Source of the DNA: Dehalococcoidia bacterium | GTDB lineage: Bacteria > Chloroflexota > Dehalococcoidia > Bin125 | Direction: 5' to 3' | Assembly: GCA_965203775.1 (NCBI GenBank) | Contig: OZ241913.1 | Location: 2,832,015 to 2,896,014 of the forward strand | Length of the DNA: 64,000 nt | Shown: positions 1-64,000 of the stretch, in pieces | How positions within the stretch are numbered: position 1 is the first letter of the stretch | Layout of the letters: each line of letters starts with the position of its first letter | The notes under the pieces: generated by a model | What the model saw: only the letters and a program-made list of their open reading frames with translations | The model's database searches: none | Told to the model about the DNA's origin: nothing | Position numbers and translations under genes: made by a program

Positions 1-2
1 TC

Positions 3-137
3 GGCGGCAGCGACTGCCACGCGCTCCACGAAGTCGGCACCGCCGCCACAGAGTTCGAGCAGGAAATCCGCACGATGGCGGACTTGGTGGCCGCCCTCCG
101 CGAAGGCGCGCATCGCCCGATAGCCCTCCCTTACTAG
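3..137 (+). CDS. 3' end of a gene that begins upstream of the window (unknown product)
   Basis: Frame 3 is open from the window edge to a TAG at ~135-137. The peptide (...EVGTAATEFEQEIRTMADLVAALREGAHRPIALPY*) is non-repetitive and has coding-like composition. Confidence 0.3.
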   Translation, partial: GGSDCHALHEVGTAATEFEQEIRTMADLVAALREGAHRPIALPY

Positions 138-496
138 CGTCGCGCCCCGCCAGATTCAGCCCTCTGCGCCCGATTCATCACCCCGGCAAGGGGAGGTGAA
201 GGCGGGACGCGGCGAGTGGGCGACGACGGTGTTCAGATTTTGTTTTTTCGCGTGTTCGGAGGTGATTCGAGGGGCGGTCCTATCTGGTCGAGGGGCTTGG
301 CGATGTTCAGGTTTGTTCGGATTTGTTCGGGTTTGTTCGGAGGTGATTCGGGGGTGAACCGGCGTGGAGAGTCGCGCCTGGGGTGTGGGGCTGGGTGGGC
401 ATTGCTCGCACTTTCGTTCTGCTAGGGTATGGTAGCACGGTTGGGGGGAAGTGGGGGTTTGAGGGCGCGTCGGTTCCTGCCTGCGCAGGAATGACG

Positions 497-633
497 GAAG
501 TGCGAACAGGCCCGAAGTGCGAACAGGCCCGAAGCGCGAACAGGCCCGAAGCGCGAACAGGCCCGAAGTGTGAACAGGCCCGAAGTGCGAACAGGCCCGA
601 AGCGCGAACAAGCCCGAAGTGCGAACAGGCCCT
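497..633. repeat. Tandem repeat, 17-bp unit GCGAACAGGCCCGAAGY, ~8 copies, directly after a family-A repeat copy
   Basis: Read directly from 480-640: ...gaagtgcgaacaggcccgaagtgcgaacaggcccgaagcgcgaacagg.... It abuts the stop of the 632..1000 ORF. Confidence 0.85.
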
Positions 634-1000
634 AGGAGGGGGAGGGGATGCCGGGCTCCTCGTGGGTGAGGGTGAGGTGGATGGCGGCGCTGTTGGTTTC
701 GGGGTCGCGGTTGAGCTGGAACTCGCAGATCGTGCGGTCGGCGAGCTCCTTGAACTGGCGGTAGACCAGATCGGCGAACTCCTGCGAGACGGCGGAGTCG
801 GCGACGATGTTGAGGATGCTTTCGGCGGTGGCCGATGAGGCGGAGCTCCAGGCCCAGGCGGTGATGTCGGCGAAGGCGCGGAGCATCTCCTGGAGCTGGT
901 CCTCGCTGATCGTGAAGTGCTCTTCGTCCTCGTCCCAGGCGATCGTGAACTGCGCATCCGGCGCGCCGCCGGTTGCCGGCTGGGCGGGATCGTCGGCCAT
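632..1000 (-). CDS. hypothetical acidic protein (122 aa)
   Basis: ATG (cat at 998-1000) and TAG stop. The peptide is non-repetitive (MADDPAQPATGG...FTIAWDEDEEHFTISEDQLQEML...). It lies 16 bp downstream of the LLM oxidoreductase gene on the same strand. Confidence 0.45.
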   Translation of the reverse strand: MADDPAQPATGGAPDAQFTIAWDEDEEHFTISEDQLQEMLRAFADITAWAWSSASSATAESILNIVADSAVSQEFADLVYRQFKELADRTICEFQLNRDPETNSAAIHLTLTHEEPGIPSPS

Positions 1001-1015
1001 CGGCTCAGCCCCGCG

Positions 1016-1936
1016 CTACAGCTCGGGGGCGAGTTCGGCGAGGAAGGCGCGGGTGCGGGACTGCTCTTCCTCGCTGCCGAAGGCGGCGGCGCCGAAATCG
1101 GTCGCGCCGGCGTCGATCAAGCGGCGCAGCGACGCTTCCAGGCCCTCCTCGGTGCCGATCAGCGCGACATCGGCGGGATGCGCCGCGCCCTCGATGTCGA
1201 GCATCCCGCGGTAGGAGGGCAGGTTGCCGTAGTTGGCGAACTGGGCGGCTGCGGCCTCGCGGGCGGCGTCGGCGTCGTTGGTGAGCATGATCGGCAGGCC
1301 GACCACGATGCGCGGATCGGGCCGGCCGGCCTCGCGCGCGGCGGCGTTGATCGCCGGCGCGATGTGCGTCTCGACCGCTTTGGCGGCGGTCATCCAGAGG
1401 ATCGTGCCCTCGGTGCGCGCGCCGGCCAGCCGCAGCATCGCCGGGCCCATCGCCGCCAGCATGCAGTCGACCGGCTCCGCGTCCGCAATCTCCAGGAAGA
1501 GGTTGCCCTTGTACTGTTCGCCCTGATACTGCACGCGCTCGCCCGCGAGCAGCGGCAGCAGCACATCGAGATACTCCTTCATATGCCGCGCGGGGCGGTC
1601 AAACGACATCCCGAACATGCCCTCGATCACGACCGCGTGGGAGAGCCCGATGCCCAGCACGAAGCGGCGCCCGCCGCCTGCGGCCTGCACCGTCTTGGCC
1701 TGCTGCGCCATCGCGTGCGGGTGGCGCGGGTAGGTCGGCACGACCGCGGTCATCAGCTCGATCCGCTCCGTCTGCGCCGCGGCCAGCGTCAGCGCGCCCA
1801 TCGCGTCGTGCGAGAAGATGTTGGCCATCGCAAACGTGGCGAAGCCCTCGGCTTCCGCCGCGCGGGCGTCGGCCACCACATCGGTGACTTTGGCCGCGGG
1901 GCCGGTCGATCCGGTGAAGATGCCGATTTTCATTGC
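1016..1936 (-). CDS. LLM-class (luciferase-like) flavin/F420-dependent oxidoreductase
   Basis: Start chosen at MKIGIFTGS..., which is typical of the LLM family. The tracker ORF 1016..2074 has a low-complexity N-terminal extension that I did not include. Fold motifs: FATFAMANIF, GIGLSHAVV. Confidence 0.8.
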   Translation of the reverse strand, partial: AMKIGIFTGSTGPAAKVTDVVADARAAEAEGFATFAMANIFSHDAMGALTLAAAQTERIELMTAVVPTYPRHPHAMAQQAKTVQAAGGGRRFVLGIGLSHAVVIEGMFGMSFDRPARHMKEYLDVLLPLLAGERVQYQGEQYKGNLFLEIADAEPVDCMLAAMGPAMLRLAGARTEGTILWMTAAKAVETHIAPAINAAAREAGRPDPRIVVGLPIMLTNDADAAREAAAAQFANYGNLPSYRGMLDIEGAAHPADVALIGTEEGLEASLRRLIDAGATDFGAAAFGSEEEQSRTRAFLAELAPEL

Positions 1937-1979
1937 TGTGCTCCCGTCGTTTTGGGTCTGTGTGGTCGTGCCGGCGCGC

Positions 1980-2970
1980 TCAGGCGGGGCGGACGAGGAT
2001 GCGTCCGCGCACGCCGCCGGCGAGGATCTTGTTCGCGGCCTCGGGCACTGCTTCGAGCGAAATCCGCTCCTCAATCAGGTCCAGCAGCTTGCCGCTCGCG
2101 AAATCGTCCGCCATCCGCTGCCAGAGCGCGGCGCGGCGCTCCTGCGGGTAGTAGACGGACTCGATGCCAATCAGGCTGACGCCGCGCAGGATGAACGGCA
2201 TCACATTGGTCGCGACGGGCACGCCGCCGGTCAGCCCGGAGAGCGCCACCGCGCCGCCGTACTTGGTCTGCCGCAGGATCGACGCGGCGGTGCTGCCGCC
2301 GACCGGATCGACGGCGGCCGCCCAGCGCTCGGACTCCAGCGGGCGGCGGCTCTCTTCGGCCAGCTCGGCGCGATCCAGGATTTCCGACGCGCCCAGCTCG
2401 CGCAGGAAGTCGTGCGCGTCGGCCTTGCCCGTGCTGGCCGCGACGGTGTAGCCGCGCGCGGCCAGCATCGCCACGGCGGTCGAGCCGACCCCGCCCGTCG
2501 CGCCGCTGACGATCACGGGGCCGCTTTCGGGCGCGATCCCCGCGGCCTCGATCGCTTCAAGCGAGATCGCCGCGGTGAGCCCGGCGGTGCCCAACACCAT
2601 CGCCTCTTCCGCGCTCAGGCCCTCGGGCGCGGGCACGAGCCAGTCGGCGGGCACGCGCACGCGCTCGGCGTAGCCGCCTGCGTGCCCCGTGCCCAGCTCG
2701 TAGCCGGTCGCGATCACCGCGTCGCCGGCGCTGAAGCGGGCGTCGGACGATTCGACGACCGTGCCCGCGAAATCAATCCCCGGCACCATCGGGTAGGCGG
2801 TCACGACGCGCCCGTTGGGCGTGCAGGCGAGGCCATCCTTGTAGTTGAGGCCGGACCACTCGACGGCGACGGTCACCTCGCCGTCGGGCAGTTGGGCGTC
2901 GTCCCACTGCTCAACGCCGAGGCTGAAATCGTCGTCGCTCTTGTTGACCACGAAGGCGCGAAAGGCCACG
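1980..2970 (-). CDS. acuI: acrylyl-CoA reductase AcuI / YhdH-family NADPH:quinone oxidoreductase (MDR superfamily)
   Basis: Aligns along its full length with E. coli YhdH (VTVAVEWSGLNYKDGLA, PMVPGIDFAGTV, GATGGVGSTAVAMLAARGY, VMPFILRGVSLIGIDSV). Probable GTG start (VAFRAFVVNK) preceded by an aggggag RBS. The tracker N-terminal extension is low-complexity junk. Confidence 0.8.
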
Positions 2971-3030
2971 GGCGCACTCCCCTCAGGATCGCTCAGGCTG
3001 GCACAGGTCGGTACAGGTGGTTTGGGCGCA

Positions 3031-3846
3031 TCAGACGGGCCCAATCGGCGCGGGATGATGGGTGTGCGCCTCGTGCCCCGCGTGCAACTCGTGGCGCACG
3101 GCGACGCCCTCGGCGCTGAACTCGACGATCGTCGCCCCGCCGGAGTGGCGCGGCGCGCCGGGGTAGTAGGCCGGCACCGACCCGTCGCCCACGCCCTCAT
3201 GCACGTCGATGTGCCCCAGCGCCACGTAGTCGGCGTCGAGCCCCGCGATGTCGGCGGCGCGTATCTGGTAGGAGTAGCGCGACTCGCCTGTGCCGACGTA
3301 GTAGCCGTGGGCGATCGCGACGCGCCACAGATGCCGGTCGGGGTAGTGCCGCCAGGCGGGGCAGACCGCGGCCGGCGCGAAATCGTTGTAGCTCTCGTGC
3401 GCCTGCCCCCAGAACTGCACGCCGTGCTCATCCAGCACGACCAGCTCGCCCTCGGCGGAAGAGATGATGTGGACATTGGCCGGGAAGGCGTCGGGGAACT
3501 TGTCGTAGACGCCGTCGGGCATCGCCGGATCATGGTTGCCGGGCAGAATCACGACGGGCCGCCCGACGCCCGCCAGCAGCTCGCCGGTCGCCTCGACGTA
3601 GGGCCGCTTGACCCGCACGTGGTCGAAGAAGTCGCCCGCGATCACCACCACATCGACCTCGGCCTCTTTGCCCAGGTCCAGCACATGCTCAAAGGCGCGC
3701 AGCGCCGGCTCGAGCTCGCCGCTCTCGCGCCATGGCTCGGAGGTGTACGCGCCCAGATGCACATCGGAGGTGTGCAGCAGCCGCAGCGAATGCGCCGCCG
3801 CGCCGCCCCCAATGCGCTGGTGCGCCGGATACAAAGTGGTGGACAT
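3031..3846 (-). CDS. metallophosphoesterase (calcineurin-like/SbcD-like phosphoesterase)
   Basis: ATG (cat 3844-3846) gives MSTTLYPAHQR.... Motifs LHTSDVHLG, VVIAGDFFD and ILPGNHD are the classic metallophosphatase motifs I-III. Confidence 0.75.
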   Translation of the reverse strand: MSTTLYPAHQRIGGGAAAHSLRLLHTSDVHLGAYTSEPWRESGELEPALRAFEHVLDLGKEAEVDVVVIAGDFFDHVRVKRPYVEATGELLAGVGRPVVILPGNHDPAMPDGVYDKFPDAFPANVHIISSAEGELVVLDEHGVQFWGQAHESYNDFAPAAVCPAWRHYPDRHLWRVAIAHGYYVGTGESRYSYQIRAADIAGLDADYVALGHIDVHEGVGDGSVPAYYPGAPRHSGGATIVEFSAEGVAVRHELHAGHEAHTHHPAPIGPV

Positions 3847-3934
3847 GCAGGCTCGCGCTCCCCAGTCGCTCACGGCGTGCCGCGTGGGCTGCCCGCAGAG
3901 TAGCGGAGGGCCGTGTTTGGCGCGCGGGCGCTCC

Positions 3935-6900
3935 TTAATCGCGGTCGTTGCGGCGCTGGCTCTTTTCTCCGTCGTCGGTGAAGACGACGCGGGATTTCTT
4001 GCCGCCGTGGATTTGGGGTTCCCGGGCGAGCTTGCGGCGGAGCAGGTCAATGGGGCCGTCGGGCTCGCAGAGGGAGGCGGGCCGGCCGAGGACGTCGACG
4101 AGCAGGCGGCGGTCCAGCTCTGCGCGGGCCGGGCCTTCGTCGATCTGGTCGAACGGGAGGAAGCGGAACTCGCGCATCGCCTCGCACGCCTTGCGGGCGG
4201 CGGCGTGCTGCTCGTCGGTGAGCGCACGGGTGTCGAGCGTGGGAATGTTGGGAATTGAGGTGACGGTCACCGTACCGCGTCCGCTTTGCGACTTGTTCGA
4301 CGACCACCAGTACAAGAGCAGGCCGAGGGTGGAGTTGCACCAGAGCGAGAACGCGTACTCGTCGTCGCGGCGGGCGAAGACGACGGACGGCCAGGCGCGT
4401 CCGCCGATGCATGGACGGTCCGTCATCGCCACGACGAGCGAGTTGGCGTTGAACTGTAGGTCGCGGTTGACATGCGCGCGTGTGGCCGTCGCCCAGACCT
4501 GCTCCGCTTTCTGGTCGACTTCGGATTGCCGCTGCGGGAACGCCTTGACCTGCCCTTCTGAATCGCTCCCCACAGTGAGCGTCCGTTGCGCAGGGGAGTT
4601 GTGCGACCAGAGCATCGGGTAGGTTGGCACGGCGTTGTACGCCGGCTGCACAAGCTGAAACGGTCCGCGCGGCGAGCCGTCTTTCTGATCGCCGCGGATA
4701 TCCAGGTCGTAAGGTCCTCGCCCTGCAATTTCCCCGATCGGAACAATCGGCAGGGTCATGGATTCCGCAGCCGGCTCGGCCGGCAAGCGCAACAGCCCCT
4801 CCTCCAGAGCGCTCGCAGCGACGGCGAGGTCGAAATCACGGATTCCGGCGATCGGCCATGGTCCTCGTTCGGGCAACCTCGCGGCGATCATCTGGCCAAT
4901 GGCGTCGCCGCCGACGGCAAGCATCGGCTCTTGGATCGCCGCGGCATCGTCGACGGGCGCGGCGCGATCGTCAGCGACGGCGCGCGCGCGATCAATCGCC
5001 CGACCGACCTCAGAAGCCCACGCTTCACTGCGCGGGCGGTTTCGGAGCGCTACGAATGTCCCGCGCGGACGATCGGTCTCCGGCTTTCCCTTTCGCGCGA
5101 TCAGCAGACATTCCGCGATTCCGGTATCCGCAGAGAAGGATCGATCGCCAGATCCGGCGGCGGCGATGGTTACGACGACGATGTCGTGGCACAGGTCGGC
5201 GATAGCGCTCCGCGCTTTCTGCCATGCGCTGCCGCTCAACGCGCTGAGCGGCAGCACCATAGCAAGCGCGCCGTTCTCGCGGAGTTTGCGGAGCGCGAGG
5301 TCTGTGAAGTGGGAAGCCAGGCCGGCGTTGCCGTTGCCCAACCGTTGCTCGCCTGCGACGGCGAGCAGCCGGGCTTGCATGAGGTCGCGCACGTCGGGGG
5401 GCGTGTCGAACGCCGCAAAAGCGGGGTTCGCTACGCCGCGCAGCTCCGCTTCCTGGCCGCCTTGCCGAGTGAACGGCGGGTTCATAATCACGACATCGAA
5501 ACGGCCGTGTCCGATCCGCGACATGAGGTCGGTCACGTCTTCCGGGGCGTACCCACCGGACGTGACCGCGGTTGCGCGACGCAGCAGCCCGGCCTGAATG
5601 CCGTCGGCGAACAGGTCGAGCGAGCCGATGGCCACTCGCTCGCCGTCGAGCTCGTCGCTGAGCGCGCCGTAAGGCATCGTGAGCAAGCTGTCGCCGTTGA
5701 ACGGCGTCTCGGGGTGCGTGCTGGCGAGCATGGATGCGGTCAGGTGGACGGCGATGTTCAGGACATCGACGCCGACCAGGCCGGTCTGCATCATCGCGCC
5801 GTGCAACGCGGCAGGATCGCCTCCGTGCAGCTCGTGGAGTATTGACGTTCGTTGGTAGGCAGCGGCGAGCAGCGTGCCGGTTCCGCAGGCGAAGTCGGCG
5901 ATCTGCACTTCGCGCAGAGAATCCAGGTCGCCCCACTCAGCGCCGCGCGGGGCTCCCCGCGGCGGCAGGGCGAGGCTGGCGAGCAACACCGCCGCCTCCG
6001 GCCGGGTGTAGAATGTCGCCAGGAACTCGCGATCGGCGATCAGGCGCTGAAAAATCACTCCCGTGAGGTCGTGCGAGCGGGTCACGCCGCCCTGTACCAG
6101 CTCCGTCGCCGCATCCCAGAGCGGACCGAGCACCTGTCCGGCTGTCGCGGCGGGCAAGCGCCGCAGAATCGCCCTGGCGGCTGCGAAGATCGGCCAGTAG
6201 TTGACGTTCAGAATGCGCTGCCATTCATCGCTCAGCTCACCCAGGTGGAAGCGGTCGGCGTCCGCACGGAAATCGGAGAGCGGCGCGACGCCGCGCGATG
6301 CGCCGTCCGCGCCGCGCAGTGATTGGACGACCTGGAACGATGAGTCGGAGAGCGCGGCGTGAAAGATCAAGGCGTTGATCAGCACCGTCATCGCCATCCG
6401 TCTGGTCTGTCCCGCCTCGTCGTCCGTCTGGCCGAGCAGTGCGGCGATCTCGGCTCCGACCAACCCGGGCGACCGCGATGGCAGACGCAGCATGAAGCGA
6501 TTCGCTGCCGTTCTGATGCCCTGCTCGAGAATCTCGCTCAGACGTTGCACGTGTTGAGCCGGGACTGAGGCGCGATGAATGAGCATCGCCAGGTCGCGCG
6601 CTGAACCGCGCAGCCAGCCCGAACTCGGAAGCCGCTCAACTGTCCCGCCCGCCGCATCCGTGTAGAGCGCGTATTCGAGCGCGTCGCTGGCTGCCAGGGC
6701 GGCGCGGATTTGGGGGCCGCCGGTCTGCTCGCGCGCATCGGGCGGGTAGACGAGCGCCACGGCGCTCTCGATTGGGCGGCCGGTCTGGTGGACAATTTCG
6801 CCGAGGCGGGCGAGCGCGTCGGTTTCCGCAGCGGCGTGGTTCTCGCGCTCGGCTTCGATCACGACCGGCCAGCCGGCGGGTTCCTCGATCAGGATGTCGG

Positions 6901-7021
6901 GCCGGGCGGTCGTGTTGCGCAGGGTGCGCTGGTGCTCGGCGAGCACACGCCAGCTGGTCGGGCGGAGCTCCTGGAGGACCTCGCCGAGCTGGACATTGGT
7001 GGTGTCTTCGCGGGCCCGCAT
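3935..7021 (-). CDS. large gamma-class N6-adenine DNA methyltransferase-domain protein (~1028 aa), type IIG/IIL-like restriction-modification protein with N- and C-terminal extensions
   Basis: Motif X-like [27 protein letters not shown], motif [11 protein letters not shown], motif [10 protein letters not shown], then a post-catalytic [21 protein letters not shown] helix and a ~450-aa C-terminal TRD-like region. N-terminal segment [19 protein letters not shown] may be a degenerate PD-(D/E)XK. Start set at MRAREDTT (cat 7019-7021). The 1598-aa tracker ORF runs antisense through gatB and its first ~570 aa are spurious. Confidence 0.7.
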
Positions 7022-7108
7022 GGGGGACAGTGTAGCGGGTTTGGGGCGGTGCGGGAACGGACGTTCGGAGTCGCTGCTCAGATGCGCGCGAGTCGTAGAC
7101 TGTTCGGC
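7022..7108. promoter_or_regulatory. divergent intergenic region between the MTase-domain gene and gatB (probable divergent promoters)
   Basis: An 87-bp gap between divergently oriented starts. No motif was identified with confidence. Confidence 0.25.
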
Positions 7109-8620
7109 ATGACCACAGACACCGCAACCACCGCCGCCGCTGACTGGGAAACCGTGATTGGGCTTGAGGTCCACGCCCAGCTGCGCACTGAGAGCAAGAT
7201 GTTCTGCCGCTGCCCGGCCGACTACGCCGCGGCCGCGCCCAACACCTACGTCTGCCCGCTCTGCCTGGGCATGCCCGGCACTTTGCCCGTGATCAACCGC
7301 ACCGCCGTCGAGTGGACGATCCGCACCGCGCTCGCGCTCAACATGCGCATCCCCGAACTCTCCAAGTTCGACCGCAAAAACTACCCCTACCCCGACCTGA
7401 TGAAGGGCTACCAGATTTCGCAATACGACATGCCGCTCTCCGAGGGCGGCTGGATGGATGTCGAGACCGACGACCTGGGCCGCCAACGGATCGGCATCAC
7501 GCGCGTCCACCTCGAGGAGGACACCGCGCGGCTGCTGCACCGCGAGAGCGAGGCCGGCGAGCGCTTCTCGCTGGTCGACGTCAACCGCTCCGGCACGCCG
7601 CTGATGGAAATCGTCTCCGAGCCCGACATGCGCTCGCCCCAGCAGGCGCGCCAGTATCTGGTGCAGCTGCGCCAGATGCTGCGCTACCTGGGCGTCTCGA
7701 CCGCGGATATGGAGAAGGGCTCGTTCCGCTGTGACGCCAACGTCTCGCTGCGACGCCCCGGCGCGGCGGAGTTGGGCGCAAAGGTCGAGATCAAGAACAT
7801 GAACTCGTTCCGCAGCGTGCAGCGCGCGCTGGAGTTCGAGCAGTCGCGCCAGGCCGCCGCGCTCGAGGCGGGCGAGCTGATCGCGCAGGAGACGCGCGGC
7901 TGGGACGAAGAGGCGCAGATCACCGTCTCGCAGCGCTCCAAGGAGGAGGCGCACGACTACCGCTACTTCCCCGAGCCGGACCTGCCGCCGCTGCAGACCA
8001 GCCGCGCGACGGTCGAGGCGATTCGCGCCGCGCTGCCCGAGCTGCCCGCCGCCCGCCGCGCCCGCTTCGAGGCCGACTACGGGCTGCAACCGTTCGAGGC
8101 GGGGCTGCTCACCGAAGAGCCCGCGCCCTCGGAGTGGTTTGAAGCGTCGGTCGCCTCCTTGGGTGGCAAACAGGGGGACGGGAGCGCGGACGGGCTGCCG
8201 CGCATGATCGCGACCTGGTTCGTCGGCGAGCTGACCCGGCTGATGCACGAGGCCAAGCCGCCCGACACGCTGGACACGATCCGCGTGCAGCCCGCGCAGC
8301 TGGCCGGGCTGGTGCGGCTGATCGACGACGGAAGCATCAGCAACACCCAGGCCAAGGAGGTTTTCGCCGAGATGTACGCCTCGGGCGAGGACGCGGCTGC
8401 CGTCGTCGAGCGGCTCGGCGTCGCGCAGATTTCGGGCGAGGACGCGCTCGCGCCGATCATCCGCCAGGTGCTCGAGGAGCAGCCGCAGGCCGCGGCCGAC
8501 TACCGCGGCGGCAAGCCGGAGGCGCTGAAGTTTCTGGTCGGCCAGACAATGCGGCTGAGCCGCGGCCAGGCCAACCCCGCGCAGGCCTCCGAACTGCTCC
8601 GCGCCGCGCTCGAGGAGTAG
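7109..8620 (+). CDS. gatB: Asp-tRNA(Asn)/Glu-tRNA(Gln) amidotransferase subunit B
   Basis: MTTDTA...[13 protein letters not shown]...FCRCP...[15 protein letters not shown]...[11 protein letters not shown]... is a full-length GatB signature and includes the C-terminal YqeY-like tail. TAG stop at 8618-8620. Confidence 0.9.
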
Positions 8621-8627
8621 AGCGAGT

Positions 8628-11537
8628 ATGGCCGCGCAGCCGACCCAGACGACGATGACGATCGAGCCGTCGATGAGCGTCGACGAGTTCGTTGCCAAGT
8701 GGCGCAACGCGGCGCCGCGCGAGCGGGCCAACTCGCAAACTCACTTCAACGATCTCTGCGCCGTGCTCGACGTCGCCACGCCCGTCGAGGAAGACCCCAG
8801 CGGCGAGAGCTACACATTCGAGAAGCACGTCGATCTGCCCGGCGGCGGCAGCGGCGACGCCGATGTCTGGAAGCGCGGGCACTTCGGCTGGGAGTACAAG
8901 TCGGGCGGCAAGAGCCTCAGCGTCGCCTACGAGCAACTGCTGGGCTACCGCGAGGGGCTGGAGAACCCGCCGCTGCTCGTGGTCTGCGACATGAACCGCT
9001 TTGAAATCCATACCAACTTCACCAACACCGAGCCGCGCGTGATCGAGTTCACGCTCAAGCACCTGGAAGAAAATCCCACCCACTACATTCGGCTGCTGCG
9101 CGAGGTGTTTCTCGATCCCGAAGCGCTGCACCCGAATCGCGACCCGCGCTATATCACCGAAACCGCCGCAGCAAAGTTCGGCGAGGTGGCCGAGGCGCTG
9201 CGCGAGCGCGACGGGCACGACCCGGCGCTTGTCGCCCGCTTCCTCAACCGAATCATCTTCTGCTTCTTCGCCGAAAGCGTCGGCCTGTACCGCAATCTGC
9301 GCGGGGCAATCGAGAAGCCGGTCACCGATGTGTTCGACAACATGTCGGCCGACGCGACGCTGTCCAAACGGATCGTGGGGCAACTCTTCGAGGCGATGGC
9401 GGAACGCGACGTGCGCAACTTCGGCGCCTACTACATCCGCTGGTTCAACGGCGGCCTGTTCGACGAAACGGCGGTGCCCGAGACGTTGCAGCTGACGGGC
9501 GATCTGGCGCAGATCATCAACGAGACGGCGGAGTTGAACTGGTCGCGGGTGGATCCGGCGATCTTCGGGACGCTGTTCGAGCGCGGGCTGGATCCCAAGC
9601 GCCGCTCGCAGCTGGGCGCGCACTACACCGATCCGGACAACATCATGCGCGTGGTCGAGCCGGTCGCGCTGCGCCCCCTGCGCCGCGAATTCGACGCGCT
9701 GCGCGCCGAACTCGCGCCCGAACACAGGCTCGAAGACGCGCCGCCGCCCGGTTACGGCGAGAACAGCGCGCTGGCTTTCGAAGCGCCCGACCCCGACTCC
9801 CCCGCCGGGCGCATCCACGCCTTCCACCAACGCCTCGCGGCGGTGCGCGTGCTCGACCCCGCCTGCGGCTCCGGCAACTTCCTCTACATCGCAATGCGCG
9901 AGCTGAAAAACCTCGAACAGGAACTGATCGAGTGGGCGCAGCGCCTGGGCGTCAACGGCTTGCAGCGCCGCATCGGCCCCCAAAACATGCTCGGCATCGA
10001 TATCGACCCGTTCGCCGCCGACCTCACCCGTATGTCGCTCTGGATCGGCTACATCCAGTGGAACATCGAGCGAAACATCGACACCACCCGCGACCCCGTC
10101 CTCGGCCGCGCCGAGCAAATCGAATGCCGCGACGCCATCCTCGCCGAGGATGAGGAGGGCAACCCCATCCCCGCAGAGTGGCCCGAAGCGGAGTTCGTCG
10201 TGGGGAATCCGCCGTTTCTGGGCGGAAACCGATTACGCCGCGAGAGCGGCAATGCGTACGTTGACCGTCTTCAATCTGCCTACGCCAACGCCGTAGGCGG
10301 ACAAGCCGACCTTTGCGTCTATTGGCACGAGAGCGCTCGACGACAGATCGAGCAGCGCGCCACCCGCGCTGCTGGCCTCCTTGCCACGAACAGCATAGGC
10401 CAACCGTACAACCGCAAGGTCCTCGAGAACATCGCATCATCGGGAGGCATGTTCTTCGCGTGGCGTGATGAGCAGTGGTTCGACGACGGTACTGCCGTCC
10501 GCATTGCCATCGTCGGCCAAGACGACGGCAGCGAATCGGAACTCGAGCTCGACGGATCGCCAGTCGCCAAGATCAACCTCGATCTGACCGCAGGCGTCCC
10601 GGTTGCGTCAGCTGTGGAACTGGCTGAAAATTCCTCTATCGCGTTTCGGGGTGTTGGGCCTGCTGGACCATTTGACATCTCCTGGACCATTGCCGGGCGC
10701 ATGCTGGCGCGTCCCGTCAACGTGAATGGACGCCCGAATTCCGATGTGGTGATCCCGTTCGTCAACGCTCAAGACCTGGCGCAGACACGGCGGGGACAGC
10801 ACGTCATCGACTTCGGTCAGAGTACATCTATCGAAGACGCGGCTGACTATGAGGAGCCGTTCGAGTACGTGAGGCGACACGTTCTGCCGCGCCGCAAGCG
10901 CAGCAGGAACGACCAACTGCGCAACCAATGGTGGCTCCACGAGGCTTGGCGTCCCGGGATGCGCAAGGCGATCCAGCCGCTCAGTCGCTTCATTGCCACG
11001 CCAGTGACTTCCAAGCACCGCTTCTACGTGTGGCTGGATGCTGGCACACTGCCTGCCAGCTCAGTCAACGTCATAGCTCGTGACGACGACTACATATTCG
11101 GGGTTCTGCACTCGCGAATCCACCACGTTTGGGCTCTTGCGCAGGCAACACGCCTCGGTGTCGGGCCAGCAGACTCCCGCTACATCCACACTCGGTGCTT
11201 CAACACATTTCCGTTCCCTTGGCCACTGACGGCGTCCAACGATGATCTTACGGCCACTCAGCGACGGCAGCACAAAGCGATCTCCGCCGCGGCTGCATCG
11301 TTGGACGCAGCACGCACCCAATGGCTTAACCCCAGTGATGCGCCAGCGGAGCTCGTGCAAGAGCGCACGATGACCGACCTCTACAACGACACCGAAAAAG
11401 ATCCTCGCCCAAAGTGGCTGACCAACAGGCACCAGGCGATCGACAAAGCAGTGGCAGCCGCCTACGGCTGGCCCGCCGACCTGCCGGATGATGAAATCCT
11501 GTCCCGCCTGCTAGCCCTGAATCTGGAGCGCGCCTGA
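8628..11537 (+). CDS. MmeI-family type IIL restriction-modification enzyme (fused PD-ExK nuclease + gamma N6-adenine MTase + TRD), 969 aa
   Basis: Colinear with MmeI: nuclease D..EYK (HVDLPGG...FGWEYKSGGK vs MmeI VDLFW...LIEMKSRG); helical region (RIIFCFFAESVG); motif X (PAIFGTLFERGLDPKRRSQLGAHYTDPDNI vs PAIFGSLFQSIMDAKKRRNLGAHYTSEANI); motif I (VLDPACGSGNFL); motif IV (VVGNPPFLGG); C-terminal TRD. The start lies 8 bp after the gatB stop. Confidence 0.85.
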   Translation: MAAQPTQTTMTIEPSMSVDEFVAKWRNAAPRERANSQTHFNDLCAVLDVATPVEEDPSGESYTFEKHVDLPGGGSGDADVWKRGHFGWEYKSGGKSLSVAYEQLLGYREGLENPPLLVVCDMNRFEIHTNFTNTEPRVIEFTLKHLEENPTHYIRLLREVFLDPEALHPNRDPRYITETAAAKFGEVAEALRERDGHDPALVARFLNRIIFCFFAESVGLYRNLRGAIEKPVTDVFDNMSADATLSKRIVGQLFEAMAERDVRNFGAYYIRWFNGGLFDETAVPETLQLTGDLAQIINETAELNWSRVDPAIFGTLFERGLDPKRRSQLGAHYTDPDNIMRVVEPVALRPLRREFDALRAELAPEHRLEDAPPPGYGENSALAFEAPDPDSPAGRIHAFHQRLAAVRVLDPACGSGNFLYIAMRELKNLEQELIEWAQRLGVNGLQRRIGPQNMLGIDIDPFAADLTRMSLWIGYIQWNIERNIDTTRDPVLGRAEQIECRDAILAEDEEGNPIPAEWPEAEFVVGNPPFLGGNRLRRESGNAYVDRLQSAYANAVGGQADLCVYWHESARRQIEQRATRAAGLLATNSIGQPYNRKVLENIASSGGMFFAWRDEQWFDDGTAVRIAIVGQDDGSESELELDGSPVAKINLDLTAGVPVASAVELAENSSIAFRGVGPAGPFDISWTIAGRMLARPVNVNGRPNSDVVIPFVNAQDLAQTRRGQHVIDFGQSTSIEDAADYEEPFEYVRRHVLPRRKRSRNDQLRNQWWLHEAWRPGMRKAIQPLSRFIATPVTSKHRFYVWLDAGTLPASSVNVIARDDDYIFGVLHSRIHHVWALAQATRLGVGPADSRYIHTRCFNTFPFPWPLTASNDDLTATQRRQHKAISAAAASLDAARTQWLNPSDAPAELVQERTMTDLYNDTEKDPRPKWLTNRHQAIDKAVAAAYGWPADLPDDEILSRLLALNLERA

Positions 11538-11586
11538 CGATCCAGGACCCATGTGTTCCGCCAGCCACACTGTCTCACTTTGACGA

Positions 11587-12654
11587 TCAGGCAGGCTGCC
11601 GCTGATCTCTAATCGTCCAGCTCTCCACATAGGCGCGGGTGTCCGATTCCAAATGGACGACAAGTTCGCCATTATCGTTGAGGTAGCACCCACCATCCAG
11701 ATCACGGTGTACTCGCCCGCCTACCAGGCTGCCATCGTGGCATTCGCTGGCGGCTTGCAAGACATGTTGCTCGTATCCGGTGAGCCAGCCAGAGTCCTTA
11801 GTTCTGTGGGCCGCAGCAAAGCGGGTCGCGATAGCCCAGCAACCTGGCGTTTCGTAGTTGAAGGGATGGAAGGGCCGTTCGCGAATCTTGCCGAATCCAG
11901 GAGATTCGCCAATCTCGCGTAGGTCGACTGCCCAAGCTGGAACGACATCAGTAGGGTGCTCTAGGCTGGGAAATGAGAGCGAGTAAGAAGAGCGCTTCGC
12001 CGCCACCAAGATGAACATGTCCGGGATACAGTCAAACTGCTCCAAGCGTGCATCGACGGGGTTCGAGTTAACAGCAAGGTCGCGGAACTGACCGTCCGCA
12101 CTAAGCTTGATGGGGTTGAAGCGGTGGGTCTTGCGAAGCCTCCCGTGCCCACAAAAGAGCGCAAGCTCTTCTTGAGTACGGTTCCAAAACAGGTACTCTG
12201 CTGGTTCCGTGGCCCAGTCAAGCAAGTTCTCGTCGAGATTCATGTCGTCGTCGTCGTCCTTTGACATGAATACGTGCGGCCTATTCGGAGACCGATCCAG
12301 ACGTGGCTCGCTGTGGCGATTGTCACCGAGTACCACTCGATAGTCCGTCGCCAGATGCGTTTCCGGCGCAGGGCTAGAATGGCGATACTCGTTCACTGCC
12401 CGAACGGTCACCACAACCTCAGCAGGATCAACATCCGGTACTCGTACGACTACCGCGTGGTAGGTGTATCCCCAATGCACACGCTCGTTCGGAACGTCAC
12501 ACCAGTCGTCCTGTACTCCGTTGACGCGAAGGCGGATGCTGTACCCGAGTAAGCGACCGCCGACTGGCTTGTTCCAGAACACGAGCTGGTGCTTTCCATC
12601 AATCGCGCGAGCGCGCAGATTGCGGATAACCGGGCGAACCTTCGTGATATCCAC
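11587..12654 (-). CDS. hypothetical protein, FN3-like N-terminal segment plus unknown ~250-aa domain, low-GC gene
   Basis: A 355-aa ORF convergent with the type IIL gene. GC is ~52-55% against ~70% background. The peptide is non-repetitive and contains an acidic DDDDD linker. Confidence 0.55.
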   Translation of the reverse strand: MDITKVRPVIRNLRARAIDGKHQLVFWNKPVGGRLLGYSIRLRVNGVQDDWCDVPNERVHWGYTYHAVVVRVPDVDPAEVVVTVRAVNEYRHSSPAPETHLATDYRVVLGDNRHSEPRLDRSPNRPHVFMSKDDDDDMNLDENLLDWATEPAEYLFWNRTQEELALFCGHGRLRKTHRFNPIKLSADGQFRDLAVNSNPVDARLEQFDCIPDMFILVAAKRSSYSLSFPSLEHPTDVVPAWAVDLREIGESPGFGKIRERPFHPFNYETPGCWAIATRFAAAHRTKDSGWLTGYEQHVLQAASECHDGSLVGGRVHRDLDGGCYLNDNGELVVHLESDTRAYVESWTIRDQRQPA

Positions 12655-12990
12655 CTATCCGCCCTTTTCGGTTGAAGACTCAGAGTCGAGGCAGGCGGGT
12701 GTCGTATCGGCTACCGACGCGCGCAGCCCCGGCATCATCTCCTCCGGCGTCTTCCCCGTCAGGTCGAAATACACCCGGTCGGGGCAGATATCGAGCTCGT
12801 CGCTCCAGCCGATCGCGCGAAACGGTGTGATGTGAACCCGCTCGAAGAACGCTCGGTCCTCCCAGACTTTGAAGACGCCCCGGCCCGCCACATCGCTCAG
12901 GTCGACCTCGCCGGAAGCGCCGTCGTCGTACTCGACGTAGATGCGGTAGCCCTCGCGCGGCTCGACCTTGAGCAGTTTCGGCATCGCCAT
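12655..12990 (-). CDS. DUF2442 domain protein
   Basis: VEPREGYRIYVEYDDGASGEVDLSD...GVFKVWED...FERVHI...AIGWSDELDICPD is the DUF2442 consensus. ATG at 12990. Confidence 0.75.
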   Translation of the reverse strand: MAMPKLLKVEPREGYRIYVEYDDGASGEVDLSDVAGRGVFKVWEDRAFFERVHITPFRAIGWSDELDICPDRVYFDLTGKTPEEMMPGLRASVADTTPACLDSESSTEKGG

Positions 12991-13031
12991 AGTGTCCCCA
13001 GTCTAGCGCGCCGCTGCCAAAGCGGCAGAGT

Positions 13032-13334
13032 TCAGGCATCGACAGGCTGCGCGCGCAGCCCCGGCATCATCTCCTCGGGCGTCTTGCCGGTCAGCCGGAA
13101 GTAGACGGCGTCCGGGCAGATATCGAGCTCGTTGCCCCACCCAATCGCACCGTCCTCCGTGATGTGGACTCGCTCGAAGACGCCCGGTTCATCCCAGACT
13201 TTGAAGACGCCTTTGCCGGCGTTGTGGCTCAGGTCGACCTCGCCGCAGGCGCCGTCGTCGTATTCGACGTAGATGCGGTAGCCCTCGCGGGGCTCCACGC
13301 GGATTGGTTCGGGCATCGGAGCGTCTATGTCCAT
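13032..13334 (-). CDS. DUF2442 domain protein (tandem paralog)
   Basis: ~80% identical to the 12655..12990 protein at both peptide and DNA level. An alternative start at 13316 gives MPEPIRVEP. Confidence 0.75.
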   Translation of the reverse strand: MDIDAPMPEPIRVEPREGYRIYVEYDDGACGEVDLSHNAGKGVFKVWDEPGVFERVHITEDGAIGWGNELDICPDAVYFRLTGKTPEEMMPGLRAQPVDA

Positions 13335-13354
13335 GGTGCTGCCAGTGTAGCGCG

Positions 13355-14380
13355 TCAGCTGCGGGAGCGGCCGGTGGCGCGGGCGACGTGAATCACCTGC
13401 GGGGTGTTCTGGAACGTTTCGACGCCGACCTCGGCGAAGATTTGGTTGACGCCGTTGCGGATCTCGTCGGTCAGCTTCCAGTCGGTCGCGGCGACGTTTT
13501 CCTCGAGTTCCTGCTCGTTGCGCATGCCGACCAGGGCGCAGCTGACGGCGGGGTGGTCGAGCACCCAGGCGATGGCGAGTTGGGCGACGGTTTTGCCGTA
13601 GCCGTCGGCGAGTTCGGCGAGTCGGTTGGCGACTTCGACCTCTTTGACGAACTGCTCGCGCTCGAACAGCGGCAGTTCAAAGGCCATCCCGGAGCGGCTG
13701 CGCCAGTCGCCCTCGTCGAACGTGGTGTCGGGCGTGAACGCGCCGGTCAACAGCCCGAAGGCGAGCGAGCCGTAGGCCATGTAGCCGATGCCGTTGGCCT
13801 GGCACCAGGGCAGCACGCGCGATTCCATGCGCCGGTCGAACATGTGGTAGCCGACCTGGTTGGCGGCGATGTGCCCGTACTGCTCGCACTCCTGCATCAT
13901 GTCGATGTTGAAGTTGGAGACGCCGTAGTGGCGGATTTTGCCGTCCTGCTTGAGCTGCTCGAGCGCGCCGATCGACTCTTCGAAGGGCGTGTCGTGATCG
14001 GGCCAGTGGATCAGCATCAGGTCGATCACGTCGGTCTTGAGCCGGCGCAGGCAGCCTTCGGTGCGCTCGATGATGTAGTCGCGGGTCGCGTTGAGCCCGG
14101 CCACCGCGCCGCCCTCGTCGTATTGGAAGCCGACTTTGGTGACGAGCACGATTTCGTTGCGGCGCGAGCCGAGCGCGTCGGCGAGCAGCTCTTCGGAGTG
14201 GAAGGGGCCGTAGATCTCGGCGGTGTCGAAGAGGGTGATGCCGCGGTCGATGGCGGCGTTGACCGCGCGGGCGGCCTCGCCGACGTCGATGTGGCCGTAC
14301 ATCGTGGTGCTCATCTCCCAGGTGCCGAAGCCGACCGCTGAGGCCGTGAGGTCGGTGTCGCCGAATTGCCGCTGCTCCAT
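13355..14380 (-). CDS. aldo/keto reductase
   Basis: MEQRQFGDTDLTASAVGFGTWEM..., GITLFDTAEIYG, LIHWPD, HYGVSNF are AKR family signatures. Start set at MEQRQ (the tracker ORF extends 18 codons upstream). Confidence 0.85.
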   Translation of the reverse strand: MEQRQFGDTDLTASAVGFGTWEMSTTMYGHIDVGEAARAVNAAIDRGITLFDTAEIYGPFHSEELLADALGSRRNEIVLVTKVGFQYDEGGAVAGLNATRDYIIERTEGCLRRLKTDVIDLMLIHWPDHDTPFEESIGALEQLKQDGKIRHYGVSNFNIDMMQECEQYGHIAANQVGYHMFDRRMESRVLPWCQANGIGYMAYGSLAFGLLTGAFTPDTTFDEGDWRSRSGMAFELPLFEREQFVKEVEVANRLAELADGYGKTVAQLAIAWVLDHPAVSCALVGMRNEQELEENVAATDWKLTDEIRNGVNQIFAEVGVETFQNTPQVIHVARATGRSRS

Positions 14381-14532
14381 CGTGTCCCTCGCAAATCCAG
14401 ACTGCGTGCCGCCCGCGCGCCGTTCGCCGGGCAAGTACGCCAGTCTAGCCGCTCGGCCGAGCTTGCGTGAGGCTTGAGCTCGCTCGCCGCGGGCGCTACC
14501 GTGTTGTGTGGCGGGCGCATATAGTGTCGCAG

Positions 14533-15882
14533 ATGTCTCATTTGCCGGATCGCAGCATTCGCAAGTGGCTGGTCCCCGGGCTCGGCGTGAAGCGCTGGTT
14601 CCTGCTGCTGTTCGTCGGCACGGGGCTGCTCGGCTTGGGCGTGGCGTTCCTGCTGCGCGAGCTGTACGTGTCGGCGACGCTGCCGGACGCCTTCTACTAC
14701 ATCACCCTCCAGTTTCTGCCCTACGCGGCGCGCGGCGCGGTGCTGATCGGCGTGGCGCTGCTCTGCGTCGGCGTCGGCGTCTGGAAGTTCACCTCGCACG
14801 CGGTGGCGGCCGCCCGCAGCTCGGGCAACGGCGACCGCGACGAGCCGCTGGTCGAGCTGATCCACCGCTACCGCTTCTCCGGACGCGGCCCGCGAATCGT
14901 CTGCCTGGGCGGCGGCACCGGGCTCTCCGTGCTGCTGCGCGGGCTCAAGGAGTACAGCGACAACATCACGGCGATCGTGACGGTGGCGGACGACGGCGGC
15001 TCGTCGGGCCGGCTGCGGCGCGATCTGGGCGTGATCGCGCCGGGCGACCTGCGCAACTGCATCGCCGCGCTGGCCGACGCCGAGCCGCTCATGACGCGGC
15101 TGTTCCAGTACCGCTTCCCGGAAGGCTCCGGCGAGGGACTCGAGGGGCACTCGTTCGGCAACCTGTTCATCGTCGCGATGTCGGGCGTCGCCGGGGGGAT
15201 GGAGGAGGCGATCCGCGAGACCGGCCGCGTCCTGGCGGTGCGCGGGCGCATTTTGCCCTCAACGCTGGAGAACATCCGCCTGGCGGCGCTGACCAACGAC
15301 GGCGAGGTGATTCGCGGCGAGTCGAAGATCACCTCGGCCAAGCAGCAGATCCAGCAGCTCAGCCTGGAGCCGCAGCAGCCGCCCGCCTACCCGGACACGG
15401 TCAACGCGATCCGCAACGCCGACGTGATCGTGGTCGGGCCCGGCAGCCTCTACACCAGCGTGCTGCCCAACCTGCTCGTGCCGCAGCTGCGGATCGCCTT
15501 CCAGGAGTCGCAGGCGATGAAGATCTACGTCTCGAACGTGGCCACGCAGCCGGGCGAGACGGACGATTTCAGCGTGCAGGATCACGTGCGGACGATCGCC
15601 GAGCACATCGGCGGCACGCCGTTTGACCTGGTGCTGGCCAACAGCAACGCGTCGGCCCGCCTGCCGCGCCGCTGGCGCTCGGAGCCCGTCCAGCTCGACG
15701 CCGGCGAGGAGCTCGACGAGTTCGACGGCGCGGCGATCATCGAGGCCGACATCGTCGACACCGGCAACCGCTATCGCCACGACTCGGAGAAACTCGCGGC
15801 AGCGATTCTGACCGCGTACCATGAGCAGGGCGAGGCCGGCCTTCGCCCGCGCCGCGCGCAGCGGCTGGTCGCGGCCAAGTAG
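14533..15882 (+). CDS. YvcK/CofD-like gluconeogenesis factor (UPF0052, 2-phospho-L-lactate transferase fold) with N-terminal transmembrane segments
   Basis: GGGTGLSVLLRGLK, VTVADDGGSSGRLR, DLRNCIAAL, GPGSLYTSVLPNLLVP are YvcK/CofD motifs. ATG at 14533 (MSHLPD). Confidence 0.8.
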   Translation: MSHLPDRSIRKWLVPGLGVKRWFLLLFVGTGLLGLGVAFLLRELYVSATLPDAFYYITLQFLPYAARGAVLIGVALLCVGVGVWKFTSHAVAAARSSGNGDRDEPLVELIHRYRFSGRGPRIVCLGGGTGLSVLLRGLKEYSDNITAIVTVADDGGSSGRLRRDLGVIAPGDLRNCIAALADAEPLMTRLFQYRFPEGSGEGLEGHSFGNLFIVAMSGVAGGMEEAIRETGRVLAVRGRILPSTLENIRLAALTNDGEVIRGESKITSAKQQIQQLSLEPQQPPAYPDTVNAIRNADVIVVGPGSLYTSVLPNLLVPQLRIAFQESQAMKIYVSNVATQPGETDDFSVQDHVRTIAEHIGGTPFDLVLANSNASARLPRRWRSEPVQLDAGEELDEFDGAAIIEADIVDTGNRYRHDSEKLAAAILTAYHEQGEAGLRPRRAQRLVAAK

Positions 15883-15943
15883 CGCCGGCCGGTATGCTGG
15901 CGAGTATGCCGGCAACGCGCCGACAAGCAGGGGCGGGAGTGCG

Positions 15944-16168
15944 ATGAGCAGCTCGGAAATCCTCAACGTGTTTCAGATCTTCGTCGCGCTGCTCGTGATC
16001 GCGGCGGTGGTGATGCAGGCCAAGGGCGCCGGCCTGGGCAACATCTTCGGCGGCGCGGGCGGCGACGGCTACCGCACCCGACGCGGCATCGAGCGCACCC
16101 TGTTTCGCGGCACGATCGCGCTGATGCTGGTCTTCGTCGGACTCTCGATCGCGGCGGTGCGGCTCTGA
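15944..16168 (+). CDS. secG: preprotein translocase subunit SecG
   Basis: A 74-aa protein, MSSSEILNVFQIFVALLVIAAVVMQAKGAGLGNIFGG...; the MQxKG(S/A)GLG motif identifies it. TGA at 16166-16168. Confidence 0.8.
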   Translation: MSSSEILNVFQIFVALLVIAAVVMQAKGAGLGNIFGGAGGDGYRTRRGIERTLFRGTIALMLVFVGLSIAAVRL

Positions 16169-17115
16169 ATCTGGTCTTCTTCGGTTCGCCCGATTTCGCA
16201 GTACCCACCCTGCGGGCGCTGATCGACAGCCCGTGGCGGCCGGTCGCGGTCGTCGCGCAGCCTGATCGCGGCGCGGGGCGCGGGCGCAAGCTGCGCCGCC
16301 CGCCCGCCGCCGAGCTCGCGGCGGATGCGGGCATCGCGGTCCTACAGCCGCCGCGCCTGCGCGACGCCGAAGCGCTGGTGGCGATCGCCGAGTTCGCGCC
16401 CGACCTCCAAATCGTCGCCGCCTACGGCCAGCTGCTGCCGCCCGCCCTGCTCGACGCGCCACAGCACGGTACGCTCAATGTTCACGCCTCGCTGCTGCCC
16501 CGCTGGCGCGGGGCGGCGCCCGTCTCCGCCGCCATCGCCGCCGGCGACGCCGAAACGGGCGCGACGATCATGCTGGTCGACGAAACGGAGGACACCGGCC
16601 CAATCCTGGCGCAGCGCGCGACGCCAATCGGGCAACAGGAGACGGCCGGCGAGCTGAGCGATCGGCTGGCGGAGCTGGGCGCGGCGCTGCTGATCGAAAC
16701 GATCCCCCGCTGGCTGGCTGGCGAGATCGCGCCGCGTCCGCAAGACGACAGCCAGGCCACGCGAGCGCGGCGGGTGCGCAAGGAGGCAGGGCGAATCGAC
16801 TGGAGCGATTCGGCACAGCAGATCGCGCGAAACGTGCGCGCCTACACCCCTTGGCCGGGCGCGTTCACCGAGCTCGAGGGTCAGCGCGTGCGACTGGCCT
16901 CGGTGACGGCGGAGCCGTCAGCCGCGCCCACCACGGCTGGTGCGCCGGGCGAGATTATGTCACTGGACGAGCAGGCGATCCGCGTGGCCGCAGGCGACGG
17001 GATCGCGGTAATCCAACGCCTACAACGCGCAGGCAAGCGCGAGCTGTCGGCGGCCGAATTCGCGCGGGGCGCAGGCAACCTGCTCGGCAAGCGATTCGGA
17101 GCGGACGATGGCTGA
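16165..17115 (+). CDS. fmt: methionyl-tRNA formyltransferase
   Basis: The frame is open from 16126. The peptide (M/L)NLVFFGSPDFAVPTLRALIDS...HASLLPRWRGAAP... is a clear Fmt N-terminus. There is no ATG/GTG/TTG in frame before 16378, so the start is probably CTG at 16165, overlapping the secG TGA. The C-terminal domain is present. Confidence 0.75.
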   Translation: MNLVFFGSPDFAVPTLRALIDSPWRPVAVVAQPDRGAGRGRKLRRPPAAELAADAGIAVLQPPRLRDAEALVAIAEFAPDLQIVAAYGQLLPPALLDAPQHGTLNVHASLLPRWRGAAPVSAAIAAGDAETGATIMLVDETEDTGPILAQRATPIGQQETAGELSDRLAELGAALLIETIPRWLAGEIAPRPQDDSQATRARRVRKEAGRIDWSDSAQQIARNVRAYTPWPGAFTELEGQRVRLASVTAEPSAAPTTAGAPGEIMSLDEQAIRVAAGDGIAVIQRLQRAGKRELSAAEFARGAGNLLGKRFGADDG

Positions 17116-18184
17116 CGCGACAGAGCCAACGCTGCTCGACCTGGACCTGCCGCAACTCACCGCGCTGATGGCCGAGCTCGACCAGCCGCCTTGGCGCGCG
17201 CGCCAGGTCTGGCGGCAAGTCTGGCAGCGCGGCGTCCTCGATCCGCTGGAGATGAGCGATCTGCCCCGCTCGCTGCGCGAGCAGCTGGCGCAGCGCAGCG
17301 CCGACGCGCCCACGCCGCTGCAAACGCAAACCAGCGAGGACGGCTCAACCACCAAGGCGCTGTTGCCGCTGGGCGACGGCGAGCTGATCGAGACGGTGCT
17401 AATCCGCCACGACCCGCACGCGCAGACCAGCCCCACCCCGCGCCGCACCGTCTGCCTTTCGACCCAGGCCGGCTGCGCGATGGGCTGCACCTTCTGCGCC
17501 ACCGGCGCGCAGGGCTTCCGCCGCCAGCTGTCGGTCGGCGAGGTGCTCGCGCAGGCTCTGCTGGCCCGCGGCTGGGCCCGCGAGGAGGGCGGCGAGCTGT
17601 CCCACGTCGTCTTCATGGGCATGGGCGAGCCGCTGGCCAACTACGAAACGGTCAGCGCGGCGCTGGAGCGGCTCTCCGACGCCGACGCCTTCGCGCTCTC
17701 GCCGCGCCGTATCACGGTCTCAACGGTCGGCCTGCCGGCGCAGATACGCCGCCTGGCCGACGACCACCCGCAGGTCAATCTGGCCGTGAGCCTGCACGCT
17801 GCCGACGAGGCTCTGCGGCGCGAACTGGTGCCCGTGCCCCCCGCGTCGCCCGCCGAGATCATCGCCGCCGCCCGCGAGCACTCCCAGCGCACCGGCCGCC
17901 GCGTCACATTCGAATACGTGCTGCTGGCGGGCGCAAACGACTCCCGCGCCCAGGCCCGCGCGCTGGCCGACCAAATCGCCGGCATCCGCTGCCAGGTCAA
18001 CCTGATCCCATTCAACCCGTCGCCCGAGGTAGTCGGCCAACGCCCAACCCGCCGCGCCACGCTGGGCTTCCAACAAGCGCTCGCCGAGCGGGGCATCGCA
18101 GCGAACGTGCGAGTGGAGAAGGGCCAGGACATCGCCGCCGCCTGCGGCCAACTCCGCGGCGACCGCCTAACTGTCGCGCCCTGA
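17108..18184 (+). CDS. rlmN: 23S rRNA (adenine2503-C2)-methyltransferase RlmN (radical SAM)
   Basis: CLSTQAGCAMGCTFCATG (CxxxCxxC), VVFMGMGEPLAN, LIPFNP. Overlaps the fmt stop by 8 bp. Confidence 0.85.
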   Translation: MADATEPTLLDLDLPQLTALMAELDQPPWRARQVWRQVWQRGVLDPLEMSDLPRSLREQLAQRSADAPTPLQTQTSEDGSTTKALLPLGDGELIETVLIRHDPHAQTSPTPRRTVCLSTQAGCAMGCTFCATGAQGFRRQLSVGEVLAQALLARGWAREEGGELSHVVFMGMGEPLANYETVSAALERLSDADAFALSPRRITVSTVGLPAQIRRLADDHPQVNLAVSLHAADEALRRELVPVPPASPAEIIAAAREHSQRTGRRVTFEYVLLAGANDSRAQARALADQIAGIRCQVNLIPFNPSPEVVGQRPTRRATLGFQQALAERGIAANVRVEKGQDIAAACGQLRGDRLTVAP

Positions 18185-18189
18185 TCCAT

Positions 18190-19105
18190 CCACGCCACAC
18201 CCTCCGTCGCCACTGTGTCTTCCCACCGTCAATTCCTACACCGCCTCCGTTCTCAATTCCTGCCTCTCTTCCGCCATCAATTCCTGCACCGCCTCCGCCA
18301 CCAAATTCTGCCCCTCTTCCGCCATCAATTCCTGCACCCCCTCCGCCATTCCTGCCCCTTCCCGTCATTCCTGCGACCCTTCCGTCATTCCTGCGCAGGC
18401 AGGAACCACCCCACACCCCCACTTCCCCCAAATCCTGCTATGCTCACAACAGAACAGGAGTGCCGAACCATGCCTCTCTCCCCACAACAACGCCGCCGCG
18501 CCCCTCTTCCGTCATTCCTGCGCAGGCAGGAACCCAGCCCCACCTCACCCTCTCCCTTCCCCAATTCATCCCTCCCCCCTTTTAGGGGGAGGTTAGGTGG
18601 GGGGTGGGAACTTGCGAGCGCGTAAGAGGGTGCTGCGGCAGAGGCGCTCGCTCGGCCGCCAGCGCCGGCTCGGTGCGCCGACCCCCTCTTAGTCTCTCCC
18701 CTGGAAGGGGGGAGAGATGAATTGGGGCGCTTGCGCTCCTGCCGTCGTTCCTGCCTGCGCAGGAATGACGGAAGAGAGGGGCGTAGGAATCGGAAGTGGC
18801 GGGGCGCAGGAATGACGGATAACGGGGCGGGAATAACGGAAGTAGCGTTCGAGGCGTAGAACAGCGGTCGCTGCCTCATCGTTACTTCCCACCCCCCACC
18901 TAACCTCCCCCCTAAAAGGGGGGAGGGATGAATTTTTCTTGGGGTAGGTGTTTTGGTGTTTGGTTTGCGTGTTTGCGCGTCCGCGTGCGTCCGCGTGTGC
19001 GCACTCCTTTTCCTGGATCTTCCTCCATTCCGGTCCCTCCCCCCTTTTAGGGGGGAGGTTAGGTGGGGGGTGGGATGCACCGAGCGCGCACAGCGATCGC
19101 CCCCC
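18190..19105. repeat. intergenic repeat island (family-A TTCCTGCCTGCGCAGGAATGACGG units plus family-B hairpin elements)
   Basis: Multiple copies in both orientations of ccgtcattcctgcgcaggcaggaa and of cccaccccccacctaacctcccccctaaaaggggggagggatgaatt. Tracker ORFs here translate to SFLRRQE/VIPAQAGT artefacts. Confidence 0.8.
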
Positions 19106-19110
19106 CCCCC

Positions 19111-19521
19111 TCACGGCTGCGCGCCTAGGTCGAACCAGGCGTGGGTGGCGCCCAGGTCGTAGCCTCTGAGCCAGCCTTCTTGGCGGGCGTGCTCGATCAG
19201 CGGAGCGAGGCCGCGGATGAGGTCGCGGCGGCCGGCCAGCGCGCCGGCGATTAGGCCGGAGGGATTGGGCAGATAGTCGAGCGTGGGCGCGGCGCTGGTC
19301 GCCAGCAGGCCGCGCGCGTAGCCCTGCTGCTCGCGCTCGTCGGCTTCGAGCCGCATGCGCTGCTCGGCGGCCTCCGCGCCGGCGGACCAGCCCGACTCGC
19401 GGGCGGCGTTGAGGTCGGCCTGGGTGGGGCCGCGCTCGAATGCGCCGCTCAGCCCGCCGATTAAGGCGGCGGCGGCCGCGCCCAGGATGAAGGCGGCGAG
19501 CAGCAGCGCGGCGCGGCTCAT
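19111..19521 (-). CDS. hypothetical membrane-anchored protein (136 aa), paralog of the upstream gene
   Basis: MSRAALLLAAFILGAAAAALIGG... is a signal/TM segment, followed by a GPTQADLNAA motif. The ATG overlaps the stop of the upstream paralog (ATGA). Confidence 0.5.
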   Translation of the reverse strand: MSRAALLLAAFILGAAAAALIGGLSGAFERGPTQADLNAARESGWSAGAEAAEQRMRLEADEREQQGYARGLLATSAAPTLDYLPNPSGLIAGALAGRRDLIRGLAPLIEHARQEGWLRGYDLGATHAWFDLGAQP

Positions 19522-20051
19522 CTCGCGCCCGCTTCCGCGTCGCCCGACGGCGCTGCGGGCGAGCTTGCGGGCGCTCTTGAGGGCGCTCTTGAGGGCGATC
19601 TTGAGGGTGGGGCGGCGCCGATCCGCTGCCAGGCGGCGCGGTAGCCCTCGCGCCAGCCCTGATCCCAGGCTTCGGCCAGCTCGCGCTCGGCGAGGGCCTG
19701 CGCCGCGTCGTAGGCCGCTTCGTAGGTGAAGCCGTGGCGGAAGCGATCCATCGCTTCGGGCGTGACCTGCGAGGCGACGCTGCGCCCATGCGCGAAGCCG
19801 ACCAGCTCGCGCCGCTCGAGCTCGGCCTGCCACTCCGCCTCGGTCGCGGCTGCGCCGTCTTCCACGCCGCGCCGGAAGGCGGCGTCGACATCGGCCTGAG
19901 TCGGGCCGTCGTCGAACCAGTCGGTGCCAAAGCCGAGCGTGAGGGCGAGGGCCGCGCCGGCCAGGCAGGCGGCGGCGAGCCAACGGCGGGGCGTCGGCGG
20001 GCGCGCCTCGGGCTCGCGCTCCAGCTCGCGCCAGCCGGCCCCCTGCGCCAC
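19518..20051 (-). CDS. hypothetical membrane-anchored protein (177 aa), paralog of the 19111..19521 gene
   Basis: Hydrophobic LAAACLAGAALALTLGF followed by GPTQADVDAA. The 3' end carries a 12-bp tandem repeat encoding (ALKS)n. Confidence 0.5.
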   Translation of the reverse strand: MAQGAGWRELEREPEARPPTPRRWLAAACLAGAALALTLGFGTDWFDDGPTQADVDAAFRRGVEDGAAATEAEWQAELERRELVGFAHGRSVASQVTPEAMDRFRHGFTYEAAYDAAQALAERELAEAWDQGWREGYRAAWQRIGAAPPSRSPSRAPSRAPASSPAAPSGDAEAGAR

Positions 20052-20054
20052 CGG

Positions 20055-21272
20055 TCAAGCTCCCGAGGCGGCCAGCGCCGGGTTGGGCCGCGTCCAACCC
20101 CTCATCCGACCGAAGAGCAGCGAAACGAGCGCGAAGACGGAGAACACGGCGGCCGCCCAGAAGACCATCTCGACCGAGAGCAGCGCGCCGACGACGGCGA
20201 AGATCGGCCCGGCGACGAAGCCGCCGATGTCCCAGGCGAGCTGGAAGGTGGCGGTCGCGCCGCCGCGCTGGTTGGCGGCGACGCGGTCGACCGCCAGCGC
20301 GAGCAGCCCGGTGTGCGCCGCGCCCATGCCGATGCCGGTCAGCGCGCCGGCCGGCATCAGGGTCAGGGGCGAGTCGGCCTGGGTCAGCAGCACCAGCCCG
20401 GCGACCGTCGCAATCAGCCCGGGGATGATCACCGGCACGCGCCCGACGATGTCGGAGACGCGCCCGGCGATCGGGCGGGTGACCATCGCGCCCGCGCCGC
20501 TGAACAGGAAGAAGAAGATGCCGATGCCCTCGACGCCGCCGAAATTGCGGTCCGGGTCGGCGTTCTCCAGCGAGGGCAGGAAAGCCGCGGCGACGCTGAA
20601 GGTGAGCGTGATGCTGAGGAAGACGAACATGGGGAAGACGGCCGGCGGCGGCACCAGCGAGCGCAGCGAGAGCGGCGGCGGTGGGCGCCCCGAGCCGGCC
20701 GGCTCGCGCTTGAAGAAGGTCAGCCCGAAGGACGCGGCGGCGGTGGCGACGGCGAGGATCAGCACGGCGTCGAAGCCGCCCAGATAGGCGAAGACGACCC
20801 CGCCGAGCATCGGCAGCAGCGTCTGCGCCGCCGAGGTCGAGAGCCCGAAGAAGCCCAGCCCCTCGCCGCGGCGGGGAATGGGCACGATCTCCGCGACGAA
20901 CGATCCGGCCGCGGTGGGGTAGGCGGCCATGCTGATCCCATGCACGCAGCGCAGCGCGAAGAGGATCCAGATGTCCTCGACGAAGATCATCAGCGCGAAG
21001 GATGCGGCGAAGGAGAGCAGCCCGATGCGCATCAGGCGGATGCGCCGCCCGGCGTCGCTCCAGCGCCCGACGAAGGGCCGCAGGAAAATCGGGATCAGGT
21101 TGTAGCCGCCGACGATCAGCCCGATTTCGAGCACGGTCGCGCCGCGCTCGACCAGCTCGCCGGGCAGCGTCGCGGTCAGGTAGAAGAAGCAGGCGAAGAA
21201 GGAGAAGGTGCCGAGCAGGGCTAGCAGGTACTGGTTGGTCCAGAGTTTGGGCCGCTGGCCGCGCAGCCGCAC
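20055..21272 (-). CDS. MFS transporter
   Basis: Twelve predicted TM segments (LLALLGTFSFFACFFY, GLIVGGYNLIPIFLRPFVGRWSD, ...). Proposed GTG start giving (M)RLRGQRPKLWTN. The upstream tracker extension is Arg-rich junk overlapping the DUF3090 gene. Confidence 0.65.
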   Translation of the reverse strand: MRLRGQRPKLWTNQYLLALLGTFSFFACFFYLTATLPGELVERGATVLEIGLIVGGYNLIPIFLRPFVGRWSDAGRRIRLMRIGLLSFAASFALMIFVEDIWILFALRCVHGISMAAYPTAAGSFVAEIVPIPRRGEGLGFFGLSTSAAQTLLPMLGGVVFAYLGGFDAVLILAVATAAASFGLTFFKREPAGSGRPPPPLSLRSLVPPPAVFPMFVFLSITLTFSVAAAFLPSLENADPDRNFGGVEGIGIFFFLFSGAGAMVTRPIAGRVSDIVGRVPVIIPGLIATVAGLVLLTQADSPLTLMPAGALTGIGMGAAHTGLLALAVDRVAANQRGGATATFQLAWDIGGFVAGPIFAVVGALLSVEMVFWAAAVFSVFALVSLLFGRMRGWTRPNPALAASGA

Positions 21273-21391
21273 GGCGGTGTTGCGGGCGGCATTGTTGGCC
21301 GCGAGCGCGAGGCCGTTGGCGATGGAGGCACGCTGCGGCGCGGCGCGCGCCGTCCAGCCGGCGTGTGAGAGCGGCGCGCGCGGGGAAACGA

Positions 21392-21931
21392 TCAGAACTC
21401 CGGCGGGCCGATGCCCGCGAGGGCGCCGTCGCCGTGTCCGTTGGTCTGGGGGCAGAGGTGCTCGTCTTCTTCCAGCGGCTGTTTGCAGAGCGGGCAGGTC
21501 GGCCGCCCGCCGGCCACGGCCGTCTCCGCCTGCACCGTGAAGCGCCGCGCGATTTCGCGGCTGAAATCGACCCGCAGCGTGGGCGTGTCGGCGTCGGTCT
21601 CGATGTCGGTGGCGAAGAGCGAGAGCGTGCGGGCGTCTTCGTCGTAGCCCAGCGCGAGCCGCCCGGCCTGGAATTCGTGGGTCGGGTTGAGCGGGAAGTC
21701 GCCCAGCTCGGGCGAGGCCGGCCGGCGGCCTTCTCCCTCGCGCCGGAAGCGCGCGAGGATTTGCTGCACGGCGGTGGCCAGCGAGTTGACCTGCTCCTTC
21801 TCGCACCAGATCGAGGCGGTCACATCGCCGGCGCTGACGCGCAGCCGAAAGCGCCGCTGCCCGGCCGGGCCGATCGCTTCAGCCTCAAGCGCGGTGGCGG
21901 AGCCCAGGTCCCATTCGGCGGCGGCGCTCAT
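21392..21931 (-). CDS. DUF3090-like protein with C-terminal CxxC...C zinc-ribbon motif
   Basis: 179 aa, non-repetitive, ends with TCPLCKQPLEEDEHLCPQTNGHGD. Confidence 0.65.
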   Translation of the reverse strand: MSAAAEWDLGSATALEAEAIGPAGQRRFRLRVSAGDVTASIWCEKEQVNSLATAVQQILARFRREGEGRRPASPELGDFPLNPTHEFQAGRLALGYDEDARTLSLFATDIETDADTPTLRVDFSREIARRFTVQAETAVAGGRPTCPLCKQPLEEDEHLCPQTNGHGDGALAGIGPPEF

Positions 21932-21976
21932 AGGGAGAGTGTATAGGCAGCGGGCGGGTTTGCGATCGCTGGGGGA

Positions 21977-23479
21977 GTGAGCGGCTGCGAGGCTGTAGCA
22001 TCAGGGGGTGTTGGAGAGCGCGATTGGAGGATCGCCGTGGGTCTGCGAACGCCGGCGGAGTACATCGAGTCGCTGCGCGACGAGCGCGAGGTCTGGTACC
22101 GCGGTCAGCGCGTCGACGACGTGACGACCCACCCGACGATCGGCAAGGCCGTGCGCCACGCCGCGATCGACTATGAGATGGCCGAGTCGGAGCAGTACCG
22201 CGAGCTGGCCCGCTACGAGGAAGACGGCGCGGAGCACAGCCGCTACTACAAGATTCCGCGCTCGCAGGCGGACCTGCTCGATCGCTCGCGGCTGATCGAG
22301 GCGGCCACCGCCGAAGGCGACACGCTGGTCGTGCTGATCAAGGAAATCGGCACCGACGCGCTCTTCGCGCTGCTCGCCGTCACCGCCGAGTTTGACGACC
22401 CCGTCTACCACGAGCGCGCGCGCGACTACTACGAATACTGCCGTGACAACGATCTGGCGCTGGCCGTCGCGCAGACCGACGTCAAGGGCGACCGCGTGAA
22501 GCGCCCCAGCCAGCAGGCGGATCCCGACATGTACCTGCGGGTGGTCGAGCGGCGGCCCGACGGCGTGGTGGTGCGCGGCGCAAAGGCGCACACCTCGGTG
22601 GTGACCAACACCAACGAGGTGATCGTGCTGCCGACGCGGGCGATGGGCGCGGACGAGCAGGACTGGAGCATCGCCTTCGCGCTGCCCGTCGCCAGCGCCG
22701 GGCTGCGCTTCATCGCCAGCCCGTTCGGCGACGGCGCGAACCACAGCGGCGAGCGCCCGATCTCCGCCGTGCGCAAGATGATGGAGACGATCACGATCTT
22801 CGACGACGTGTTCGTGCCCAACGAGCGGATCTTCCTCGACGGCGATGTGGATGCCGCGGGGCAGCTGGCGCTCACGTTCGTCGAGTACCACCGCTTCACC
22901 GCGGTCTCCTACAAGCTGCCGCTGGTCGACGCGCTGGGCGGGGCGGCGGCGCTGGCGGCGGACTACAACGGGATCATCGGCGCGGGCCACGTGCGCGAGA
23001 AGTTCGTCGACCTGATCGCCTACGCCGAGACCACCCGGGCGTTGCTGGAAAAGTCGGCCGAGCGCTGCATTGGCAAGCCCAACGGCCAGGTCGCGCCCGA
23101 CCCGATGACGGTCAATCTGGCCAAGAGCCACTTCGCGCACGGCTATCACGAGGCGGTGCAGCACGTGCAGGAGATCGCCGGCGGCATCCTCGTCACCGGC
23201 CCGGGCGATGAAGACTGGGAGCAGGAGGAGCTGCGCCCGTTCCTGCAGAAGTACCTGGCGGGGCGCGAGGGCGTGGGCGGCGAGCAGCGCATGCGGCTGC
23301 TCAACTTCGTGCGCGACCTGACCTCGTCCGACTACGGCGCGTATCAGGAGGTGCTGGCGATTCACGCCGAAGGCTCGCTGCAGGCCGAGCGCTTGCAGGT
23401 CTTCCGCGCGTTCAACGAGAACGGCGGCGCGCGCCGCGTCACGCGCCTGGTCGGGCGCATGGCTGGGCTGCGCGGCTAG
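21977..23479 (+). CDS. 4-hydroxyphenylacetate 3-monooxygenase oxygenase-component family (HpaB / 4-hydroxybutyryl-CoA dehydratase fold) flavin monooxygenase
   Basis: ~500 aa with PAEYIESLRDEREVWYRGQRVDDVTTHP near the N-terminus, as in the HpaB family. The true start could be the internal GTG (VGLRTPAEY). Confidence 0.8.
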   Translation: MSGCEAVASGGVGERDWRIAVGLRTPAEYIESLRDEREVWYRGQRVDDVTTHPTIGKAVRHAAIDYEMAESEQYRELARYEEDGAEHSRYYKIPRSQADLLDRSRLIEAATAEGDTLVVLIKEIGTDALFALLAVTAEFDDPVYHERARDYYEYCRDNDLALAVAQTDVKGDRVKRPSQQADPDMYLRVVERRPDGVVVRGAKAHTSVVTNTNEVIVLPTRAMGADEQDWSIAFALPVASAGLRFIASPFGDGANHSGERPISAVRKMMETITIFDDVFVPNERIFLDGDVDAAGQLALTFVEYHRFTAVSYKLPLVDALGGAAALAADYNGIIGAGHVREKFVDLIAYAETTRALLEKSAERCIGKPNGQVAPDPMTVNLAKSHFAHGYHEAVQHVQEIAGGILVTGPGDEDWEQEELRPFLQKYLAGREGVGGEQRMRLLNFVRDLTSSDYGAYQEVLAIHAEGSLQAERLQVFRAFNENGGARRVTRLVGRMAGLRG

Positions 23480-23492
23480 GCGGCGGGCGAGC

Positions 23493-24140
23493 ATGGTTCG
23501 GCTGCCGCTCTTCCCGCTGCAAATCGTCGTCTTCCCCGGCGAAGAGGTGCCGCTGCACATCTTCGAGCCGCGCTACCGACAGCTGGTGCAGGACATGACC
23601 GAGTCGGGCGAGCCGTTCGGCATCGCGCTGCTGCGGCGCGGCGGGCGCGCCGAAGAGACGCACGAGATCGGTTGCACCGTGCGCATCGAGGCGACCGAGC
23701 CGTTCCCCGACGGGCGCTTCAACATCATCTGCCGCGGCGTGCAACGCTTTCGGATCATCGATCGGCTCGACGCCGCGCCCTACTGGATTGCCGAGGTCGA
23801 GCTGCTCGACGAGCCGCACGACGCGGAGAGCGACAACGCCTACGCAGCGCACAGCGAGACGAGCGATCTGTTCCGCGAGCACCTGGAGTTGGCGCTGGCG
23901 CTGCAAAACTCCTGGCAGCGGCGCTTTCGCATTCCCGAGCGGCCGATCGCGCTGGTCAACCACATCGGCGCGCAGGTCGAAGCGCCGCCCTCGGTCAAGC
24001 AGGAAGTGCTCAAGGCGGAGACGGCGGTCGAGCAGCTGCGCCTCATCGCCCGCCTGCTGCGCGCGACCAACCGCCAGCTGGCCGATCGTGTAAGCCTGCA
24101 CCAACGCCAGCGCTGGTCCGGCCTGGGCGCCGCCAACTGA
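23493..24140 (+). CDS. LON N-terminal (substrate-binding) domain protein
   Basis: MVRLPLFPLQIVVFPGEEVPLHIFEPRYRQLV is the LON-N domain consensus. 215 aa. Confidence 0.7.
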   Translation: MVRLPLFPLQIVVFPGEEVPLHIFEPRYRQLVQDMTESGEPFGIALLRRGGRAEETHEIGCTVRIEATEPFPDGRFNIICRGVQRFRIIDRLDAAPYWIAEVELLDEPHDAESDNAYAAHSETSDLFREHLELALALQNSWQRRFRIPERPIALVNHIGAQVEAPPSVKQEVLKAETAVEQLRLIARLLRATNRQLADRVSLHQRQRWSGLGAAN

Positions 24141-24149
24141 CGAACGATG

Positions 24150-24600
24150 CCCCCGTCATTCCTGCGCAGGCAGGAACCTGCGCCCTTCTCCGTCATTCCT
24201 GCGCAGGCAGGAACGCGCAGGCAGGAATGACGGAATGGAGCAGGGGCGGCCACTCGGCCGCTGGTAGATGCTCGGTGCGTCGCACCCCCCACCTAGCCTC
24301 CCCCCTAAAAGGGGGGAGGGATGAATTGGGGAAGGGGGAGAGGGGGTGCGTGCGTGCGCGGGAATGACGGCTTGCGCGGTTCCTGCCTGCGCAGGAATGA
24401 CGGAAAGGGTGGGCAGGAATGACGGAATGGAGCAGGGGCGGCCGCTCGGCCGCTGGTAGACGCTCGGTACGTCGCACCCCCCACCTAGCCCCCCCCTAAA
24501 AGGGGGGAGGGATGAATTGGGGAAGGGGGAGAGGGGGTGCGTGCGTGCGCAGGAATGACGAGAGGGGCGCGGGTTCCTGCCTGCGCAGGAATGGCGGGAG
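24150..24600. repeat. intergenic repeat island (two near-identical ~200-bp blocks, family A + family B)
   Basis: 24160-24360 and 24360-24560 are near-duplicates containing ccgtcattcctgcgcaggcagga... and cacccccccacctagcctcccccctaaaaggggggagggatgaattgggga. Confidence 0.8.
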
Positions 24601-24612
24601 CGCGGACGGGCG

Positions 24613-25284
24613 CTAGGCGTTGGAAGCCTCGGGCTCGGCGTCGGTGGGGGTTTCGGCGGTGGGCGCGGCTTCTTCGGCGGCCTCGGCTGCGGCTTCGGCC
24701 TCTTCCTCTTCGTCCTCGGCGGCGAGGCGCGGGGCGAGCACGGTGGCGATGCCGACCGCCTCATCGGCGAGCACGCGGACGCCCTCGGGCAGCGTGAGGT
24801 CGCGGACCAGCACGCTGGAGCCGAACTCGGCGAGACCGCTGATGTCGACCTCAAGCTCGGAGGGCATCTCGAGCGGCAGCGCTTCGAGCAGGATGTATTC
24901 GACCGACTGGACAAGCGTGCCGCCCAGCGCCACCGCTTCGGGGTCGCCGACCAGCACGAGGCGCGCCTCGCTGTGAATCGCGCGCGTCAGGTCCACCTGG
25001 TAGAAGTCGACGTGCAGCAGCTCGCCGCTGACCGGGTGGCGTTGCACCTCGCGGAGGACGACGGGCACGGTGCCGTCGCGTCCGTCAATCGCCATCTGCA
25101 CCACGGCGTTGCGGTCGACGGAGCGAAAGACGCGGCGCAGCTCGGCGAGCGGAGTTTGGATCGCGATGGAGTCGATGCCGCGCCCGTAGACGTTGCAAGG
25201 CAGCACGCCGTCGCGCCGCAGTCGCTTGACGGCGCTGCCGGTAACGCTGCGGGGCTGCGTGCGCAAGGTGGCCTGGTCGGGCAT
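24613..25284 (-). CDS. rplY: 50S ribosomal protein L25 / general stress protein Ctc
   Basis: MPDQATLRTQPRSVTGSAVKRLRRDGVLPCNVYGRG...; start at cat 25282-25284; acidic Ala/Glu-rich C-terminal tail typical of Ctc-type L25. Confidence 0.85.
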   Translation of the reverse strand: MPDQATLRTQPRSVTGSAVKRLRRDGVLPCNVYGRGIDSIAIQTPLAELRRVFRSVDRNAVVQMAIDGRDGTVPVVLREVQRHPVSGELLHVDFYQVDLTRAIHSEARLVLVGDPEAVALGGTLVQSVEYILLEALPLEMPSELEVDISGLAEFGSSVLVRDLTLPEGVRVLADEAVGIATVLAPRLAAEDEEEEAEAAAEAAEEAAPTAETPTDAEPEASNA

Positions 25285-25429
25285 GGCGGTCGCTCCAAGA
25301 GCGAGATTATGAGCCAAACGGCAAGTGGTCAAGCCCGCGCGCCACAAAGCCGCGGGAGCTTGCCGGCTCACCCCAAGCCTCCACTCGCCCCTTCCCCAAT
25401 TCATCCCTCCCCCCTTTTAGGAGTCTCCT

Positions 25430-25522
25430 GCAAAATGCCCAATTTCGGCGGATCCGCCGATCAGGCTCTATCTGGTCGGCACCCGCGTGCAGGCCCCAGA
25501 TCTGCCTTTTGCAGGAGACTCC
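25430..25522. other. ~93-nt structured element X1, inserted in the loop of a family-B hairpin (candidate ncRNA or novel MITE)
   Basis: Perfect 16-bp terminal inverted repeat ggagtctcctgcaaaa/ttttgcaggagactcc. The core cccaatttcggcggatccgccgatcaggctctatctggtcgg is shared with X2 at 39322..39425. It is flanked by a duplicated cttttag. Confidence 0.5.
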
Positions 25523-25612
25523 TTTTAGGGGGGAGGTTAGGTGGGGGGTGGGAGGTAGCGAGTGGGCGCACCGATCGTGTCCGCTCCTCCGACCCCCAAG
25601 GGTTTCGCAATT

Positions 25613-25750
25613 CCGTCATTCCTGCGCAGGCAGGAACGCGCGCTAGGTGCGGCCTCGTCCTGCGATGGGCGTTCGGCGGGCCGTCGCGGGATGCGCAGCG
25701 CATGCAGGCGCTAGCGGCCGCCCCCATTCCTGCCTGCGCAGGAATGACGG
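25613..25750. mobile_element. MITE-1 copy a (138 bp, family-A 25-bp terminal inverted repeats)
   Basis: ccgtcattcctgcgcaggcaggaac + ~90-nt internal (gcgcgctaggtgcggcctcgtcctgcgatgggcgttcggcgggccgtcgcgggatgcgcagcgcatgcaggcgctagcggccgcc) + ttcctgcctgcgcaggaatgacgg. Two more copies at 37589..37727 and 38795..38933. Confidence 0.7.
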
Positions 25751-26628
25751 GATGGGGGGGCGCAGGAATGACGGAGGGGGAGGAGAGGGGGTAGGAATGC
25801 TGGAGGTGGGGTGGCGTGGTTCCTGCCTGCGCAGGAAATGACGGCTTGCGCGGTTCCTGCCTGCGCAGGAATGACGGGAGGGGGGACGCAGGAATGACGG
25901 GAGTGTGGATGCGCTCTGGAGGGGTGCGGGGAGGAGAGCGTGGGCGGCCACTCGATCGCTGGTGGCGGCTCGGTGCTTCCCACCCCCCACCTAGCCTCCC
26001 CCCTAAAAGGGGGGAGGGATGAATTGGGGAAGGGGGGAGAGGGGTGGGGGTGGTTCCTGCCTGCGCAGGAATGACGGGTGGCGCGGTTCCTGCCTGCGCA
26101 GGAATGACGGAAAGGGGGGGGGGGGGGGCGCGGGAATGACGAGTGAAGGGGGGCGAGGGATGTACGGATGGTGGCCGCTCGGTGCCTCCCACCCCCCACC
26201 TAACCTCCCCCCTTTTAGGGGGGAGGGATGAATTGGGGAAGGGGGAGGGTGGGTGGTTCCTGCCTGCGCAGGAATGACGGTTTGCGCGGTTCCTGCCTGC
26301 GCAGGAATGACGGAAGGGGGCGCGCAGGAATGACGGAAAGGGGGGCGCAGGAATGACGGGAGTGTGGATGCGCTCTGGAGGAGTGGGGGGAGGAGTGTGG
26401 GCGGCCACTCGATCGGTGGTGGCGGCTCGGTGCTTCCCACCCCCCACCTAGCCTCCCCCCTAAAAGGGGGGAGGGATGAATTGGGGAAGGGGGGGTTCCT
26501 GCCTGCGCAGGAATGACGGGCGCGCCGCCGCGCCCACTCCTGCGCTTGCGCGGTTCCTGCCTGCGCAGGAATGACGGGAAGAGGGGCGCACGAATGACGG
26601 GCGCGCCGCCGCGCCCCCCACTCGCGGG

Positions 26629-29600
26629 CTAGTTGCCTAGCACGATTACGGAGCCGGGGGCGATTTGGAAGTTGGTGGCGCCGGGGATGGGGATGCCGGC
26701 GATCACGTTGTAGCGCAGCCAGACGCCGTCGGAGCGCCAGAAGAGCACCGAGTTGATGCCCAGCAGCTCCGCGACCAGCTCCGCCGCGCTGATTGGCTCG
26801 GCGCCCAGCCAGGTGTTGAAGCCGACGATTGCGCGGTTGCCCAAGTCGCCCGCGACGCCCGGCAGGGGCGGCGGCGGGGCCGTTGCGCCGTTGGGCAGGG
26901 GCACCGTGAGCAGCTGCACGTCGCTCACCGCGCACTGCGAGGTGCGCGCTTCCGCCGCGCCCGGCGCGTCTTCGGCGGCCGTGTCAGCGGCCGCCTGCGC
27001 GCCGCAGTTTGCGCCCGCCGTGACCACCACGCTGCCCGGCGTCACGACCAGATAGCTCGCCGTCGCCTGGCCGTCGGTGGTTGTGCGCTGGCGGGTCAGC
27101 TCGACGAGCACGACCGCGGCGCCCGTGGGCGTGCTGGACCACTCAACCGGCGTGCCGTTGGGCACCCGCGCGTCGTTCGCGTCGGTCAGCGTCGCGGTGA
27201 CCGTCAGCTGGTCGCCCACGCTGGGCGCGCCGTCGGGCGCGCTGAGCGCGACCGCCGCGGGCGGCCCGGCGACCATGAAGGTCTGCCGCCCGGTCAGCGA
27301 GCCGGCGCGCAACTCGATGGTGTACTCGCCGTTGGCCAGCGGCTGGGTCGACGCGCGGTTGACGTTGATTCGCACCTGCTCGTTGCGGTTGCCGTCGAGC
27401 GTCGGGCTGTCCGCCCCGCCCAGCGGCCACTCCACCGTCACGCCGCTGCTGACCAGCTTGCCGTCGGGATCGAGCACCCGCGCCAGCGAGCGGCCCGAGG
27501 GCAGCGCGACTTTCATCCCGTTCTCGTCGGCTGCGGTGACCGCCAGCGTCAGCTGGTCGCGGTGGTCGGTGTCGGTGCCGGCTTCTTCCGCACCTTCCGT
27601 CGATTCGGCGTTGATGTTGAGCACGCCGCTCTTGGGCGCGGCGATGCCGACTGAATCGGCGCTGCCCAGGAACATCACGGTGATCGGGCCGGCGGTGAGC
27701 GCTTCGCCGTTGTCCTTGGTCAGCCGCACGCGCAGCTCGGCGCTGCTCGCCGTCGAGCCGCCGGGGTGGGTGATGGTGACGTCGATCTTGTCCGAGTTGG
27801 CGCTGGTCAGCGACGCGACGGGAATTTGGCAGATCAGCCCGCCGCTGTTGCGGCAGCCGCTGCCGATGGTGGTGCCGAGCGAGCCGGCGCTGGTGGTGAC
27901 GAAGATGGTGTTGATGGTGGCGGGGGCGGAGGCGGTGCCGCCCTCGTTGAGCACCTTCAGCCGCAGCCGGGTGCTCTGGCCGGTGGCGATGCTGGACGGA
28001 TACGGCTGGCCGCGCCGCGCCACGACCGTCTGCTCGGCGAAGCCGAACTGCAGCGCCGCGACCTCCTCGAACGTGGCCGGATCGATCACCTGCACGGCGT
28101 AGGCTTCCGACTTGACTTCGGCGCCGTTGATGTTGAGCGTGCCGGAGATGGCGAAGTCGCCCAGCTCCGCGCCGGCGGGGATCACGATGTCGGCGTTGCC
28201 CAGGTCGATCGAGCAGGTCCACAGCGTGATGCCGGTATCGCCGGAGCCGCGGCACTCAGCGCCGCCGGTCGTCCAGTCGCTCGCGCTGGAGCCCACGAAG
28301 CCCTGGCCAAGCGGCATCTGCTCGCGGAGCAGCGCGGCGCGCGAGCGCGCCGTCACGCCCGGTATGCCCGTGTAGGTGTTGCGCCCCGTCGCCTCCCACT
28401 CGAGGTCGCCGGCGATCCGCAGCGTGCCGCCCGTCACATGCAGCGCCGAATCCAGGCCGTCGCCCGGACCGCTGAAGGTCAGCACGCCGCGCAGCCGCGC
28501 GGTCGAGCCGACCGCCGCCATGTTGTCCGAATCGTCGGCCAGCCGCAGGCTGAACGCCAGATCCTCGGGCAGCGCGGCATACTCCTCGCCGACGTTGAAC
28601 CACGCGATGTCGATCGGGTGATCATGGCGAGTCCGGATCGTTTGGTCGAACGTCTGCTGGAAGATGCCGCTCCCTACGGTCACGGTCCTGGTGTACGAGC
28701 TGCCGCGACGGGCAATCACGTAGCCCTGGCCTGCGGCGTCGACGTCAAAGGTGTACTCCGCTTTGCCGGCGGGATCGTCGCCGCCCAGCGTCGGCGTTGT
28801 CGAGTATGTGATGGTGCCGTCGCCGTACTTCGAGAGCACCGTCTGGCCGGCCGTCGCCGGAACGCCGCCCTCGTCCCAGAACACGTGGCTGCCATCCGGC
28901 ACCGGCTCGCCCTCGGCGTCGGTCAGCGCGGCGGTCAGCTTGATGGTGGAGGTGTCGTCCGGATCCAGGAGCTGCCAGCGCTCCTGCCCCGTCGCTCGCT
29001 CCAATTCGAGGCCGACCGTCGCTCCATCGCCGGTCGCGGCGGTCTGGTCCGTCTCGAAGTAGACGGAGGCGCTGGCGTCGCCGGCGCTGGCGATCACCAG
29101 CACTTTGTTGTTGCTGGCCTGCGTTGGGACGCGCGCGAACGTGGCCTCGGCGACGCCGCCGGTGGTGGTCTGGTCGGCCGCGCTGGCCCGCCACAACTCC
29201 GCATCCAGCTCTGCCGCTCCGCTGAAGCCGATCGCCCGCCAGGCGACGGGCGTGCTGTCGGGCATGGCGCCGCCGTTGGCGTCGGTCACCAGCGCCTGGA
29301 CGGTGAAGCGGCCCGAGGTGCGGCGCTGCTCGAGGGGCGCGACGACCCAGACGCGGCCCGGCTCGGACAGCACCGCGGAGGCGGTTTGGCCGGTCTCGAC
29401 ATCGAGGCTGTCGCTTGCCGGATCGCGCGTTCCGGCGACGGCCGTGGCCGTGATCGTGACGCTGCCTTCGGAGAGCACGCGGAAGACGCCCCAGGCGCGT
29501 CCGTTGCTGTCGGTGCGGGTGGTCTGGAAATTGCCCCTCGCCTCGACGATGCAGGGCTGGACGGGGCACGTGACGGGATCACCCGACTCACCCGTGGCGG

Positions 29601-29955
29601 CCACCTGCCAGGTCACCGTTGCGCCGTCGGCGTAGTCGGGGACGAGCACTCCCTCGTCCTCGCGGCCGGCCTTACAGACGCGGAAACCGCCTGGTTCTGC
29701 AGCGTCGCCGCTGCATTCTAAGGTCGAGCCGGTCTGCACCCGCGCTTCGACGTAGAAGTAGCTCCAGAGGGCGAGCGAGCCGACCGGCTCGCTAAGTGTG
29801 ACTGTCGCCGGGGCGACTCGAATCTGCTGCGCGCCCGCGCCGGGCGAGAGGGCGAGCAGGGCGGCGGCGGCCAACAGCGCGAGCAGCGCCGCCGACACCC
29901 AACGCGCTCCCCCCCCCGCCACGGCGGAACCGGCTCGTTTGACAGGCAGCATCAA
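26629..29955 (-). CDS. giant secreted protein with multiple bacterial Ig-like (Big/invasin-like) domains, 1108 aa
   Basis: Signal peptide MMLPVKRAGSAVAGG...LLALLAAAALLALSPGAGAQQ. Recurring ~90-aa beta-rich repeats (…LTVTATLTDANDARVPNGTPVEWS…). The C-terminal ~65 aa are shared with the proteins at 33689..37249 and 62370..>64000. Confidence 0.75.
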   Translation of the reverse strand: MMLPVKRAGSAVAGGGARWVSAALLALLAAAALLALSPGAGAQQIRVAPATVTLSEPVGSLALWSYFYVEARVQTGSTLECSGDAAEPGGFRVCKAGREDEGVLVPDYADGATVTWQVAATGESGDPVTCPVQPCIVEARGNFQTTRTDSNGRAWGVFRVLSEGSVTITATAVAGTRDPASDSLDVETGQTASAVLSEPGRVWVVAPLEQRRTSGRFTVQALVTDANGGAMPDSTPVAWRAIGFSGAAELDAELWRASAADQTTTGGVAEATFARVPTQASNNKVLVIASAGDASASVYFETDQTAATGDGATVGLELERATGQERWQLLDPDDTSTIKLTAALTDAEGEPVPDGSHVFWDEGGVPATAGQTVLSKYGDGTITYSTTPTLGGDDPAGKAEYTFDVDAAGQGYVIARRGSSYTRTVTVGSGIFQQTFDQTIRTRHDHPIDIAWFNVGEEYAALPEDLAFSLRLADDSDNMAAVGSTARLRGVLTFSGPGDGLDSALHVTGGTLRIAGDLEWEATGRNTYTGIPGVTARSRAALLREQMPLGQGFVGSSASDWTTGGAECRGSGDTGITLWTCSIDLGNADIVIPAGAELGDFAISGTLNINGAEVKSEAYAVQVIDPATFEEVAALQFGFAEQTVVARRGQPYPSSIATGQSTRLRLKVLNEGGTASAPATINTIFVTTSAGSLGTTIGSGCRNSGGLICQIPVASLTSANSDKIDVTITHPGGSTASSAELRVRLTKDNGEALTAGPITVMFLGSADSVGIAAPKSGVLNINAESTEGAEEAGTDTDHRDQLTLAVTAADENGMKVALPSGRSLARVLDPDGKLVSSGVTVEWPLGGADSPTLDGNRNEQVRINVNRASTQPLANGEYTIELRAGSLTGRQTFMVAGPPAAVALSAPDGAPSVGDQLTVTATLTDANDARVPNGTPVEWSSTPTGAAVVLVELTRQRTTTDGQATASYLVVTPGSVVVTAGANCGAQAAADTAAEDAPGAAEARTSQCAVSDVQLLTVPLPNGATAPPPPLPGVAGDLGNRAIVGFNTWLGAEPISAAELVAELLGINSVLFWRSDGVWLRYNVIAGIPIPGATNFQIAPGSVIVLGN

Positions 29956-30099
29956 CCACGCTCCTCACACCGGCCGGCGCCGCATCGGGGCAACGCCGGC
30001 TGTACGGCAGACTCAGGCAGGATACAGCATCCCCGCCAGGCAGGCGCAACGCGCCAACTCCACTATGTCCGCAGGCTACAGCCCCAATCGGCAGCCCCC

Positions 30100-30640
30100 C
30101 CCCCCCCCGGCGAGATTTGACACTCTCTTTACACCGTTCCGCCACTCCCTACTTCCCGCTCTCCCCTCCCCCAATTCATCCCTCCCCCCTTTTAGGGGGG
30201 AGGTTAGGTGGGGGGTGGGAAGCCCCGAGCCGGCGCTGGCGGCCCTCTTGCACCGCGATCGCCTCGCCCGCGTTCCTGCCTGCGCAGGAATGACGAGTGG
30301 GGGGCGCAGGAATGACGGGCGGGCGCGGTTCCTGCCTGCGCAGGAATGACGGAGGAGGGGCGTGGGCGGCCACTCGATCGCTGGTGGACGCTCGGTGCCT
30401 CCCACCCCCCACCTAACCTCCCCCCTAAAAGGGGGGAGGGATGAATTTTCTTGGGGTAGGTGTTTTGGGGTGGGGAGGTGCTTGGTGTGCTGCGTGTGCG
30501 GTTCCTGCCTGCGCAGGAATGACGGAGGGGGCGCAGGAATGACGGAAGTGTGGAGCGCAGGAATGACGGGCGGGCGCGGCGGGTTCCTGCCTGCGCAGGA
30601 ATGACGGAGGAGGGGCGCAGGAATGACGGGAGTTTGGACA
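30100..30640. repeat. intergenic repeat island
   Basis: Family-B hairpins at ~30180 and ~30400 and family-A units throughout. Contains a poly-C/G run at 30100-30115. Confidence 0.8.
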
Positions 30641-30644
30641 GGCG

Positions 30645-31166
30645 CTAGCCGGCGGATGCTTCGGCCTCCTGCTCGCGGCGGTCGGCGCAGCGTCGGGCGG
30701 CGCGGCGGTAAGGCTGGTTGTCGGGCGGAGCGAGGTCGAGCGGCAGCGTGCGGTGGGCGTCGTCGAGCATTGCGCAGAAAGACTGGATGGTCGGCACCCA
30801 GAAGCGAATGTCATCCGGGTACTGAAGGTCGTCGTAGAAGTTCAGGTGCAGCCGTTCGGCGGCGGCGAAGCTGCGGCTGAGCTCGGGCGAGTCTGTGCCG
30901 AGCGCCTCGTCGATGCGCCGCACCAGCTGGTGGGCGATGCCGTGCTCGCAGTAGTACCACTCGCGGGCGTCCGCGAACACTCTGAGCCGGCGAGTGACTG
31001 CGCCCCACAATTTCTCGCACACTTGGGCGCGGAGTTCGCCGTCAATCTCTACATCCGGCCGCGCGAGGATCTCTTCTGCGGCGGCGAGCAGTCCGTCGCT
31101 GGTGCGGAGGTGCGGCTCAATCGGTGGCTGGGGCGGGCGGTAGGGGATTGGTTCGGGGGTGGGCAT
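30645..31166 (-). CDS. paralog-array protein 1 (173 aa), uncharacterized family with HEPN-like R-x6-H motif
   Basis: MPTPEPIPYRPPQPPIEPHLRTSDGLLAAAEEILARPDVEIDGELRAQVCEKLWGAVTRRLRVFADAREWYYCEHGIAHQLV.... Its start shares 1 nt with the stop of the upstream paralog (TAATG). Confidence 0.7.
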   Translation of the reverse strand: MPTPEPIPYRPPQPPIEPHLRTSDGLLAAAEEILARPDVEIDGELRAQVCEKLWGAVTRRLRVFADAREWYYCEHGIAHQLVRRIDEALGTDSPELSRSFAAAERLHLNFYDDLQYPDDIRFWVPTIQSFCAMLDDAHRTLPLDLAPPDNQPYRRAARRCADRREQEAEASAG

Positions 31167-31678
31167 TACTGCGCCTCCTGCGCGCGCCGGTCGGCGCAGC
31201 GTCGGGCGGCGTTGCGGTAACGCCGGCTGCTGGGTGGGGCCAGGTCGAGCGGCAGCCTGCGGTGGGCATCGTCAAGCATCGCGCAGAGGATCTGAACGAT
31301 TGACATCTGGCGACGGATCGCCGCCGGCTCCAGAAGGTCGTCATAGAAATTTCTATGCAGCTGTTCGGCGACGGCAAAGCCGCGGGTGAGTTCGGGCGGA
31401 TCGGGCTCAAGCGCCTCGTCAATGCGATCCACCAGATCGGCCGCGACGCCGTGTTCGCAGTAGTACCACTCCCGCGCATCCGCGAAGACCCGCAGGCGGC
31501 GAGTGACGGTGCCCCACAGTTTTTCGCAGGCTTGGGCGCGGAGTTCGCCGTCGATCTCGTCGTCGGGGCGGGCGAGGATCGCCTGCGCGGCGGCGAGCAG
31601 GCCGTCGCTGGTGCGGAGGTGCGGCTCGATGGGCGGCTGGGGCGGGCGGTAGGGGATTGGTTCGGGGGTGGGCATCAC
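31166..31678 (-). CDS. paralog-array protein 2 (170 aa)
   Basis: ~75% identical to array protein 1. Translationally coupled (GTGA/ATGA overlaps) on both sides. Confidence 0.7.
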   Translation of the reverse strand: MMPTPEPIPYRPPQPPIEPHLRTSDGLLAAAQAILARPDDEIDGELRAQACEKLWGTVTRRLRVFADAREWYYCEHGVAADLVDRIDEALEPDPPELTRGFAVAEQLHRNFYDDLLEPAAIRRQMSIVQILCAMLDDAHRRLPLDLAPPSSRRYRNAARRCADRRAQEAQ

Positions 31679-32208
31679 GTCGCCTCCTGCGCGCGCTGGG
31701 CCTCCTCTTGCGCGCGCCGGTCGGCGCAGCGGCGGGCGGCGCGGCGGTAAGGCTGGTTATCGGGCGGGGCGAGGTCGAGCGGCAAGGTGCGGTGGGCGTC
31801 GTCGAGCATCGCGCAGAGGGTTTGGACATTCGGCATCCGGAGGCGAATGTCATCCGGGTGCTGAAGGTCGTCGTAGAAATTCACGTGCAGTCGTTCGACG
31901 GCTTCGAATCGGAAGAGGAGTTGAGGCGGATCGACGCCGAGCGCCTCATCGATGCGATTCACCAGTTGATGCGCGATGCTGTGTTCGCAGTAGTACCACT
32001 CGCGGGCGTCGGCGAACACCCGCAGGCGGCGGGTGACGGCGCCCCAGAGCTTTTCGCAGGCCTGGGCGCGGAGTTCGCCGTCGATTTCGTCGTCGGGGCG
32101 GGCGAGGATTGCTTGGGCTGCCGAGAGCAGGCCGTCGCTGGTGCGGAGGTGCGGCTCGATCGGTGGCTGGGGCGGGTGGTAGGGGATTGGTTCGGGGGTG
32201 GGCATCAT
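31675..32208 (-). CDS. paralog-array protein 3 (177 aa)
   Basis: Same family, with a 4-nt start/stop overlap. Confidence 0.7.
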   Translation of the reverse strand: MMPTPEPIPYHPPQPPIEPHLRTSDGLLSAAQAILARPDDEIDGELRAQACEKLWGAVTRRLRVFADAREWYYCEHSIAHQLVNRIDEALGVDPPQLLFRFEAVERLHVNFYDDLQHPDDIRLRMPNVQTLCAMLDDAHRTLPLDLAPPDNQPYRRAARRCADRRAQEEAQRAQEAT

Positions 32209-32717
32209 CGCGCCTCCTGTGCGCGCCGCTCGGCGCAGCGGCGGGCGGCGCTCTTGTAGCGGCTGTTGTCGGGCGGGGCGAGGTCGAGCGGCAATGTGCG
32301 GTGGGCGTCGTCGAGCATCGCGCAGAAGGACAGCACGCTCCGCATCCGGAAGCGAATGTCATCCAGGTCCATGAGGTCCTCGTAGAACCCCTCGCGGTGC
32401 AGCCGTTCGGCGCTGTCGAATCTTTCGACGAGTTCGGGCGGATCGAGATCAAGCGCCTGGTTGATGCGATTCACCAGCTGGCGTGCGATGCTGTGTTCGC
32501 AGTAGTACCAGCGGCGCGCGTCGGCAAACACCCTGAGGCGGCGGGTCGCCGCGCCCCACAATTTCTCGCACACTTGGGCGCGGAGCTCGCCGTCGATTTC
32601 GTCGTCGGGGCGGGCGAGGATTGCCTCGGCGGCGGCGAGCAGGCCGTCGCTGGTGCGCAGGTGTGGCTCGATGGGCGGGCGGGGCGGGTGGTAGGGGATT
32701 GGTTCGGGGGTGGGCAT
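32205..32717 (-). CDS. paralog-array protein 4 (170 aa), first gene of the array
   Basis: Same family (MPTPEPIPYHPPRPPIEPHLRTSDGLL...ARRWYYCEHSIARQLV). It is preceded by a repeat island. Confidence 0.7.
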   Translation of the reverse strand: MPTPEPIPYHPPRPPIEPHLRTSDGLLAAAEAILARPDDEIDGELRAQVCEKLWGAATRRLRVFADARRWYYCEHSIARQLVNRINQALDLDPPELVERFDSAERLHREGFYEDLMDLDDIRFRMRSVLSFCAMLDDAHRTLPLDLAPPDNSRYKSAARRCAERRAQEAR

Positions 32718-32749
32718 CGCTGCTCCTGTTCGGCAGGGCGCATGGGCAG

Positions 32750-32890
32750 CGTATCACCGCGCGTTCCTGCCTGCGCAGGAATGACGGGGAGGAGGGGCAG
32801 GAATGACGATTGGGGGGCGCGGGTTCCTGCCTGCGCAGGAATGACGGGGAGGGGCGCGCGGTTCCTGCCGGCGCAGGAACCAACGGAGGC
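32750..32890. repeat. short repeat island (family-A units)
   Basis: Four family-A copies: gttcctgcctgcgcaggaatgacgg. Confidence 0.8.
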
Positions 32891-32894
32891 GTCC

Positions 32895-33251
32895 CTAGCC
32901 CCCGCCGCGCGCAATCAGCCAGCCGAGCATGGCGAGGTTGGACCCTGCCAGCAGACCAACCGCCCAAGTCAGCATCGTGAAGCGGCGGTCGGTGCTCTCT
33001 TTGAAGTCGTCGAAGCGTTGGTTGACGTTTTCCTTGAAGTCGCTGAAGCGTTGCCCCAGAGCTTTCTGCTCCTGCTCGAGGACGATCAGGTGCTGCTCAA
33101 CACCGTTGAGGCCCTGCTCAAGGTCCTTCTGGCCCTGGCGCAGATCGCGCAGGCCGTCGTCAAGGTGCGTGAAGCGCCGGTCGAACTCCGCCGAGCGGCG
33201 CTCGAATTCGTCGCGGTGGACGAAGGGGGGTTGCTCTTCTGCGGTGACCAT
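32895..33251 (-). CDS. hypothetical tail-anchored coiled-coil protein (118 aa)
   Basis: Internal RF(S/D)DFKE(N/S) repeats, then a C-terminal TM helix WAVGLLAGSNLAMLGWLIARGGG. Good codon usage. Confidence 0.5.
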   Translation of the reverse strand: MVTAEEQPPFVHRDEFERRSAEFDRRFTHLDDGLRDLRQGQKDLEQGLNGVEQHLIVLEQEQKALGQRFSDFKENVNQRFDDFKESTDRRFTMLTWAVGLLAGSNLAMLGWLIARGGG

Positions 33252-33254
33252 GAG

Positions 33255-33665
33255 CGAAGCATAGCAGGGCTGGGGGTTCCTGCCTGCGCAGGAATGACGG
33301 GGAGGGGGCGCGGGAATGACGGGGAGGGGGCGCAGGAATGACGGGTGGGGCGCGCGGTGGCCACTCGATCTCTGGTGGACGCTCGGTGCCTCCCACCCCC
33401 CACCTAACCTCCCCCCTAAAAGGGGGGAGGGATGAATTGGGGAAGGGGTGGGGAGGGGGTGGGTGGGTGCGCGGTTCCTGCCTGCGCAGGAATGACGAAG
33501 TGGGGCGCAGGAATGACGGAGGGGGGGCGCGGTTCCTGCCTGCGCAGGAATGACGGGAGGGGGGCGCGGTTCCTGCCTGCGCGGTTCCTGCCTGCGCAGG
33601 AATGACGAAGTGCGGGGATGACGGGTGGGGGTGGGTTATAGTAAACTGGCTGGCAGATTTCGCTC
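33255..33665. repeat. intergenic repeat island
   Basis: One family-B hairpin (~33400) flanked by family-A units. Confidence 0.8.
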
Positions 33666-33688
33666 TGCGCGTGTAGGGAGGCATTGCC

Positions 33689-36600
33689 GTGAAGCTGATC
33701 CACACCGTTCTCGGGGGGGGGGGGGATACCGCCCGCCTGCTCGCGCTGGCTTCGCTGCTGGCGCTGCTCGCCGCGGCGCTGCTGCCGCTCGCGCCCGCCG
33801 CCGCCGACGGGCACCCCGACAGCCTCGGGCTGGAACTGGCGCTCAGCCTCGACGACGACTCCGACAACATCGTCCAGGCCGGCAGCGAAATTACGGTCAA
33901 GGCCGAGCTGCGCTTTCCCTGGCAACGCGCCACCGCGCCGCCCGCCGAGCTGCCCAGCTACACCGCCTATTCGCTCGATGTGCCGGCCGCCTCCGTGGCC
34001 GCTTCCAATCTGCGCATCAGCGGCAATCTGGAGTGGGACAGCGCCGGCCGCCGCCGGTTCGACATCCCCGCCCACTCGCCGCTGAACTCCGACCTGCCCT
34101 GGCCGCCCGTCACCAACCAACTCATGATCAAGGGGCTCGACGGGCGCACCCTCATCGCACGCGACAACCGCACCAGGATCCACATCTACGACTCCTACAC
34201 GCTCGAGTACAAGACGACGCTCGCCCCGCCGCCCGGCGCGGACACCCACCACAACAGCGGCTTCGGCGCTTCCGTCGCCTACAACTCCCGCAGCTTCGGC
34301 GCATGGTTCGGCAAGGCGATCGCCGTCTGGCACGAAACCGAGGACCGCGCCTGGCTGTTCGTCGGCTCCTGGGGCGACACCGTGGAATCGCACGGCGGGA
34401 TGGGCCGGCTTTACATCTACCGGCTGGACTGGGACGGTGACAGCGTGACGGCGACGCAGGAAGCCGCCCTGGCGCCGACGCTGGCCGAGGCCAATAACCG
34501 CCACGGCACCGCCGTCGCCCACTACGGCGCAGCCGTCGATCTCTCGCGCGACGGCGGCACGCTGGCGGTCAGCGCCACCCGAATGAACGTGATGGGCGCG
34601 GTCTACGTCTACACCCGTCCCGACGGCGCGGGCGAAGACTGGGGCGACATCACCTACGCCGACGGGGTCAAGGTGACCGTCGGCGCGGTGCCGTCCTTTG
34701 GCACCACCCAGTCGAACATGCCGTTCCTGCCCAACACGGCCTACAGCGCGAGCAACCCGCGCTCCTGCGGCGACTGGTGCGCGATGGTCTGGTCCAGCGT
34801 GGCGACGAGCGGCTACGACGGCGTCGACCTCGGCGCGCAGCGGGTGTCGCTCTCGGCCGACGGGAGCGTGCTGCTGGTCGGCGCGGGCGAAAAGGAGCAC
34901 CCGGTAACCAGGCCGTACTCCAGCGGCAACCGGAAGGACAACGCGGGCGAGGCGTTCGTCTGGGTCGCGCCCGAGGGCGGCTGGGCGAACGCGCCGCGGG
35001 CGGACCTTGACGCCAACGGCAACGCCAAGACGCTGATCGCGGCCAAGACCGACGCGACCGCCTTCCGCCGCGCGACGCACTACTCGCCCGGCCCGCTGCG
35101 CCGGGTGACCGAGCCCGCCGCCGTGCTGGTCGCCGCCGACTGGCCCAACCCGGGCAACGGCTACTTCGGCCTCGACGCCGTGATCTCGCCCGACGGCTCC
35201 ACCGCCGTTGTGGCGGGCGATCTCGTTCACGTCTTCCAGCGCGACTCGGCGAGCGATTGGGCCAGCGCCAACGGCGGCTACCGCGGCTACCTGGCGCCCA
35301 GCGCCACGCTCGGCAACACCGGGGAGGCGGCTTCCGCGACGATGCAGTTCAGCTTCGACGGGAGCGAGCTGGCGATCGGCCTGGTCGCGCATTCGAGTCC
35401 GTCATGGAGAGTCGGTGCGATCCGGGTCTTCTCCCGGCCGGAAGACGGGACCTGGGCCAGCACCAGCGCATCGAGGCTGTTGCAGGAGCGGGATGGCGTG
35501 AGGAGCGGCAGCGCGAGGTACGGCAATGTCGTCCCGGAGCTCACCGGCCGGCGCGTGGCGATCGGCACTCAAGCGGCGGGGCGCAACTATCTGAACACGC
35601 TGACCGCGCGCCGCTGCACGCTGCGCACGCTCGACGGCATCACCACCGCCACTTGCCCGATCTATTTGCCCAACTCCACGATCATCATCCCCGAGGGCAC
35701 GCCCGACGGGCCCGTCAGCATTCAGGCAACCGTCGCCCTGCGGCTGGCCGCGACCACCCGGGAGATGCCGACGACCGTGACGCTGAGCGACACGCTGGAG
35801 TTGACGGTCGGCGAGGTCGATGAGTTGACCGAGGTGGAGTTTGATTTCGCCACGGACACGCGGGGCGACAGCGATTCATCGAATGATCGTCCCTATCCGG
35901 GCGCGATCGCGGCGGGGGAGAGCACGACGCTGCTGCTGAAGCTGCTGAACGAGAACGGCAAGGCGGCGGCGAAGGGCGCGGCGGCGTCGGTGCTGTTCAC
36001 CACCAGTTTGGGCAAGCTGAGCGCGAAGCTGGGCGGCGCCGACGCGGAGGCCTGCACCGCAGGCGGCGGGCAGACCTGCCGCATCGCCACCCCGGCGACG
36101 GCGCTGACGGCGAGCAATTCGGATCAGATTCGGCTGACGGTGGAGCATCCGGGGGCGGGCCGGAGCGGCGCGGTGCTGGTGCGGGCGAATGTGCTCGCGA
36201 GCGACGGGGAGAGTTTCGCGGCGGAGCCGATTCGGCTGATTTTCAGCGGTTCGGCCAGCGCGATCGCGCTCTCCGCGCCGACCCGCGGGGTGCTCAGCCA
36301 CGACACCTGCGACGCGCCGGCGTCGGACGGCCCGGACGGCTGCAAGGTGGCGGGCGATCGGGATGATCGCGATGTGCTCACGCTGGAGGTCACGGCGACG
36401 GACGCGGCGGGCAACAAGGTGGCGGTGCCGAGCAGCGGCTACGGGGCGACGAAGATCACGGGGCCGGACGGCAAGCGTGTGCCCGACAGCGCGATCGCGG
36501 TGACCTGGCCGCTGCGCAAGGACGGCGACGACGCCGGCGCGGAGATCGGCAATAACGATCCGCTGGACACCAGTCTCGGCGGGGCGCCGCAGGCGCAGCT

Positions 36601-37249
36601 CAACGTCAACGCCGCGCAGTCCGCGCAGCTGCCGGCGGGCGAATACACGCTCGAGTTGGGCGTGGGCGCGTTGAAGGCGAGCCAGACGTTCAGCGTGAGC
36701 GGCGCGCCGGCCAGCGTGACGCTGATCACGACGCTGGCCGAGCTGTCGGTGCGGGACTCGTTCACGGTGCGCGCGCGGATTCTCGACGCGGGCGGGGCGG
36801 CGGTGCCGGACGGCACGCCGGTCAGCTGGAGCGCGACGCCGATCGGCGCGGCGTCGACGCTGGTCGAGACGGCCAGCGAGCGTCGGACGACGGGCGGGCA
36901 TGCGGAGGCGAGCTATCTGGTGGTGGCGCCGGGCCGCACTTCGCTGCGGGTCGCCGCGGGGGCGGCGGCGGAGCTGGCGCTGATCGAGGTGGCCGGCCCG
37001 CCCGCGCCGCCGATCCGCCTGGCGGATTTGCTGGCCAGCCCCAACCCGCTGGGCAGCAACATCTGGTTCGGCGACTTCTTCATCCGCGCCTCCGCGCTGC
37101 TGCGCGAGCTGCCCGACGCGGACGTGGTCCACGTCTGGCAGGGCAACCGCTGGTACCGCTACAGCGAGGTGGAGGGCGAGCAGGGCGAGGAGTCGATCGA
37201 TTTCACGATTCCGCCGAACGCCATCCTCTGGTTCGGGGATGATGATTAA
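33689..37249 (+). CDS. giant secreted protein: FG-GAP/beta-propeller-like N-terminal repeats + Ig-like (Big) domains + shared C-terminal domain, 1186 aa
   Basis: GTG start and signal peptide (LLALASLLALLAAALLPLAPAAADG). FG-GAP-like segments (LSRDGGTLAVSAT...GAVYVYTRPDG; LSADGSVLLVGAGE; ISPDGSTAVVAGDLVHVF). Big-like repeats (LTVEHPGAGRSGAVLVRANVLASDGESFAAEPIRL). The C-terminus aligns with 26629..29955 and 62370... Confidence 0.75.
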   Translation: MKLIHTVLGGGGDTARLLALASLLALLAAALLPLAPAAADGHPDSLGLELALSLDDDSDNIVQAGSEITVKAELRFPWQRATAPPAELPSYTAYSLDVPAASVAASNLRISGNLEWDSAGRRRFDIPAHSPLNSDLPWPPVTNQLMIKGLDGRTLIARDNRTRIHIYDSYTLEYKTTLAPPPGADTHHNSGFGASVAYNSRSFGAWFGKAIAVWHETEDRAWLFVGSWGDTVESHGGMGRLYIYRLDWDGDSVTATQEAALAPTLAEANNRHGTAVAHYGAAVDLSRDGGTLAVSATRMNVMGAVYVYTRPDGAGEDWGDITYADGVKVTVGAVPSFGTTQSNMPFLPNTAYSASNPRSCGDWCAMVWSSVATSGYDGVDLGAQRVSLSADGSVLLVGAGEKEHPVTRPYSSGNRKDNAGEAFVWVAPEGGWANAPRADLDANGNAKTLIAAKTDATAFRRATHYSPGPLRRVTEPAAVLVAADWPNPGNGYFGLDAVISPDGSTAVVAGDLVHVFQRDSASDWASANGGYRGYLAPSATLGNTGEAASATMQFSFDGSELAIGLVAHSSPSWRVGAIRVFSRPEDGTWASTSASRLLQERDGVRSGSARYGNVVPELTGRRVAIGTQAAGRNYLNTLTARRCTLRTLDGITTATCPIYLPNSTIIIPEGTPDGPVSIQATVALRLAATTREMPTTVTLSDTLELTVGEVDELTEVEFDFATDTRGDSDSSNDRPYPGAIAAGESTTLLLKLLNENGKAAAKGAAASVLFTTSLGKLSAKLGGADAEACTAGGGQTCRIATPATALTASNSDQIRLTVEHPGAGRSGAVLVRANVLASDGESFAAEPIRLIFSGSASAIALSAPTRGVLSHDTCDAPASDGPDGCKVAGDRDDRDVLTLEVTATDAAGNKVAVPSSGYGATKITGPDGKRVPDSAIAVTWPLRKDGDDAGAEIGNNDPLDTSLGGAPQAQLNVNAAQSAQLPAGEYTLELGVGALKASQTFSVSGAPASVTLITTLAELSVRDSFTVRARILDAGGAAVPDGTPVSWSATPIGAASTLVETASERRTTGGHAEASYLVVAPGRTSLRVAAGAAAELALIEVAGPPAPPIRLADLLASPNPLGSNIWFGDFFIRASALLRELPDADVVHVWQGNRWYRYSEVEGEQGEESIDFTIPPNAILWFGDDD

Positions 37250-37254
37250 GGGGG

Positions 37255-38005
37255 GGTCATTCCTGCGCCTCTCTCCGTCATTCCTGCGTAGGCAGGAACC
37301 CCCCGATCGCCCCCGCACCCGTCATTCCTGCCTACGCAGGAATGACGGGCGATTTCCCCAATTCATCCCTCCCCCCTTTTAGGGGGAGGTTAGGTGGGGG
37401 GTGGGAGGCCGCGAGCGAGCGCCGGCCGCCCGTTCGCGCCGCGCTCGCTTCCCCCCGTTCCGTACATTCCTGCCCCTTCTCCCCGTCATTCCTGCGCAGG
37501 CAGGAACCCGCGCGACCCCACCGTCGTACTCCTCCCCCCTCCGTCATTCTGCGCCCCTCCCCCGTTCCGTACATTCCTGCCCCCCTCTCCGTCATTCCTG
37601 TGTAGGCAGGAACGCGCGGTGGGTGCGGCCTCGTCCTGCGGTGGGCGTTCGGCGGGCCGCCGCGGGATGTGCGGCGCATACGGGCGCTAGCGGCCGCCCC
37701 CCATTCCTGCCTACGCAGGAATGACGGAATAGGCGATCGGGGTACAGAAGAGCGGCCGGCAAACGCTCGCACCTCCCACCCCCCACCTAACCTCCCCCCT
37801 TTTAGGGGGGAGGGATGAATTGGAGAAGTCAACCGTCATTCCTGCGTAGGCAAGGAGCCAGGGGAGGGGTCGCGCGGTTCCTGCCTGCGCAGGAATGACG
37901 GTGGGGTCGCGCAGGTTCCTGCCTGCGCAGGAATGACGGTGGGATCGCGCAGGTTCCTGCCTGCGCAGGAATGACGGGAGTCTGGACACGCCCTAGCCGG
38001 GGGAG
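37255..38005. repeat. intergenic repeat island (includes MITE-1 copy b at 37589..37727)
   Basis: Family-B hairpins at ~37370 and ~37790; family-A units; a MITE-1 with a TIR variant (cctgtgtaggcaggaac). Confidence 0.8.
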
Positions 38006-38009
38006 GCCA

Positions 38010-38507
38010 TCACTGCGCCTCCCGTGCGCGACGCGCGGCGCGGCGGTAACGCTGGCTGTCGGGCGGAGCCAGGTCCAGCGGCAAGGTGCGATGGGCCTCA
38101 TCGAGCATCGCGCACAGAGCTTGAACATTCGGCATCTGACGACGGATCCTTGCCGGCCTCAGAAGGTCGTCGTAGAAATTCACGTGCAGCCGTTCGGCGG
38201 CGGCGAACCTGACGCTGAGCTCGGGCGGGTCGGGCTCAAGCGCCTCGTCGATGCGATCCACCAGCTCGCCCGCGACGCCGTGCTCGCAGTAGTACCACTC
38301 GCGGGCGTGGGCGAAGACTTTGAGCCGGCGCGTCACCGCGCCCCACAGCTTCTCGCACACTTGAGCGCGGAGTTCGCCGTCGATCTCCGCGTCCGAGCGG
38401 GCGAGGATTGCGGCGGCTGCCGCCAGCAGGGCGTCGCTGGTGCGGAGGTGCGGCTCGAGGGGCGGCTCTGGGGGGAGGTAGGGGATTGGCTGGGGGCTGG
38501 CCATCAC
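38010..38507 (-). CDS. fifth member of the paralog-array family (165 aa), stand-alone copy
   Basis: MMASPQPIPYLPPEPPLEPHLRTSDALLAAAAAILARSDAEIDGELRAQVCEKLWGAVTRRLKVFAHAREWYYCEHGVAGELV.... Flanked on both sides by repeat islands. Confidence 0.65.
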   Translation of the reverse strand: MMASPQPIPYLPPEPPLEPHLRTSDALLAAAAAILARSDAEIDGELRAQVCEKLWGAVTRRLKVFAHAREWYYCEHGVAGELVDRIDEALEPDPPELSVRFAAAERLHVNFYDDLLRPARIRRQMPNVQALCAMLDEAHRTLPLDLAPPDSQRYRRAARRAREAQ

Positions 38508-38529
38508 ATCGCCTCCTGTGTATGGCGCA

Positions 38530-39545
38530 TGGGCAGCGTATCACCGCCTGGGGGGCTGTTCGTCGCTTCTGCGCCCCTCTCCGTCATTCCTGCGCAGGCA
38601 GGAATGACGGGCGCCTTCCCCAATTCATCCCTCCCCCCTTTTAGGGGGGAGGTTAGGTGGGGGGTGGGAGGCTGCGAGCGAGCGCCGACCGCCCGTTCGC
38701 GCCGCGCGCTCAAAATCGTCATTCCTGCGCAGGCAGGAACCGCGCGACCCCACCGTCGTACCCCTCCCCCCACCGTCATTCCTGCGCCCTCTTTCCGTCA
38801 TTCCTGCGCAGGCAGGAACGCGCGGTGGGCGCGGCCTCGTCCTGCGATGGGCGTTCGGCGGGCCGCCGCGGGATGTGCGGCGCATACGGGCGCTAGCGGC
38901 CGCCCCCCATTCCTGCCTGCGCAGGAATGACGGAAAATGGCGCAGGAGTGACGGAGAGAGGGGGTAGGAGTGACGGGGAGAGAGGGGGTAGGAGTGACGG
39001 AAGAAGCAGGAGTGACGGGGAGAGAGGGGGTAGGAGTGACGGAATTGTGAAGCCCTTTGGGGGTTGGGGGAGTGGACACGATCGGTGCGCCCGCTCGGTA
39101 CGTCCCACCCCCCACCTAACCTCCCCCCTAAAAGGGGGGAGGGATGAATTGGGGAATTCAACCGTCATTCCTGCGTAGGCAGGAAGCCAGGTGTGTGCGC
39201 GCGCGGGTTCCTGCCTGCGCAGGAATGACGGAATTGCGAAGCCCTTGGGGGTCGGGGGAGTGGACACGATCGGTGCGCCCGCTCGGTACGTCCCACCCCC
39301 CACCTAGCCTCCCCCCTAAAAGCAGACCTTCGCGTAACCCCCAAATTCGGCGATGCAGGCCGATCGCCTCTATCTGGTCGGGTTGTCCACCACACAGCGA
39401 AATTCGGGGTTGCGCGAAAGTCTGCTAAAAGGGGGGAGGGATGAATTGGGGAAGTCGCCCGTCATTCCTGCGGAGGCAGGAAGCAGGGGTGTGAGTGCGC
39501 AGGTTCCTGCCTGCGCAGGAATGACGGAATAGGCGCGTGGATGCC
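38530..39545. repeat. intergenic repeat island (includes MITE-1 copy c at 38795..38933 and element X2 at 39322..39425)
   Basis: Family-B hairpins at ~38630, ~39110, ~39300 (interrupted) and ~39420. Tandem ggtaggagtgacgg units at 38960-39040. Confidence 0.8.
39322..39425. other. ~104-nt structured element X2, inserted in a family-B hairpin loop (candidate ncRNA or novel MITE)
   Basis: Closing stem gcagaccttcgcg/cgcgaaagtctgc (13 bp, different sequence from X1 but still complementary). Shares the core ccaaattcggcg...gccgatcgcctctatctggtcgg with X1. Flanked by ctaaaag duplicated. Confidence 0.5.
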
Positions 39546-39558
39546 GATGGTTGCGTGC

Positions 39559-39855
39559 TTAGCTGGCGTCTTGGACGCGCTTGCCGGAGTCTACCAGGTT
39601 GGCGAAGCGGGTGCGGCTGAGGGGGTCGTTGCGGGCGGCTTTTTCCCAGGCGGCGTCTACCATCTTGGCGTACTTGGGGTGCATCTCGCGCATTTTGGTC
39701 TTTTCGTCCTTGATGAAGGCGCTGCTCGCGATCAGGCGCTCGACCTGGGCGGTCTCGCCGCAGGACTCGCAGGGCGGGGCGTCGGCCCCGATTTTGCGCT
39801 GGAACTTCTCGAACTCCACGCCGCAGGCGCGGCAGGCGTATTCGTAGATCGGCAT
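39559..39855 (-). CDS. FmdB-family zinc-ribbon putative regulatory protein
   Basis: MPIYEYACRACGVEFEKFQ...PPCESCGE...: the YEYxCxxCG...CxxCG FmdB signature. Confidence 0.7.
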   Translation of the reverse strand: MPIYEYACRACGVEFEKFQRKIGADAPPCESCGETAQVERLIASSAFIKDEKTKMREMHPKYAKMVDAAWEKAARNDPLSRTRFANLVDSGKRVQDAS

Positions 39856-39954
39856 CGTCGGCCTCCATCCGCCACGCGCGCGTCGGGCATGCGCCGCGCG
39901 GCTGCTGCGATGGTACGCTCATTGGCGTTCCCGCGTGAACAGAGAGGTGCTGCG

Positions 39955-40860
39955 ATGGGCGGCTACGGGGTGCGGACGGTCTTCCTGATGGTGCTGATGG
40001 CGGGTCTGCTGATGGTGATCGGCTACGCCTTCGGCGGCACGACCTGGCTGATCATCTTCGGGGTGATCGCGATCGCGATGAACTTCTTCTCCTATTGGAA
40101 GTCGGATTCGATCATCCGCACGGCGATGGGGGCGCAGGAGGTGACGGCGCAGCAGCAGCCGATGCTGCACCGGATCGTGGAGCGCGCGGCGGTCGACGCC
40201 GAGTTGCCCAAGCCGAAGATCTACGTGGTCGACACGCCGGTGCCCAACGCTTTCGCGACGGGTCGCAGCCCGAAGCACGCGGCGGTGGCGGCCACGACGG
40301 GGATCATGAGCATCCTGACCGAGCGAGAGTTGGCCGGGGTGATGGCGCACGAGATGGCGCACGTGAAGAACCGCGACACGCTCTGGAGCACGATGGTGGC
40401 GATGATGGCCTCGGTCATCATGCTGGTCGCAATGCTGGCCAAGTGGTCGCTGATGCTGGCCTTTCTGTTCGGCGGGATGGGCGGCAACAACGAGCAGGGC
40501 GGCGGCGTGGGTCATCTGGCGGCGATGCTGGTGCTGGCGTTCGTCGCGCCGGTGATCGCGGGGATGATTCAGATGGCGGTGAGCCGTCAGCGGGAGTACG
40601 GGGCGGACGAGGCGGGGGCGCGCAACTCGCGCGATCCGCACGCGCTGGCGAGCGCGCTGACCAAGCTGCAGGCGGCCAGCCAGTCGCCGCAGGCGCGCCA
40701 CGCGGCGGAGGAGATGGCGACGGCGGAGGTGGCGAATCATCTGTTCATCGTCAATCCGCTGGCGGGCGGCGCGGGCAAGTGGTTCAGCAGTCACCCGCCG
40801 ACGAAGGATCGCGTGGAGCGGCTGCGCCAGTTGGGCCGCGAAATCGGGCAGATTTTCTAG
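39955..40860 (+). CDS. htpX: zinc metalloprotease HtpX (M48 family)
   Basis: HEMAHVKNRD (HExxH), two N-terminal TM helices, C-terminal ...FSSHPPTKDRVERL. RBS agagagg upstream of the ATG at 39955. Confidence 0.85.
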   Translation: MGGYGVRTVFLMVLMAGLLMVIGYAFGGTTWLIIFGVIAIAMNFFSYWKSDSIIRTAMGAQEVTAQQQPMLHRIVERAAVDAELPKPKIYVVDTPVPNAFATGRSPKHAAVAATTGIMSILTERELAGVMAHEMAHVKNRDTLWSTMVAMMASVIMLVAMLAKWSLMLAFLFGGMGGNNEQGGGVGHLAAMLVLAFVAPVIAGMIQMAVSRQREYGADEAGARNSRDPHALASALTKLQAASQSPQARHAAEEMATAEVANHLFIVNPLAGGAGKWFSSHPPTKDRVERLRQLGREIGQIF

Positions 40861-40875
40861 CGGGGCGACGCGGTC

Positions 40876-41559
40876 GTGCGCGCGCTGCCGCTGGCGGTTC
40901 TGATTCTGGGCGGGATCGTCGCGATCGGCGGCGGCGAGCGTATCGCCATCTTTCGCGCTTCAACGTTATTGCCCAACGCTGCTGTGCTCGGCGATGGGCG
41001 GATCGTACTCAACGACGGGCTGCTGCAAACGCTCAACGAAGCGGAGCTTGAGGCGGTGCTGCGGCATCTGCAAGAGCGGTCCGACGGGCGCAGCGGCGCG
41101 GCTGTCGCGGTGTTACTGTTACCGATCGTGTTCGCGGCTGCGCTGCTCAAATCTCTGCTAACAATTTTTGCCGCCTTCGCGCAATCCGAAGTGGAAGGCG
41201 GCTCCGTCGGCGAAGCGCAAAGCATCGGTCCGGTGAGCGCTGGCGTTATCGTCGGTCCGTTTGCGCGGCTCCTGCTCTGGTTCGGCGCGAGCCGTGGCTC
41301 AGTCTGGACGGCTGACGACGCTACAGCGCCACTCGCGCTACAGCGCGAGGCGCTGATCCGCGTGCTTGAGAAAGCCGACCGCGTATCGCGGCCGCCAATC
41401 GTGTTCCGAACCGCTCGGTACAGTCTGATCTCGTTGTTCTGGAATCACCTCTTCTTCTCCAGCCCACTCGATTACACCCCGCTCCAACGCTTCGCCCACC
41501 TCCCTACCAGTCGCGCCCGGCTTGCGCGGCTCGGCGATCCGCACAATCGCGCATCCTGA
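40876..41559 (+). CDS. hypothetical membrane protein (possibly degenerate M48-like; lacks HExxH)
   Basis: GTG start, N-terminal TM, lower GC (~60%). The weak similarity to protease-like segments is not convincing. Confidence 0.4.
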   Translation: MRALPLAVLILGGIVAIGGGERIAIFRASTLLPNAAVLGDGRIVLNDGLLQTLNEAELEAVLRHLQERSDGRSGAAVAVLLLPIVFAAALLKSLLTIFAAFAQSEVEGGSVGEAQSIGPVSAGVIVGPFARLLLWFGASRGSVWTADDATAPLALQREALIRVLEKADRVSRPPIVFRTARYSLISLFWNHLFFSSPLDYTPLQRFAHLPTSRARLARLGDPHNRAS

Positions 41560-41640
41560 CCCCGCTCTGCACACCAAGGATTCACAGCAGGCGCTAGCGT
41601 AGGGATGACGCGAACCCGTCAAGGGCTTTCAGGAGCGCAT

Positions 41641-42147
41641 ATGCCAAGCCACGACCTGGGCGACCTGCCGCGCAAGATGCTCCTCTATCTGGACGACGCT
41701 CGCTGGCGGCGGGACGACCAGATTGAGCGGATCGCCAGTCTCGACCGGAAGCTGGCGACGATGTTCGCGCTCAACGCAGCGGTGATCGCATTCTTCGCCG
41801 CGCTGCTGTCGTTCGCGATCGGGACAGAGCGCTACCCGTTGCCGGTCCTGGCGCTGCTTTCGGCCGCGCTTGCCGTCTTTCTCGTGAACATCGCGCTGTC
41901 ATCCCGTGCCTACCGCGTGTCCAAGTGGATTAGGTACCCCACTCCGCAGACGCTCAAGCGCTACACCCTGCTCTACAGCGAAGCCGGGATGATCCTTTGG
42001 GTCGCCGACGAGATCAACCGGCAGGTGGACCTCAACGAAGATCAGGTGCAGAGAAAGGCGCGGCTGGTGACCTGGTCGGTGGTGCTGTCCGTGCTGACCA
42101 TCGTGCTGGTCGTCGCAGCCGCCACTGCGGCCCTCTGGCTGCGCTGA
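41641..42147 (+). CDS. hypothetical membrane protein (3 TM)
   Basis: Start at MPSHDLGDLPRK. Hydrophobic segments LNAAVIAFFAALLSFAIG, LPVLALLSAALAVFLVNIAL, VVLSVLTIVLVVAAATAALWL. Confidence 0.5.
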   Translation: MPSHDLGDLPRKMLLYLDDARWRRDDQIERIASLDRKLATMFALNAAVIAFFAALLSFAIGTERYPLPVLALLSAALAVFLVNIALSSRAYRVSKWIRYPTPQTLKRYTLLYSEAGMILWVADEINRQVDLNEDQVQRKARLVTWSVVLSVLTIVLVVAAATAALWLR

Positions 42148-42148
42148 C

Positions 42149-42448
42149 TTAGTCCTCGACGTCAACGGGATCTTCGTCGAGCCGCCGCCAGTTCTTCGGA
42201 TCCGTCTCGCGGTGCGGGTAGCCGTCGGTCACGTAGTAGCCGGGCCCCGGCGGCGGGACCTCAATTTCGTCAAGCGGCGCTTGCTCGCGCGCGGGGCGGT
42301 CGTCCAGTTCTTGGGCTGTTCGGCGTTCAGGCATGATGCACTCCTGTTCTGAGTGTAGCACAGCTGCGAGCTTACGCATGCGACGCTGCCCCAGCCGCCG
42401 GGCAAGGTCGTCAGTCAACACGATCACCGGCTTCGGCGCAGCCATCAT
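42149..42448 (-). CDS. small hypothetical protein (possible RHH-like N-terminus)
   Basis: MMAAPKPVIVLTDDLARRLGQRRMRKLAA...: beta-strand then helix, reminiscent of ribbon-helix-helix. Weak. Confidence 0.3.
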   Translation of the reverse strand: MMAAPKPVIVLTDDLARRLGQRRMRKLAAVLHSEQECIMPERRTAQELDDRPAREQAPLDEIEVPPPGPGYYVTDGYPHRETDPKNWRRLDEDPVDVED

Positions 42449-42501
42449 CCGCTCCTGTCCCACTCCCTGCCGCCAGCGTAGCAACTCCGCCAGCCCCTCG
42501 T

Positions 42502-42702
42502 TCACCACGGTTTCGGCTTGATTCGCAGCAAGCGGTCGATCCACTTGGTGAACAGCACGCCTTCTTTGGTCCGCGGGAAGCCGCCGAGAATCTCCCAGCC
42601 GCCTTTGGCTGGCGGCGGCAGATCGGGGCGCTCTTCGGGACTCGGCCAGCCCGGCGGCGCGTCCTCACCACGCTCCGGCACGGCCTGCTCTTGTGCTGCC
42701 AT
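42502..42702 (-). CDS. small hypothetical protein (66 aa)
   Basis: ORF 50 bp downstream of the acyl-CoA synthetase gene with a non-repetitive peptide. Weak. Confidence 0.3.
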   Translation of the reverse strand: MAAQEQAVPERGEDAPPGWPSPEERPDLPPPAKGGWEILGGFPRTKEGVLFTKWIDRLLRIKPKPW

Positions 42703-42751
42703 CGTTCGCTCCTTGCCGCCAGAGTACCAACTCCGTCGCGCTGTTGCGGCC

Positions 42752-44707
<1,956 letters not shown>

Positions 44708-44787
44708 TAGCGTATGCGCAGGGTACCAGCAGCCGGGCGGCGCCCGGCACAGCAGCAGGGCGCAACGGCAAGGAACAGCAGCAGGGA

Positions 44788-46329
44788 GTGGGGCAGATGG
44801 ACGACGAACTGATCCAGGAGGTGCTCGATGCGCGCGCGGCGGCGATGGACGACGCGCGCCCCGAAGCCGCGGCCAAGGTCCACGCGCGGGACAAGTTCAC
44901 CGCTCGCGAGCGAATTGCGATGCTGCTCGACCCGGACTCATTCGTCGAATATGGCGTGCTCGCCGTGCCCGGCAACCCGCAGATCGAAGGGCCCGCCGAC
45001 GGACTCGTGCAGGGCGTCGGTGCGATCGACGGCTCGCCCGTGGCCATCGCCTCCTACGACTACACCGTGCAGGGCGGCACGCAATCCTCGCTGAATCACG
45101 GCAAGTTCGATCGCCTCGTCGAGCTGTGCTACGACCGCGGCTGGCCGCTGGTCACGTTCGCCGACGGGGGCGGCGCGCGCGCCAACGACCTCGGCGGCGG
45201 CTCACTGACGGGCGGCGCGAGCGCCCTGAGCGGACGCTGGGGCACCTGGGACGGCATGGCCGCCCTCTCCGGCTGGGTGCCCACCGTCTCGGTCGTCTCC
45301 GGGCGCTCCTTCGCCGGCAACGCCAGCATCGCGGGTATCTCCGATGTCGTGATCGCGACCAGAGACTCGGCGATCGGCATGGGCGGCCCGCCGCTCGTCG
45401 AAGCCGCCCTGGGGATCAAAATGACGCCCGACGAGCTCGGCCCCGCCGAGCTGCACGAGAGCGTCGGCGGCGTCGATCTGATGGTCGAAACGGAAGCCGA
45501 GGCGATCGAGGCCGCCGGCCGCTACCTGCGCTACTTCCTCGGCGATCTCGAGCAATACGAGGAATCGCCCCAGGCCGCGCGAATCCGCTCAATCGTGCCC
45601 TCCAACCGACGCCGCGCCTACGACATGCGCAAGGTGCTGCGCGCGGTGATGGATCACGACTCGGTGATGGAGCTGCGCCCGGTCTGGGCGCCCCAGGCGA
45701 TCACCGCGCTGGCGCGGCTTGGCGGCCGCGCCGTGGGCGTGATCGCCAATCAGCCGCTCAGCGCCATCGCCGGCGCGATTGACTCCGACGCCTCCGACAA
45801 GCTGGCCCGCTTCATCCAGCTCTGCGACGCCTACGACCTGCCGATGGTCTCGTTCATCGACAACCCGGGCTACATGGTCGGGCGGCCCGCGGAAGCGTCG
45901 GGCATCGCGCGGCATCACGCCCGCCCGATCATCGCCCATCACCACCGCACCGTGCCGCTCTACACAATCCAGCTGCGCAAGGCCTACGGGCTCGGCCCGG
46001 CGGCGATGGGCAACAGCTACGCGCAGCGCGATCTGCGCCTCGCCTGGCCCACGGCCGAGTCGGGCGCGATGGGCCTGGAGGGCGCGGCGCTGCTCGTCCG
46101 CCGCGACGAAATCGCCGAGACCGACGACCCGGCCGAAGCCCGCCGCATCCGCGACGAGTTCGCCGAAAACCTGCGCCAACAGGGCTCCGCGCTCAACGCC
46201 GGCCGCCGCTACGAATTCGACGACGTGATCGCCCCCGAGGAGACGCGAGAGCGTCTAATCGCGCTGCTCCGCCTCACCCCAAAACCCCCGCCGCGCACAA
46301 AAAAGAAGCACCCCATCGACGCCTGGTAG
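44788..46329 (+). CDS. acyl-CoA carboxylase carboxyltransferase subunit (propionyl-CoA carboxylase beta / methylmalonyl-CoA carboxyltransferase family)
   Basis: ARERIAMLLDPDSFVEYG, GGTQSSLNHGKFDRL (N-terminal carboxyltransferase subdomain), ANQPLSAIAGAIDSDASDKLARFIQLCDAYDLPMVSFIDNPGYMVG (C-terminal subdomain). Confidence 0.85.
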   Translation: MGQMDDELIQEVLDARAAAMDDARPEAAAKVHARDKFTARERIAMLLDPDSFVEYGVLAVPGNPQIEGPADGLVQGVGAIDGSPVAIASYDYTVQGGTQSSLNHGKFDRLVELCYDRGWPLVTFADGGGARANDLGGGSLTGGASALSGRWGTWDGMAALSGWVPTVSVVSGRSFAGNASIAGISDVVIATRDSAIGMGGPPLVEAALGIKMTPDELGPAELHESVGGVDLMVETEAEAIEAAGRYLRYFLGDLEQYEESPQAARIRSIVPSNRRRAYDMRKVLRAVMDHDSVMELRPVWAPQAITALARLGGRAVGVIANQPLSAIAGAIDSDASDKLARFIQLCDAYDLPMVSFIDNPGYMVGRPAEASGIARHHARPIIAHHHRTVPLYTIQLRKAYGLGPAAMGNSYAQRDLRLAWPTAESGAMGLEGAALLVRRDEIAETDDPAEARRIRDEFAENLRQQGSALNAGRRYEFDDVIAPEETRERLIALLRLTPKPPPRTKKKHPIDAW

Positions 46330-46334
46330 CAGCC

Positions 46335-46690
46335 GGAGCCCTCTCTCCATCGCACCCTTTCCCTCCGCCATACCCGCACCCTTTCCCTCCGTCATTCCTG
46401 CGCAGGCAGGAACCCACCCACCCCCGCCCCTTCCTCAATTTATCCCTCCCCCCTTCCAGGGGGGAGGTTAGGTGGGGGGTGGAAGGCAGCGAGCCGACAC
46501 CCCAGTCGCACCGCGCCCCGATCGCCCCCGCCGCCCTCTCCGTCGCACCCCCCCTCCGTCGCACCCGCCCCCTTCGTCATACCTGCGCCCTCTCCGTCGC
46601 ACCCGTCCCCTTTCCGTCATACCCGCACCCCTCTCCGCCATTCCTGCGCCCCTTTCCGTCATTCCTGCGCAGGCAGGAACGGCGGAAATG
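46335..46690. repeat. intergenic repeat island
   Basis: Family-B hairpin at ~46450 and family-A units. The tracker ORF 46472..47995 reads through this island before the real start. Confidence 0.8.
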
Positions 46691-46726
46691 ACGCGCCAGC
46701 GGCGATACGCTGCGGGCGAGGACCAA

Positions 46727-47995
46727 ATGCCGCACCGCCGCGCCCTGACCGCCCTGGCCGCGATCGCTCTCTGCGCCCTGCTGGCGGCGGCCGTCGGCTG
46801 CGCCCGCGACAGCGCCGTCGCGCCGGGCCCGCTGGGCGCAGTCGAACTGACGGCGGAAGAACCGATCCAAATCGGCGCGCTCCTGGCCTTCTCCGAGCTG
46901 CCCGAACTCAGCCAGACAGTGGCCGACGGCGTGCGGCTGGCGATCGCCGACTACGGCGAGATCGCCGGGCGGGCGGTGCGCCTGACCGATCCGCTCGACA
47001 GCGGCTGCTCGCCGGAAGCGGGCCAGGACGCCGCGCGCGAAGCGATCGCCGACTCCGACCTGATCGGCGTGATCGGCACGATCTGTTCCAGCGCGGCCAT
47101 CGAGGCCGCGCCGCTGATCAGCGATGCCGGAATGGTCATGATCTCCCCCTCCAACACTGCGGCCTCGCTCACCTCGGACCTGCGCGGCGCGCGCGGCGCA
47201 AATCACCACAACGGCTACCTGCGCGTGATCAATAACGACCTCAACGAAGGACTCGCGCTGGCCGACTTCGTCTACTACGAACTCGGTCTGCTGCGCGCCG
47301 CGGCGATCCACGACCGCGACACCTACCACGCCGAGCTGACGGCGGCCTTCGGCGACGCATTCGAGACGTTGGGCGGCGAACTGTCGCTGGTCGAAACGAT
47401 CACGCGCGGCGCGACCGACATCTCCGCGGCCCTGCAGGCGCTCGCCGAGACCGCGCCGGAGGTCGTCTTCTTCCCACTCCAGCCCGACGACGCGCTGCGT
47501 TTCATGCGCCAAGCGCGGCAAAACGCCGCCTTCGACCAAACGGTGTTCGTGACCGGCGACCTGACATTCTCCGAAGCGTTTCTCGCGGTGCCCGAGACGG
47601 ACGGCGTCTACGCCGCCGGGCCGGCGTTTGAGCTGGGCGGCAATGTCAACGAGGCGACGGGCAAGAGCATCGAACAGGCTCTGGCCGAATACCGCGAGCG
47701 GTTCGGCGAGCCGGAGTCCGACCTGTGGGCCTACGGCTACGACGCGGCGACGCTGCTGCTATCGGCGATCGAGGCGGTCGCGGTTGAGGACGGCGGCGCG
47801 CTGCGCATCGACCGCGCGGCGCTGCGCGAGGCGCTCTACGGCCGCCAGCGCTTCCACGGCCTGACCGGCGCGCTCGGCTGCGACGAGTTCGGCGACTGCG
47901 GCCACGGCGAGGTCGTCATCTATCGCCACGACGCAGGCGTCACCGACTTCAACCAGCTGCCAATCATCTTCCGCTACGAGCCCTGGCGGCCCTGA
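46727..47995 (+). CDS. branched-chain amino acid ABC transporter substrate-binding lipoprotein (LivJ/LivK-like, PBP type 1)
   Basis: Lipoprotein signal MPHRRALTALAAIALCALLAAAVGC, then IQIGALLAFS...GVIGTICSSAAIEAAP, the periplasmic-binding-protein type I fold pattern. Alternative start at 46688 (MTRQRRY). Confidence 0.8.
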   Translation: MPHRRALTALAAIALCALLAAAVGCARDSAVAPGPLGAVELTAEEPIQIGALLAFSELPELSQTVADGVRLAIADYGEIAGRAVRLTDPLDSGCSPEAGQDAAREAIADSDLIGVIGTICSSAAIEAAPLISDAGMVMISPSNTAASLTSDLRGARGANHHNGYLRVINNDLNEGLALADFVYYELGLLRAAAIHDRDTYHAELTAAFGDAFETLGGELSLVETITRGATDISAALQALAETAPEVVFFPLQPDDALRFMRQARQNAAFDQTVFVTGDLTFSEAFLAVPETDGVYAAGPAFELGGNVNEATGKSIEQALAEYRERFGEPESDLWAYGYDAATLLLSAIEAVAVEDGGALRIDRAALREALYGRQRFHGLTGALGCDEFGDCGHGEVVIYRHDAGVTDFNQLPIIFRYEPWRP

Positions 47996-48044
47996 GGCCC
48001 GTTCACACTTCCGCCAGCCCGCGCTCGCCACAGCCATCTCGCCG

Positions 48045-48296
48045 AGCCCAGCGCCCAGCCAACACCCACACCTTCCCCAATTCATCCCTCCCCAATTCAT
48101 CCCTCCCCAATTCCAGGGGGGAGGGATGAATTGGAGGTGAGAGCGGTCGTTGGGGTGGGTGGGTTCCTGCCTGCGCAGGAATGACGGAGGGGGCGCAGGA
48201 ATGACGGAGGGGGCGCAGGAATGACGGAGGGGGCGCAGGAATGACGGAGGGGGCGCAGGAATGACGGGAGTGTGAACACGCCCCGGGCGGGCGCAC
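48045..48296. repeat. short repeat island with a 19-bp tandem array (GCGCAGGAATGACGGAGGG x4-5)
   Basis: 48176-48270: ggagggggcgcaggaatgacgg repeated head-to-tail, preceded by a truncated family-B copy. Confidence 0.85.
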
Positions 48297-48584
48297 TTAT
48301 TCGCCGAGGCGGCCGATGCCGTCTACCTTCCACTCGCCGTTGACCTCCAGCCAGTCGGTGTAGATGCCGCCCCCGCCTTCGTCGCCCTGGAACCAGATTT
48401 CGTAGCGGTTGCCCTCCTGGGGGCGCAGCTCGAAGGAGTCGGAGCCTTCGGCGCTTTGCTCGCCGCTTTGCAGGGCGAGCGCTTGCATCAGGCCTTGCGG
48501 GGTGAACATCGGCATCAGCAGCGCGATGTTGTTGGCGACCAGCGCCTCGGCCAGCTGCTCGACGGTCTCTCGGAGGTCTGCCAT
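48297..48584 (-). CDS. small hypothetical protein (95 aa)
   Basis: ATG (cat 48582-48584) with aaggaaacc RBS. Peptide MADLRETVEQLAEALVANNIALLMPMFTPQG...YEIWFQGDEGGGGIYTDWLEVNGEWKV. Confidence 0.5.
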   Translation of the reverse strand: MADLRETVEQLAEALVANNIALLMPMFTPQGLMQALALQSGEQSAEGSDSFELRPQEGNRYEIWFQGDEGGGGIYTDWLEVNGEWKVDGIGRLGE

Positions 48585-48719
48585 TGGATCGGTTTCCTTA
48601 CCTGGCGCTGTCGCGCGGCTTACGCCGCGTAGTTCGGATTTCGCATACGCTCGCAGGATACGCGCAGGCGCGCCGCAGGTCTGCGGGCGCGTTCGCCCGC
48701 AGTGGGGAGCGGAGACCGC

Positions 48720-49604
48720 ATGGCCGACAATCTGCCCGACATTTCGCCCGATCATTCGCCCAATACGACGCCCGCCGAGATGGCCGGTGGCGGGCCGATC
48801 ATCGTCGCCTCGAACGTCCACAAGACCTACGCCGCCGAGGGGCAGCCGGTGCATGCGCTGCGCGGCGTCTCGCTCTCGGTCGACCGCGGCGAGATGGTCT
48901 CGATCATGGGTCCTTCGGGCTGCGGCAAGACCACGCTGCTCAACTGCCTTTCGGGGCTTGAGGTGATCGATGAGGGCGAGATCACGATCGAGGGCTCGCC
49001 GATTCAGACGATGCCCGACAACGTGCGCACCGACTACCGCGCGCGGCGGATGGGCTTCGTCTTTCAGTTCTACAACCTGCTGCCGGTGCTGACCGCGGTC
49101 GAGAATGTGGAGATGCCGCTGCTGCTCAGCGGGGTGCGTCCGGGCGAGGCGCGGCGGCGGGCGATGGAGGCGCTGGAGACGCTCTCGCTGGGCGACTGGG
49201 CGCGGCACCGCCCGGCGCAGCTGTCGGGCGGGCAGCGGCAGCGCGTCACGATCGCCCGCGCGCTGGTCAACAATCCAACCATCGTCTGGGGCGACGAGCC
49301 AACCGGCGACCTCGACTCGACCACCGCGGACCAGATTATGAGGCTGATGGAGCAGCTCAACGAGGAGCGCGGGCAGACATTCATCATCGTCACGCACGAT
49401 CAGGGCGTGGGCGCGCGCGCGCACCGCACGATCCACATGCGCGACGGCGAGATCGAGGACGAAACCGTACACCGCCCGTTCGCGCGGCGCGGCGCGGCGG
49501 GGCCGAGCGCCGCCGATCCGGAGGCGGTCTGGGCGGGGCAGCACGACGCCGGCGAGCAGCAGGATGAGCGCGGGATGGCGGCCGCCGCGGAGCCGCGGCG
49601 ATGA
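48720..49604 (+). CDS. ABC transporter ATP-binding protein (MacB/LolD/FtsE-like)
   Basis: Walker [10 protein letters not shown], signature [15 protein letters not shown], Walker [14 protein letters not shown]-loop VTHD. Confidence 0.85.
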
Positions 49605-52600
49605 ACAACATCTTCGGCGCGGACATCAACGACATCGCGCTGGGCGTCGGCATCGCCGTCGCCGTCGTGATGGCGGTGCTGGTCTTCTTCACGCTGCGCC
49701 GCCCGCTGGTGGTCAAGATGGGGCTGCGCAACATCCCGCGTCGGCGGGCGCAGACCGTGTTGATCGTCTTCGGCCTGACCCTGGCCACGATCATCGTGGC
49801 GATGTCGTTTGTGACGGGCGACACGCTGGCGATCTCGGTGCGCGAGGCGGCGCTCGACAACCAGCGGCGGATCGATCACGCGATCAGCGTGGCCGACGAC
49901 GCCGAGACCGCGCCGGGCGCGAATCGGCTCGTCTCCGATCAGGTGATCGACGACCTGCGCCGACAGTTCGACGGCGATCCGCGGGTGGACGGCGTTTTCG
50001 GCATCCGCTTCGTGCCGGCCTCGGTGCGCAATCTCGATACGCGGCTCTCCGAGCCGACCTTCTGGCTGGTCGGCGTCGATCCGTCCGATGTGGACCGGGT
50101 TGGCGCGGTGCCGGACGAGCGCGGGGGCGATTTCGCGATGTCGGGCGTCGGCGCGAACGAGATCGTGATCAACGAAACGACCGCGCAGCAGATTGCGGCC
50201 GAGGTGGGGCACACGCTGGAGCTGCGGATCGGCCCGCGTGCCTACGAACTGCGCGTTGCGGCGGTCGCCCAGGACTCACTGATCACCGGCCAGGTTGACG
50301 ATTCCGACAGTTCGACCGGGGGCGTCGTGCCGATTGACACGCTGCGCGACGCGCTGCGCGGCGTAGATGCGGTCGAGGGCTGGACGCTCGTCGCGGTCGC
50401 CTCGGGCGGGAGCATTCGCGGCGGGCTGGATCTGTCGGATGATCTCGACGGCGTGCTGGAGGAGTACCTGACTCACCGCACGCAGGAAGAGCAGCAGCAG
50501 CGCACGGCGGGGCGGCTGGGCGAGGCGGACCAGTCGATCTACTACGACCCGCTGAATTTGACCGAGCGGCTACAGACCGATCCCTCGAAGAAGGACGCGG
50601 TGGACGGCGCGGAGCTGCTGGGCGCGGTGCTGGTGCTGCTCTTCCTCTTCATGGGTTCGTTCTCGGTTGCCGCGGGCGTGCTGCTGATTTTCCTGATCTT
50701 CGCGATGCTGGCGGAAGAGCGGCGCTCGGAGATGGGGATGTCGCGGGCGATCGGGATGCAGCGCGACCACCTCATTCAGATGTTCATGTCGGAGGGGATG
50801 GTCTACAACCTCGGCGCGTCGGTGGTCGGCGTGGCGCTCGGCCTGGTGATCACGCTGGGGATGGTCTCGTTCCTCAACTCGGCGCTGGACGCCTTCGGCT
50901 TCACCTTCACCTGGAGCGTAACCTGGCAGGCGCTGGTGATCTCCGGCGGGATCGGGCTGGTGATCACGTTCATCACGATGACGGTCTCCTCATTCCGCGC
51001 CAGCGTGCTGAACATCGTCGCGGCGATTCGCGACTTGCCCGATACGTCGTTGAGCCGGCGAAAGAAATTGTCGCTGGTGGGCATCGTGACGACTCCGCTC
51101 GGTGTCGGGTTGCTGCCTACCACGCTGATCACTTTCCCGGCCGGTTCAGTACTTCTTCTGCTGCTGGGCCGAACTGGCAATCGCCGCCCGCCGACAACCT
51201 CTTGGTGGTTGATGCCTGCCTGGCGACTGATGCTGTGGCGCGCCGAGTGGGGTATGTACACCACGCCCATCGGCCTCGTTCTGTTGCCGACCCTCCCGCT
51301 CACGCTCCTGCTTGGCGCGCTGGCATTGGTGTTCATAGGCATGCTCGGTGGGCTGCGGGCCTCAGCCGTGCCGTGGCTGCTAGTGCCAGCGTGGAAAATC
51401 TTGACCTGGCGCCCTGAGTGGTGGGTTCCCTTGTTCGCCGGCGGCGTGGGGCTGATCCTCTACGGGCTCGACCGCGAGACGCTGTTCTACTACTCGATCG
51501 GCGGCTCGATCGCCCCGCTGGGACTGGTGATGCTGCTGACCCGCGTGGGGCTGCCCGGGCGCCCGCTGTGGACGCTGGCCTCCGCGTTCGTGCTCTTCTT
51601 CTGGCTCTCGCCCCGCGCCTGGCACAACGATCTGTTCAACATCGACCTCGACGGCGGCCCCGAGCTGTTCGTCGTCAGCGGGATGATGATGACCGCGGCC
51701 GGCGCGCTGCTGCTGGTCTTCAACCTGGAAACGCTGGTGCGCATCTTCAGCGTGGGGATGGCGCGGGCGGGCAAGTACGCGCCGGTGCTGCGCGCCGCGG
51801 CGGCCTACCCGGCGGCGTCGCGCTATCGCACGGGGATGACGATCGCGATGATCGCGCTGATCATGTTCGCGCTGGTCAACTTCACCGTGGTCAACTCATC
51901 GTTCAACCGCTCGACGGGCACTGACGATCAGCTGGCGGGCTACGCGATTCAGGCCGAATCGACGCGGCTCGAAGCGATTGACGACCTCCGCGCGGCGCTT
52001 TCGGAGGCCGGCGCGAGCGATACGCTGGCGCGAATTCGCAGCAGCGGTGCGCTGACCGCGGGCCCGCTGACCGGCACGCCGGTGCAGACGCTGCGCAGCG
52101 AGCGCTGGGATCCCAGCCTCAACGCGGCGATTGAGGGCGCGGGCGGCGCGCCGATCGTCGATGATCTGAGCGGCGATGAGGAGAATCACGCCGGCGAGGT
52201 GGTGCTGCTCGCGGGCGACGACGGCTTCTACGACGGCAACGAGATTTTGCTGCAGGCGCGCACCGCCGACTACGCCTCCGACGGCGAGGTTTGGGCCGCG
52301 CTGAAGCGCGGCGAGCCTGTGGCAATAATCAGCCGCGCGACCGTCGAGGGCGGCGCCTTCGCCGGCGGCGACAACTGGCGGATGCCCTCCGATGTCGATC
52401 AGCGCGCCTCCGCGCTGCCGCGCACCACGCTGCAAATCGGCCACTCCGCCGGCGCGAAGGTCGAGGTGGAGGTGATCGCGCTGACGCCCACGCTGGCCTT
52501 CGACGCGTTCGAGCCGCCGGGCGAGGCGGGCGCCCGGCCGGCTGTGATCGTGCCGCGCGCGGTCTGGGATCAGCTGATCGGCGAGGCGAGCCTGGTGCGG

Positions 52601-53122
52601 CATCTGGTCGCGGTGCGCGGCGGCGAGGACTCGCTGGAGGTCGCGCAGGAGATCGAGTCGACGCTGCTGATCGAGGCCAACGACCTGGCCGGCGAACAGG
52701 AGCGCAACGCGCGGCTGACCAACTCGTTCCTGCGTGCATTCCAGGCGTTTATCGGCATCGGCCTGGCAGCAGGTCTGGCGGCGCTGGGCGTGATCGCAGT
52801 GCGCGCAGTGGTGGAGCGGCGCGGGCAGATCGGCGTGCTGCGCTCGCTCGGCTTCCGCTCGCGGATGGTCGGCCTCGAAATGCTGCTGGAAATGGGCTTC
52901 ATCGCCTTCCTCGGCGTCGCGCTGGGCACCACGCTGGCGCTCGCGCTCGCCTGGCGGCTGTTCGATGAGCAGACTTTCGGCCCCGGCATCTCGCTCTACA
53001 TTCCCGTCGGCACGATCGCGATCTTCGTCGTGGGCGCGCTGGCCGCGTCGCTGGTGCTGACCTATCTGCCCGCGCGGCAGGCGGCGCGCACGACCATCGC
53101 CGAAGCGCTGCGCTACGAGTAG
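49601..53122 (+). CDS. ABC transporter permease, FtsX-like family (MacB-type, two FtsX domains, ~1170 aa)
   Basis: Overlaps the ATPase gene by 4 bp. N-terminal TM then a large periplasmic domain. Two 4-TM FtsX-like blocks (…[25 protein letters not shown]… and …[18 protein letters not shown]...[12 protein letters not shown]). Confidence 0.85.
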
Positions 53123-53131
53123 CATCTACAT

Positions 53132-53962
53132 ATGCCCGATACCGACGCGCTGTTCGAGCTGGCCTTCGGCTACGACCGCGACCTGCCGCTTGAGGTTGAG
53201 CGGCGCACGGTGCGCGAGGCGGACTCGCTCAAGCTTGAGCGGTTCGAGCTGAGCTCGCGCAACGAGCAGCGCGTGCCCGGCCTGCTGCTCTCCGACCCTA
53301 CCGTCGCGGGCCCGCGCCCGCTGGTGCTGGTGGGGCATCCCGGCACGCTCGACAAGGCGGCCGACTACGTGCTCTGGCCGGCGCAGCAGTGGGTCGCGCG
53401 GGGCGCGATCTGCGCCACGATCGATCAGGCCGGCCACGGCGAGCGGGCGCAGCGCCCGGTGACGATGGACGACTTCCGCAACTGGCCGATGCGCCGCCTC
53501 GACCAGTCGCTGCAAACGGCGGTGGATTGGATGCGCGCGCTCGACTGGCTCTCCACGCTGCCCGAGATTGACGCCGAGCGGGTCGGGTTCGTCGGCTTCA
53601 GTATGGGCGGAATGCGCGGGGCGCCGTTCGTCGGTCTGGATCAGCGGGTGCGCGCCGCGGCGTTCTGCATCAGCGGCGCGACCACGTTGGGAGGTTCAGA
53701 CTCGCCGGCCGCGCAGCTCGCGTCGCGGCTGACCGACCCCGGCGTCTACGCGCCGATGACTGAGGGGCGGCCGATCCTGGTGGTCGCCGGCGAGCGCGAT
53801 GATCTGGTCACGCCCGAAGCGACGCAGCGCTTCTACGACCTGCTGCCCGAACCCAGGGAGATCGTCTGGCTGCCCTGCGGGCACTGGGATTTCATGCCGC
53901 AGGGCATTGAGCCGGTCGGCCCGTTCCTGGAGCGCGCGCTCGCCTACGGCGATGCGAGCTAG
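53132..53962 (+). CDS. alpha/beta hydrolase (dienelactone hydrolase / acetyl-xylan-esterase-like)
   Basis: GFVGFSMGG nucleophile elbow, the acid in VVAGERDDLV, the His in LPCGHWDF. Confidence 0.75.
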   Translation: MPDTDALFELAFGYDRDLPLEVERRTVREADSLKLERFELSSRNEQRVPGLLLSDPTVAGPRPLVLVGHPGTLDKAADYVLWPAQQWVARGAICATIDQAGHGERAQRPVTMDDFRNWPMRRLDQSLQTAVDWMRALDWLSTLPEIDAERVGFVGFSMGGMRGAPFVGLDQRVRAAAFCISGATTLGGSDSPAAQLASRLTDPGVYAPMTEGRPILVVAGERDDLVTPEATQRFYDLLPEPREIVWLPCGHWDFMPQGIEPVGPFLERALAYGDAS

Positions 53963-54606
53963 TCGTTCCAGATACGCGCGAGATCGACGGTCAGGCCAAC
54001 CAGCACGTCCTCGCCGCTCAGCGAGTCGGGTTTGTCCAACTCCTCCGGCTCGTCCTGCCCCTCGCGGTAGACCCAGACCTTCTCGCTGTAGGCGTCGACC
54101 AGCCAGCCGAGGCGAGCGCCGTAGGCCATCCACTGCTCCATCTTTTCCTGCTGGCGCGAGACGGAGTCGCTGCGCGAACGGATTTCGACTACGAAGTCGG
54201 GGCAGACCGGGATCAGTACCCCTTCGTAGTCCTGCGGGCGCTGCGCCATTCGCTCGTCGCTGGTCCAGGAGACATCGGGCGCGCGCAGCACGCCGCCGGG
54301 CAGGTGGGCCATGCCCGCCTCTCCGCCGATCCGCCCGCCTCCGCCGGCGCGCCGCCAGTTGCCGACGTCAATCAGAAACTCGGCGGCTCGTTCGCTGTTG
54401 TCCAATCCGGTGCCGGGCATGATCACCAACTCTCCGGCGGCAGTGGTCTCGAACTCCCAGCCTTCGTTGAGCTCGCACAGCTCGAGGAAGCATTCCTCAG
54501 TCAGCCGCCACTCGGGCGGCAGGCGCAGGTGGATGCACTCGAAGCCCCACTCGTTGGGCAGCGGCGCGCTGAGATCGGGTTTCGCCTCTGCTTCGGCAGT
54601 GACCAT
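53959..54606 (-). CDS. Uma2-family (DUF820) PD-(D/E)XK endonuclease-like protein, tandem copy 1
   Basis: MVTAEAEAKPDLSAPLPNEWGFE...VLIPVCPDFVVEIRSRSD...WVYREG. The Uma2 family carries the PDFVVEI nuclease motif. Confidence 0.8.
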   Translation of the reverse strand: MVTAEAEAKPDLSAPLPNEWGFECIHLRLPPEWRLTEECFLELCELNEGWEFETTAAGELVIMPGTGLDNSERAAEFLIDVGNWRRAGGGGRIGGEAGMAHLPGGVLRAPDVSWTSDERMAQRPQDYEGVLIPVCPDFVVEIRSRSDSVSRQQEKMEQWMAYGARLGWLVDAYSEKVWVYREGQDEPEELDKPDSLSGEDVLVGLTVDLARIWND

Positions 54607-54661
54607 CTCGCACTCCTCTCGGTCGGCTCAACCAGCATAGAAGCGCAGCGCTGCGCTTCAG

Positions 54662-55309
54662 CTAGTTGTTCCAGATGCGCGCCAGATTGACGACCAGACC
54701 GACCAGCACATCCTCGCCGCTGAGCGAGTCGGGTTTGTCCAGTTCCTCCGGCTCATCCTGCCCCTCGCGGTAGACCCAGACCTTTTCGCTGTAGGCGTCG
54801 ATCAGCCAGCCCAAGCGCGCGCCGTAGGACACCCACTGCTCCATTTTCTCCTGCTGGCGCGAGACGGAGTCGCTGCGCGAGCGGATTTCGACCACGAAGT
54901 CGGGGCAGACCGGGATCAGCACGCCGTCGTAACCTTCCTGACGCTGGCCAATCCGCTCAGGGCTGATCCAGGCAACATCAGGCGACCGCATTATCCCGTC
55001 GGGATGCCGCACCATTCCGTCGCCGGGGTGGTATTCGCCGTCGCCGCCCGAGCGGCTCCAGTTGCCAACGTCGACCAGAATTTCGGCGGCTCGCTTGCTG
55101 TTCTCGCGTCCGGTGCCGGGCATGATCACCAACTCTCCGGCGGCAGTGGTCTCGAACTCCCAGCCCTCGTTGAGCTCGCACAACTCGAGGAAGCACTCTT
55201 CCGTCAGCTGCCACTCCGGCGGCAGCCGCAGGCAGATGTATTCGAAGCCCCACTCGTTGGGCAATGGTGCGCTGAGATCGGGTTTCGCCTCTGCTTCGGC
55301 GGTGACCAT
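54662..55309 (-). CDS. Uma2-family endonuclease-like protein, tandem copy 2
   Basis: ~85% identical to copy 1. Same 215-aa length. Confidence 0.8.
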   Translation of the reverse strand: MVTAEAEAKPDLSAPLPNEWGFEYICLRLPPEWQLTEECFLELCELNEGWEFETTAAGELVIMPGTGRENSKRAAEILVDVGNWSRSGGDGEYHPGDGMVRHPDGIMRSPDVAWISPERIGQRQEGYDGVLIPVCPDFVVEIRSRSDSVSRQQEKMEQWVSYGARLGWLIDAYSEKVWVYREGQDEPEELDKPDSLSGEDVLVGLVVNLARIWNN

Positions 55310-55365
55310 CTTGGCCTCCTCTCGGTCGGCTCAACCAGCATAGAAGCGCCGTGCGGCGGCGCGGG

Positions 55366-56013
55366 TCAGTCGGTCCAGATACGCGCGAGATCGACGACCA
55401 GGTCGACCAGCACATCCTCGCCGCTGAGCGAATCCGGCTTGTCCAACTCCTCCGGCTCGTCCACGCCCTCGCGGTAGACCCAGACCTTCTCGCTGTAAGC
55501 GTCGACCAGCCAGCCCAGGCGAGCGCCGTAGGACATCCACTGCTCCATCTTCTCCTGCTGGCGTGAGACGGAGTCGCTGCGCGAGCGGATTTCGACTACG
55601 AAGTCGGGGCAGACCGGGATCAGTACCCCTTCGTAGTCCTCGGGGCGCTGCGCCATCCGCTCGTCGCTGGTCCAGGAGACATCGGGCGCGCGCAGCACGC
55701 CGCCGGGCAGATGCGCCATACCCGCTTCGCCGCCGATCCGTCCGCTACCGCCGGCGCGCCGCCAAATCACGACATCGGCCCCAATAAGCACCGCGCGCTC
55801 GCTGTTGTCTAATCCGGTGCCGGGCATGATCACCAACTCTCCGGCGGCAGTGGTCTCGAACTCCCAGCCCTCGTTGAGCTCGCACAACTCGAGGAAGCGC
55901 TCTTCCGTCAGCTGCCACTCCGGCGGCAGCCGCAGGCGGATGCACTCAAAGCCCCACTCGTTGGGCAATGGCGCGCTGAGATCGGGTTTTACTTGCGCTT
56001 CGGCAGTGACCAT
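55366..56013 (-). CDS. Uma2-family endonuclease-like protein, tandem copy 3
   Basis: ~88% identical to copy 1. The variable stretch is ERAVLIGADVVIWRRAGG. Confidence 0.8.
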   Translation of the reverse strand: MVTAEAQVKPDLSAPLPNEWGFECIRLRLPPEWQLTEERFLELCELNEGWEFETTAAGELVIMPGTGLDNSERAVLIGADVVIWRRAGGSGRIGGEAGMAHLPGGVLRAPDVSWTSDERMAQRPEDYEGVLIPVCPDFVVEIRSRSDSVSRQQEKMEQWMSYGARLGWLVDAYSEKVWVYREGVDEPEELDKPDSLSGEDVLVDLVVDLARIWTD

Positions 56014-56036
56014 CTTGGCCTCCTCTCGTAATCGTG

Positions 56037-57293
56037 TTACGCCAGCACGCCGGCGGCGGTGAGTTCCGCTACTTCTTCGGCGCTGTAACCGAGAATTTCG
56101 GTGGCGACGCGGTAGGTGTGCTCGCCGAACAGCGGCGCGGGCGCGGCCAGCTCGCCGGGCGTCTCGTGCAGCTTCACGATCGGGCCGTCGTACAGCGAGA
56201 CGCCCGTTTCGGGGTGGTCGAGATACTCGTAGTAGCCGCGCTGGCGCAGGTGGCGATCATGCTCGCAGACATCCTCGGCGTCCTGCACGACGCCCGCGGG
56301 GACGCCCGCCGCCTGCAACGTTTCCACCAGCTCGGCCGCGTCCCAGAGGGCGGTCCATTCGCCGATTTGTTCGTTCAGCTCGTCCTCATGCTCGCGGCGG
56401 CCGAGCAGCGTAGCGAAGCGCTCATCGGCAGCGAACGCCGCGTCCGCGGCTACGACGCAGAGCGTGTTCCACTCCGTATCGCTGCGCGCTGCGATCGCGG
56501 CCCAGCGCTCGCGCGTGGTCGAGCCGTCGGGATGCGGCGCGCCGCGATCAGCGTCGCGGCAGCGGTAGATCGCGTGCGGTGCCATCCACGACGAGCGGTT
56601 GCCCTTGCGCGTCTGATTGCGCCCGTTGGCCGTGTAATCGAGCAGCGCCGGGCCCATCGCCGCGGCGACCGACTCCAGCTGCGCCAGCTCGATCCGCTGT
56701 CCTTCGCCCGTGCGGCGGCGGTGGCGCAACGCCGCCAGGATCGCGATGACGGTATGGCCCGGATTGATCGCGTAATCCGGGTAGTTGGTGCCCACTCCGA
56801 CCGGCTTGCGCTGTGGGTCGCCGGACAGATGCGAGATGCCTGTTACAGGCGTAAGCACCGCGCCGAAACCGAGGAAATCGCGGTGCGGTCCGAACGTGCC
56901 CTGCATCGGCTGGTACGCCGCGATGATCGCCGGGTTCGCCTCGCGCAACTCTTCGTAGGTCAGCTCCCAACGCTCGATCACGCGCGGCGTGAGATTGGAC
57001 AGAAACACATCCGAGCGCTCGATCAGCCGCAGCGCCACCTCCCGCGCGCTCTCCGCGCCCATGTTGAGCAGCAGCGACGCCTTGCCCGCGTTGAAGTTAT
57101 TGAAGTAGGCGCAGACGTTATAGCCCGACATGCCCGGCTTCTGCGGCTGGCCGAGCCGCAGGCCGTCGACCCGCGCCTCGCTCTCGACGCGAATCACCTC
57201 CGCGCCGAAGTCGGCCAGCGTGCGCCCGGCGATCGGCCCCGCGCCGAACCAGGAGAAGTCCGCCACTCGGATACCGTCCAGCGGTTGTGTCAT
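56037..57293 (-). CDS. CaiB/BaiF family (family III) CoA-transferase
   Basis: GIRVADFSWFGAGPIAGRTLADFGAEVIRVE is the family-III CoA-transferase N-terminal motif. The conserved Asp region is present. Confidence 0.8.
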   Translation of the reverse strand: MTQPLDGIRVADFSWFGAGPIAGRTLADFGAEVIRVESEARVDGLRLGQPQKPGMSGYNVCAYFNNFNAGKASLLLNMGAESAREVALRLIERSDVFLSNLTPRVIERWELTYEELREANPAIIAAYQPMQGTFGPHRDFLGFGAVLTPVTGISHLSGDPQRKPVGVGTNYPDYAINPGHTVIAILAALRHRRRTGEGQRIELAQLESVAAAMGPALLDYTANGRNQTRKGNRSSWMAPHAIYRCRDADRGAPHPDGSTTRERWAAIAARSDTEWNTLCVVAADAAFAADERFATLLGRREHEDELNEQIGEWTALWDAAELVETLQAAGVPAGVVQDAEDVCEHDRHLRQRGYYEYLDHPETGVSLYDGPIVKLHETPGELAAPAPLFGEHTYRVATEILGYSAEEVAELTAAGVLA

Positions 57294-58567
57294 ATCGCGC
57301 CCTCCCCCGCGTAGACCGGCAGATCCTCGAACGGGATGCCGACCTCTTCGACCCAGATTTCGCGGTTATGCTCGCCGATGCGCGGCGCGCCGCGGCGAAT
57401 CTGCGCCGGCGTCTCCGACAGTCGATACGGCGCGCCGGGCATCCGCAGCTGCGCCGGCTCCGCGCCCGGACCGCGCGGCTGCTCAAGTTCGACCCACCAC
57501 TCGCGCGTGGCCAGATGATGGTTCTCGGCGATATCGGCGGGCGCCGCCACCATCCCGATCAAGAGCCGCCGCGCCTGGCCCTGCTCGTAGGCCTCCATCG
57601 ACGTCTTGCCGGCGTAGAACGCGGTCAGCACTTCCTGCGCGCGGTTGAGCGTCGGCGCGAGCGCGGCCAGCTTTTCGGGATCGCCGAGCGTGCGCATGTC
57701 GAAGGCGGCGAATGTCTCGGCGAATTGCGGCTCGGTCAGGTCTTCCGCCTGGCCCTCCTCGGCCATCCACGCGATCAGCGTGGGCCAGGGCGCGCCGAAG
57801 CCGGGGATGCCCACCGCGCTGTAGATGTAGCCGTCGCGCGTGCGATAGGTGCCGATGCCGGGCATGCGGTGCTGCTCGCCGATCCGCTCGCGCGACCAGC
57901 GCTGGAAATCCCAGCCCAGATGGGCCGTCTCCTGGCAGATCGAGAGCGCCTCCTGCAGCGAGGTTTCGACCATCTGCCCCTGCCCCGTCGCCTCGGCGTG
58001 GAGCAGCGCGAGCAGCGCGCCCTGCGCCGCCGAGATGCCCGCCACGATGTAGGCCTGGTTGCCCGCGATCCGCTGCGGCGGCCCGTCGGGGTAGCCCGCC
58101 AGCACCGCCACGCCCGAAACGGCCTGCGCGATGAGGTCGGTCACCTCCCAGCCCGCGTGCGGGCCGTCCAGCCCGAAGCCGGTGATCGAGGCCCAGACCA
58201 GCGCCGGGTTGCGCTCGCGCAGCGCCGCGATGTCCAGCCCCAACGCCTCGAGCTCGCCGGGGCGAAACGACTCGAGCACGATGTCGGCGGTGTCCGCGAG
58301 CAGCCCGAACAGATGCCGCCCGTCGTGCTGCGCGAGGTCGAGCGTGACCGAGCGCTTGTTGGCGTTGAAATACCAGAAGCGCAGCGAGGTCTCGCGCCCC
58401 GGCTGGTCGGCGTGAAAGGGCGGCAGCCCGCGCCCCGGATCGCCGCCCGGCTGCTCGACCTTGATCACGTCCGCGCCCAGGTCCGCGAGCAGCTTGCCGG
58501 CGTACCAGCCCAGCTCGGAGGTGAGGTCGAGCACCCGAACGCCGTCCAGCGCAGCAGTCATACCCAT
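57290..58567 (-). CDS. CaiB/BaiF family (family III) CoA-transferase, second subunit/paralog
   Basis: GVRVLDLTSELGWYAGKLLADLGADVIKVE. Its stop overlaps the downstream paralog start by 4 bp. Confidence 0.8.
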   Translation of the reverse strand: MGMTAALDGVRVLDLTSELGWYAGKLLADLGADVIKVEQPGGDPGRGLPPFHADQPGRETSLRFWYFNANKRSVTLDLAQHDGRHLFGLLADTADIVLESFRPGELEALGLDIAALRERNPALVWASITGFGLDGPHAGWEVTDLIAQAVSGVAVLAGYPDGPPQRIAGNQAYIVAGISAAQGALLALLHAEATGQGQMVETSLQEALSICQETAHLGWDFQRWSRERIGEQHRMPGIGTYRTRDGYIYSAVGIPGFGAPWPTLIAWMAEEGQAEDLTEPQFAETFAAFDMRTLGDPEKLAALAPTLNRAQEVLTAFYAGKTSMEAYEQGQARRLLIGMVAAPADIAENHHLATREWWVELEQPRGPGAEPAQLRMPGAPYRLSETPAQIRRGAPRIGEHNREIWVEEVGIPFEDLPVYAGEGAI

Positions 58568-58594
58568 AGAGTAGAGCGTGCGGTGGCTAATCGC

Positions 58595-59317
58595 TCACGG
58601 TGGGGCGCGGATGAGCCGGCGAAGAGCGGCGATCTCCTGCTCGTCGAAGCTGAGTTGCCACTTGCGCTTGATTTGGATCCAGTGGACGGCGTACTGCTGC
58701 CAGACGTCGGCGCGCGCGGGGCGCCAGCCGGCGGGGTCGTAGGCCCATTTTTCGCGATTGGCGGCGGCGGGCAGGCGGAAGATGTTCTCCGCGTCGAGCG
58801 CGAACTCGACCTTGCGGCTCGGCTGCCAGTATGCGCCGCCGCTCTGGTGCGCCTCGGCGAGCGCCACGAGGTGGTCGCGCTGCCGCGCGCCGTCGTAGAG
58901 AGATTCCGGCGTCGGCGCGTAGAACGCCCAGGCGTACTCAGCCTCGTAGTAGCGCTCCAGCGGAAAGCTCTCCCAGTCGGAGCGCTCGTAGAACGGATGC
59001 GGCGCGTCCCAGAGTTCCGCCGTCGGCTGGATGCTGTTCAGATACGCGAGCGCCTCGGCGGCGTCCGCCGACTGCCGCTGCCAGCGCTCGCCGAGCCAGA
59101 TCCAGAAATCGCCGTCGTCCCCAACCGCAATCCAGGAGGCGTCTCCGCTGTCCTCAACGCAGCCCGTCAGCCGCCACTCGCCGCGCTCAAGCTCGACGCA
59201 GCCCGCGCCGCCCGCCGACGCCATCAAGACAGCCGCCAGCGCCGCAATCAGCGCCACCGCGCCGCCCAGCCCGAACCAGAGCCGATACCGGATCGCCCAA
59301 CGTGCAGTCATCCGCAT
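58595..59317 (-). CDS. hypothetical membrane-anchored/secreted protein (240 aa)
   Basis: N-terminal TM (LWFGLGGAVALIAALAAVLMASAGG), a Trp/Tyr-rich body, non-repetitive. Confidence 0.5.
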   Translation of the reverse strand: MRMTARWAIRYRLWFGLGGAVALIAALAAVLMASAGGAGCVELERGEWRLTGCVEDSGDASWIAVGDDGDFWIWLGERWQRQSADAAEALAYLNSIQPTAELWDAPHPFYERSDWESFPLERYYEAEYAWAFYAPTPESLYDGARQRDHLVALAEAHQSGGAYWQPSRKVEFALDAENIFRLPAAANREKWAYDPAGWRPARADVWQQYAVHWIQIKRKWQLSFDEQEIAALRRLIRAPP

Positions 59318-59469
59318 CTCCCATCGCCCGCCGACGGGAGCATCATAGCACGTTTGTACGCATTGTGGTCAAGCGTGTTTCGCCAGAACGGAGGCGCACG
59401 CCGCCCTCGCCGGCCGTCCACCTTATTCACGTGTCCCACACCTCTGTGGTTACGACGCGCGAACTGGCC

Positions 59470-59730
59470 TTAATCGAGCGGGGCGATCTTGCCCGGGAGC
59501 TGGTTGCGCGAGGCGCGCTCCCAGGCGGCGCGCAACTCTGCTTGCCGCTCGGACGCCCACTTGAGCACTTGCGCTTGAACGCGCGGCGGCAGCCGGCCGT
59601 GCAGCACTTCCGGATTTGCGATGCTGACCCGCGCTTCGGCCTCGGCGTAGCGCACATGAATATGCGGCGGCGCATGGTCGCCGCAGAGCATCGTGATCAC
59701 GATGCCGTTGAAGCGGCAGAGCTCAGGCAT
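59470..59730 (-). CDS. DUF4160 domain protein
   Basis: MPELCRFNGIVITMLCGDHAPPHIHVRYAEAEA matches the DUF4160 consensus (FxGIxIxMxxxDHxPPHxHVxY). Confidence 0.75.
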   Translation of the reverse strand: MPELCRFNGIVITMLCGDHAPPHIHVRYAEAEARVSIANPEVLHGRLPPRVQAQVLKWASERQAELRAAWERASRNQLPGKIAPLD

Positions 59731-60076
59731 CTACGACGGAAGCAGCCAGCTTCGGCCAGAGCTCCTCGACCGACTTGCCGGTCAGCTCGAGGTAGAGCGC
59801 GTCGGAGCAGAGCTGCGCGTCGTCGGACCAGGCGATGGCGTAGTCCTCGGTGATGCGGACCGACTCGAACACGCCCGGCTCAGCCCAGACCTGGAAGACG
59901 CCCTGGCCCACTCGGTCGGAGAGATCGACGAGGCCCGATGCGCCATCGTCGTATTGGAGCCAGATACGGAAGCCGTCGCGCGGTTCGACGCGGATTGGTC
60001 GGATGAACATTGGCCGTCTCCAGTGCCCAAGCATAGCGCGAACACTCGGGGGCGGGTAGTGACCGGAAAAATTCAT
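59723..60076 (-). CDS. DUF2442 domain protein (partner of the DUF4160 gene)
   Basis: IRVEPRDGFRIWLQYDDGASGLVDLSD...GVFQVW. Overlaps the DUF4160 gene by 8 bp. Confidence 0.75.
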   Translation of the reverse strand: MNFSGHYPPPSVRAMLGHWRRPMFIRPIRVEPRDGFRIWLQYDDGASGLVDLSDRVGQGVFQVWAEPGVFESVRITEDYAIAWSDDAQLCSDALYLELTGKSVEELWPKLAASVVDA

Positions 60077-60079
60077 CCC

Positions 60080-62345
60080 TCCCCCCTTTTAGGGGGGAGG
60101 TTAGGTGGGGGGTGGGATGTACCGATTGGGCGACGACCGCTGTTCTACGCCTCATTCGCTCTGCGCCCCACCACTTCCGTTATTCCCGCCCCTTTATCCG
60201 TCATTCCTGCGCTCTCTTCCGTCATTCCTGCGCAGGCAGGAACCTGCCGCGCGCACCCAGATATCGGCGGCATCGAACATCGCTTGGGCGGGCCGTCGGG
60301 CTGGTGCGCCGCATACCGACGCCGGAGGCCCCGCCGTTCCTGCCTGCGCAGGAATGACGGGGTGGTGGGGGGCGGGAATGACGGGTGGGGAGAGCGGGAA
60401 TGACGGGGGGGGGGAGGGCGGGAATGACGGGGTGGTGGTTCCTGCCTGCGCAGGAATGACGGAATTGAGCGCGGGCATGGCGGGGGACAAGAATGACGCA
60501 GGTGGAGGGAAGTGGTGTGGGGAGGGCGGGGGCGAGAGACGATCGCTGTGCGCGCTCGCAAGCTCCCACCCCCCACCTAACCTCCCCCCTAAAAGGGGGG
60601 AGGGATGAATTGTCTTGGGGTAGGTGTTTGGGTAGGTGCTTGGGGTAGGTGCTTGGGGTAGGTGCTTGGGGTAGGTGCTTGGGGTAGGTGCTTGGGGTAG
60701 GTGCTTGGGGTAGGTGCTTGGGGTAGGTGCTTGGGAAGATGTTTGGTGTGCGCGTATGTGCGCATGCGTCCGTGTCCGCGCGCGCCCTTTACCTGTCCCT
60801 TCTCCCTTCCCCAATTCATCCCTCCCCCCTTTTAGGGGGGAGGTTAGGTGGGGGGTGGGAGGTACCGAGCGTCTCCCTCACGCCTGTTAACGCCTCATCC
60901 GCTCTGCGCCCCGTCACTTCCGTCATTCCTGCGCCCTCCCCCGTCATTCCTGCGTAGGCAGGAACCTGCCGCGCGCGCACCCAGATATCGGCGGCATCGA
61001 ACATCGCTTGGGCGGGCCGTCGGGCTGGTGCGCCGCATACCGACGCCGGAGGCCCCGCCGTTCCTGCCTGCGCAGGAATGACGGGGTGGTGGGGGGCGGG
61101 AATGACGGGTGGGGAGAGCGGGAATGACGGGGGGGGGGAGGGCGGGAATGACGGGGTGGTGGTTCCTGCCTGCGCAGGAATGACGGAATTGAGCGCGGGC
61201 ATGGCGGGGGACAAGAATGACGCAGGTGGAGGGAAGTGGTGTGGGGAGGGCGGGGGCGAGAGACGATCGCTGTGCGCGCTCGCAAGCTCCCACCCCCCAC
61301 CTAACCTCCCCCCTAAAAGGGGGGAGGGATGAATTGTCTTGGGGTAGGTGTTTGGGTAGGTGCTTGGGGTAGGTGCTTGGGGTAGGTGCTTGGGGTAGGT
61401 GCTTGGGGTAGGTGCTTGGGGTAGGTGTTTTGGAAGATGTTTGGTGTGCGCGTATGTGCGCATGCGTCCGTGTCCGCGCGCGCCCTTTGCCTGCCCCTTC
61501 CCCCATTCCGGTCCCTCCCCCCTTTTAGGGGGGAGGTTAGGTGGGGGGTGGGAGGTACCGAACCACTACCAGCGACCGAGGGGCGCCTGCGCTTCATTCC
61601 GTCATTCCTGCGTAGGCAGGAACCTGCCGCGCGCGCACCCAGATATCGGCGGCGGCGAACATCGCTTGGGCGGGCCGTCGGGCTGGTGCGCCGCATACCG
61701 ACGCCGGAGGCCCAGCCGTTCCTGCCTGCGCAGGAATGACGGAGGGGGAGGGCAGGAATGACGGGGGGAGGGGGCGCGGGGATGGCGGGGCGGTGGTTCC
61801 TGCCTGCGCAGGAATGACGGAAGGGAGCGCAGGAATGACGGGTGGGGAGGGTGGGAATGACGGGGGGGGGAGTGGTGTGGGGAGGGCGGGGCGAGAGACG
61901 ATCGCTGTGCGCGCTCGCAAGCTCCCACCCCCCACCTAACCTCCCCCCTGGAAGGGGGGAGGGATGAATTTTCTTGGGGGAGGTGTTTTTGGGTAGGTGC
62001 TTGGGGAAGATGTTTGGTGTGCGCGTATGTGCGCATGCGTCCGTGTCCGCGCACGCCCTTTGCCTGTCCCTTCCCCCATTCGTCCCTCCCCCCTTTTAGG
62101 GGGGAGGTTAGGTGGGGGGTGGGATGTACCGAGCGAGCGCCGACCGCTGTTCTACACCCCGATCGCCTCCCCCGCCGTTCCTGCCTGCGCAGGAATGACG
62201 GATGGAGGGCGGGAATGACGGGGGGAGGGGGCGCGGGGATGGCGGAGGGGAGTGGGTGCGAGAGACGATCGCTGTGCGCGCTCGCAAGCTCCCACCCCCC
62301 ACCTAACCTCCCCCCTAAAAGGGGGGAGGGATGAATTGGGGAGGG
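60080..62345. repeat. 2.3-kb repeat island / macrosatellite: ~720-bp unit in ~3 tandem copies, each with a family-B hairpin, a MITE-2 and a 13-bp G-rich minisatellite
   Basis: 60080-60830 is near-identical to 60830-61555. 61555-62340 is a diverged third copy. 13-mer arrays (GGGGTAGGTGCTT)x9 at ~60614-60735 and x8 at ~61334-61436. Confidence 0.85.
60219..60360. mobile_element. MITE-2 copy a (family-A TIRs, ~95-nt internal region distinct from MITE-1)
   Basis: ccgtcattcctgcgcaggcaggaac + ctgccgcgcgcacccagatatcggcggcatcgaacatcgcttgggcgggccgtcgggctggtgcgccgcataccgacgccggaggccccgcc + gttcctgcctgcgcaggaatgacgg. More copies at 60941..61084 and 61599..61742. Confidence 0.7.
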
Positions 62346-62369
62346 GGGGAGTGGGGTGGAGGGCGACCC

Positions 62370-64000
62370 CTACTCCCCGTTGCCTAGCCAGAGGACGGCG
62401 CCTAGCTCGATTAGGTAGTCCGTCGAGCCGGGGATTACGCGGCCGTCTTCGGTTTGGCCGTAGCGCAGCCAGATCTCGTTGGTGCCCTCCCAGAGCAGCA
62501 GGGCGCTCACGCCGTCGAGCGCCGGTAGCAGCGTCGAGGCCAGCACGCGGGTGCGCGCCAGCCAGGTGCTGAAATCGTTCGGCGTTGCGCTGCTCAGCGA
62601 CTCGGCCAGCGACGCTCGCGGCGCCGTCGCGGCGCTGACCCGCAGCAACTCCGCGTCGGCCACCGTGCCCGACTCGGCCATCACGTAGGCGCTGCCCGGC
62701 GCGACGACCAGGAAGTTCGCGCTCGCCTCGCCGCCCCTGGTCACGCGCTGCGCGTCCAGACGCACCAGCACCGTCGTCGCGCCCACCGGGCGATCCTGCC
62801 ACGTCACCGCCGTGCCGTCCGGCACCGCGTTGCCGTCCTCGTCGGTCACCATCACCGTCAGCCGCACCTGGCTGTTCAGCTGCGGCGCGCTCTCCGGCGG
62901 CGAGAGGTCAATCGAGGCCGGGCCGCCGCTGATGCGGAACGTCTGCGTCGTGCGCAGCGTCCCCGCGCGCAGCTCGAGCGTGTACTCGCCCGCCGCCAGC
63001 TTGGCCGTCTCCTCGACGTTCACGTCCAGCCGCGCCTGCGGCGCCCCGTTTCGGGTGACCAGCGGGTCAGTCGACGTCACCTCATCGCCGTCGTCGTCGC
63101 CGTCGCGGCGCAGCGGCCAGTCGACCGCGATCTTGTCCGTGCCCACGGCTCGACCGTCCGGCCCGGTGATGCGCGCCAGCCCGAAGCTGCTCGGCACCGC
63201 GGTCGGGTTGCCCCCGCGGTCCTCAGCCGTCACCGCCAGCGTGAGCACGTCGCGGTTGTCGATCGAGATGCAGCCCTCGTCGCTGGCCGAGTCGCACGTG
63301 TTGAAATTGAGCAGGCTGACGCTCGGCTTGGCGATCGCCAGCTCCGTCGCCATCCCCGCGAACGTCACCGTGAGCGGCTCCGGCGCGTAGCTCTCGCCGT
63401 CGCTCGCCAGCACATTGACCCGCACCGTCGCCGTGCCCGTCTGGTCCCCGCCCGGATGCGTCAGCGTCAGCCGGATCTTGTCCGCGTTGCCCGCGTTCAG
63501 CGCCGTGGCCGGCGTATTGATCTGGCAGGTCAGGCTGCCCGTCGTGCGGCACGCCCCGGCGCTGCCCGCCAGCGAGGCGCTCAACCGACCCTGCGTCGTC
63601 GTGAACAGCACCGACGAAATTGTGCCACGCGCCGACGCCCCGCCGTTCTCGTTGAGGATCTTCAGCAGCATCCGCGTGCTGGTCACGCCCGTGCGCGCCA
63701 CGCTCGACGGATACGACGAGCCGTCCGCCTGCGTGTCGAAGCCGAACTCCACGTTCGTCACCTCGTCGACCGCGCCGATCCGCACCTGCAGCTGGTCGGT
63801 CACCGTCTGCCCGTCCACCGTCACGTTGCCCGAAATCGTGAACGTGCCGTCGGGCGCGCCCGGCGGAATCTCGATCACCGCGTTGCCCAGCGCCAGCTCG
63901 CAGGCGACCGTGTCGTCGCCGTTGAACGCCACGCCGTCGACCGGGTCGAAGCGGCAGGGGCCGCCGTTGTCCGGGTCGCCCGGCAGCAGATTGAGGTCCT
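62370..64000 (-). CDS. giant secreted Ig-like (Big-domain) protein, C-terminal ~540 aa; the gene continues beyond the window end
   Basis: Frame open to the window edge. Big-like repeats (LTVTFAGMATELAIAKPSVSLLNF..., RLTVMVTDEDGNAVPDGTAVTWQ). The C-terminal domain ...FSTWLARTRVLASTLL...LLLWEGTNEIWLRYGQTEDGRVIPGSTDYLIELGAVLWLGNGE is shared with the other two giant proteins. Confidence 0.7.
   Translation of the reverse strand, partial: DLNLLPGDPDNGGPCRFDPVDGVAFNGDDTVACELALGNAVIEIPPGAPDGTFTISGNVTVDGQTVTDQLQVRIGAVDEVTNVEFGFDTQADGSSYPSSVARTGVTSTRMLLKILNENGGASARGTISSVLFTTTQGRLSASLAGSAGACRTTGSLTCQINTPATALNAGNADKIRLTLTHPGGDQTGTATVRVNVLASDGESYAPEPLTVTFAGMATELAIAKPSVSLLNFNTCDSASDEGCISIDNRDVLTLAVTAEDRGGNPTAVPSSFGLARITGPDGRAVGTDKIAVDWPLRRDGDDDGDEVTSTDPLVTRNGAPQARLDVNVEETAKLAAGEYTLELRAGTLRTTQTFRISGGPASIDLSPPESAPQLNSQVRLTVMVTDEDGNAVPDGTAVTWQDRPVGATTVLVRLDAQRVTRGGEASANFLVVAPGSAYVMAESGTVADAELLRVSAATAPRASLAESLSSATPNDFSTWLARTRVLASTLLPALDGVSALLLWEGTNEIWLRYGQTEDGRVIPGSTDYLIELGAVLWLGNGE

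Follow-up and report, generated by a model that had tools for sequence, protein, structure and literature searches.

The C-terminal domain (CTD) of the type IX secretion system (T9SS; Por_Secre_tail) of Bacteroidota is a folded unit of ∼80 residues, built as a 7-stranded beta-sandwich, which forms the very C-terminal end of many proteins of unrelated architecture that are exported by Sec, is present in many copies per genome, and is restricted to its lineage; its hosts are diderms that encode T9SS components (PorK/L/M/N, SprA, and PorU/V). Retention at the envelope without a membrane anchor is the job of the SLH, CWB2, WxL, LysM, and SH3b domains, of which SLH is typically present as three tandem repeats of ∼55 residues and WxL is C-terminal and contains Trp. 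Sortase-type signals combine a short motif with a hydrophobic helix and a basic tail that follow it at the C-terminus, and the hallmarks of type I secretion/RTX proteins are a missing N-terminal signal peptide, Gly-rich nonapeptide repeats, and an unstructured C-terminus. The dockerin (PF00404) of cellulosomal enzymes is a small C-terminal module that is attached via a Pro-rich linker to diverse secreted enzymes and structural proteins, and has a duplicated EF-hand-like calcium loop and a cohesin partner. Finally, the S-layer proteins of Campylobacter fetus (sapA homologues) and of Bacillus and Geobacillus (Sap, EA1, SbsB, and SbsC) are mosaic and come as many paralogues with one conserved and one variable end, the layout for which the variable S-layer gene family of C. 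fetus is known; their conserved, anchoring end is N-terminal (an SLH or LPS-binding region).

Here, we describe a C-terminal domain, hereafter the tail, that is shared by three proteins (P1, P2, and P3) encoded in a 64-kb stretch of a Dehalococcoidia genome (64,000 nt, the window). The tail has the size, folded state, position, range of hosts, copy number, and lineage restriction given above for the T9SS CTD, the C-terminal, Trp-containing character of WxL, and the Pro-rich linker and diverse secreted hosts of the dockerin; the job that we propose for it is that of SLH and the other retention domains, and its family has the many mosaic paralogues and the conserved and variable ends of the S-layer families. 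However, the tail is a predicted alpha/beta unit with a clear helix and has no HMM match to the T9SS CTD, it is single copy rather than a tandem repeat and has no Pfam match to SLH, CWB2, WxL, LysM, or SH3b, and it has neither the duplicated loop of the dockerin nor an HMM match to it. Its family, which is not known to form a lattice, shares no sequence homology with the S-layer families and carries its conserved end at the C-terminus. The host presumably differs from that of the T9SS as well, probably being a monoderm member of the Chloroflexota without an outer membrane or a T9SS (PMC10284905); the sequence covered here comprises the window and loci of ∼20 kb. Dehalococcoidia are described as monoderm and without outer-membrane genes, and the cultured Tepidiforma is a monoderm that has peptidoglycan and a tetragonal S-layer bearing extra protein complexes (PMC10284905). 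For Dehalococcoidia or SAR202-type Chloroflexota, which are abundant, largely uncultured, and poorly characterized in their cell envelopes, Pfam, NCBIfam, and a limited literature search yielded no domain for protein sorting or surface anchoring.

All three genes were confirmed where they had been called. P1 (26629..29955, minus strand; ORF list) encodes an Ig-like secreted protein of 1108 aa, in which a signal-like N-terminus is followed by a variable N-terminal half (weak Big_1; a Big_1 match at E = 2e-9 in the Pfam scan), the conserved Ig-like core common to P2 and P3 (aa ∼575-1030; 26866..28233, minus; BLASTP and alignment A1), a linker, and the tail, which occupies the last 78 aa (26632..26865, minus; alignment A2, AF2 model, and HMM matches). 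An orthologue that is 90% identical to P1 (P0003) is located on contig L001. P2 (33689..37249, plus strand; ORF list and Pfam scan) encodes a secreted protein of 1186 aa that begins with an N-terminus containing GGGG-DTAR and a hydrophobic signal-like segment, continues with a ∼640-aa N-terminal region that had no match in the Pfam scan, and ends in the core (aa ∼643-1106; 35615..37006, plus; BLASTP and alignment A1) and the tail (last 80 aa with an acidic GDDD end; 37007..37246, plus; HMM and alignment A2). The tail of P0001, from another sample, is 92% identical to that of P2, and L005 contains a positional orthologue of P2. P3 (62370..64000, minus strand) continues past the window, in which its C-terminal 542 aa are visible (translation; the frame ends at 63998), the last 83 aa forming the tail (62373..62621, minus; translation, HMM, and alignment A2); its orthologue P0002 (1228 aa) is 97% identical. 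At about 1100-1230 aa, these proteins are large rather than giant, as the original prediction had called them.

The alignable C-terminal module that had been predicted for the three proteins was borne out and measures about 75-83 aa. Invariant positions in the alignment of P1-P3 are W, W, W-x-R-Y, A, L, and G, and the motif proposed earlier is approximately right, except that P1 ends in VIVLGN without the last Trp and that GEES replaces PGS in P2. In each protein the tail indeed follows the last Big domain, sitting behind the last weak Big_1 match and a Pro/Ala-rich linker, which directly before the tail is rich in Ala, Pro, and Glu. AlphaFold2, run on the alignment of three sequences, returned the tail as a small alpha/beta unit with a pLDDT of 91.5; the earlier description of the module as beta-predicted is nearly right, with 4-5 strands in the model, but misses one clear helix. 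The same topology recurs within the 542-aa AF2 model of P3, and the models predict that the tail is a discrete, autonomously folding domain. Trp, Tyr, and Phe are abundant in the tail, which contains a highly conserved PGS-x-DF loop. No other contiguous block of the family is as well conserved (pairwise identity 0.36-0.45 for the tail versus 0.23-0.35 for most of the core).

The HMM searches of the Pfam/TIGRFAM type and the AlphaFold modeling that had been suggested with the original prediction gave no family match and a confident fold. When full-length P1-P3 and 38 diverse tails were scanned at E ≤ 1, neither Pfam nor NCBIfam returned a relevant match to a known sorting or anchoring domain, the T9SS type A (PF18962/TIGR04183) and type B (TIGR04131) CTDs included. 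The module had been said to fit no LPXTG, PEP-CTERM, SLH, or T9SS pattern, and the scans agree. None of the NCBIfam models for sortase, exosortase, or archaeosortase signals (LPXTG, PEP-CTERM, PGF-CTERM, GlyGly-CTERM, etc.) matched, and the last 60 aa are not TM-like, their best 19-residue hydropathy averaging ∼0.96. Pfam matches were likewise not found for SLH (PF00395), the tail being a single-copy alpha/beta domain, for the dockerin, the tail alignment being free of internal duplication, or for RTX proteins, with N-terminal signal-like segments present and the tail folded. Matches to Big_1 (PF02369) and its relatives end upstream of the tail, whose model has a helix. A degenerate Ig domain was rejected on hhalign probabilities, which were <1% for the tail paired with any of the family's four Ig-like domains and 14-47% for these domains among themselves. 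A DUF4430/SLBB-type beta-grasp, which the tail resembles in a motif (W-x-Y…G-D-x-I-x-W), was matched by 1 of 38 tails at E = 0.02, about chance over 38 scans; it found no support from the PDB profile or Foldseek and was dropped. A PASTA-like topology, considered from the beta-alpha-beta-beta order, had no Pfam or Foldseek support, and Foldseek with the tail model gave no clear match in the PDB or BFVD. Literature searches found no description of the tail domain. The tail is a previously uncatalogued domain, new to the databases.

Within the six-frame translation of the window, the tail HMM detected only the copies in P1-P3, the next match having E = 2.8. Among 1.84 billion representatives, the 3-sequence tail profile found 321 protein clusters (defined at 50% identity) at E ≤ 1e-3 and 83 at E ≤ 1e-10, so the similarity is far above chance. 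The family was revealed only by this exhaustive HMMER scan; in a word-indexed homologue search, tail alignment A2 retrieved a single fragment of a P2 orthologue and A3 retrieved none. With 321 clusters at 50% identity and a confident predicted fold, the tail is ready to be described as a new Pfam/NCBIfam family. Rather than being absent from relatives, it is conserved in them. Every match in the genome scan, which was queried with the core alignment and so covers core-bearing proteins, is a Dehalococcoidia MAG, and one tail protein carries the NCBI label Chloroflexi; the tail seems to be restricted to high-GC uncultured Dehalococcoidia (Chloroflexota). The sample label 'PANK22-1' presumably hints at a sponge-microbiome study.

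The domain end coincides exactly with the protein C-terminus in 132 of 157 domain matches. An N-terminal hydrophobic signal-like segment is present in 96 of the 118 tail proteins of at least 500 aa, and none of these 118 has a C-terminal TM-like segment. Some carriers of the tail lack the Ig core, among them beta-helix/NosD proteins, two tandem arylsulfotransferases, and Vps62-like proteins, which suggests that the tail acts as a transferable tag for extracytoplasmic proteins. C-terminal placement on varied exported proteins is the pattern expected of an anchoring, sorting, or docking tag, and to that extent the role originally proposed (sorting, anchoring, secretion, or dockerin-like) fits, with the specific function yet to be demonstrated. 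One reading makes the tail a signal for sorting or secretion like the T9SS CTD, which a lineage-specific machine would recognize and then remove or covalently process after Sec export. The almost strictly C-terminal position, the diverse exported hosts (enzymes included), and the CTD-like size and folded state all agree with this, as does a MacB-type ABC-FtsX-hydrolase operon that adjoins a large tail-bearing protein in L011 and whose orthologue lies 8.4 kb from P3 in the window (FtsX/MacB-like permease at 49601-53122). However, this adjacency may be plain conserved synteny. All-vs-all ORF clustering of 12 loci found no recurrent sortase-like, protease-like, or secretion gene, and no processing gene recurs beside family members in 10 loci. 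No sorting model of NCBIfam or Pfam matches the 38 tails and three proteins at E ≤ 1, and the hosts, as probable monoderms, would have no outer membrane to cross (PMC10284905). In addition, the domain is internal in four proteins and is followed by short acidic extensions in several, the C-terminal ends being G-N, G-E, or acidic residues; a binding domain fits these cases more easily than a terminal threading signal. We therefore regard a sorting signal as improbable and favor a binding domain that anchors proteins to the cell envelope.

The original prediction treated the three proteins as otherwise divergent. Instead, homology spans the whole C-terminal ∼550 aa, and the N-terminal halves alone differ. 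Upstream of the tail, all three contain a core of ∼410-470 aa with roughly four Ig-like domains; the core and tail together show 36-44% pairwise identity among P1, P2, and P3, with P1 aligning to P2 and P3 at 36-39% identity over 548-568 aa in BLASTP. This core-tail cassette is present in 126 of 154 tail-bearing proteins examined (the best 150 of the 321 database matches and the window's three proteins), from which it follows that one cassette, rather than free domain shuffling, accounts for most of the spread of the tail. With the cassette dominating the top 150 matches, the case for an independent module rests on about 10 core-less hosts. These proportions would also suit a tail without any special role, as the last structural domain of an expanded lineage-specific family that was occasionally copied elsewhere by recombination. 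Such a tail would not be expected to have a fold unrelated to the rest of the protein, to be set apart by a flexible linker, to be more conserved than the core, or to be captured repeatedly, and always at the C-terminus, by unrelated exported proteins, and we consider this the most doubtful of the explanations.

The top PDB fold matches of the stalk formed by the core are the S-layer proteins Sap, SbsC, SbsB, and EA1, with low TM-scores (0.2-0.27); this likeness is generic Ig-string similarity. It nevertheless bears on the proposal of a dockerin-like or self-assembling tail, which would bind a scaffold or an S-layer subunit or build a lattice, the members of the family themselves being S-layer or coat proteins that can replace one another. 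Paralogues are numerous within a genome (at least 10 of the tail family in the ∼120 kb sampled from OZ241849.1 and 3 in the 64-kb window), and the conserved-end/variable-end layout and mosaicism recall the S-layer gene family of C. fetus. On the other hand, the Pfam dockerin model does not match, duplication of a Ca-binding repeat is not visible, and arylsulfotransferases carrying the tail would be odd subunits of a lattice. The chance that the tail serves docking or assembly appears small to us.

Even genomes that are nearly identical differ in the tail family, which is hypervariable and mosaic. Compared with its positional orthologue in L005, where the flanking genes are 96-98% identical, P2 is a mosaic. 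In the closest strain pair, the identity of P1 is 73-96% over the N-terminal half and 95-100% over the C-terminal half and the tail. The variable end is thus the one distal to the tail. Hypervariability is expected at an interface with a host or phage, and could mean that the tail is an outward-facing, lectin-like binder of host or environmental glycans or matrix, on proteins that are retained or released by other means. The Trp/Tyr/Phe richness and the conserved PGS-x-DF loop, as in many carbohydrate-binding modules, and the adhesin-like look of the hosts (Ig strings, FG-GAP, and beta-helix) point in the same direction. However, the P1 strain pair varies at the N-terminus and is most conserved in the tail, which suits a constant region near the cell better than a tip in contact with a target. 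Moreover, no other anchor (TM segment, LPXTG, SLH, or lipobox) is visible in the tail proteins, so nothing would hold them on the cell unless the tail does. An outward ligand binder is accordingly an unlikely role for the tail.

Our current hypothesis, which we hold tentatively and at slightly less than an even chance, is that the tail is a non-covalent anchor to the cell envelope for surface display by a single-membrane bacterium with an S-layer. The protein would be exported by Sec and would consist of a signal peptide, a variable head, a stalk of about four Ig-like domains, a Pro/Ala linker, and the tail. Once outside, the tail may bind a conserved envelope component, such as peptidoglycan, a secondary wall polymer, or the S-layer, with the three Trp, W-x-R-Y, and PGS-x-DF making up its fold core and putative binding face. 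The variable head, or an enzyme such as an arylsulfotransferase, would thereby be held out by the stalk, away from the monoderm, S-layer-bearing cell. With a conserved C-terminal tag of this type, sequence would suffice to predict which proteins are exposed at the surface; the tag would also lead to the envelope component that it binds and would explain the display of a hypervariable, mosaic, adhesin-like family, which likely matters for interactions with hosts, phages, or particles. A broader version, which is possible but which we would not expect to hold, is that uncultured Dehalococcoidia have an undescribed system of surface display in which the tail serves as the address tag. A dedicated envelope receptor or processing partner would read the tag, and a rapidly diversifying, recombining set of adhesin-like heads and of exo-enzymes would be mounted on a stalk and anchor that stay constant. 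If true, this system would be to monoderm Chloroflexota what CTD- or SLH-based display is to other bacteria, and the tag would help to define the surface proteome of uncultured Dehalococcoidia.

The presence of repeat islands around the three genes, noted earlier, was confirmed. In the window, the palindrome TTCCTGCCTGCGCAGGAATGAC is found 60 times versus 0 expected, and it flanks P1 and P2 on both sides and P3 at the 3' side. An Rfam scan of the whole window gave no match, which places the islands outside the known RNA families. The suggestion that the islands could drive recombination among the genes has indirect support from the mosaicism of P2, but nothing links this mosaicism to the islands. 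By repeat counts, REP-like islands are located 3' (24136..26613) and 5' (30156..30643) of P1, 5' (32750..33614) and 3' (37258..39525) of P2, the last with a fifth PaREP1-like copy, and 3' of P3 (60221..62199). The same islands are present at other intergenic sites across the window and are therefore not specific to the P1-P3 genes.

The three large secreted proteins of the window were found as ORFs exactly where the original prediction had placed them, in sequence of ~69% GC. P1 (26629-29955, minus strand) has 1108 aa and P2 (33689-37249, plus strand) has 1186 aa. P3 (minus strand) ends at 62370, and 542 of its residues are visible, in a frame ending at 63998 that stays open as far as the window edge; its orthologue P0002 (97% identity) is 1228 aa long. 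Each pair (P1/P2, P1/P3, and P2/P3) gave an unbroken BLASTP alignment over 548-568 residues, with 36-44% identity and E values of 1e-74 to 1e-123. Judged from these alignments, the three are paralogues across ~550 aa, the C-terminal domain (the tail) being one part of this. The proteins had been described as otherwise divergent, which did not hold, as they differ in their N-terminal halves only. In Pfam, the N-terminal half of P1 gave weak Big_1 matches and the N-terminal ~640 aa of P2 gave no significant match. AF2 modeled the visible 542 residues of P3 (pLDDT 77) as an all-beta chain of about four Ig-like domains as far as residue ~455, continued by a linker and the tail. The top Foldseek matches of this model in the PDB were strings of Ig-like domains with low TM-scores (0.2-0.27), the S-layer proteins Sap, SbsC, SbsB, and EA1 ranking first and complement, invasin, and FdeC next. 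Separately, the motif G-G-G-G-(D/K/S/T)-x-(A/K)-R directly precedes the hydrophobic signal-peptide core in the P2 N-terminus (33689-33820). It is specific to a subfamily (P2 and its homologues P0005, P0007, P0032, P0037, P0038, and P0133), and it differs from a twin-arginine motif.

P1, P2, and P3 can be aligned over their final 78-83 residues, where Trp, Trp, W-x-R-Y, Ala, Leu, and Gly are invariant. The motif string originally proposed was nearly correct, except that the last Trp is missing from P1 and GEES replaces the family PGS in P2. A three-tail profile run against the six-frame translation of the window found no further copies. Modeled alone in AF2 from the three-sequence alignment, the tail adopts a confident, discrete fold (pLDDT 91.5, pTM 0.80) of short helix, strand, helix, beta-hairpin, short bridges, and final strand, and these elements reappear in the 542-aa P3 model. 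By hhalign, the tail matched each of the family's own Ig-like domains at <1% probability, versus 14-47% for those domains among themselves, which rules out the tail as their relative. A scan of P1, P2, P3, and 38 diverse tails against Pfam and NCBIfam, the TIGRFAM sorting-signal models included, gave nothing relevant at E<=1, in line with the earlier description of the domain as unrecognised; a lone DUF4430 match (E=0.02, one of the 38 tails) was rejected as chance level. A profile search over all PDB sequences gave no match below E=0.04, and the best Foldseek E values for the tail model were no lower than 0.26 in the PDB and 0.16 in BFVD. The tail forms a domain of its own, not represented in the databases searched.

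The sole find of a word-indexed search with the tail was a fragment of a P2 orthologue. When 1.84 billion cluster representatives were scanned exhaustively with HMMER, 321 proteins were recovered at E<=1e-3 (83 at E<=1e-10), which confirmed the presence of the tail in relatives. Family statistics cover the best 150 of the 321 matches and the three window proteins. Within this set, the domain envelope stops at the very last residue in 132 of 157 cases; in most of the remainder a few residues, or a short run of acidic D/E/G/S composition, come after it. An internal copy is present in four proteins, and one apparent exception, P0026, results from reading through into REP-like repeats. A hydrophobic signal-like segment lies within the first 75 residues of 96 of the 118 proteins of >=500 aa, and long proteins without one resemble truncated gene calls. 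A TM-like C-terminus was seen in none of the tail proteins examined in the same set. The consensus is ..L-S-s-T-x-P-N-x-F-S-T-W-x-G...T-A-S-E-L-L-a-x-L-x-G-V-x-s-I-L-L-W-n-G-x-x-W-x-R-Y-g-V-x-D-G-r-x-[VI]-P-G-S-x-D-F-x-I-x-x-G-d-V-L-W-L, with one Trp invariant, Tyr at 97%, and nine other positions >88%; Ala, Pro, and Glu are enriched in the segment immediately preceding it.

Searched for with an HMM, the ~410-aa Ig-like core was placed directly upstream of the tail in 126 of 154 tail-bearing proteins examined, the 4390-aa P0134 among them, and therefore the usual unit is a variable N-terminal region followed by a cassette of core, linker, and tail. Hosts lacking the core include right-handed beta-helix/NosD proteins (P0043, P0067, and P0108), the arylsulfotransferase (ASST) P0142 with a second tail-bearing ASST encoded beside it in locus L010, Vps62-like proteins (P0056 and P0146), and P0077. 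The tail can stand apart from the core, as shown by only about 7% of the matches seen. Both tandem ASST genes (L010 6235-9755) end in the tail, amid a methylmalonyl-CoA mutase/MeaB gene cluster.

A genome-collection scan with the core alignment as query matched exclusively "MAG: Dehalococcoidia bacterium" chromosomes (OZ251529.1, OZ251457.1, and OZ241849.1, 3.2-3.3 Mb each). One tail-bearing protein is labeled "Chloroflexi bacterium" by NCBI, the related loci all have 65-72% GC, and the amino-acid composition of every host protein is of a high-GC type. Housekeeping genes of the window, among them those for an M48 peptidase, acyl-CoA synthetase, carboxyltransferase, and binding protein, share 96-98% nucleotide identity with OZ241849.1, and therefore the window is from the same or a sister species. 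P2 and its positional orthologue there (L005, 9959-13405) share 62% protein identity, versus 96-98% nucleotide identity for the flanking genes; identity is 66-84% in the first 800 residues and falls sharply to 31-50% in the last ~390, tail included. Over its C-terminal 386 residues, P2 resembles the neighboring L005 paralogue (47%) more closely than it does the same end of the positional orthologue, and the sharp fall points to an exchange of cassettes among paralogues. P1 and its L001 orthologue show the reverse pattern: their N-terminal halves share 73-96% identity and their C-terminal halves 95-100%, and the tails are identical. Neighboring family members occur in pairs in four related loci. 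The family is one of fast-evolving, recombining, putative surface proteins.

The cultured Dehalococcoidia Tepidiforma is monoderm, with peptidoglycan and a tetragonal S-layer bearing additional protein complexes at regular spacing (PMC10284905). The most economical reading, which we infer tentatively and place somewhat short of an even chance, is that the tail serves to anchor proteins non-covalently to the envelope, for display at the surface, because a folded C-terminal domain follows a flexible Pro/Ala linker, the hosts have Sec-type N-termini and no other recognisable anchor, the stalk (core) is conserved and the distal head variable, enzymes too bear the tail, and the host class, as seen in Tepidiforma, is monoderm and S-layer-bearing. 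Lower probabilities go to the alternatives: a cleaved sorting signal, an outward lectin-like binder, and a dockerin-like or self-assembly module are each unlikely, and the tail being simply the last domain of one family is slightly less likely still. The original observation was borne out, and its interpretation, in which anchoring was one of several roles, found support in part. The domain is a new family whose job is probably of a known kind, relevant to Chloroflexota envelopes and surface proteins of uncultured bacteria.

An operon at 48633-53962 (plus strand), 8.4 kb from P3, encodes an ABC ATPase, a 1173-aa double-FtsX MacB-like permease, and an alpha/beta hydrolase. The orthologous operon in L011 (21213-26214; 83/59/66% aa identity), on a Dehalococcoidia-like contig, is directly convergent with the gene for the tail-bearing P0134. 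This proximity, a lead only, may reflect a functional link or could be plain synteny.

The REP-like palindrome TTCCTGCCTGCGCAGGAATGAC occurs 60 times in the window versus 0 expected (474; 18384-18769; 24155-26575; 30273-30605; 32764-33606; 37277-39525; 46391-46679; 48164; 60221-62199). It matched no Rfam family and lies between genes, within composite units of 140-300 nt that give rise to numerous long but spurious ORFs (translated, for example, as "VIPAQAGT", "SFLRRQEP", and "LPPFRGEVRWGVG"). The repeat islands do flank P1, P2, and P3 as originally noted, but they fill other intergenic regions too and so are not particular to these genes. They might drive the recombination of the family, as first suggested. 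The island 3' of P3 (60100-62200) contains three tandem units of ~660-720 bp, each with the same three palindromes and Pro/Thr-rich pseudo-ORFs ("PTPSTYPKHLPQA"). The stretch between P1 and P2 (30645-32717, minus strand) encodes four ~170-aa paralogues in tandem, which share 63-84% nt identity and give a weak PaREP1/HEPN-like match in Pfam; a fifth, related copy lies downstream of P2 (~38000-38450). Three tandem 215-aa Uma2 paralogues (PF05685, putative endonucleases; 53959-56013, minus strand) are followed by a DUF2442 gene (59723-60076, minus strand). Two adjoining restriction-modification-type genes, each for a large single polypeptide, encode a 1598-aa Eco57I/N6-methylase-like protein (3935-8731, minus strand) and a 969-aa MmeI-like protein in which all four MmeI domains are present (8628-11537, plus strand).

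Follow-up and report, generated by a model that had tools for sequence, protein, structure and literature searches.

A tandem array of PaREP1/PaREP8-family HEPN paralogs in a Dehalococcoidia bacterium

A stretch of 64,000 nucleotides from a Dehalococcoidia (Chloroflexota) bacterium (the window) carries four small paralogous genes in tandem and a fifth copy nearby, among genes for giant Ig-like proteins. This arrangement raises the question of what the small proteins are and whether they belong functionally to their giant neighbors. The first-pass annotation of the locus had proposed a HEPN-like or immunity-type family without recognizing it. We found that the five paralogs belong to the PaREP1/PaREP8 family (PF05942, HEPN-T clade), a functionally uncharacterized branch of HEPN proteins, and that arrays of such genes are independent of giant genes. 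The family is already known, and the array in the window does not by itself amount to a new type of system.

The gene array and its upstream sequences

The ORF coordinates, pairwise protein identities to copy 1 of 74 to 82% (75 to 82% at the nucleotide level), and stop-start overlaps confirmed the earlier description of four coupled head-to-tail paralogs plus a dispersed fifth (Table 1). The surroundings are also as first annotated, with a giant gene on the array's strand beyond a repeat island, a coiled-coil protein gene, and a second giant gene convergent with copy 5. The giant genes contain poly-G tracts. An exact-protein lookup of the coiled-coil protein returned no record.

Table 1. Features of the locus, in window coordinates
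Feature	Position	Strand	Remarks
Giant gene 1	26629-29955	-	Downstream of the array, same strand, beyond a 689-bp repeat island
Copy 1, last array gene	30645..31166	-	173 aa; PF05942 E 1.5e-04
Copy 2	31166..31678	-	170 aa; PF05942 E 1.3e-04
Copy 3	31675..32208	-	177 aa counting from the first ATG; PF05942 E 5.1e-05
Copy 4, first array gene	32205..32717	-	170 aa; PaREP1-type HEPN; LHREGFYED subtype
Leader GGTGATACGCTGCCCATGCGCC upstream of the array	32737..32758	-	22/22 identical to the copy 5 leader
Coiled-coil protein gene	32895-33251	-	C-terminal hydrophobic segment
Giant gene 2	33689-37249	+	Convergent with copy 5
Relic copy (MASPG-stop)	37993..38010	-	Joined to the array's usual trailer, by comparison with the copy 1 3' end
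Copy 5, dispersed paralog	38010..38507	-	165 aa; PF05942 E 1.2e-06, 28.9 bits; convergent with the second giant gene
Same leader upstream of copy 5	38524..38545	-	22/22 identical to the array leader

The codon-position GC content of the copies was coding-like (GC1, 0.72 to 0.77; GC2, 0.45 to 0.49; GC3, 0.82 to 0.86), and whole-gene dN/dS among the paralogs of the window was 0.19 to 0.36 at a dS of 0.45 to 0.62. Thus, the copies are selected genes rather than chance ORFs or a recent repeat; the paralogs are old and under purifying selection. ORFs on the plus strand across the array (e.g., 31657 to 32259) were considered as genes and rejected as antisense shadows of high-GC3 genes.

Selection was not uniform along the protein. 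The dN/dS ratio was 0.05 to 0.20 in the N-terminal half and 0.34 to 0.94 in residues 77 to 131, and sequence entropy was highest at residues 90 to 130. Residues ∼90 to 130 are a variable surface patch and the main difference among the copies, and the distinct subtypes of this mid-region are preserved across genomes. We rejected the idea that the HxNFYDD and HR[ED]GFYED subtypes must occur within arrays as toxin-antitoxin-like pairs, as arrays can be either single-type or mixed.

Successive genes meet at ATGATG (gcgATGATG; copies 4 and 3), GTGATG (copies 3 and 2), and TAATG (copies 2 and 1), which gives overlaps of 1 or 4 nt. An AGGAGG box accompanies each junction (32213 to 32218, 31683 to 31688, and 31174 to 31179, respectively), lying within the last codons of the upstream gene and 7 nt 5' of the MPTPEP start, which in copy 3 corresponds to a second ATG at 32205. 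Copies 3, 2, and 1 are each translationally coupled to the preceding gene.

A scan for sigma-70 two-hexamer promoters found none, and the conserved leader was detected solely by aligning upstream regions. Its core, GCGGTGATAcGcTG, lies 35 to 45 nt 5' of the start of the first array gene at all 12 loci examined, where T1, A2, and T6 are retained and positions 3 to 5 vary. Judging from its sequence, the leader element TG-n-TACGCT, with TACGCT at 32748 to 32753, is probably an extended −10-like promoter. The array has its own short conserved leader, and its members are expressed through translational coupling. An Rfam scan of the whole window returned no RNA family.

The trailer common to the relic copy and the 3' end of copy 1 reads CCGGCTAG.GC.TGTCCA.ACTCCCGTCATTCCTGCGC, with 3 mismatches in 38 nt. 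The relic joined to the array trailer shows that the locus of copy 5 is a contracted array.

Family membership and fold

Each of the five copies matched PF05942 (E, 1.5e-04 to 5.9e-07) over profile positions ∼3 to 115 of 115, and the gathering score was exceeded by two of them. The same profile was matched by 65 of 66 diverse relatives (best E, 2e-24), 11 of the 66 family members additionally matched PF05168, and most close homologs also have PF05942 assigned in the precomputed annotation of their source database. A search of the PDB with the five copies alone gave no real match; only the broader family profile reached 2jpu (2jpu/2q00; E, 1.7e-06), in an alignment that places QASEK over QACEK and slHqNFY over TLHVEgFH. 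The LHREGFYED of copy 4 likewise resembles the archaeal LHVEGFHE of 2jpu, and 2jpu was the only structure returned for a member that also matches PF05168. The structure 2q00/2jpu is that of Sulfolobus solfataricus ORF c02003. The copies had no match in NCBIfam, and none of them matched a PADLOC-DB 2.0 protein model at an E value of ≤1. A Pfam scan of the ten longest family members showed no informative domain fusions, and searches of viral contigs and of phage and plasmid records turned up no relatives.

The AlphaFold model is a HEPN helical bundle (pLDDT, 90.7; pTM, 0.85). Running Foldseek on a copy, as the first-pass annotation had advised with a non-HEPN fold in mind as the contrary outcome, gave the PaREP1 crystal structure 2q00, a HEPN protein, as the best match (target-normalised TM-score, 0.71; probability, 1.00), and the neighbors included the HEPN toxins 8xdj, 5yep, 7ae2, and 6m6w. 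The proposed HEPN-like fold was therefore borne out by the PF05942 match, the HEPN clan, and the HEPN domains that are the best structural neighbors. Each gene encodes a small cytoplasmic all-helical protein, predicted to consist of a disordered, conserved Pro-rich N-terminal tail, the HEPN bundle at residues ∼23 to 141, and a basic C-terminal helix.

Pfam places PaREP1 in the KNTase_C/HEPN clan, and PaREP1/8 is the "HEPN-T (Parep1/8)" of Anantharaman et al. 2013 (PMC3710099). The literature describes it as an expanded HEPN family in tandem repeats whose function is open (PMC3710099; PMC2701414; PMC3632139), never found in an operon with a minimal nucleotidyltransferase (MNT) (PMC2701414; PMC3632139). 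The window array and its relatives are likewise multicopy tandem repeats without an MNT operon. They share with PaREP1/PaREP8 the Pfam match, the HEPN bundle, a QxxEK motif on helix 2, and an LH..GF[HY]E segment, together with loss of the canonical Arg, lineage-specific tandem expansion, lack of an MNT, and location in strain-variable regions.

The two differ in their hosts. PaREP1/8 has been described as crenarchaeal and found "almost exclusively in thermophiles" (PMC3632139), whereas the host here is a bacterium with 69% GC and not a hot-spring archaeon. The family is thus not confined to thermophilic crenarchaea; independent expansions have taken place in high-GC Dehalococcoidia and among other uncultured bacteria. 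The bacterial branch also has features of its own, namely, an invariant R-G/x-W-x4-H loop, N109, the Pro-rich N-terminal tail, and the basic C-terminal helix, and the ribbon-helix-helix (RHH) fusion reported for Pyrobaculum (PMC2701414) was not found among the ten longest family members. The PF05168 HEPN-T domains (AF0298/2hsb, TT1696/1ufb, and sacsin HEPN/3o10) have 14 to 17% identity to the copies and are usually paired or fused with a minimal nucleotidyltransferase, unlike the copies here.

Conserved residues and a candidate site

Across 191 relatives with <50% identity, eight polar residues stood out: Q48 (95%), E51 (97%), K52 (95%), R68 (93%), H75 (91%), H107 (97%), N109 (98%), and Y112 (97%). 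The motifs QxxEKxWG and RxWxxxxH were retained by every copy of every array compared. The longer string AREWYYCEHG(I/V)A, previously given as strictly conserved, is not, as it reads ARRWYYCEHSIA in copy 4 and ...CEHSIA in copy 3.

The R-x6-H within this string had been read as the HEPN RNase signature embedded in predicted helices. The motif is real and family-wide, but it is not at the classical Rx4-6H position, which lies ∼75% of the way along the domain (as H107 does in 7ae2, a toxin of 141 aa). R68...H75 is found at ∼40% of the 23-141 domain, ∼35 residues before the site where the HEPN catalytic residues are usually located. Nor does it appear to be helical. In the model, R68 comes right after a helix at residues 43 to 67 and H75 is the first residue of the next (75 to 89), so that R-x6-H is predicted to span a loop after helix 2.

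The usual catalytic position is occupied by an invariant H107-x-N109-x-x-Y112, a correspondence that combines sequence alignment with position along the fold rather than superposed coordinates. H107 aligns to the His of TLH in 2jpu. A canonical Rx4-6H is absent there, with residues 4 to 6 before H107 not conserved and no partner Arg, and at the "RYP"-like position that follows Y112 the window copies carry Q, L, or M. PaREP1/8 has been characterized in the same terms, as a family that "lacks R but H is conserved" (PMC3710099), and the copies combine a lost canonical Arg with a conserved His.

We suggest that a noncanonical polar site may be made up of H107/N109/Y112, the R68...H75 loop specific to the family, and the helix 2 residues E51/K52. 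It has been argued that RNA cleavage may persist in HEPN families whose conserved His and basic residues are alternative ones, and the AF0298 group is described as having another conserved His on the N-terminal side of the classical motif (PMC3710099), to which H75 may be the counterpart. In the bacterial branch, experimenters have a sharply defined set of invariant polar residues as direct targets for mutation, in mesophile-like sequences.

Copy number, gene neighborhoods, and competing explanations

Dehalococcoidia relatives (MAGs) carry arrays of 2 to 3 copies. Whether array copy number varies between strains had been raised as a check, and it does; one syntenic locus has 1, 2, and 3 copies, and the flanks of its 2-copy and 3-copy versions are 95 to 96% identical. 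Array size therefore changes between near-identical strains. Other bacteria have arrays of 2 to at least 14 copies, one of 5 among them, and a truncated copy is present at locus L010. Tandem arrays lacking an MNT are typical of the family in Pyrobaculum, whose paREP1/8 clusters mark out regions where one species differs from another (PMC3558965). Such arrays would expand and contract by unequal crossing-over.

In other lineages, several arrays adjoin type III restriction-modification, McrBC-like, and Eco57I-like genes. Their neighbors in Dehalococcoidia are mostly metabolic genes, which makes a defense-island context weak in this group. No MNT partner was present at ∼20 loci (Pfam gene lists, no NTP_transf_2-type gene), and an MNT motif scan of the window and locus ORFs found none.

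Our preferred explanation, to which we give about an even chance, is that the array arose by tandem expansion, specific to this lineage, of a bacterial PaREP1/PaREP8 branch whose members are stand-alone RNA-targeting conflict or stress proteins. The copies would work without an MNT, most likely as metal-independent RNases, in genetic-conflict or stress responses, and the diversified paralogs may differ in target or partner specificity. Several observations count against this proposal, including the absent canonical Arg of Rx4-6H, the lack of a PADLOC match, and the fact that no viral, phage, or plasmid relatives were found; moreover, a stand-alone toxin without an antitoxin would need some other control.

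A more specific form is possible, although we hold it only tentatively. The copies could make up an antitoxin-less HEPN conflict module with a composite site of R68...H75, H107/N109/Y112, and E51/K52, in which the variable 90-130 patch lets cotranslated paralogs, possibly as heterodimers, deal with different RNA or invader targets and unequal crossing-over tunes the repertoire between strains. Like only a few other large HEPN families, PaREP1/8 has neither an assigned activity nor a known partner, and whether its members are toxins with an antitoxin still to be found has been left open in review (PMC3632139). If true, such a module would give PaREP1/8 a function, a question open since 2002-2013.

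Alternatively, the copies could be catalytically inert HEPN scaffolds that bind nucleotide, RNA, or protein as adaptors, regulators, or antitoxin-like partners. We consider this rather unlikely, although the missing canonical Arg fits it and many HEPN-T domains serve nucleotidyltransferases as substrate-binding partners (PMC3710099). The absence of an antitoxin would also be easier to explain if the proteins were harmless, and the ordinary metabolic neighbors in Dehalococcoidia agree with such a role. Against it stand the eight polar residues, two His, one Arg, and one Glu among them, that are 91 to 98% conserved in relatives with <50% identity; such polar conservation is rare in purely structural four-helix bundles. 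The possibility of RNA cleavage by HEPN families with alternative His and basic residues (PMC3710099) is a further point against inertness.

It is improbable that the copies are selfish leader-plus-gene cassettes that duplicate into permissive, repeat-rich intergenic sites with little benefit to the host. Dispersed copies do share a leader of ∼45 nt and, within the window, the trailer; copy number differs between near-identical strains; and both the relic at 37993-38010 and the truncated copy in L010 would suit such a history, as would the species-variable Pyrobaculum clusters (PMC3558965). However, every copy is under strong purifying selection at a dS of ∼0.5, the mid-region subtypes are kept across genomes, and we saw neither a transposase nor terminal repeats or target-site duplications.

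We regard as very improbable the view that the copies are classical MNT-HEPN (HepT/MntA-like) toxins whose nucleotidyltransferase antitoxin gene lies at another genomic site. The fold does match the type VII toxins 8xdj, 5yep, 7ae2, and 6m6w, and H-x-N-x-x-Y loosely resembles the HepT RX4HXY, with the name of the 7ae2 mutant giving H107 and Y109. Those toxins, however, belong to two-gene modules, whereas the arrays consist of many paralogs without RX4HXY (or any Rx4-6H) at the canonical site and without an adjacent MNT gene at ∼20 loci, in keeping with the described absence of PaREP1/8 from MNT operons (PMC2701414; PMC3632139). At least 14 toxin copies per array without an antitoxin do not follow toxin-antitoxin logic.

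The remaining reading, in which the array would be a set of (orphan) immunity genes against toxin domains of the giant secreted proteins next to it, like those of polymorphic toxin systems, is largely refuted and has very little chance of being right: some loci do have tandem, diverged small paralogs close to large secreted proteins (within ∼1 kb of a giant FG-GAP/Big_1 gene twice in the window and at L001, L005, and L007, and in a distant lineage with at least 14 copies followed by a 1,120-aa Ig-like protein), but the search for C-terminal toxin domains that the first-pass annotation had advised found only FG-GAP and Big_1 domains in the giants, and none of four independently chosen giant paralogs had a PaREP1 gene within 5 kb in genome lookups. 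The C-terminal ∼570 residues of the giant proteins are conserved and their N-terminal halves divergent, the opposite of polymorphic toxins with their variable C-terminal tips. Gene order and strand do not fit either, as giant 1 lies downstream of the array and giant 2 is convergent with copy 5, and the association is not obligatory, since many arrays lie at giant-free loci beside genes for CoA-transferases, hydrolases, or restriction-modification enzymes. When metagenomes were scanned with the giant-protein alignment, all matches were to unrelated Ig domains and thus have no bearing on the association. We also considered and rejected a conserved three-gene unit in which the array is joined by a giant gene and a coiled-coil gene, as the coiled-coil proteins are unrelated between lineages.

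Array genes and their predicted fold

Four tandem head-to-tail paralogs and a fifth copy, reported in the first-pass annotation, were confirmed by the ORFs recovered (see table), by codon-position GC typical of coding DNA (GC1, ∼0.75; GC2, ∼0.48; GC3, ∼0.84), and by dN/dS. Plus-strand ORFs across the array DNA were rejected as genes and treated as antisense shadows. Protein identity to copy 1 ranged from 74 to 82% (mean column identity, 82%), and nucleotide identity between copies ranged from 75 to 82%. Given a synonymous divergence of 0.45 to 0.62 and dN/dS of 0.19 to 0.36 between copies, the genes are old duplicates, each maintained by purifying selection. The N-terminal half is under strong constraint (dN/dS, 0.05 to 0.20), and residues ∼77 to 131 form a relaxed or diversifying patch (dN/dS, 0.34 to 0.94); entropy is highest at residues 90 to 130, and distinct subtypes are maintained across genomes. 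The array genes meet at the junctions ATGATG, GTGATG, and TAATG, and each upstream gene carries an AGGAGG box within its final codons (RAQEA), 7 nt 5' of the MPTPEP start. These overlaps and boxes support translational coupling.

Positions of array genes (from the ORF listing) and other features, in the window unless a locus (L) in another genome is named
Feature	Position	Strand	Description
Copy 4	32205-32717	minus	170 aa
Copy 3	31675-32208	minus	177 aa
Copy 2	31166-31678	minus	170 aa
Copy 1	30645-31166	minus	173 aa
Copy 5	38010-38507	minus	165 aa
Leaders	32737-32758; 38524-38545		upstream of copies 4 and 5
Relic	37993-38010		MASPG-stop
Giant 1	26629-29955	minus	
Giant 2	33689-37249	plus	
G13	33713-33725		within 5' coding part of giant 2
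G9	29909-29917	minus	in giant 1
G14	30095-30108	minus	∼140 nt upstream of giant 1
Poly-G, L028/L029	5028-5041		G14
Poly-G, L026; L027	4982-4992; 4956-4967		
Coiled-coil gene	32895-33251		
Coiled-coil genes upstream of giant paralogs, L028; L029	1586-2897; 3378-4637		
Repeat islands (kb)	18.3-19.1, 24.1-26.6, 30.1-30.6, 32.7-33.7, 37.3-39.5, 46.4, 60-62.3		composite, intergenic
MmeI-type enzyme	8628-11537	plus	969 aa; 19 kb from array
Uma2-family genes	53959-54606, 54662-55309, 55366-56013	minus	215 aa each
DUF4160/DUF2442 pair	59470-59730, 59723-60076	minus	overlapping
PaREP1 array, L010	1-6492		one gene truncated
Ig-like gene, L010	6660-10022		1120 aa
Coiled-coil gene, L010	10146-11171		341 aa
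Diverged members, L008/L009	9452-9917, 10526-11140	minus	
Typical copy, L008/L009	9938-10501	plus	
Cas9, Cas1, Cas2, L019	937-5301		
Terminase, L007	2722-4098		

The family, left unrecognized at first, is a named one: all five copies match Pfam PF05942, "Archaeal PaREP1/PaREP8 family" (E values, 1.5e-04 to 5.9e-07), with two of the five exceeding the curated cutoff. HMMER, run in full against 1.84 billion representatives, returned 399 relatives at E <= 1e-3. Among 66 diverse relatives, 65 match PF05942 (best, 2e-24) and 11 also match the classical HEPN model PF05168. A profile of relatives matched PDB 2jpu/2q00 (E, 1.7e-06), which is Sulfolobus ORF c02003 and the only solved member of the PaREP1/PaREP8 family; in the 2jpu alignment, QASEK pairs with QACEK and slHqNFY with TLHVEgFH. 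Copy 4 was modeled confidently by AlphaFold (pLDDT, 90.7; pTM, 0.85): helices occupy residues 23-34, 43-67, 75-89, 95-112, 118-141, and 152-169 and are preceded by a Pro-rich tail of low confidence. Foldseek ranked 2q00 first for this model (target-normalized TM-score, 0.71 to 0.72; probability, 1.00). The original HEPN-like call is borne out by these Pfam, profile, and Foldseek matches, and the model shows a predicted HEPN-T/PaREP1 fold; Parep1/8 was assigned to the HEPN-T clade by Anantharaman et al. 2013 (PMC3710099).

Conserved polar residues and the R-x6-H motif

Conservation was scored in 191 relatives less than 50% identical to copy 4, whose numbering is used here. Residues Q48 (95%), E51 (97%), K52 (95%), W54 (98%), G55 (97%), W70 (92%), H107 (97%), N109 (98%), and Y112 (97%) were conserved, as were R68 (93%) and H75 (91%), so that R68-x6-H75 is a genuine signature of the bacterial family. 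The motif had been taken for the HEPN RNase signature, and its family-wide conservation held, but its position is not the classical one: it immediately follows helix 2, ∼40% of the way along domain 23-141, whereas classical HEPN motifs are found roughly three quarters of the way along (e.g., H107 of the 141-aa toxin 7ae2). The block AREWYYCEHG(I/V)A, called strictly conserved, differs in copies 3 and 4, and in the AlphaFold model the pair spans an interhelix loop rather than being embedded in helices. No counterpart of R68-x6-H75 was found in the 2jpu alignment.

The classical position is occupied here by LH107-x-N-F-Y112, with the copy 4 variant LHREGFYE near the archaeal LHVEGFHE. In one distant member the sequence runs on as HLNFYKNNRYPD. 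RYP is the Arg-bearing segment of PF05168; in the window copies, Q, L, or M stands at this position. No conserved Arg was found 4 to 6 residues N-terminal of H107, which, with the conservation of H107, fits the description of Parep1/8 as lacking the R and keeping the His (PMC3710099). For the AF0298 group, an additional conserved His on the N-terminal side of the motif has been described, which may make up an alternative site (PMC3710099); H75 may be its equivalent.

Distribution, array dynamics, and leader

Close homologs (70 to 91% identity) formed 140 clusters, all from metagenome assemblies. Among species-representative genomes, the close subfamily was restricted to three Dehalococcoidia MAG chromosomes (3.2 to 3.3 Mb), at several loci in each and often as paired copies; the window is part of a 3,419,949-bp contig. 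Three genomes share a syntenic locus at which copy number is 1, 2, or 3, and the flanks of the 2-copy and 3-copy versions are 95 to 96% identical, which indicates that arrays grow and shrink through unit-length indels. At L008/L009, two far more diverged members (31 to 35% identity to the window copies; loops RGWPNAGH and RGWPLTGH) flank a typical copy that lies on the opposite strand, so at least two deep subfamilies coexist in these Dehalococcoidia genomes.

Distant members (25 to 37% identity) in other bacteria (GC, 56 to 62%) also occur in arrays. In L010 (62% GC, 2.93-Mb contig), at least 14 tandem genes precede the genes for a secreted, very acidic Ig-like protein and for a coiled-coil protein. 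Five copies in L011 adjoin an Eco57I-like methyltransferase, three copies elsewhere adjoin a Type III restriction-modification pair, and of two 2-copy arrays, one is flanked by McrBC-like and Eco57I-like genes and the other has metabolic surroundings.

Copies 4 and 5 are preceded by the same 22-nt leader, GGTGATACGCTGCCCATGCGCC, without a mismatch, and across 12 loci examined its core, GCGGTGATAcGcTG, lies 35 to 45 nt 5' of the first array gene's start. Where copies are spaced (L002 and L004), the core precedes every copy; it is missing in front of internal copies that are tightly coupled. In TG-n-TAnnnT, T1, A2, and T6 are invariant and positions 3 to 5 vary, as in extended -10 elements; on this basis, a dedicated array promoter is predicted just within the repeat island. 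Downstream of copy 5, a five-codon relic is fused to the trailer common to copy 1, so the copy 5 locus is a contracted sister array. REP-like elements make up the repeat islands, which occur in intergenic regions genome-wide and are not array specific; they comprise a 22-nt palindromic unit, TCATTCCTGCGCAGGCAGGAAC (56 copies in the window), and a GC hairpin, CCTCCCCCCTTTTAGGGGGGAGG (∼24 sites), with no Rfam match.

Possible function and genomic neighbors

The analysis found co-translation signals, copy-number dynamics, and dense invariant polar residues, and no antitoxin-like partner at the loci examined. Neighborhood lists and a motif scan of these loci gave no minimal nucleotidyltransferase (MNT) gene next to the arrays, and archaeal paREP1 likewise has no MNT neighbor (PMC2701414; PMC3632139). 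We give about even weight to the reading that these HEPN proteins target RNA and act alone, probably as metal-independent RNases with a noncanonical putative site, that the paralogs would supply different specificities, and that they may act in conflict or stress responses. The last step draws on general HEPN biology (PMC3710099) and on the restriction-modification neighbors in other lineages. Dehalococcoidia neighbors are mainly metabolic (CoA-transferases, P450, hydrolases, DinB), no relatives were found in viral contigs, phage records, or plasmids, and PADLOC has no model for these proteins.

An inert binding or adaptor role for the array proteins is possible, though rather unlikely, and each remaining rival, taken separately, is improbable. 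The suggested immunity-gene array for the neighboring giants was rejected. In the giants (1108 and 1186 aa), the N termini resemble signal peptides and the domains present are Big_1 or FG-GAP; neither protein contains a toxin domain. They form their own multicopy family, whose paralogs share a conserved C-terminal part of ∼570 residues (the last ∼70 among them) and diverge in the N-terminal halves, the reverse of polymorphic toxins. PaREP1 genes adjoin giants twice in the window and at L001, L005, and L007, more commonly in this one lineage than expected from random placement. However, the pairing is not an obligate functional one: none of four giant paralogs picked independently of PaREP1 had a PaREP1 gene within 5 kb, and many PaREP1 loci lack a giant. 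Both families occupy repeat-rich intergenic settings and may have duplicated together.

For archaea, the family, fold, tandem arrays, and absence of an MNT partner are already in the literature. New here are the bacterial, apparently nonthermophile expansions, reaching at least 14 copies, and the branch-specific R-G-W-x4-H loop, N109, Pro-rich tail, and conserved leader. The bacterial arrays are useful material for testing PaREP1/8 protein function.

Long poly-G tracts mark the 5' ends, or the DNA immediately upstream of them, of the giant FG-GAP/Big_1 surface-protein genes and of paralogous genes in other genomes. They may reflect either slipped-strand phase variation or homopolymer noise from long-read assembly. 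Small coiled-coil genes (CCDC90-like/DUF16-like) precede several giants, so the window coiled-coil gene may belong with the giants rather than with the PaREP1 array. The window also holds an MmeI-type Type IIG restriction-modification enzyme (PADLOC REase_MTase_IIG; E, 9.5e-252), a second tandem paralog array of three Uma2-family genes (putative restriction endonuclease), and a DUF4160/DUF2442 pair resembling a small toxin-antitoxin-like module. Uma2 genes likewise border the PaREP1 arrays of L010 and L011. In L019, a close relative, a Type II CRISPR-Cas system lies ∼4.5 kb upstream of a three-copy array. In L007, a giant FG-GAP gene and a PaREP1 copy lie shortly downstream of a gene for a phage terminase large subunit, which may be a prophage remnant.
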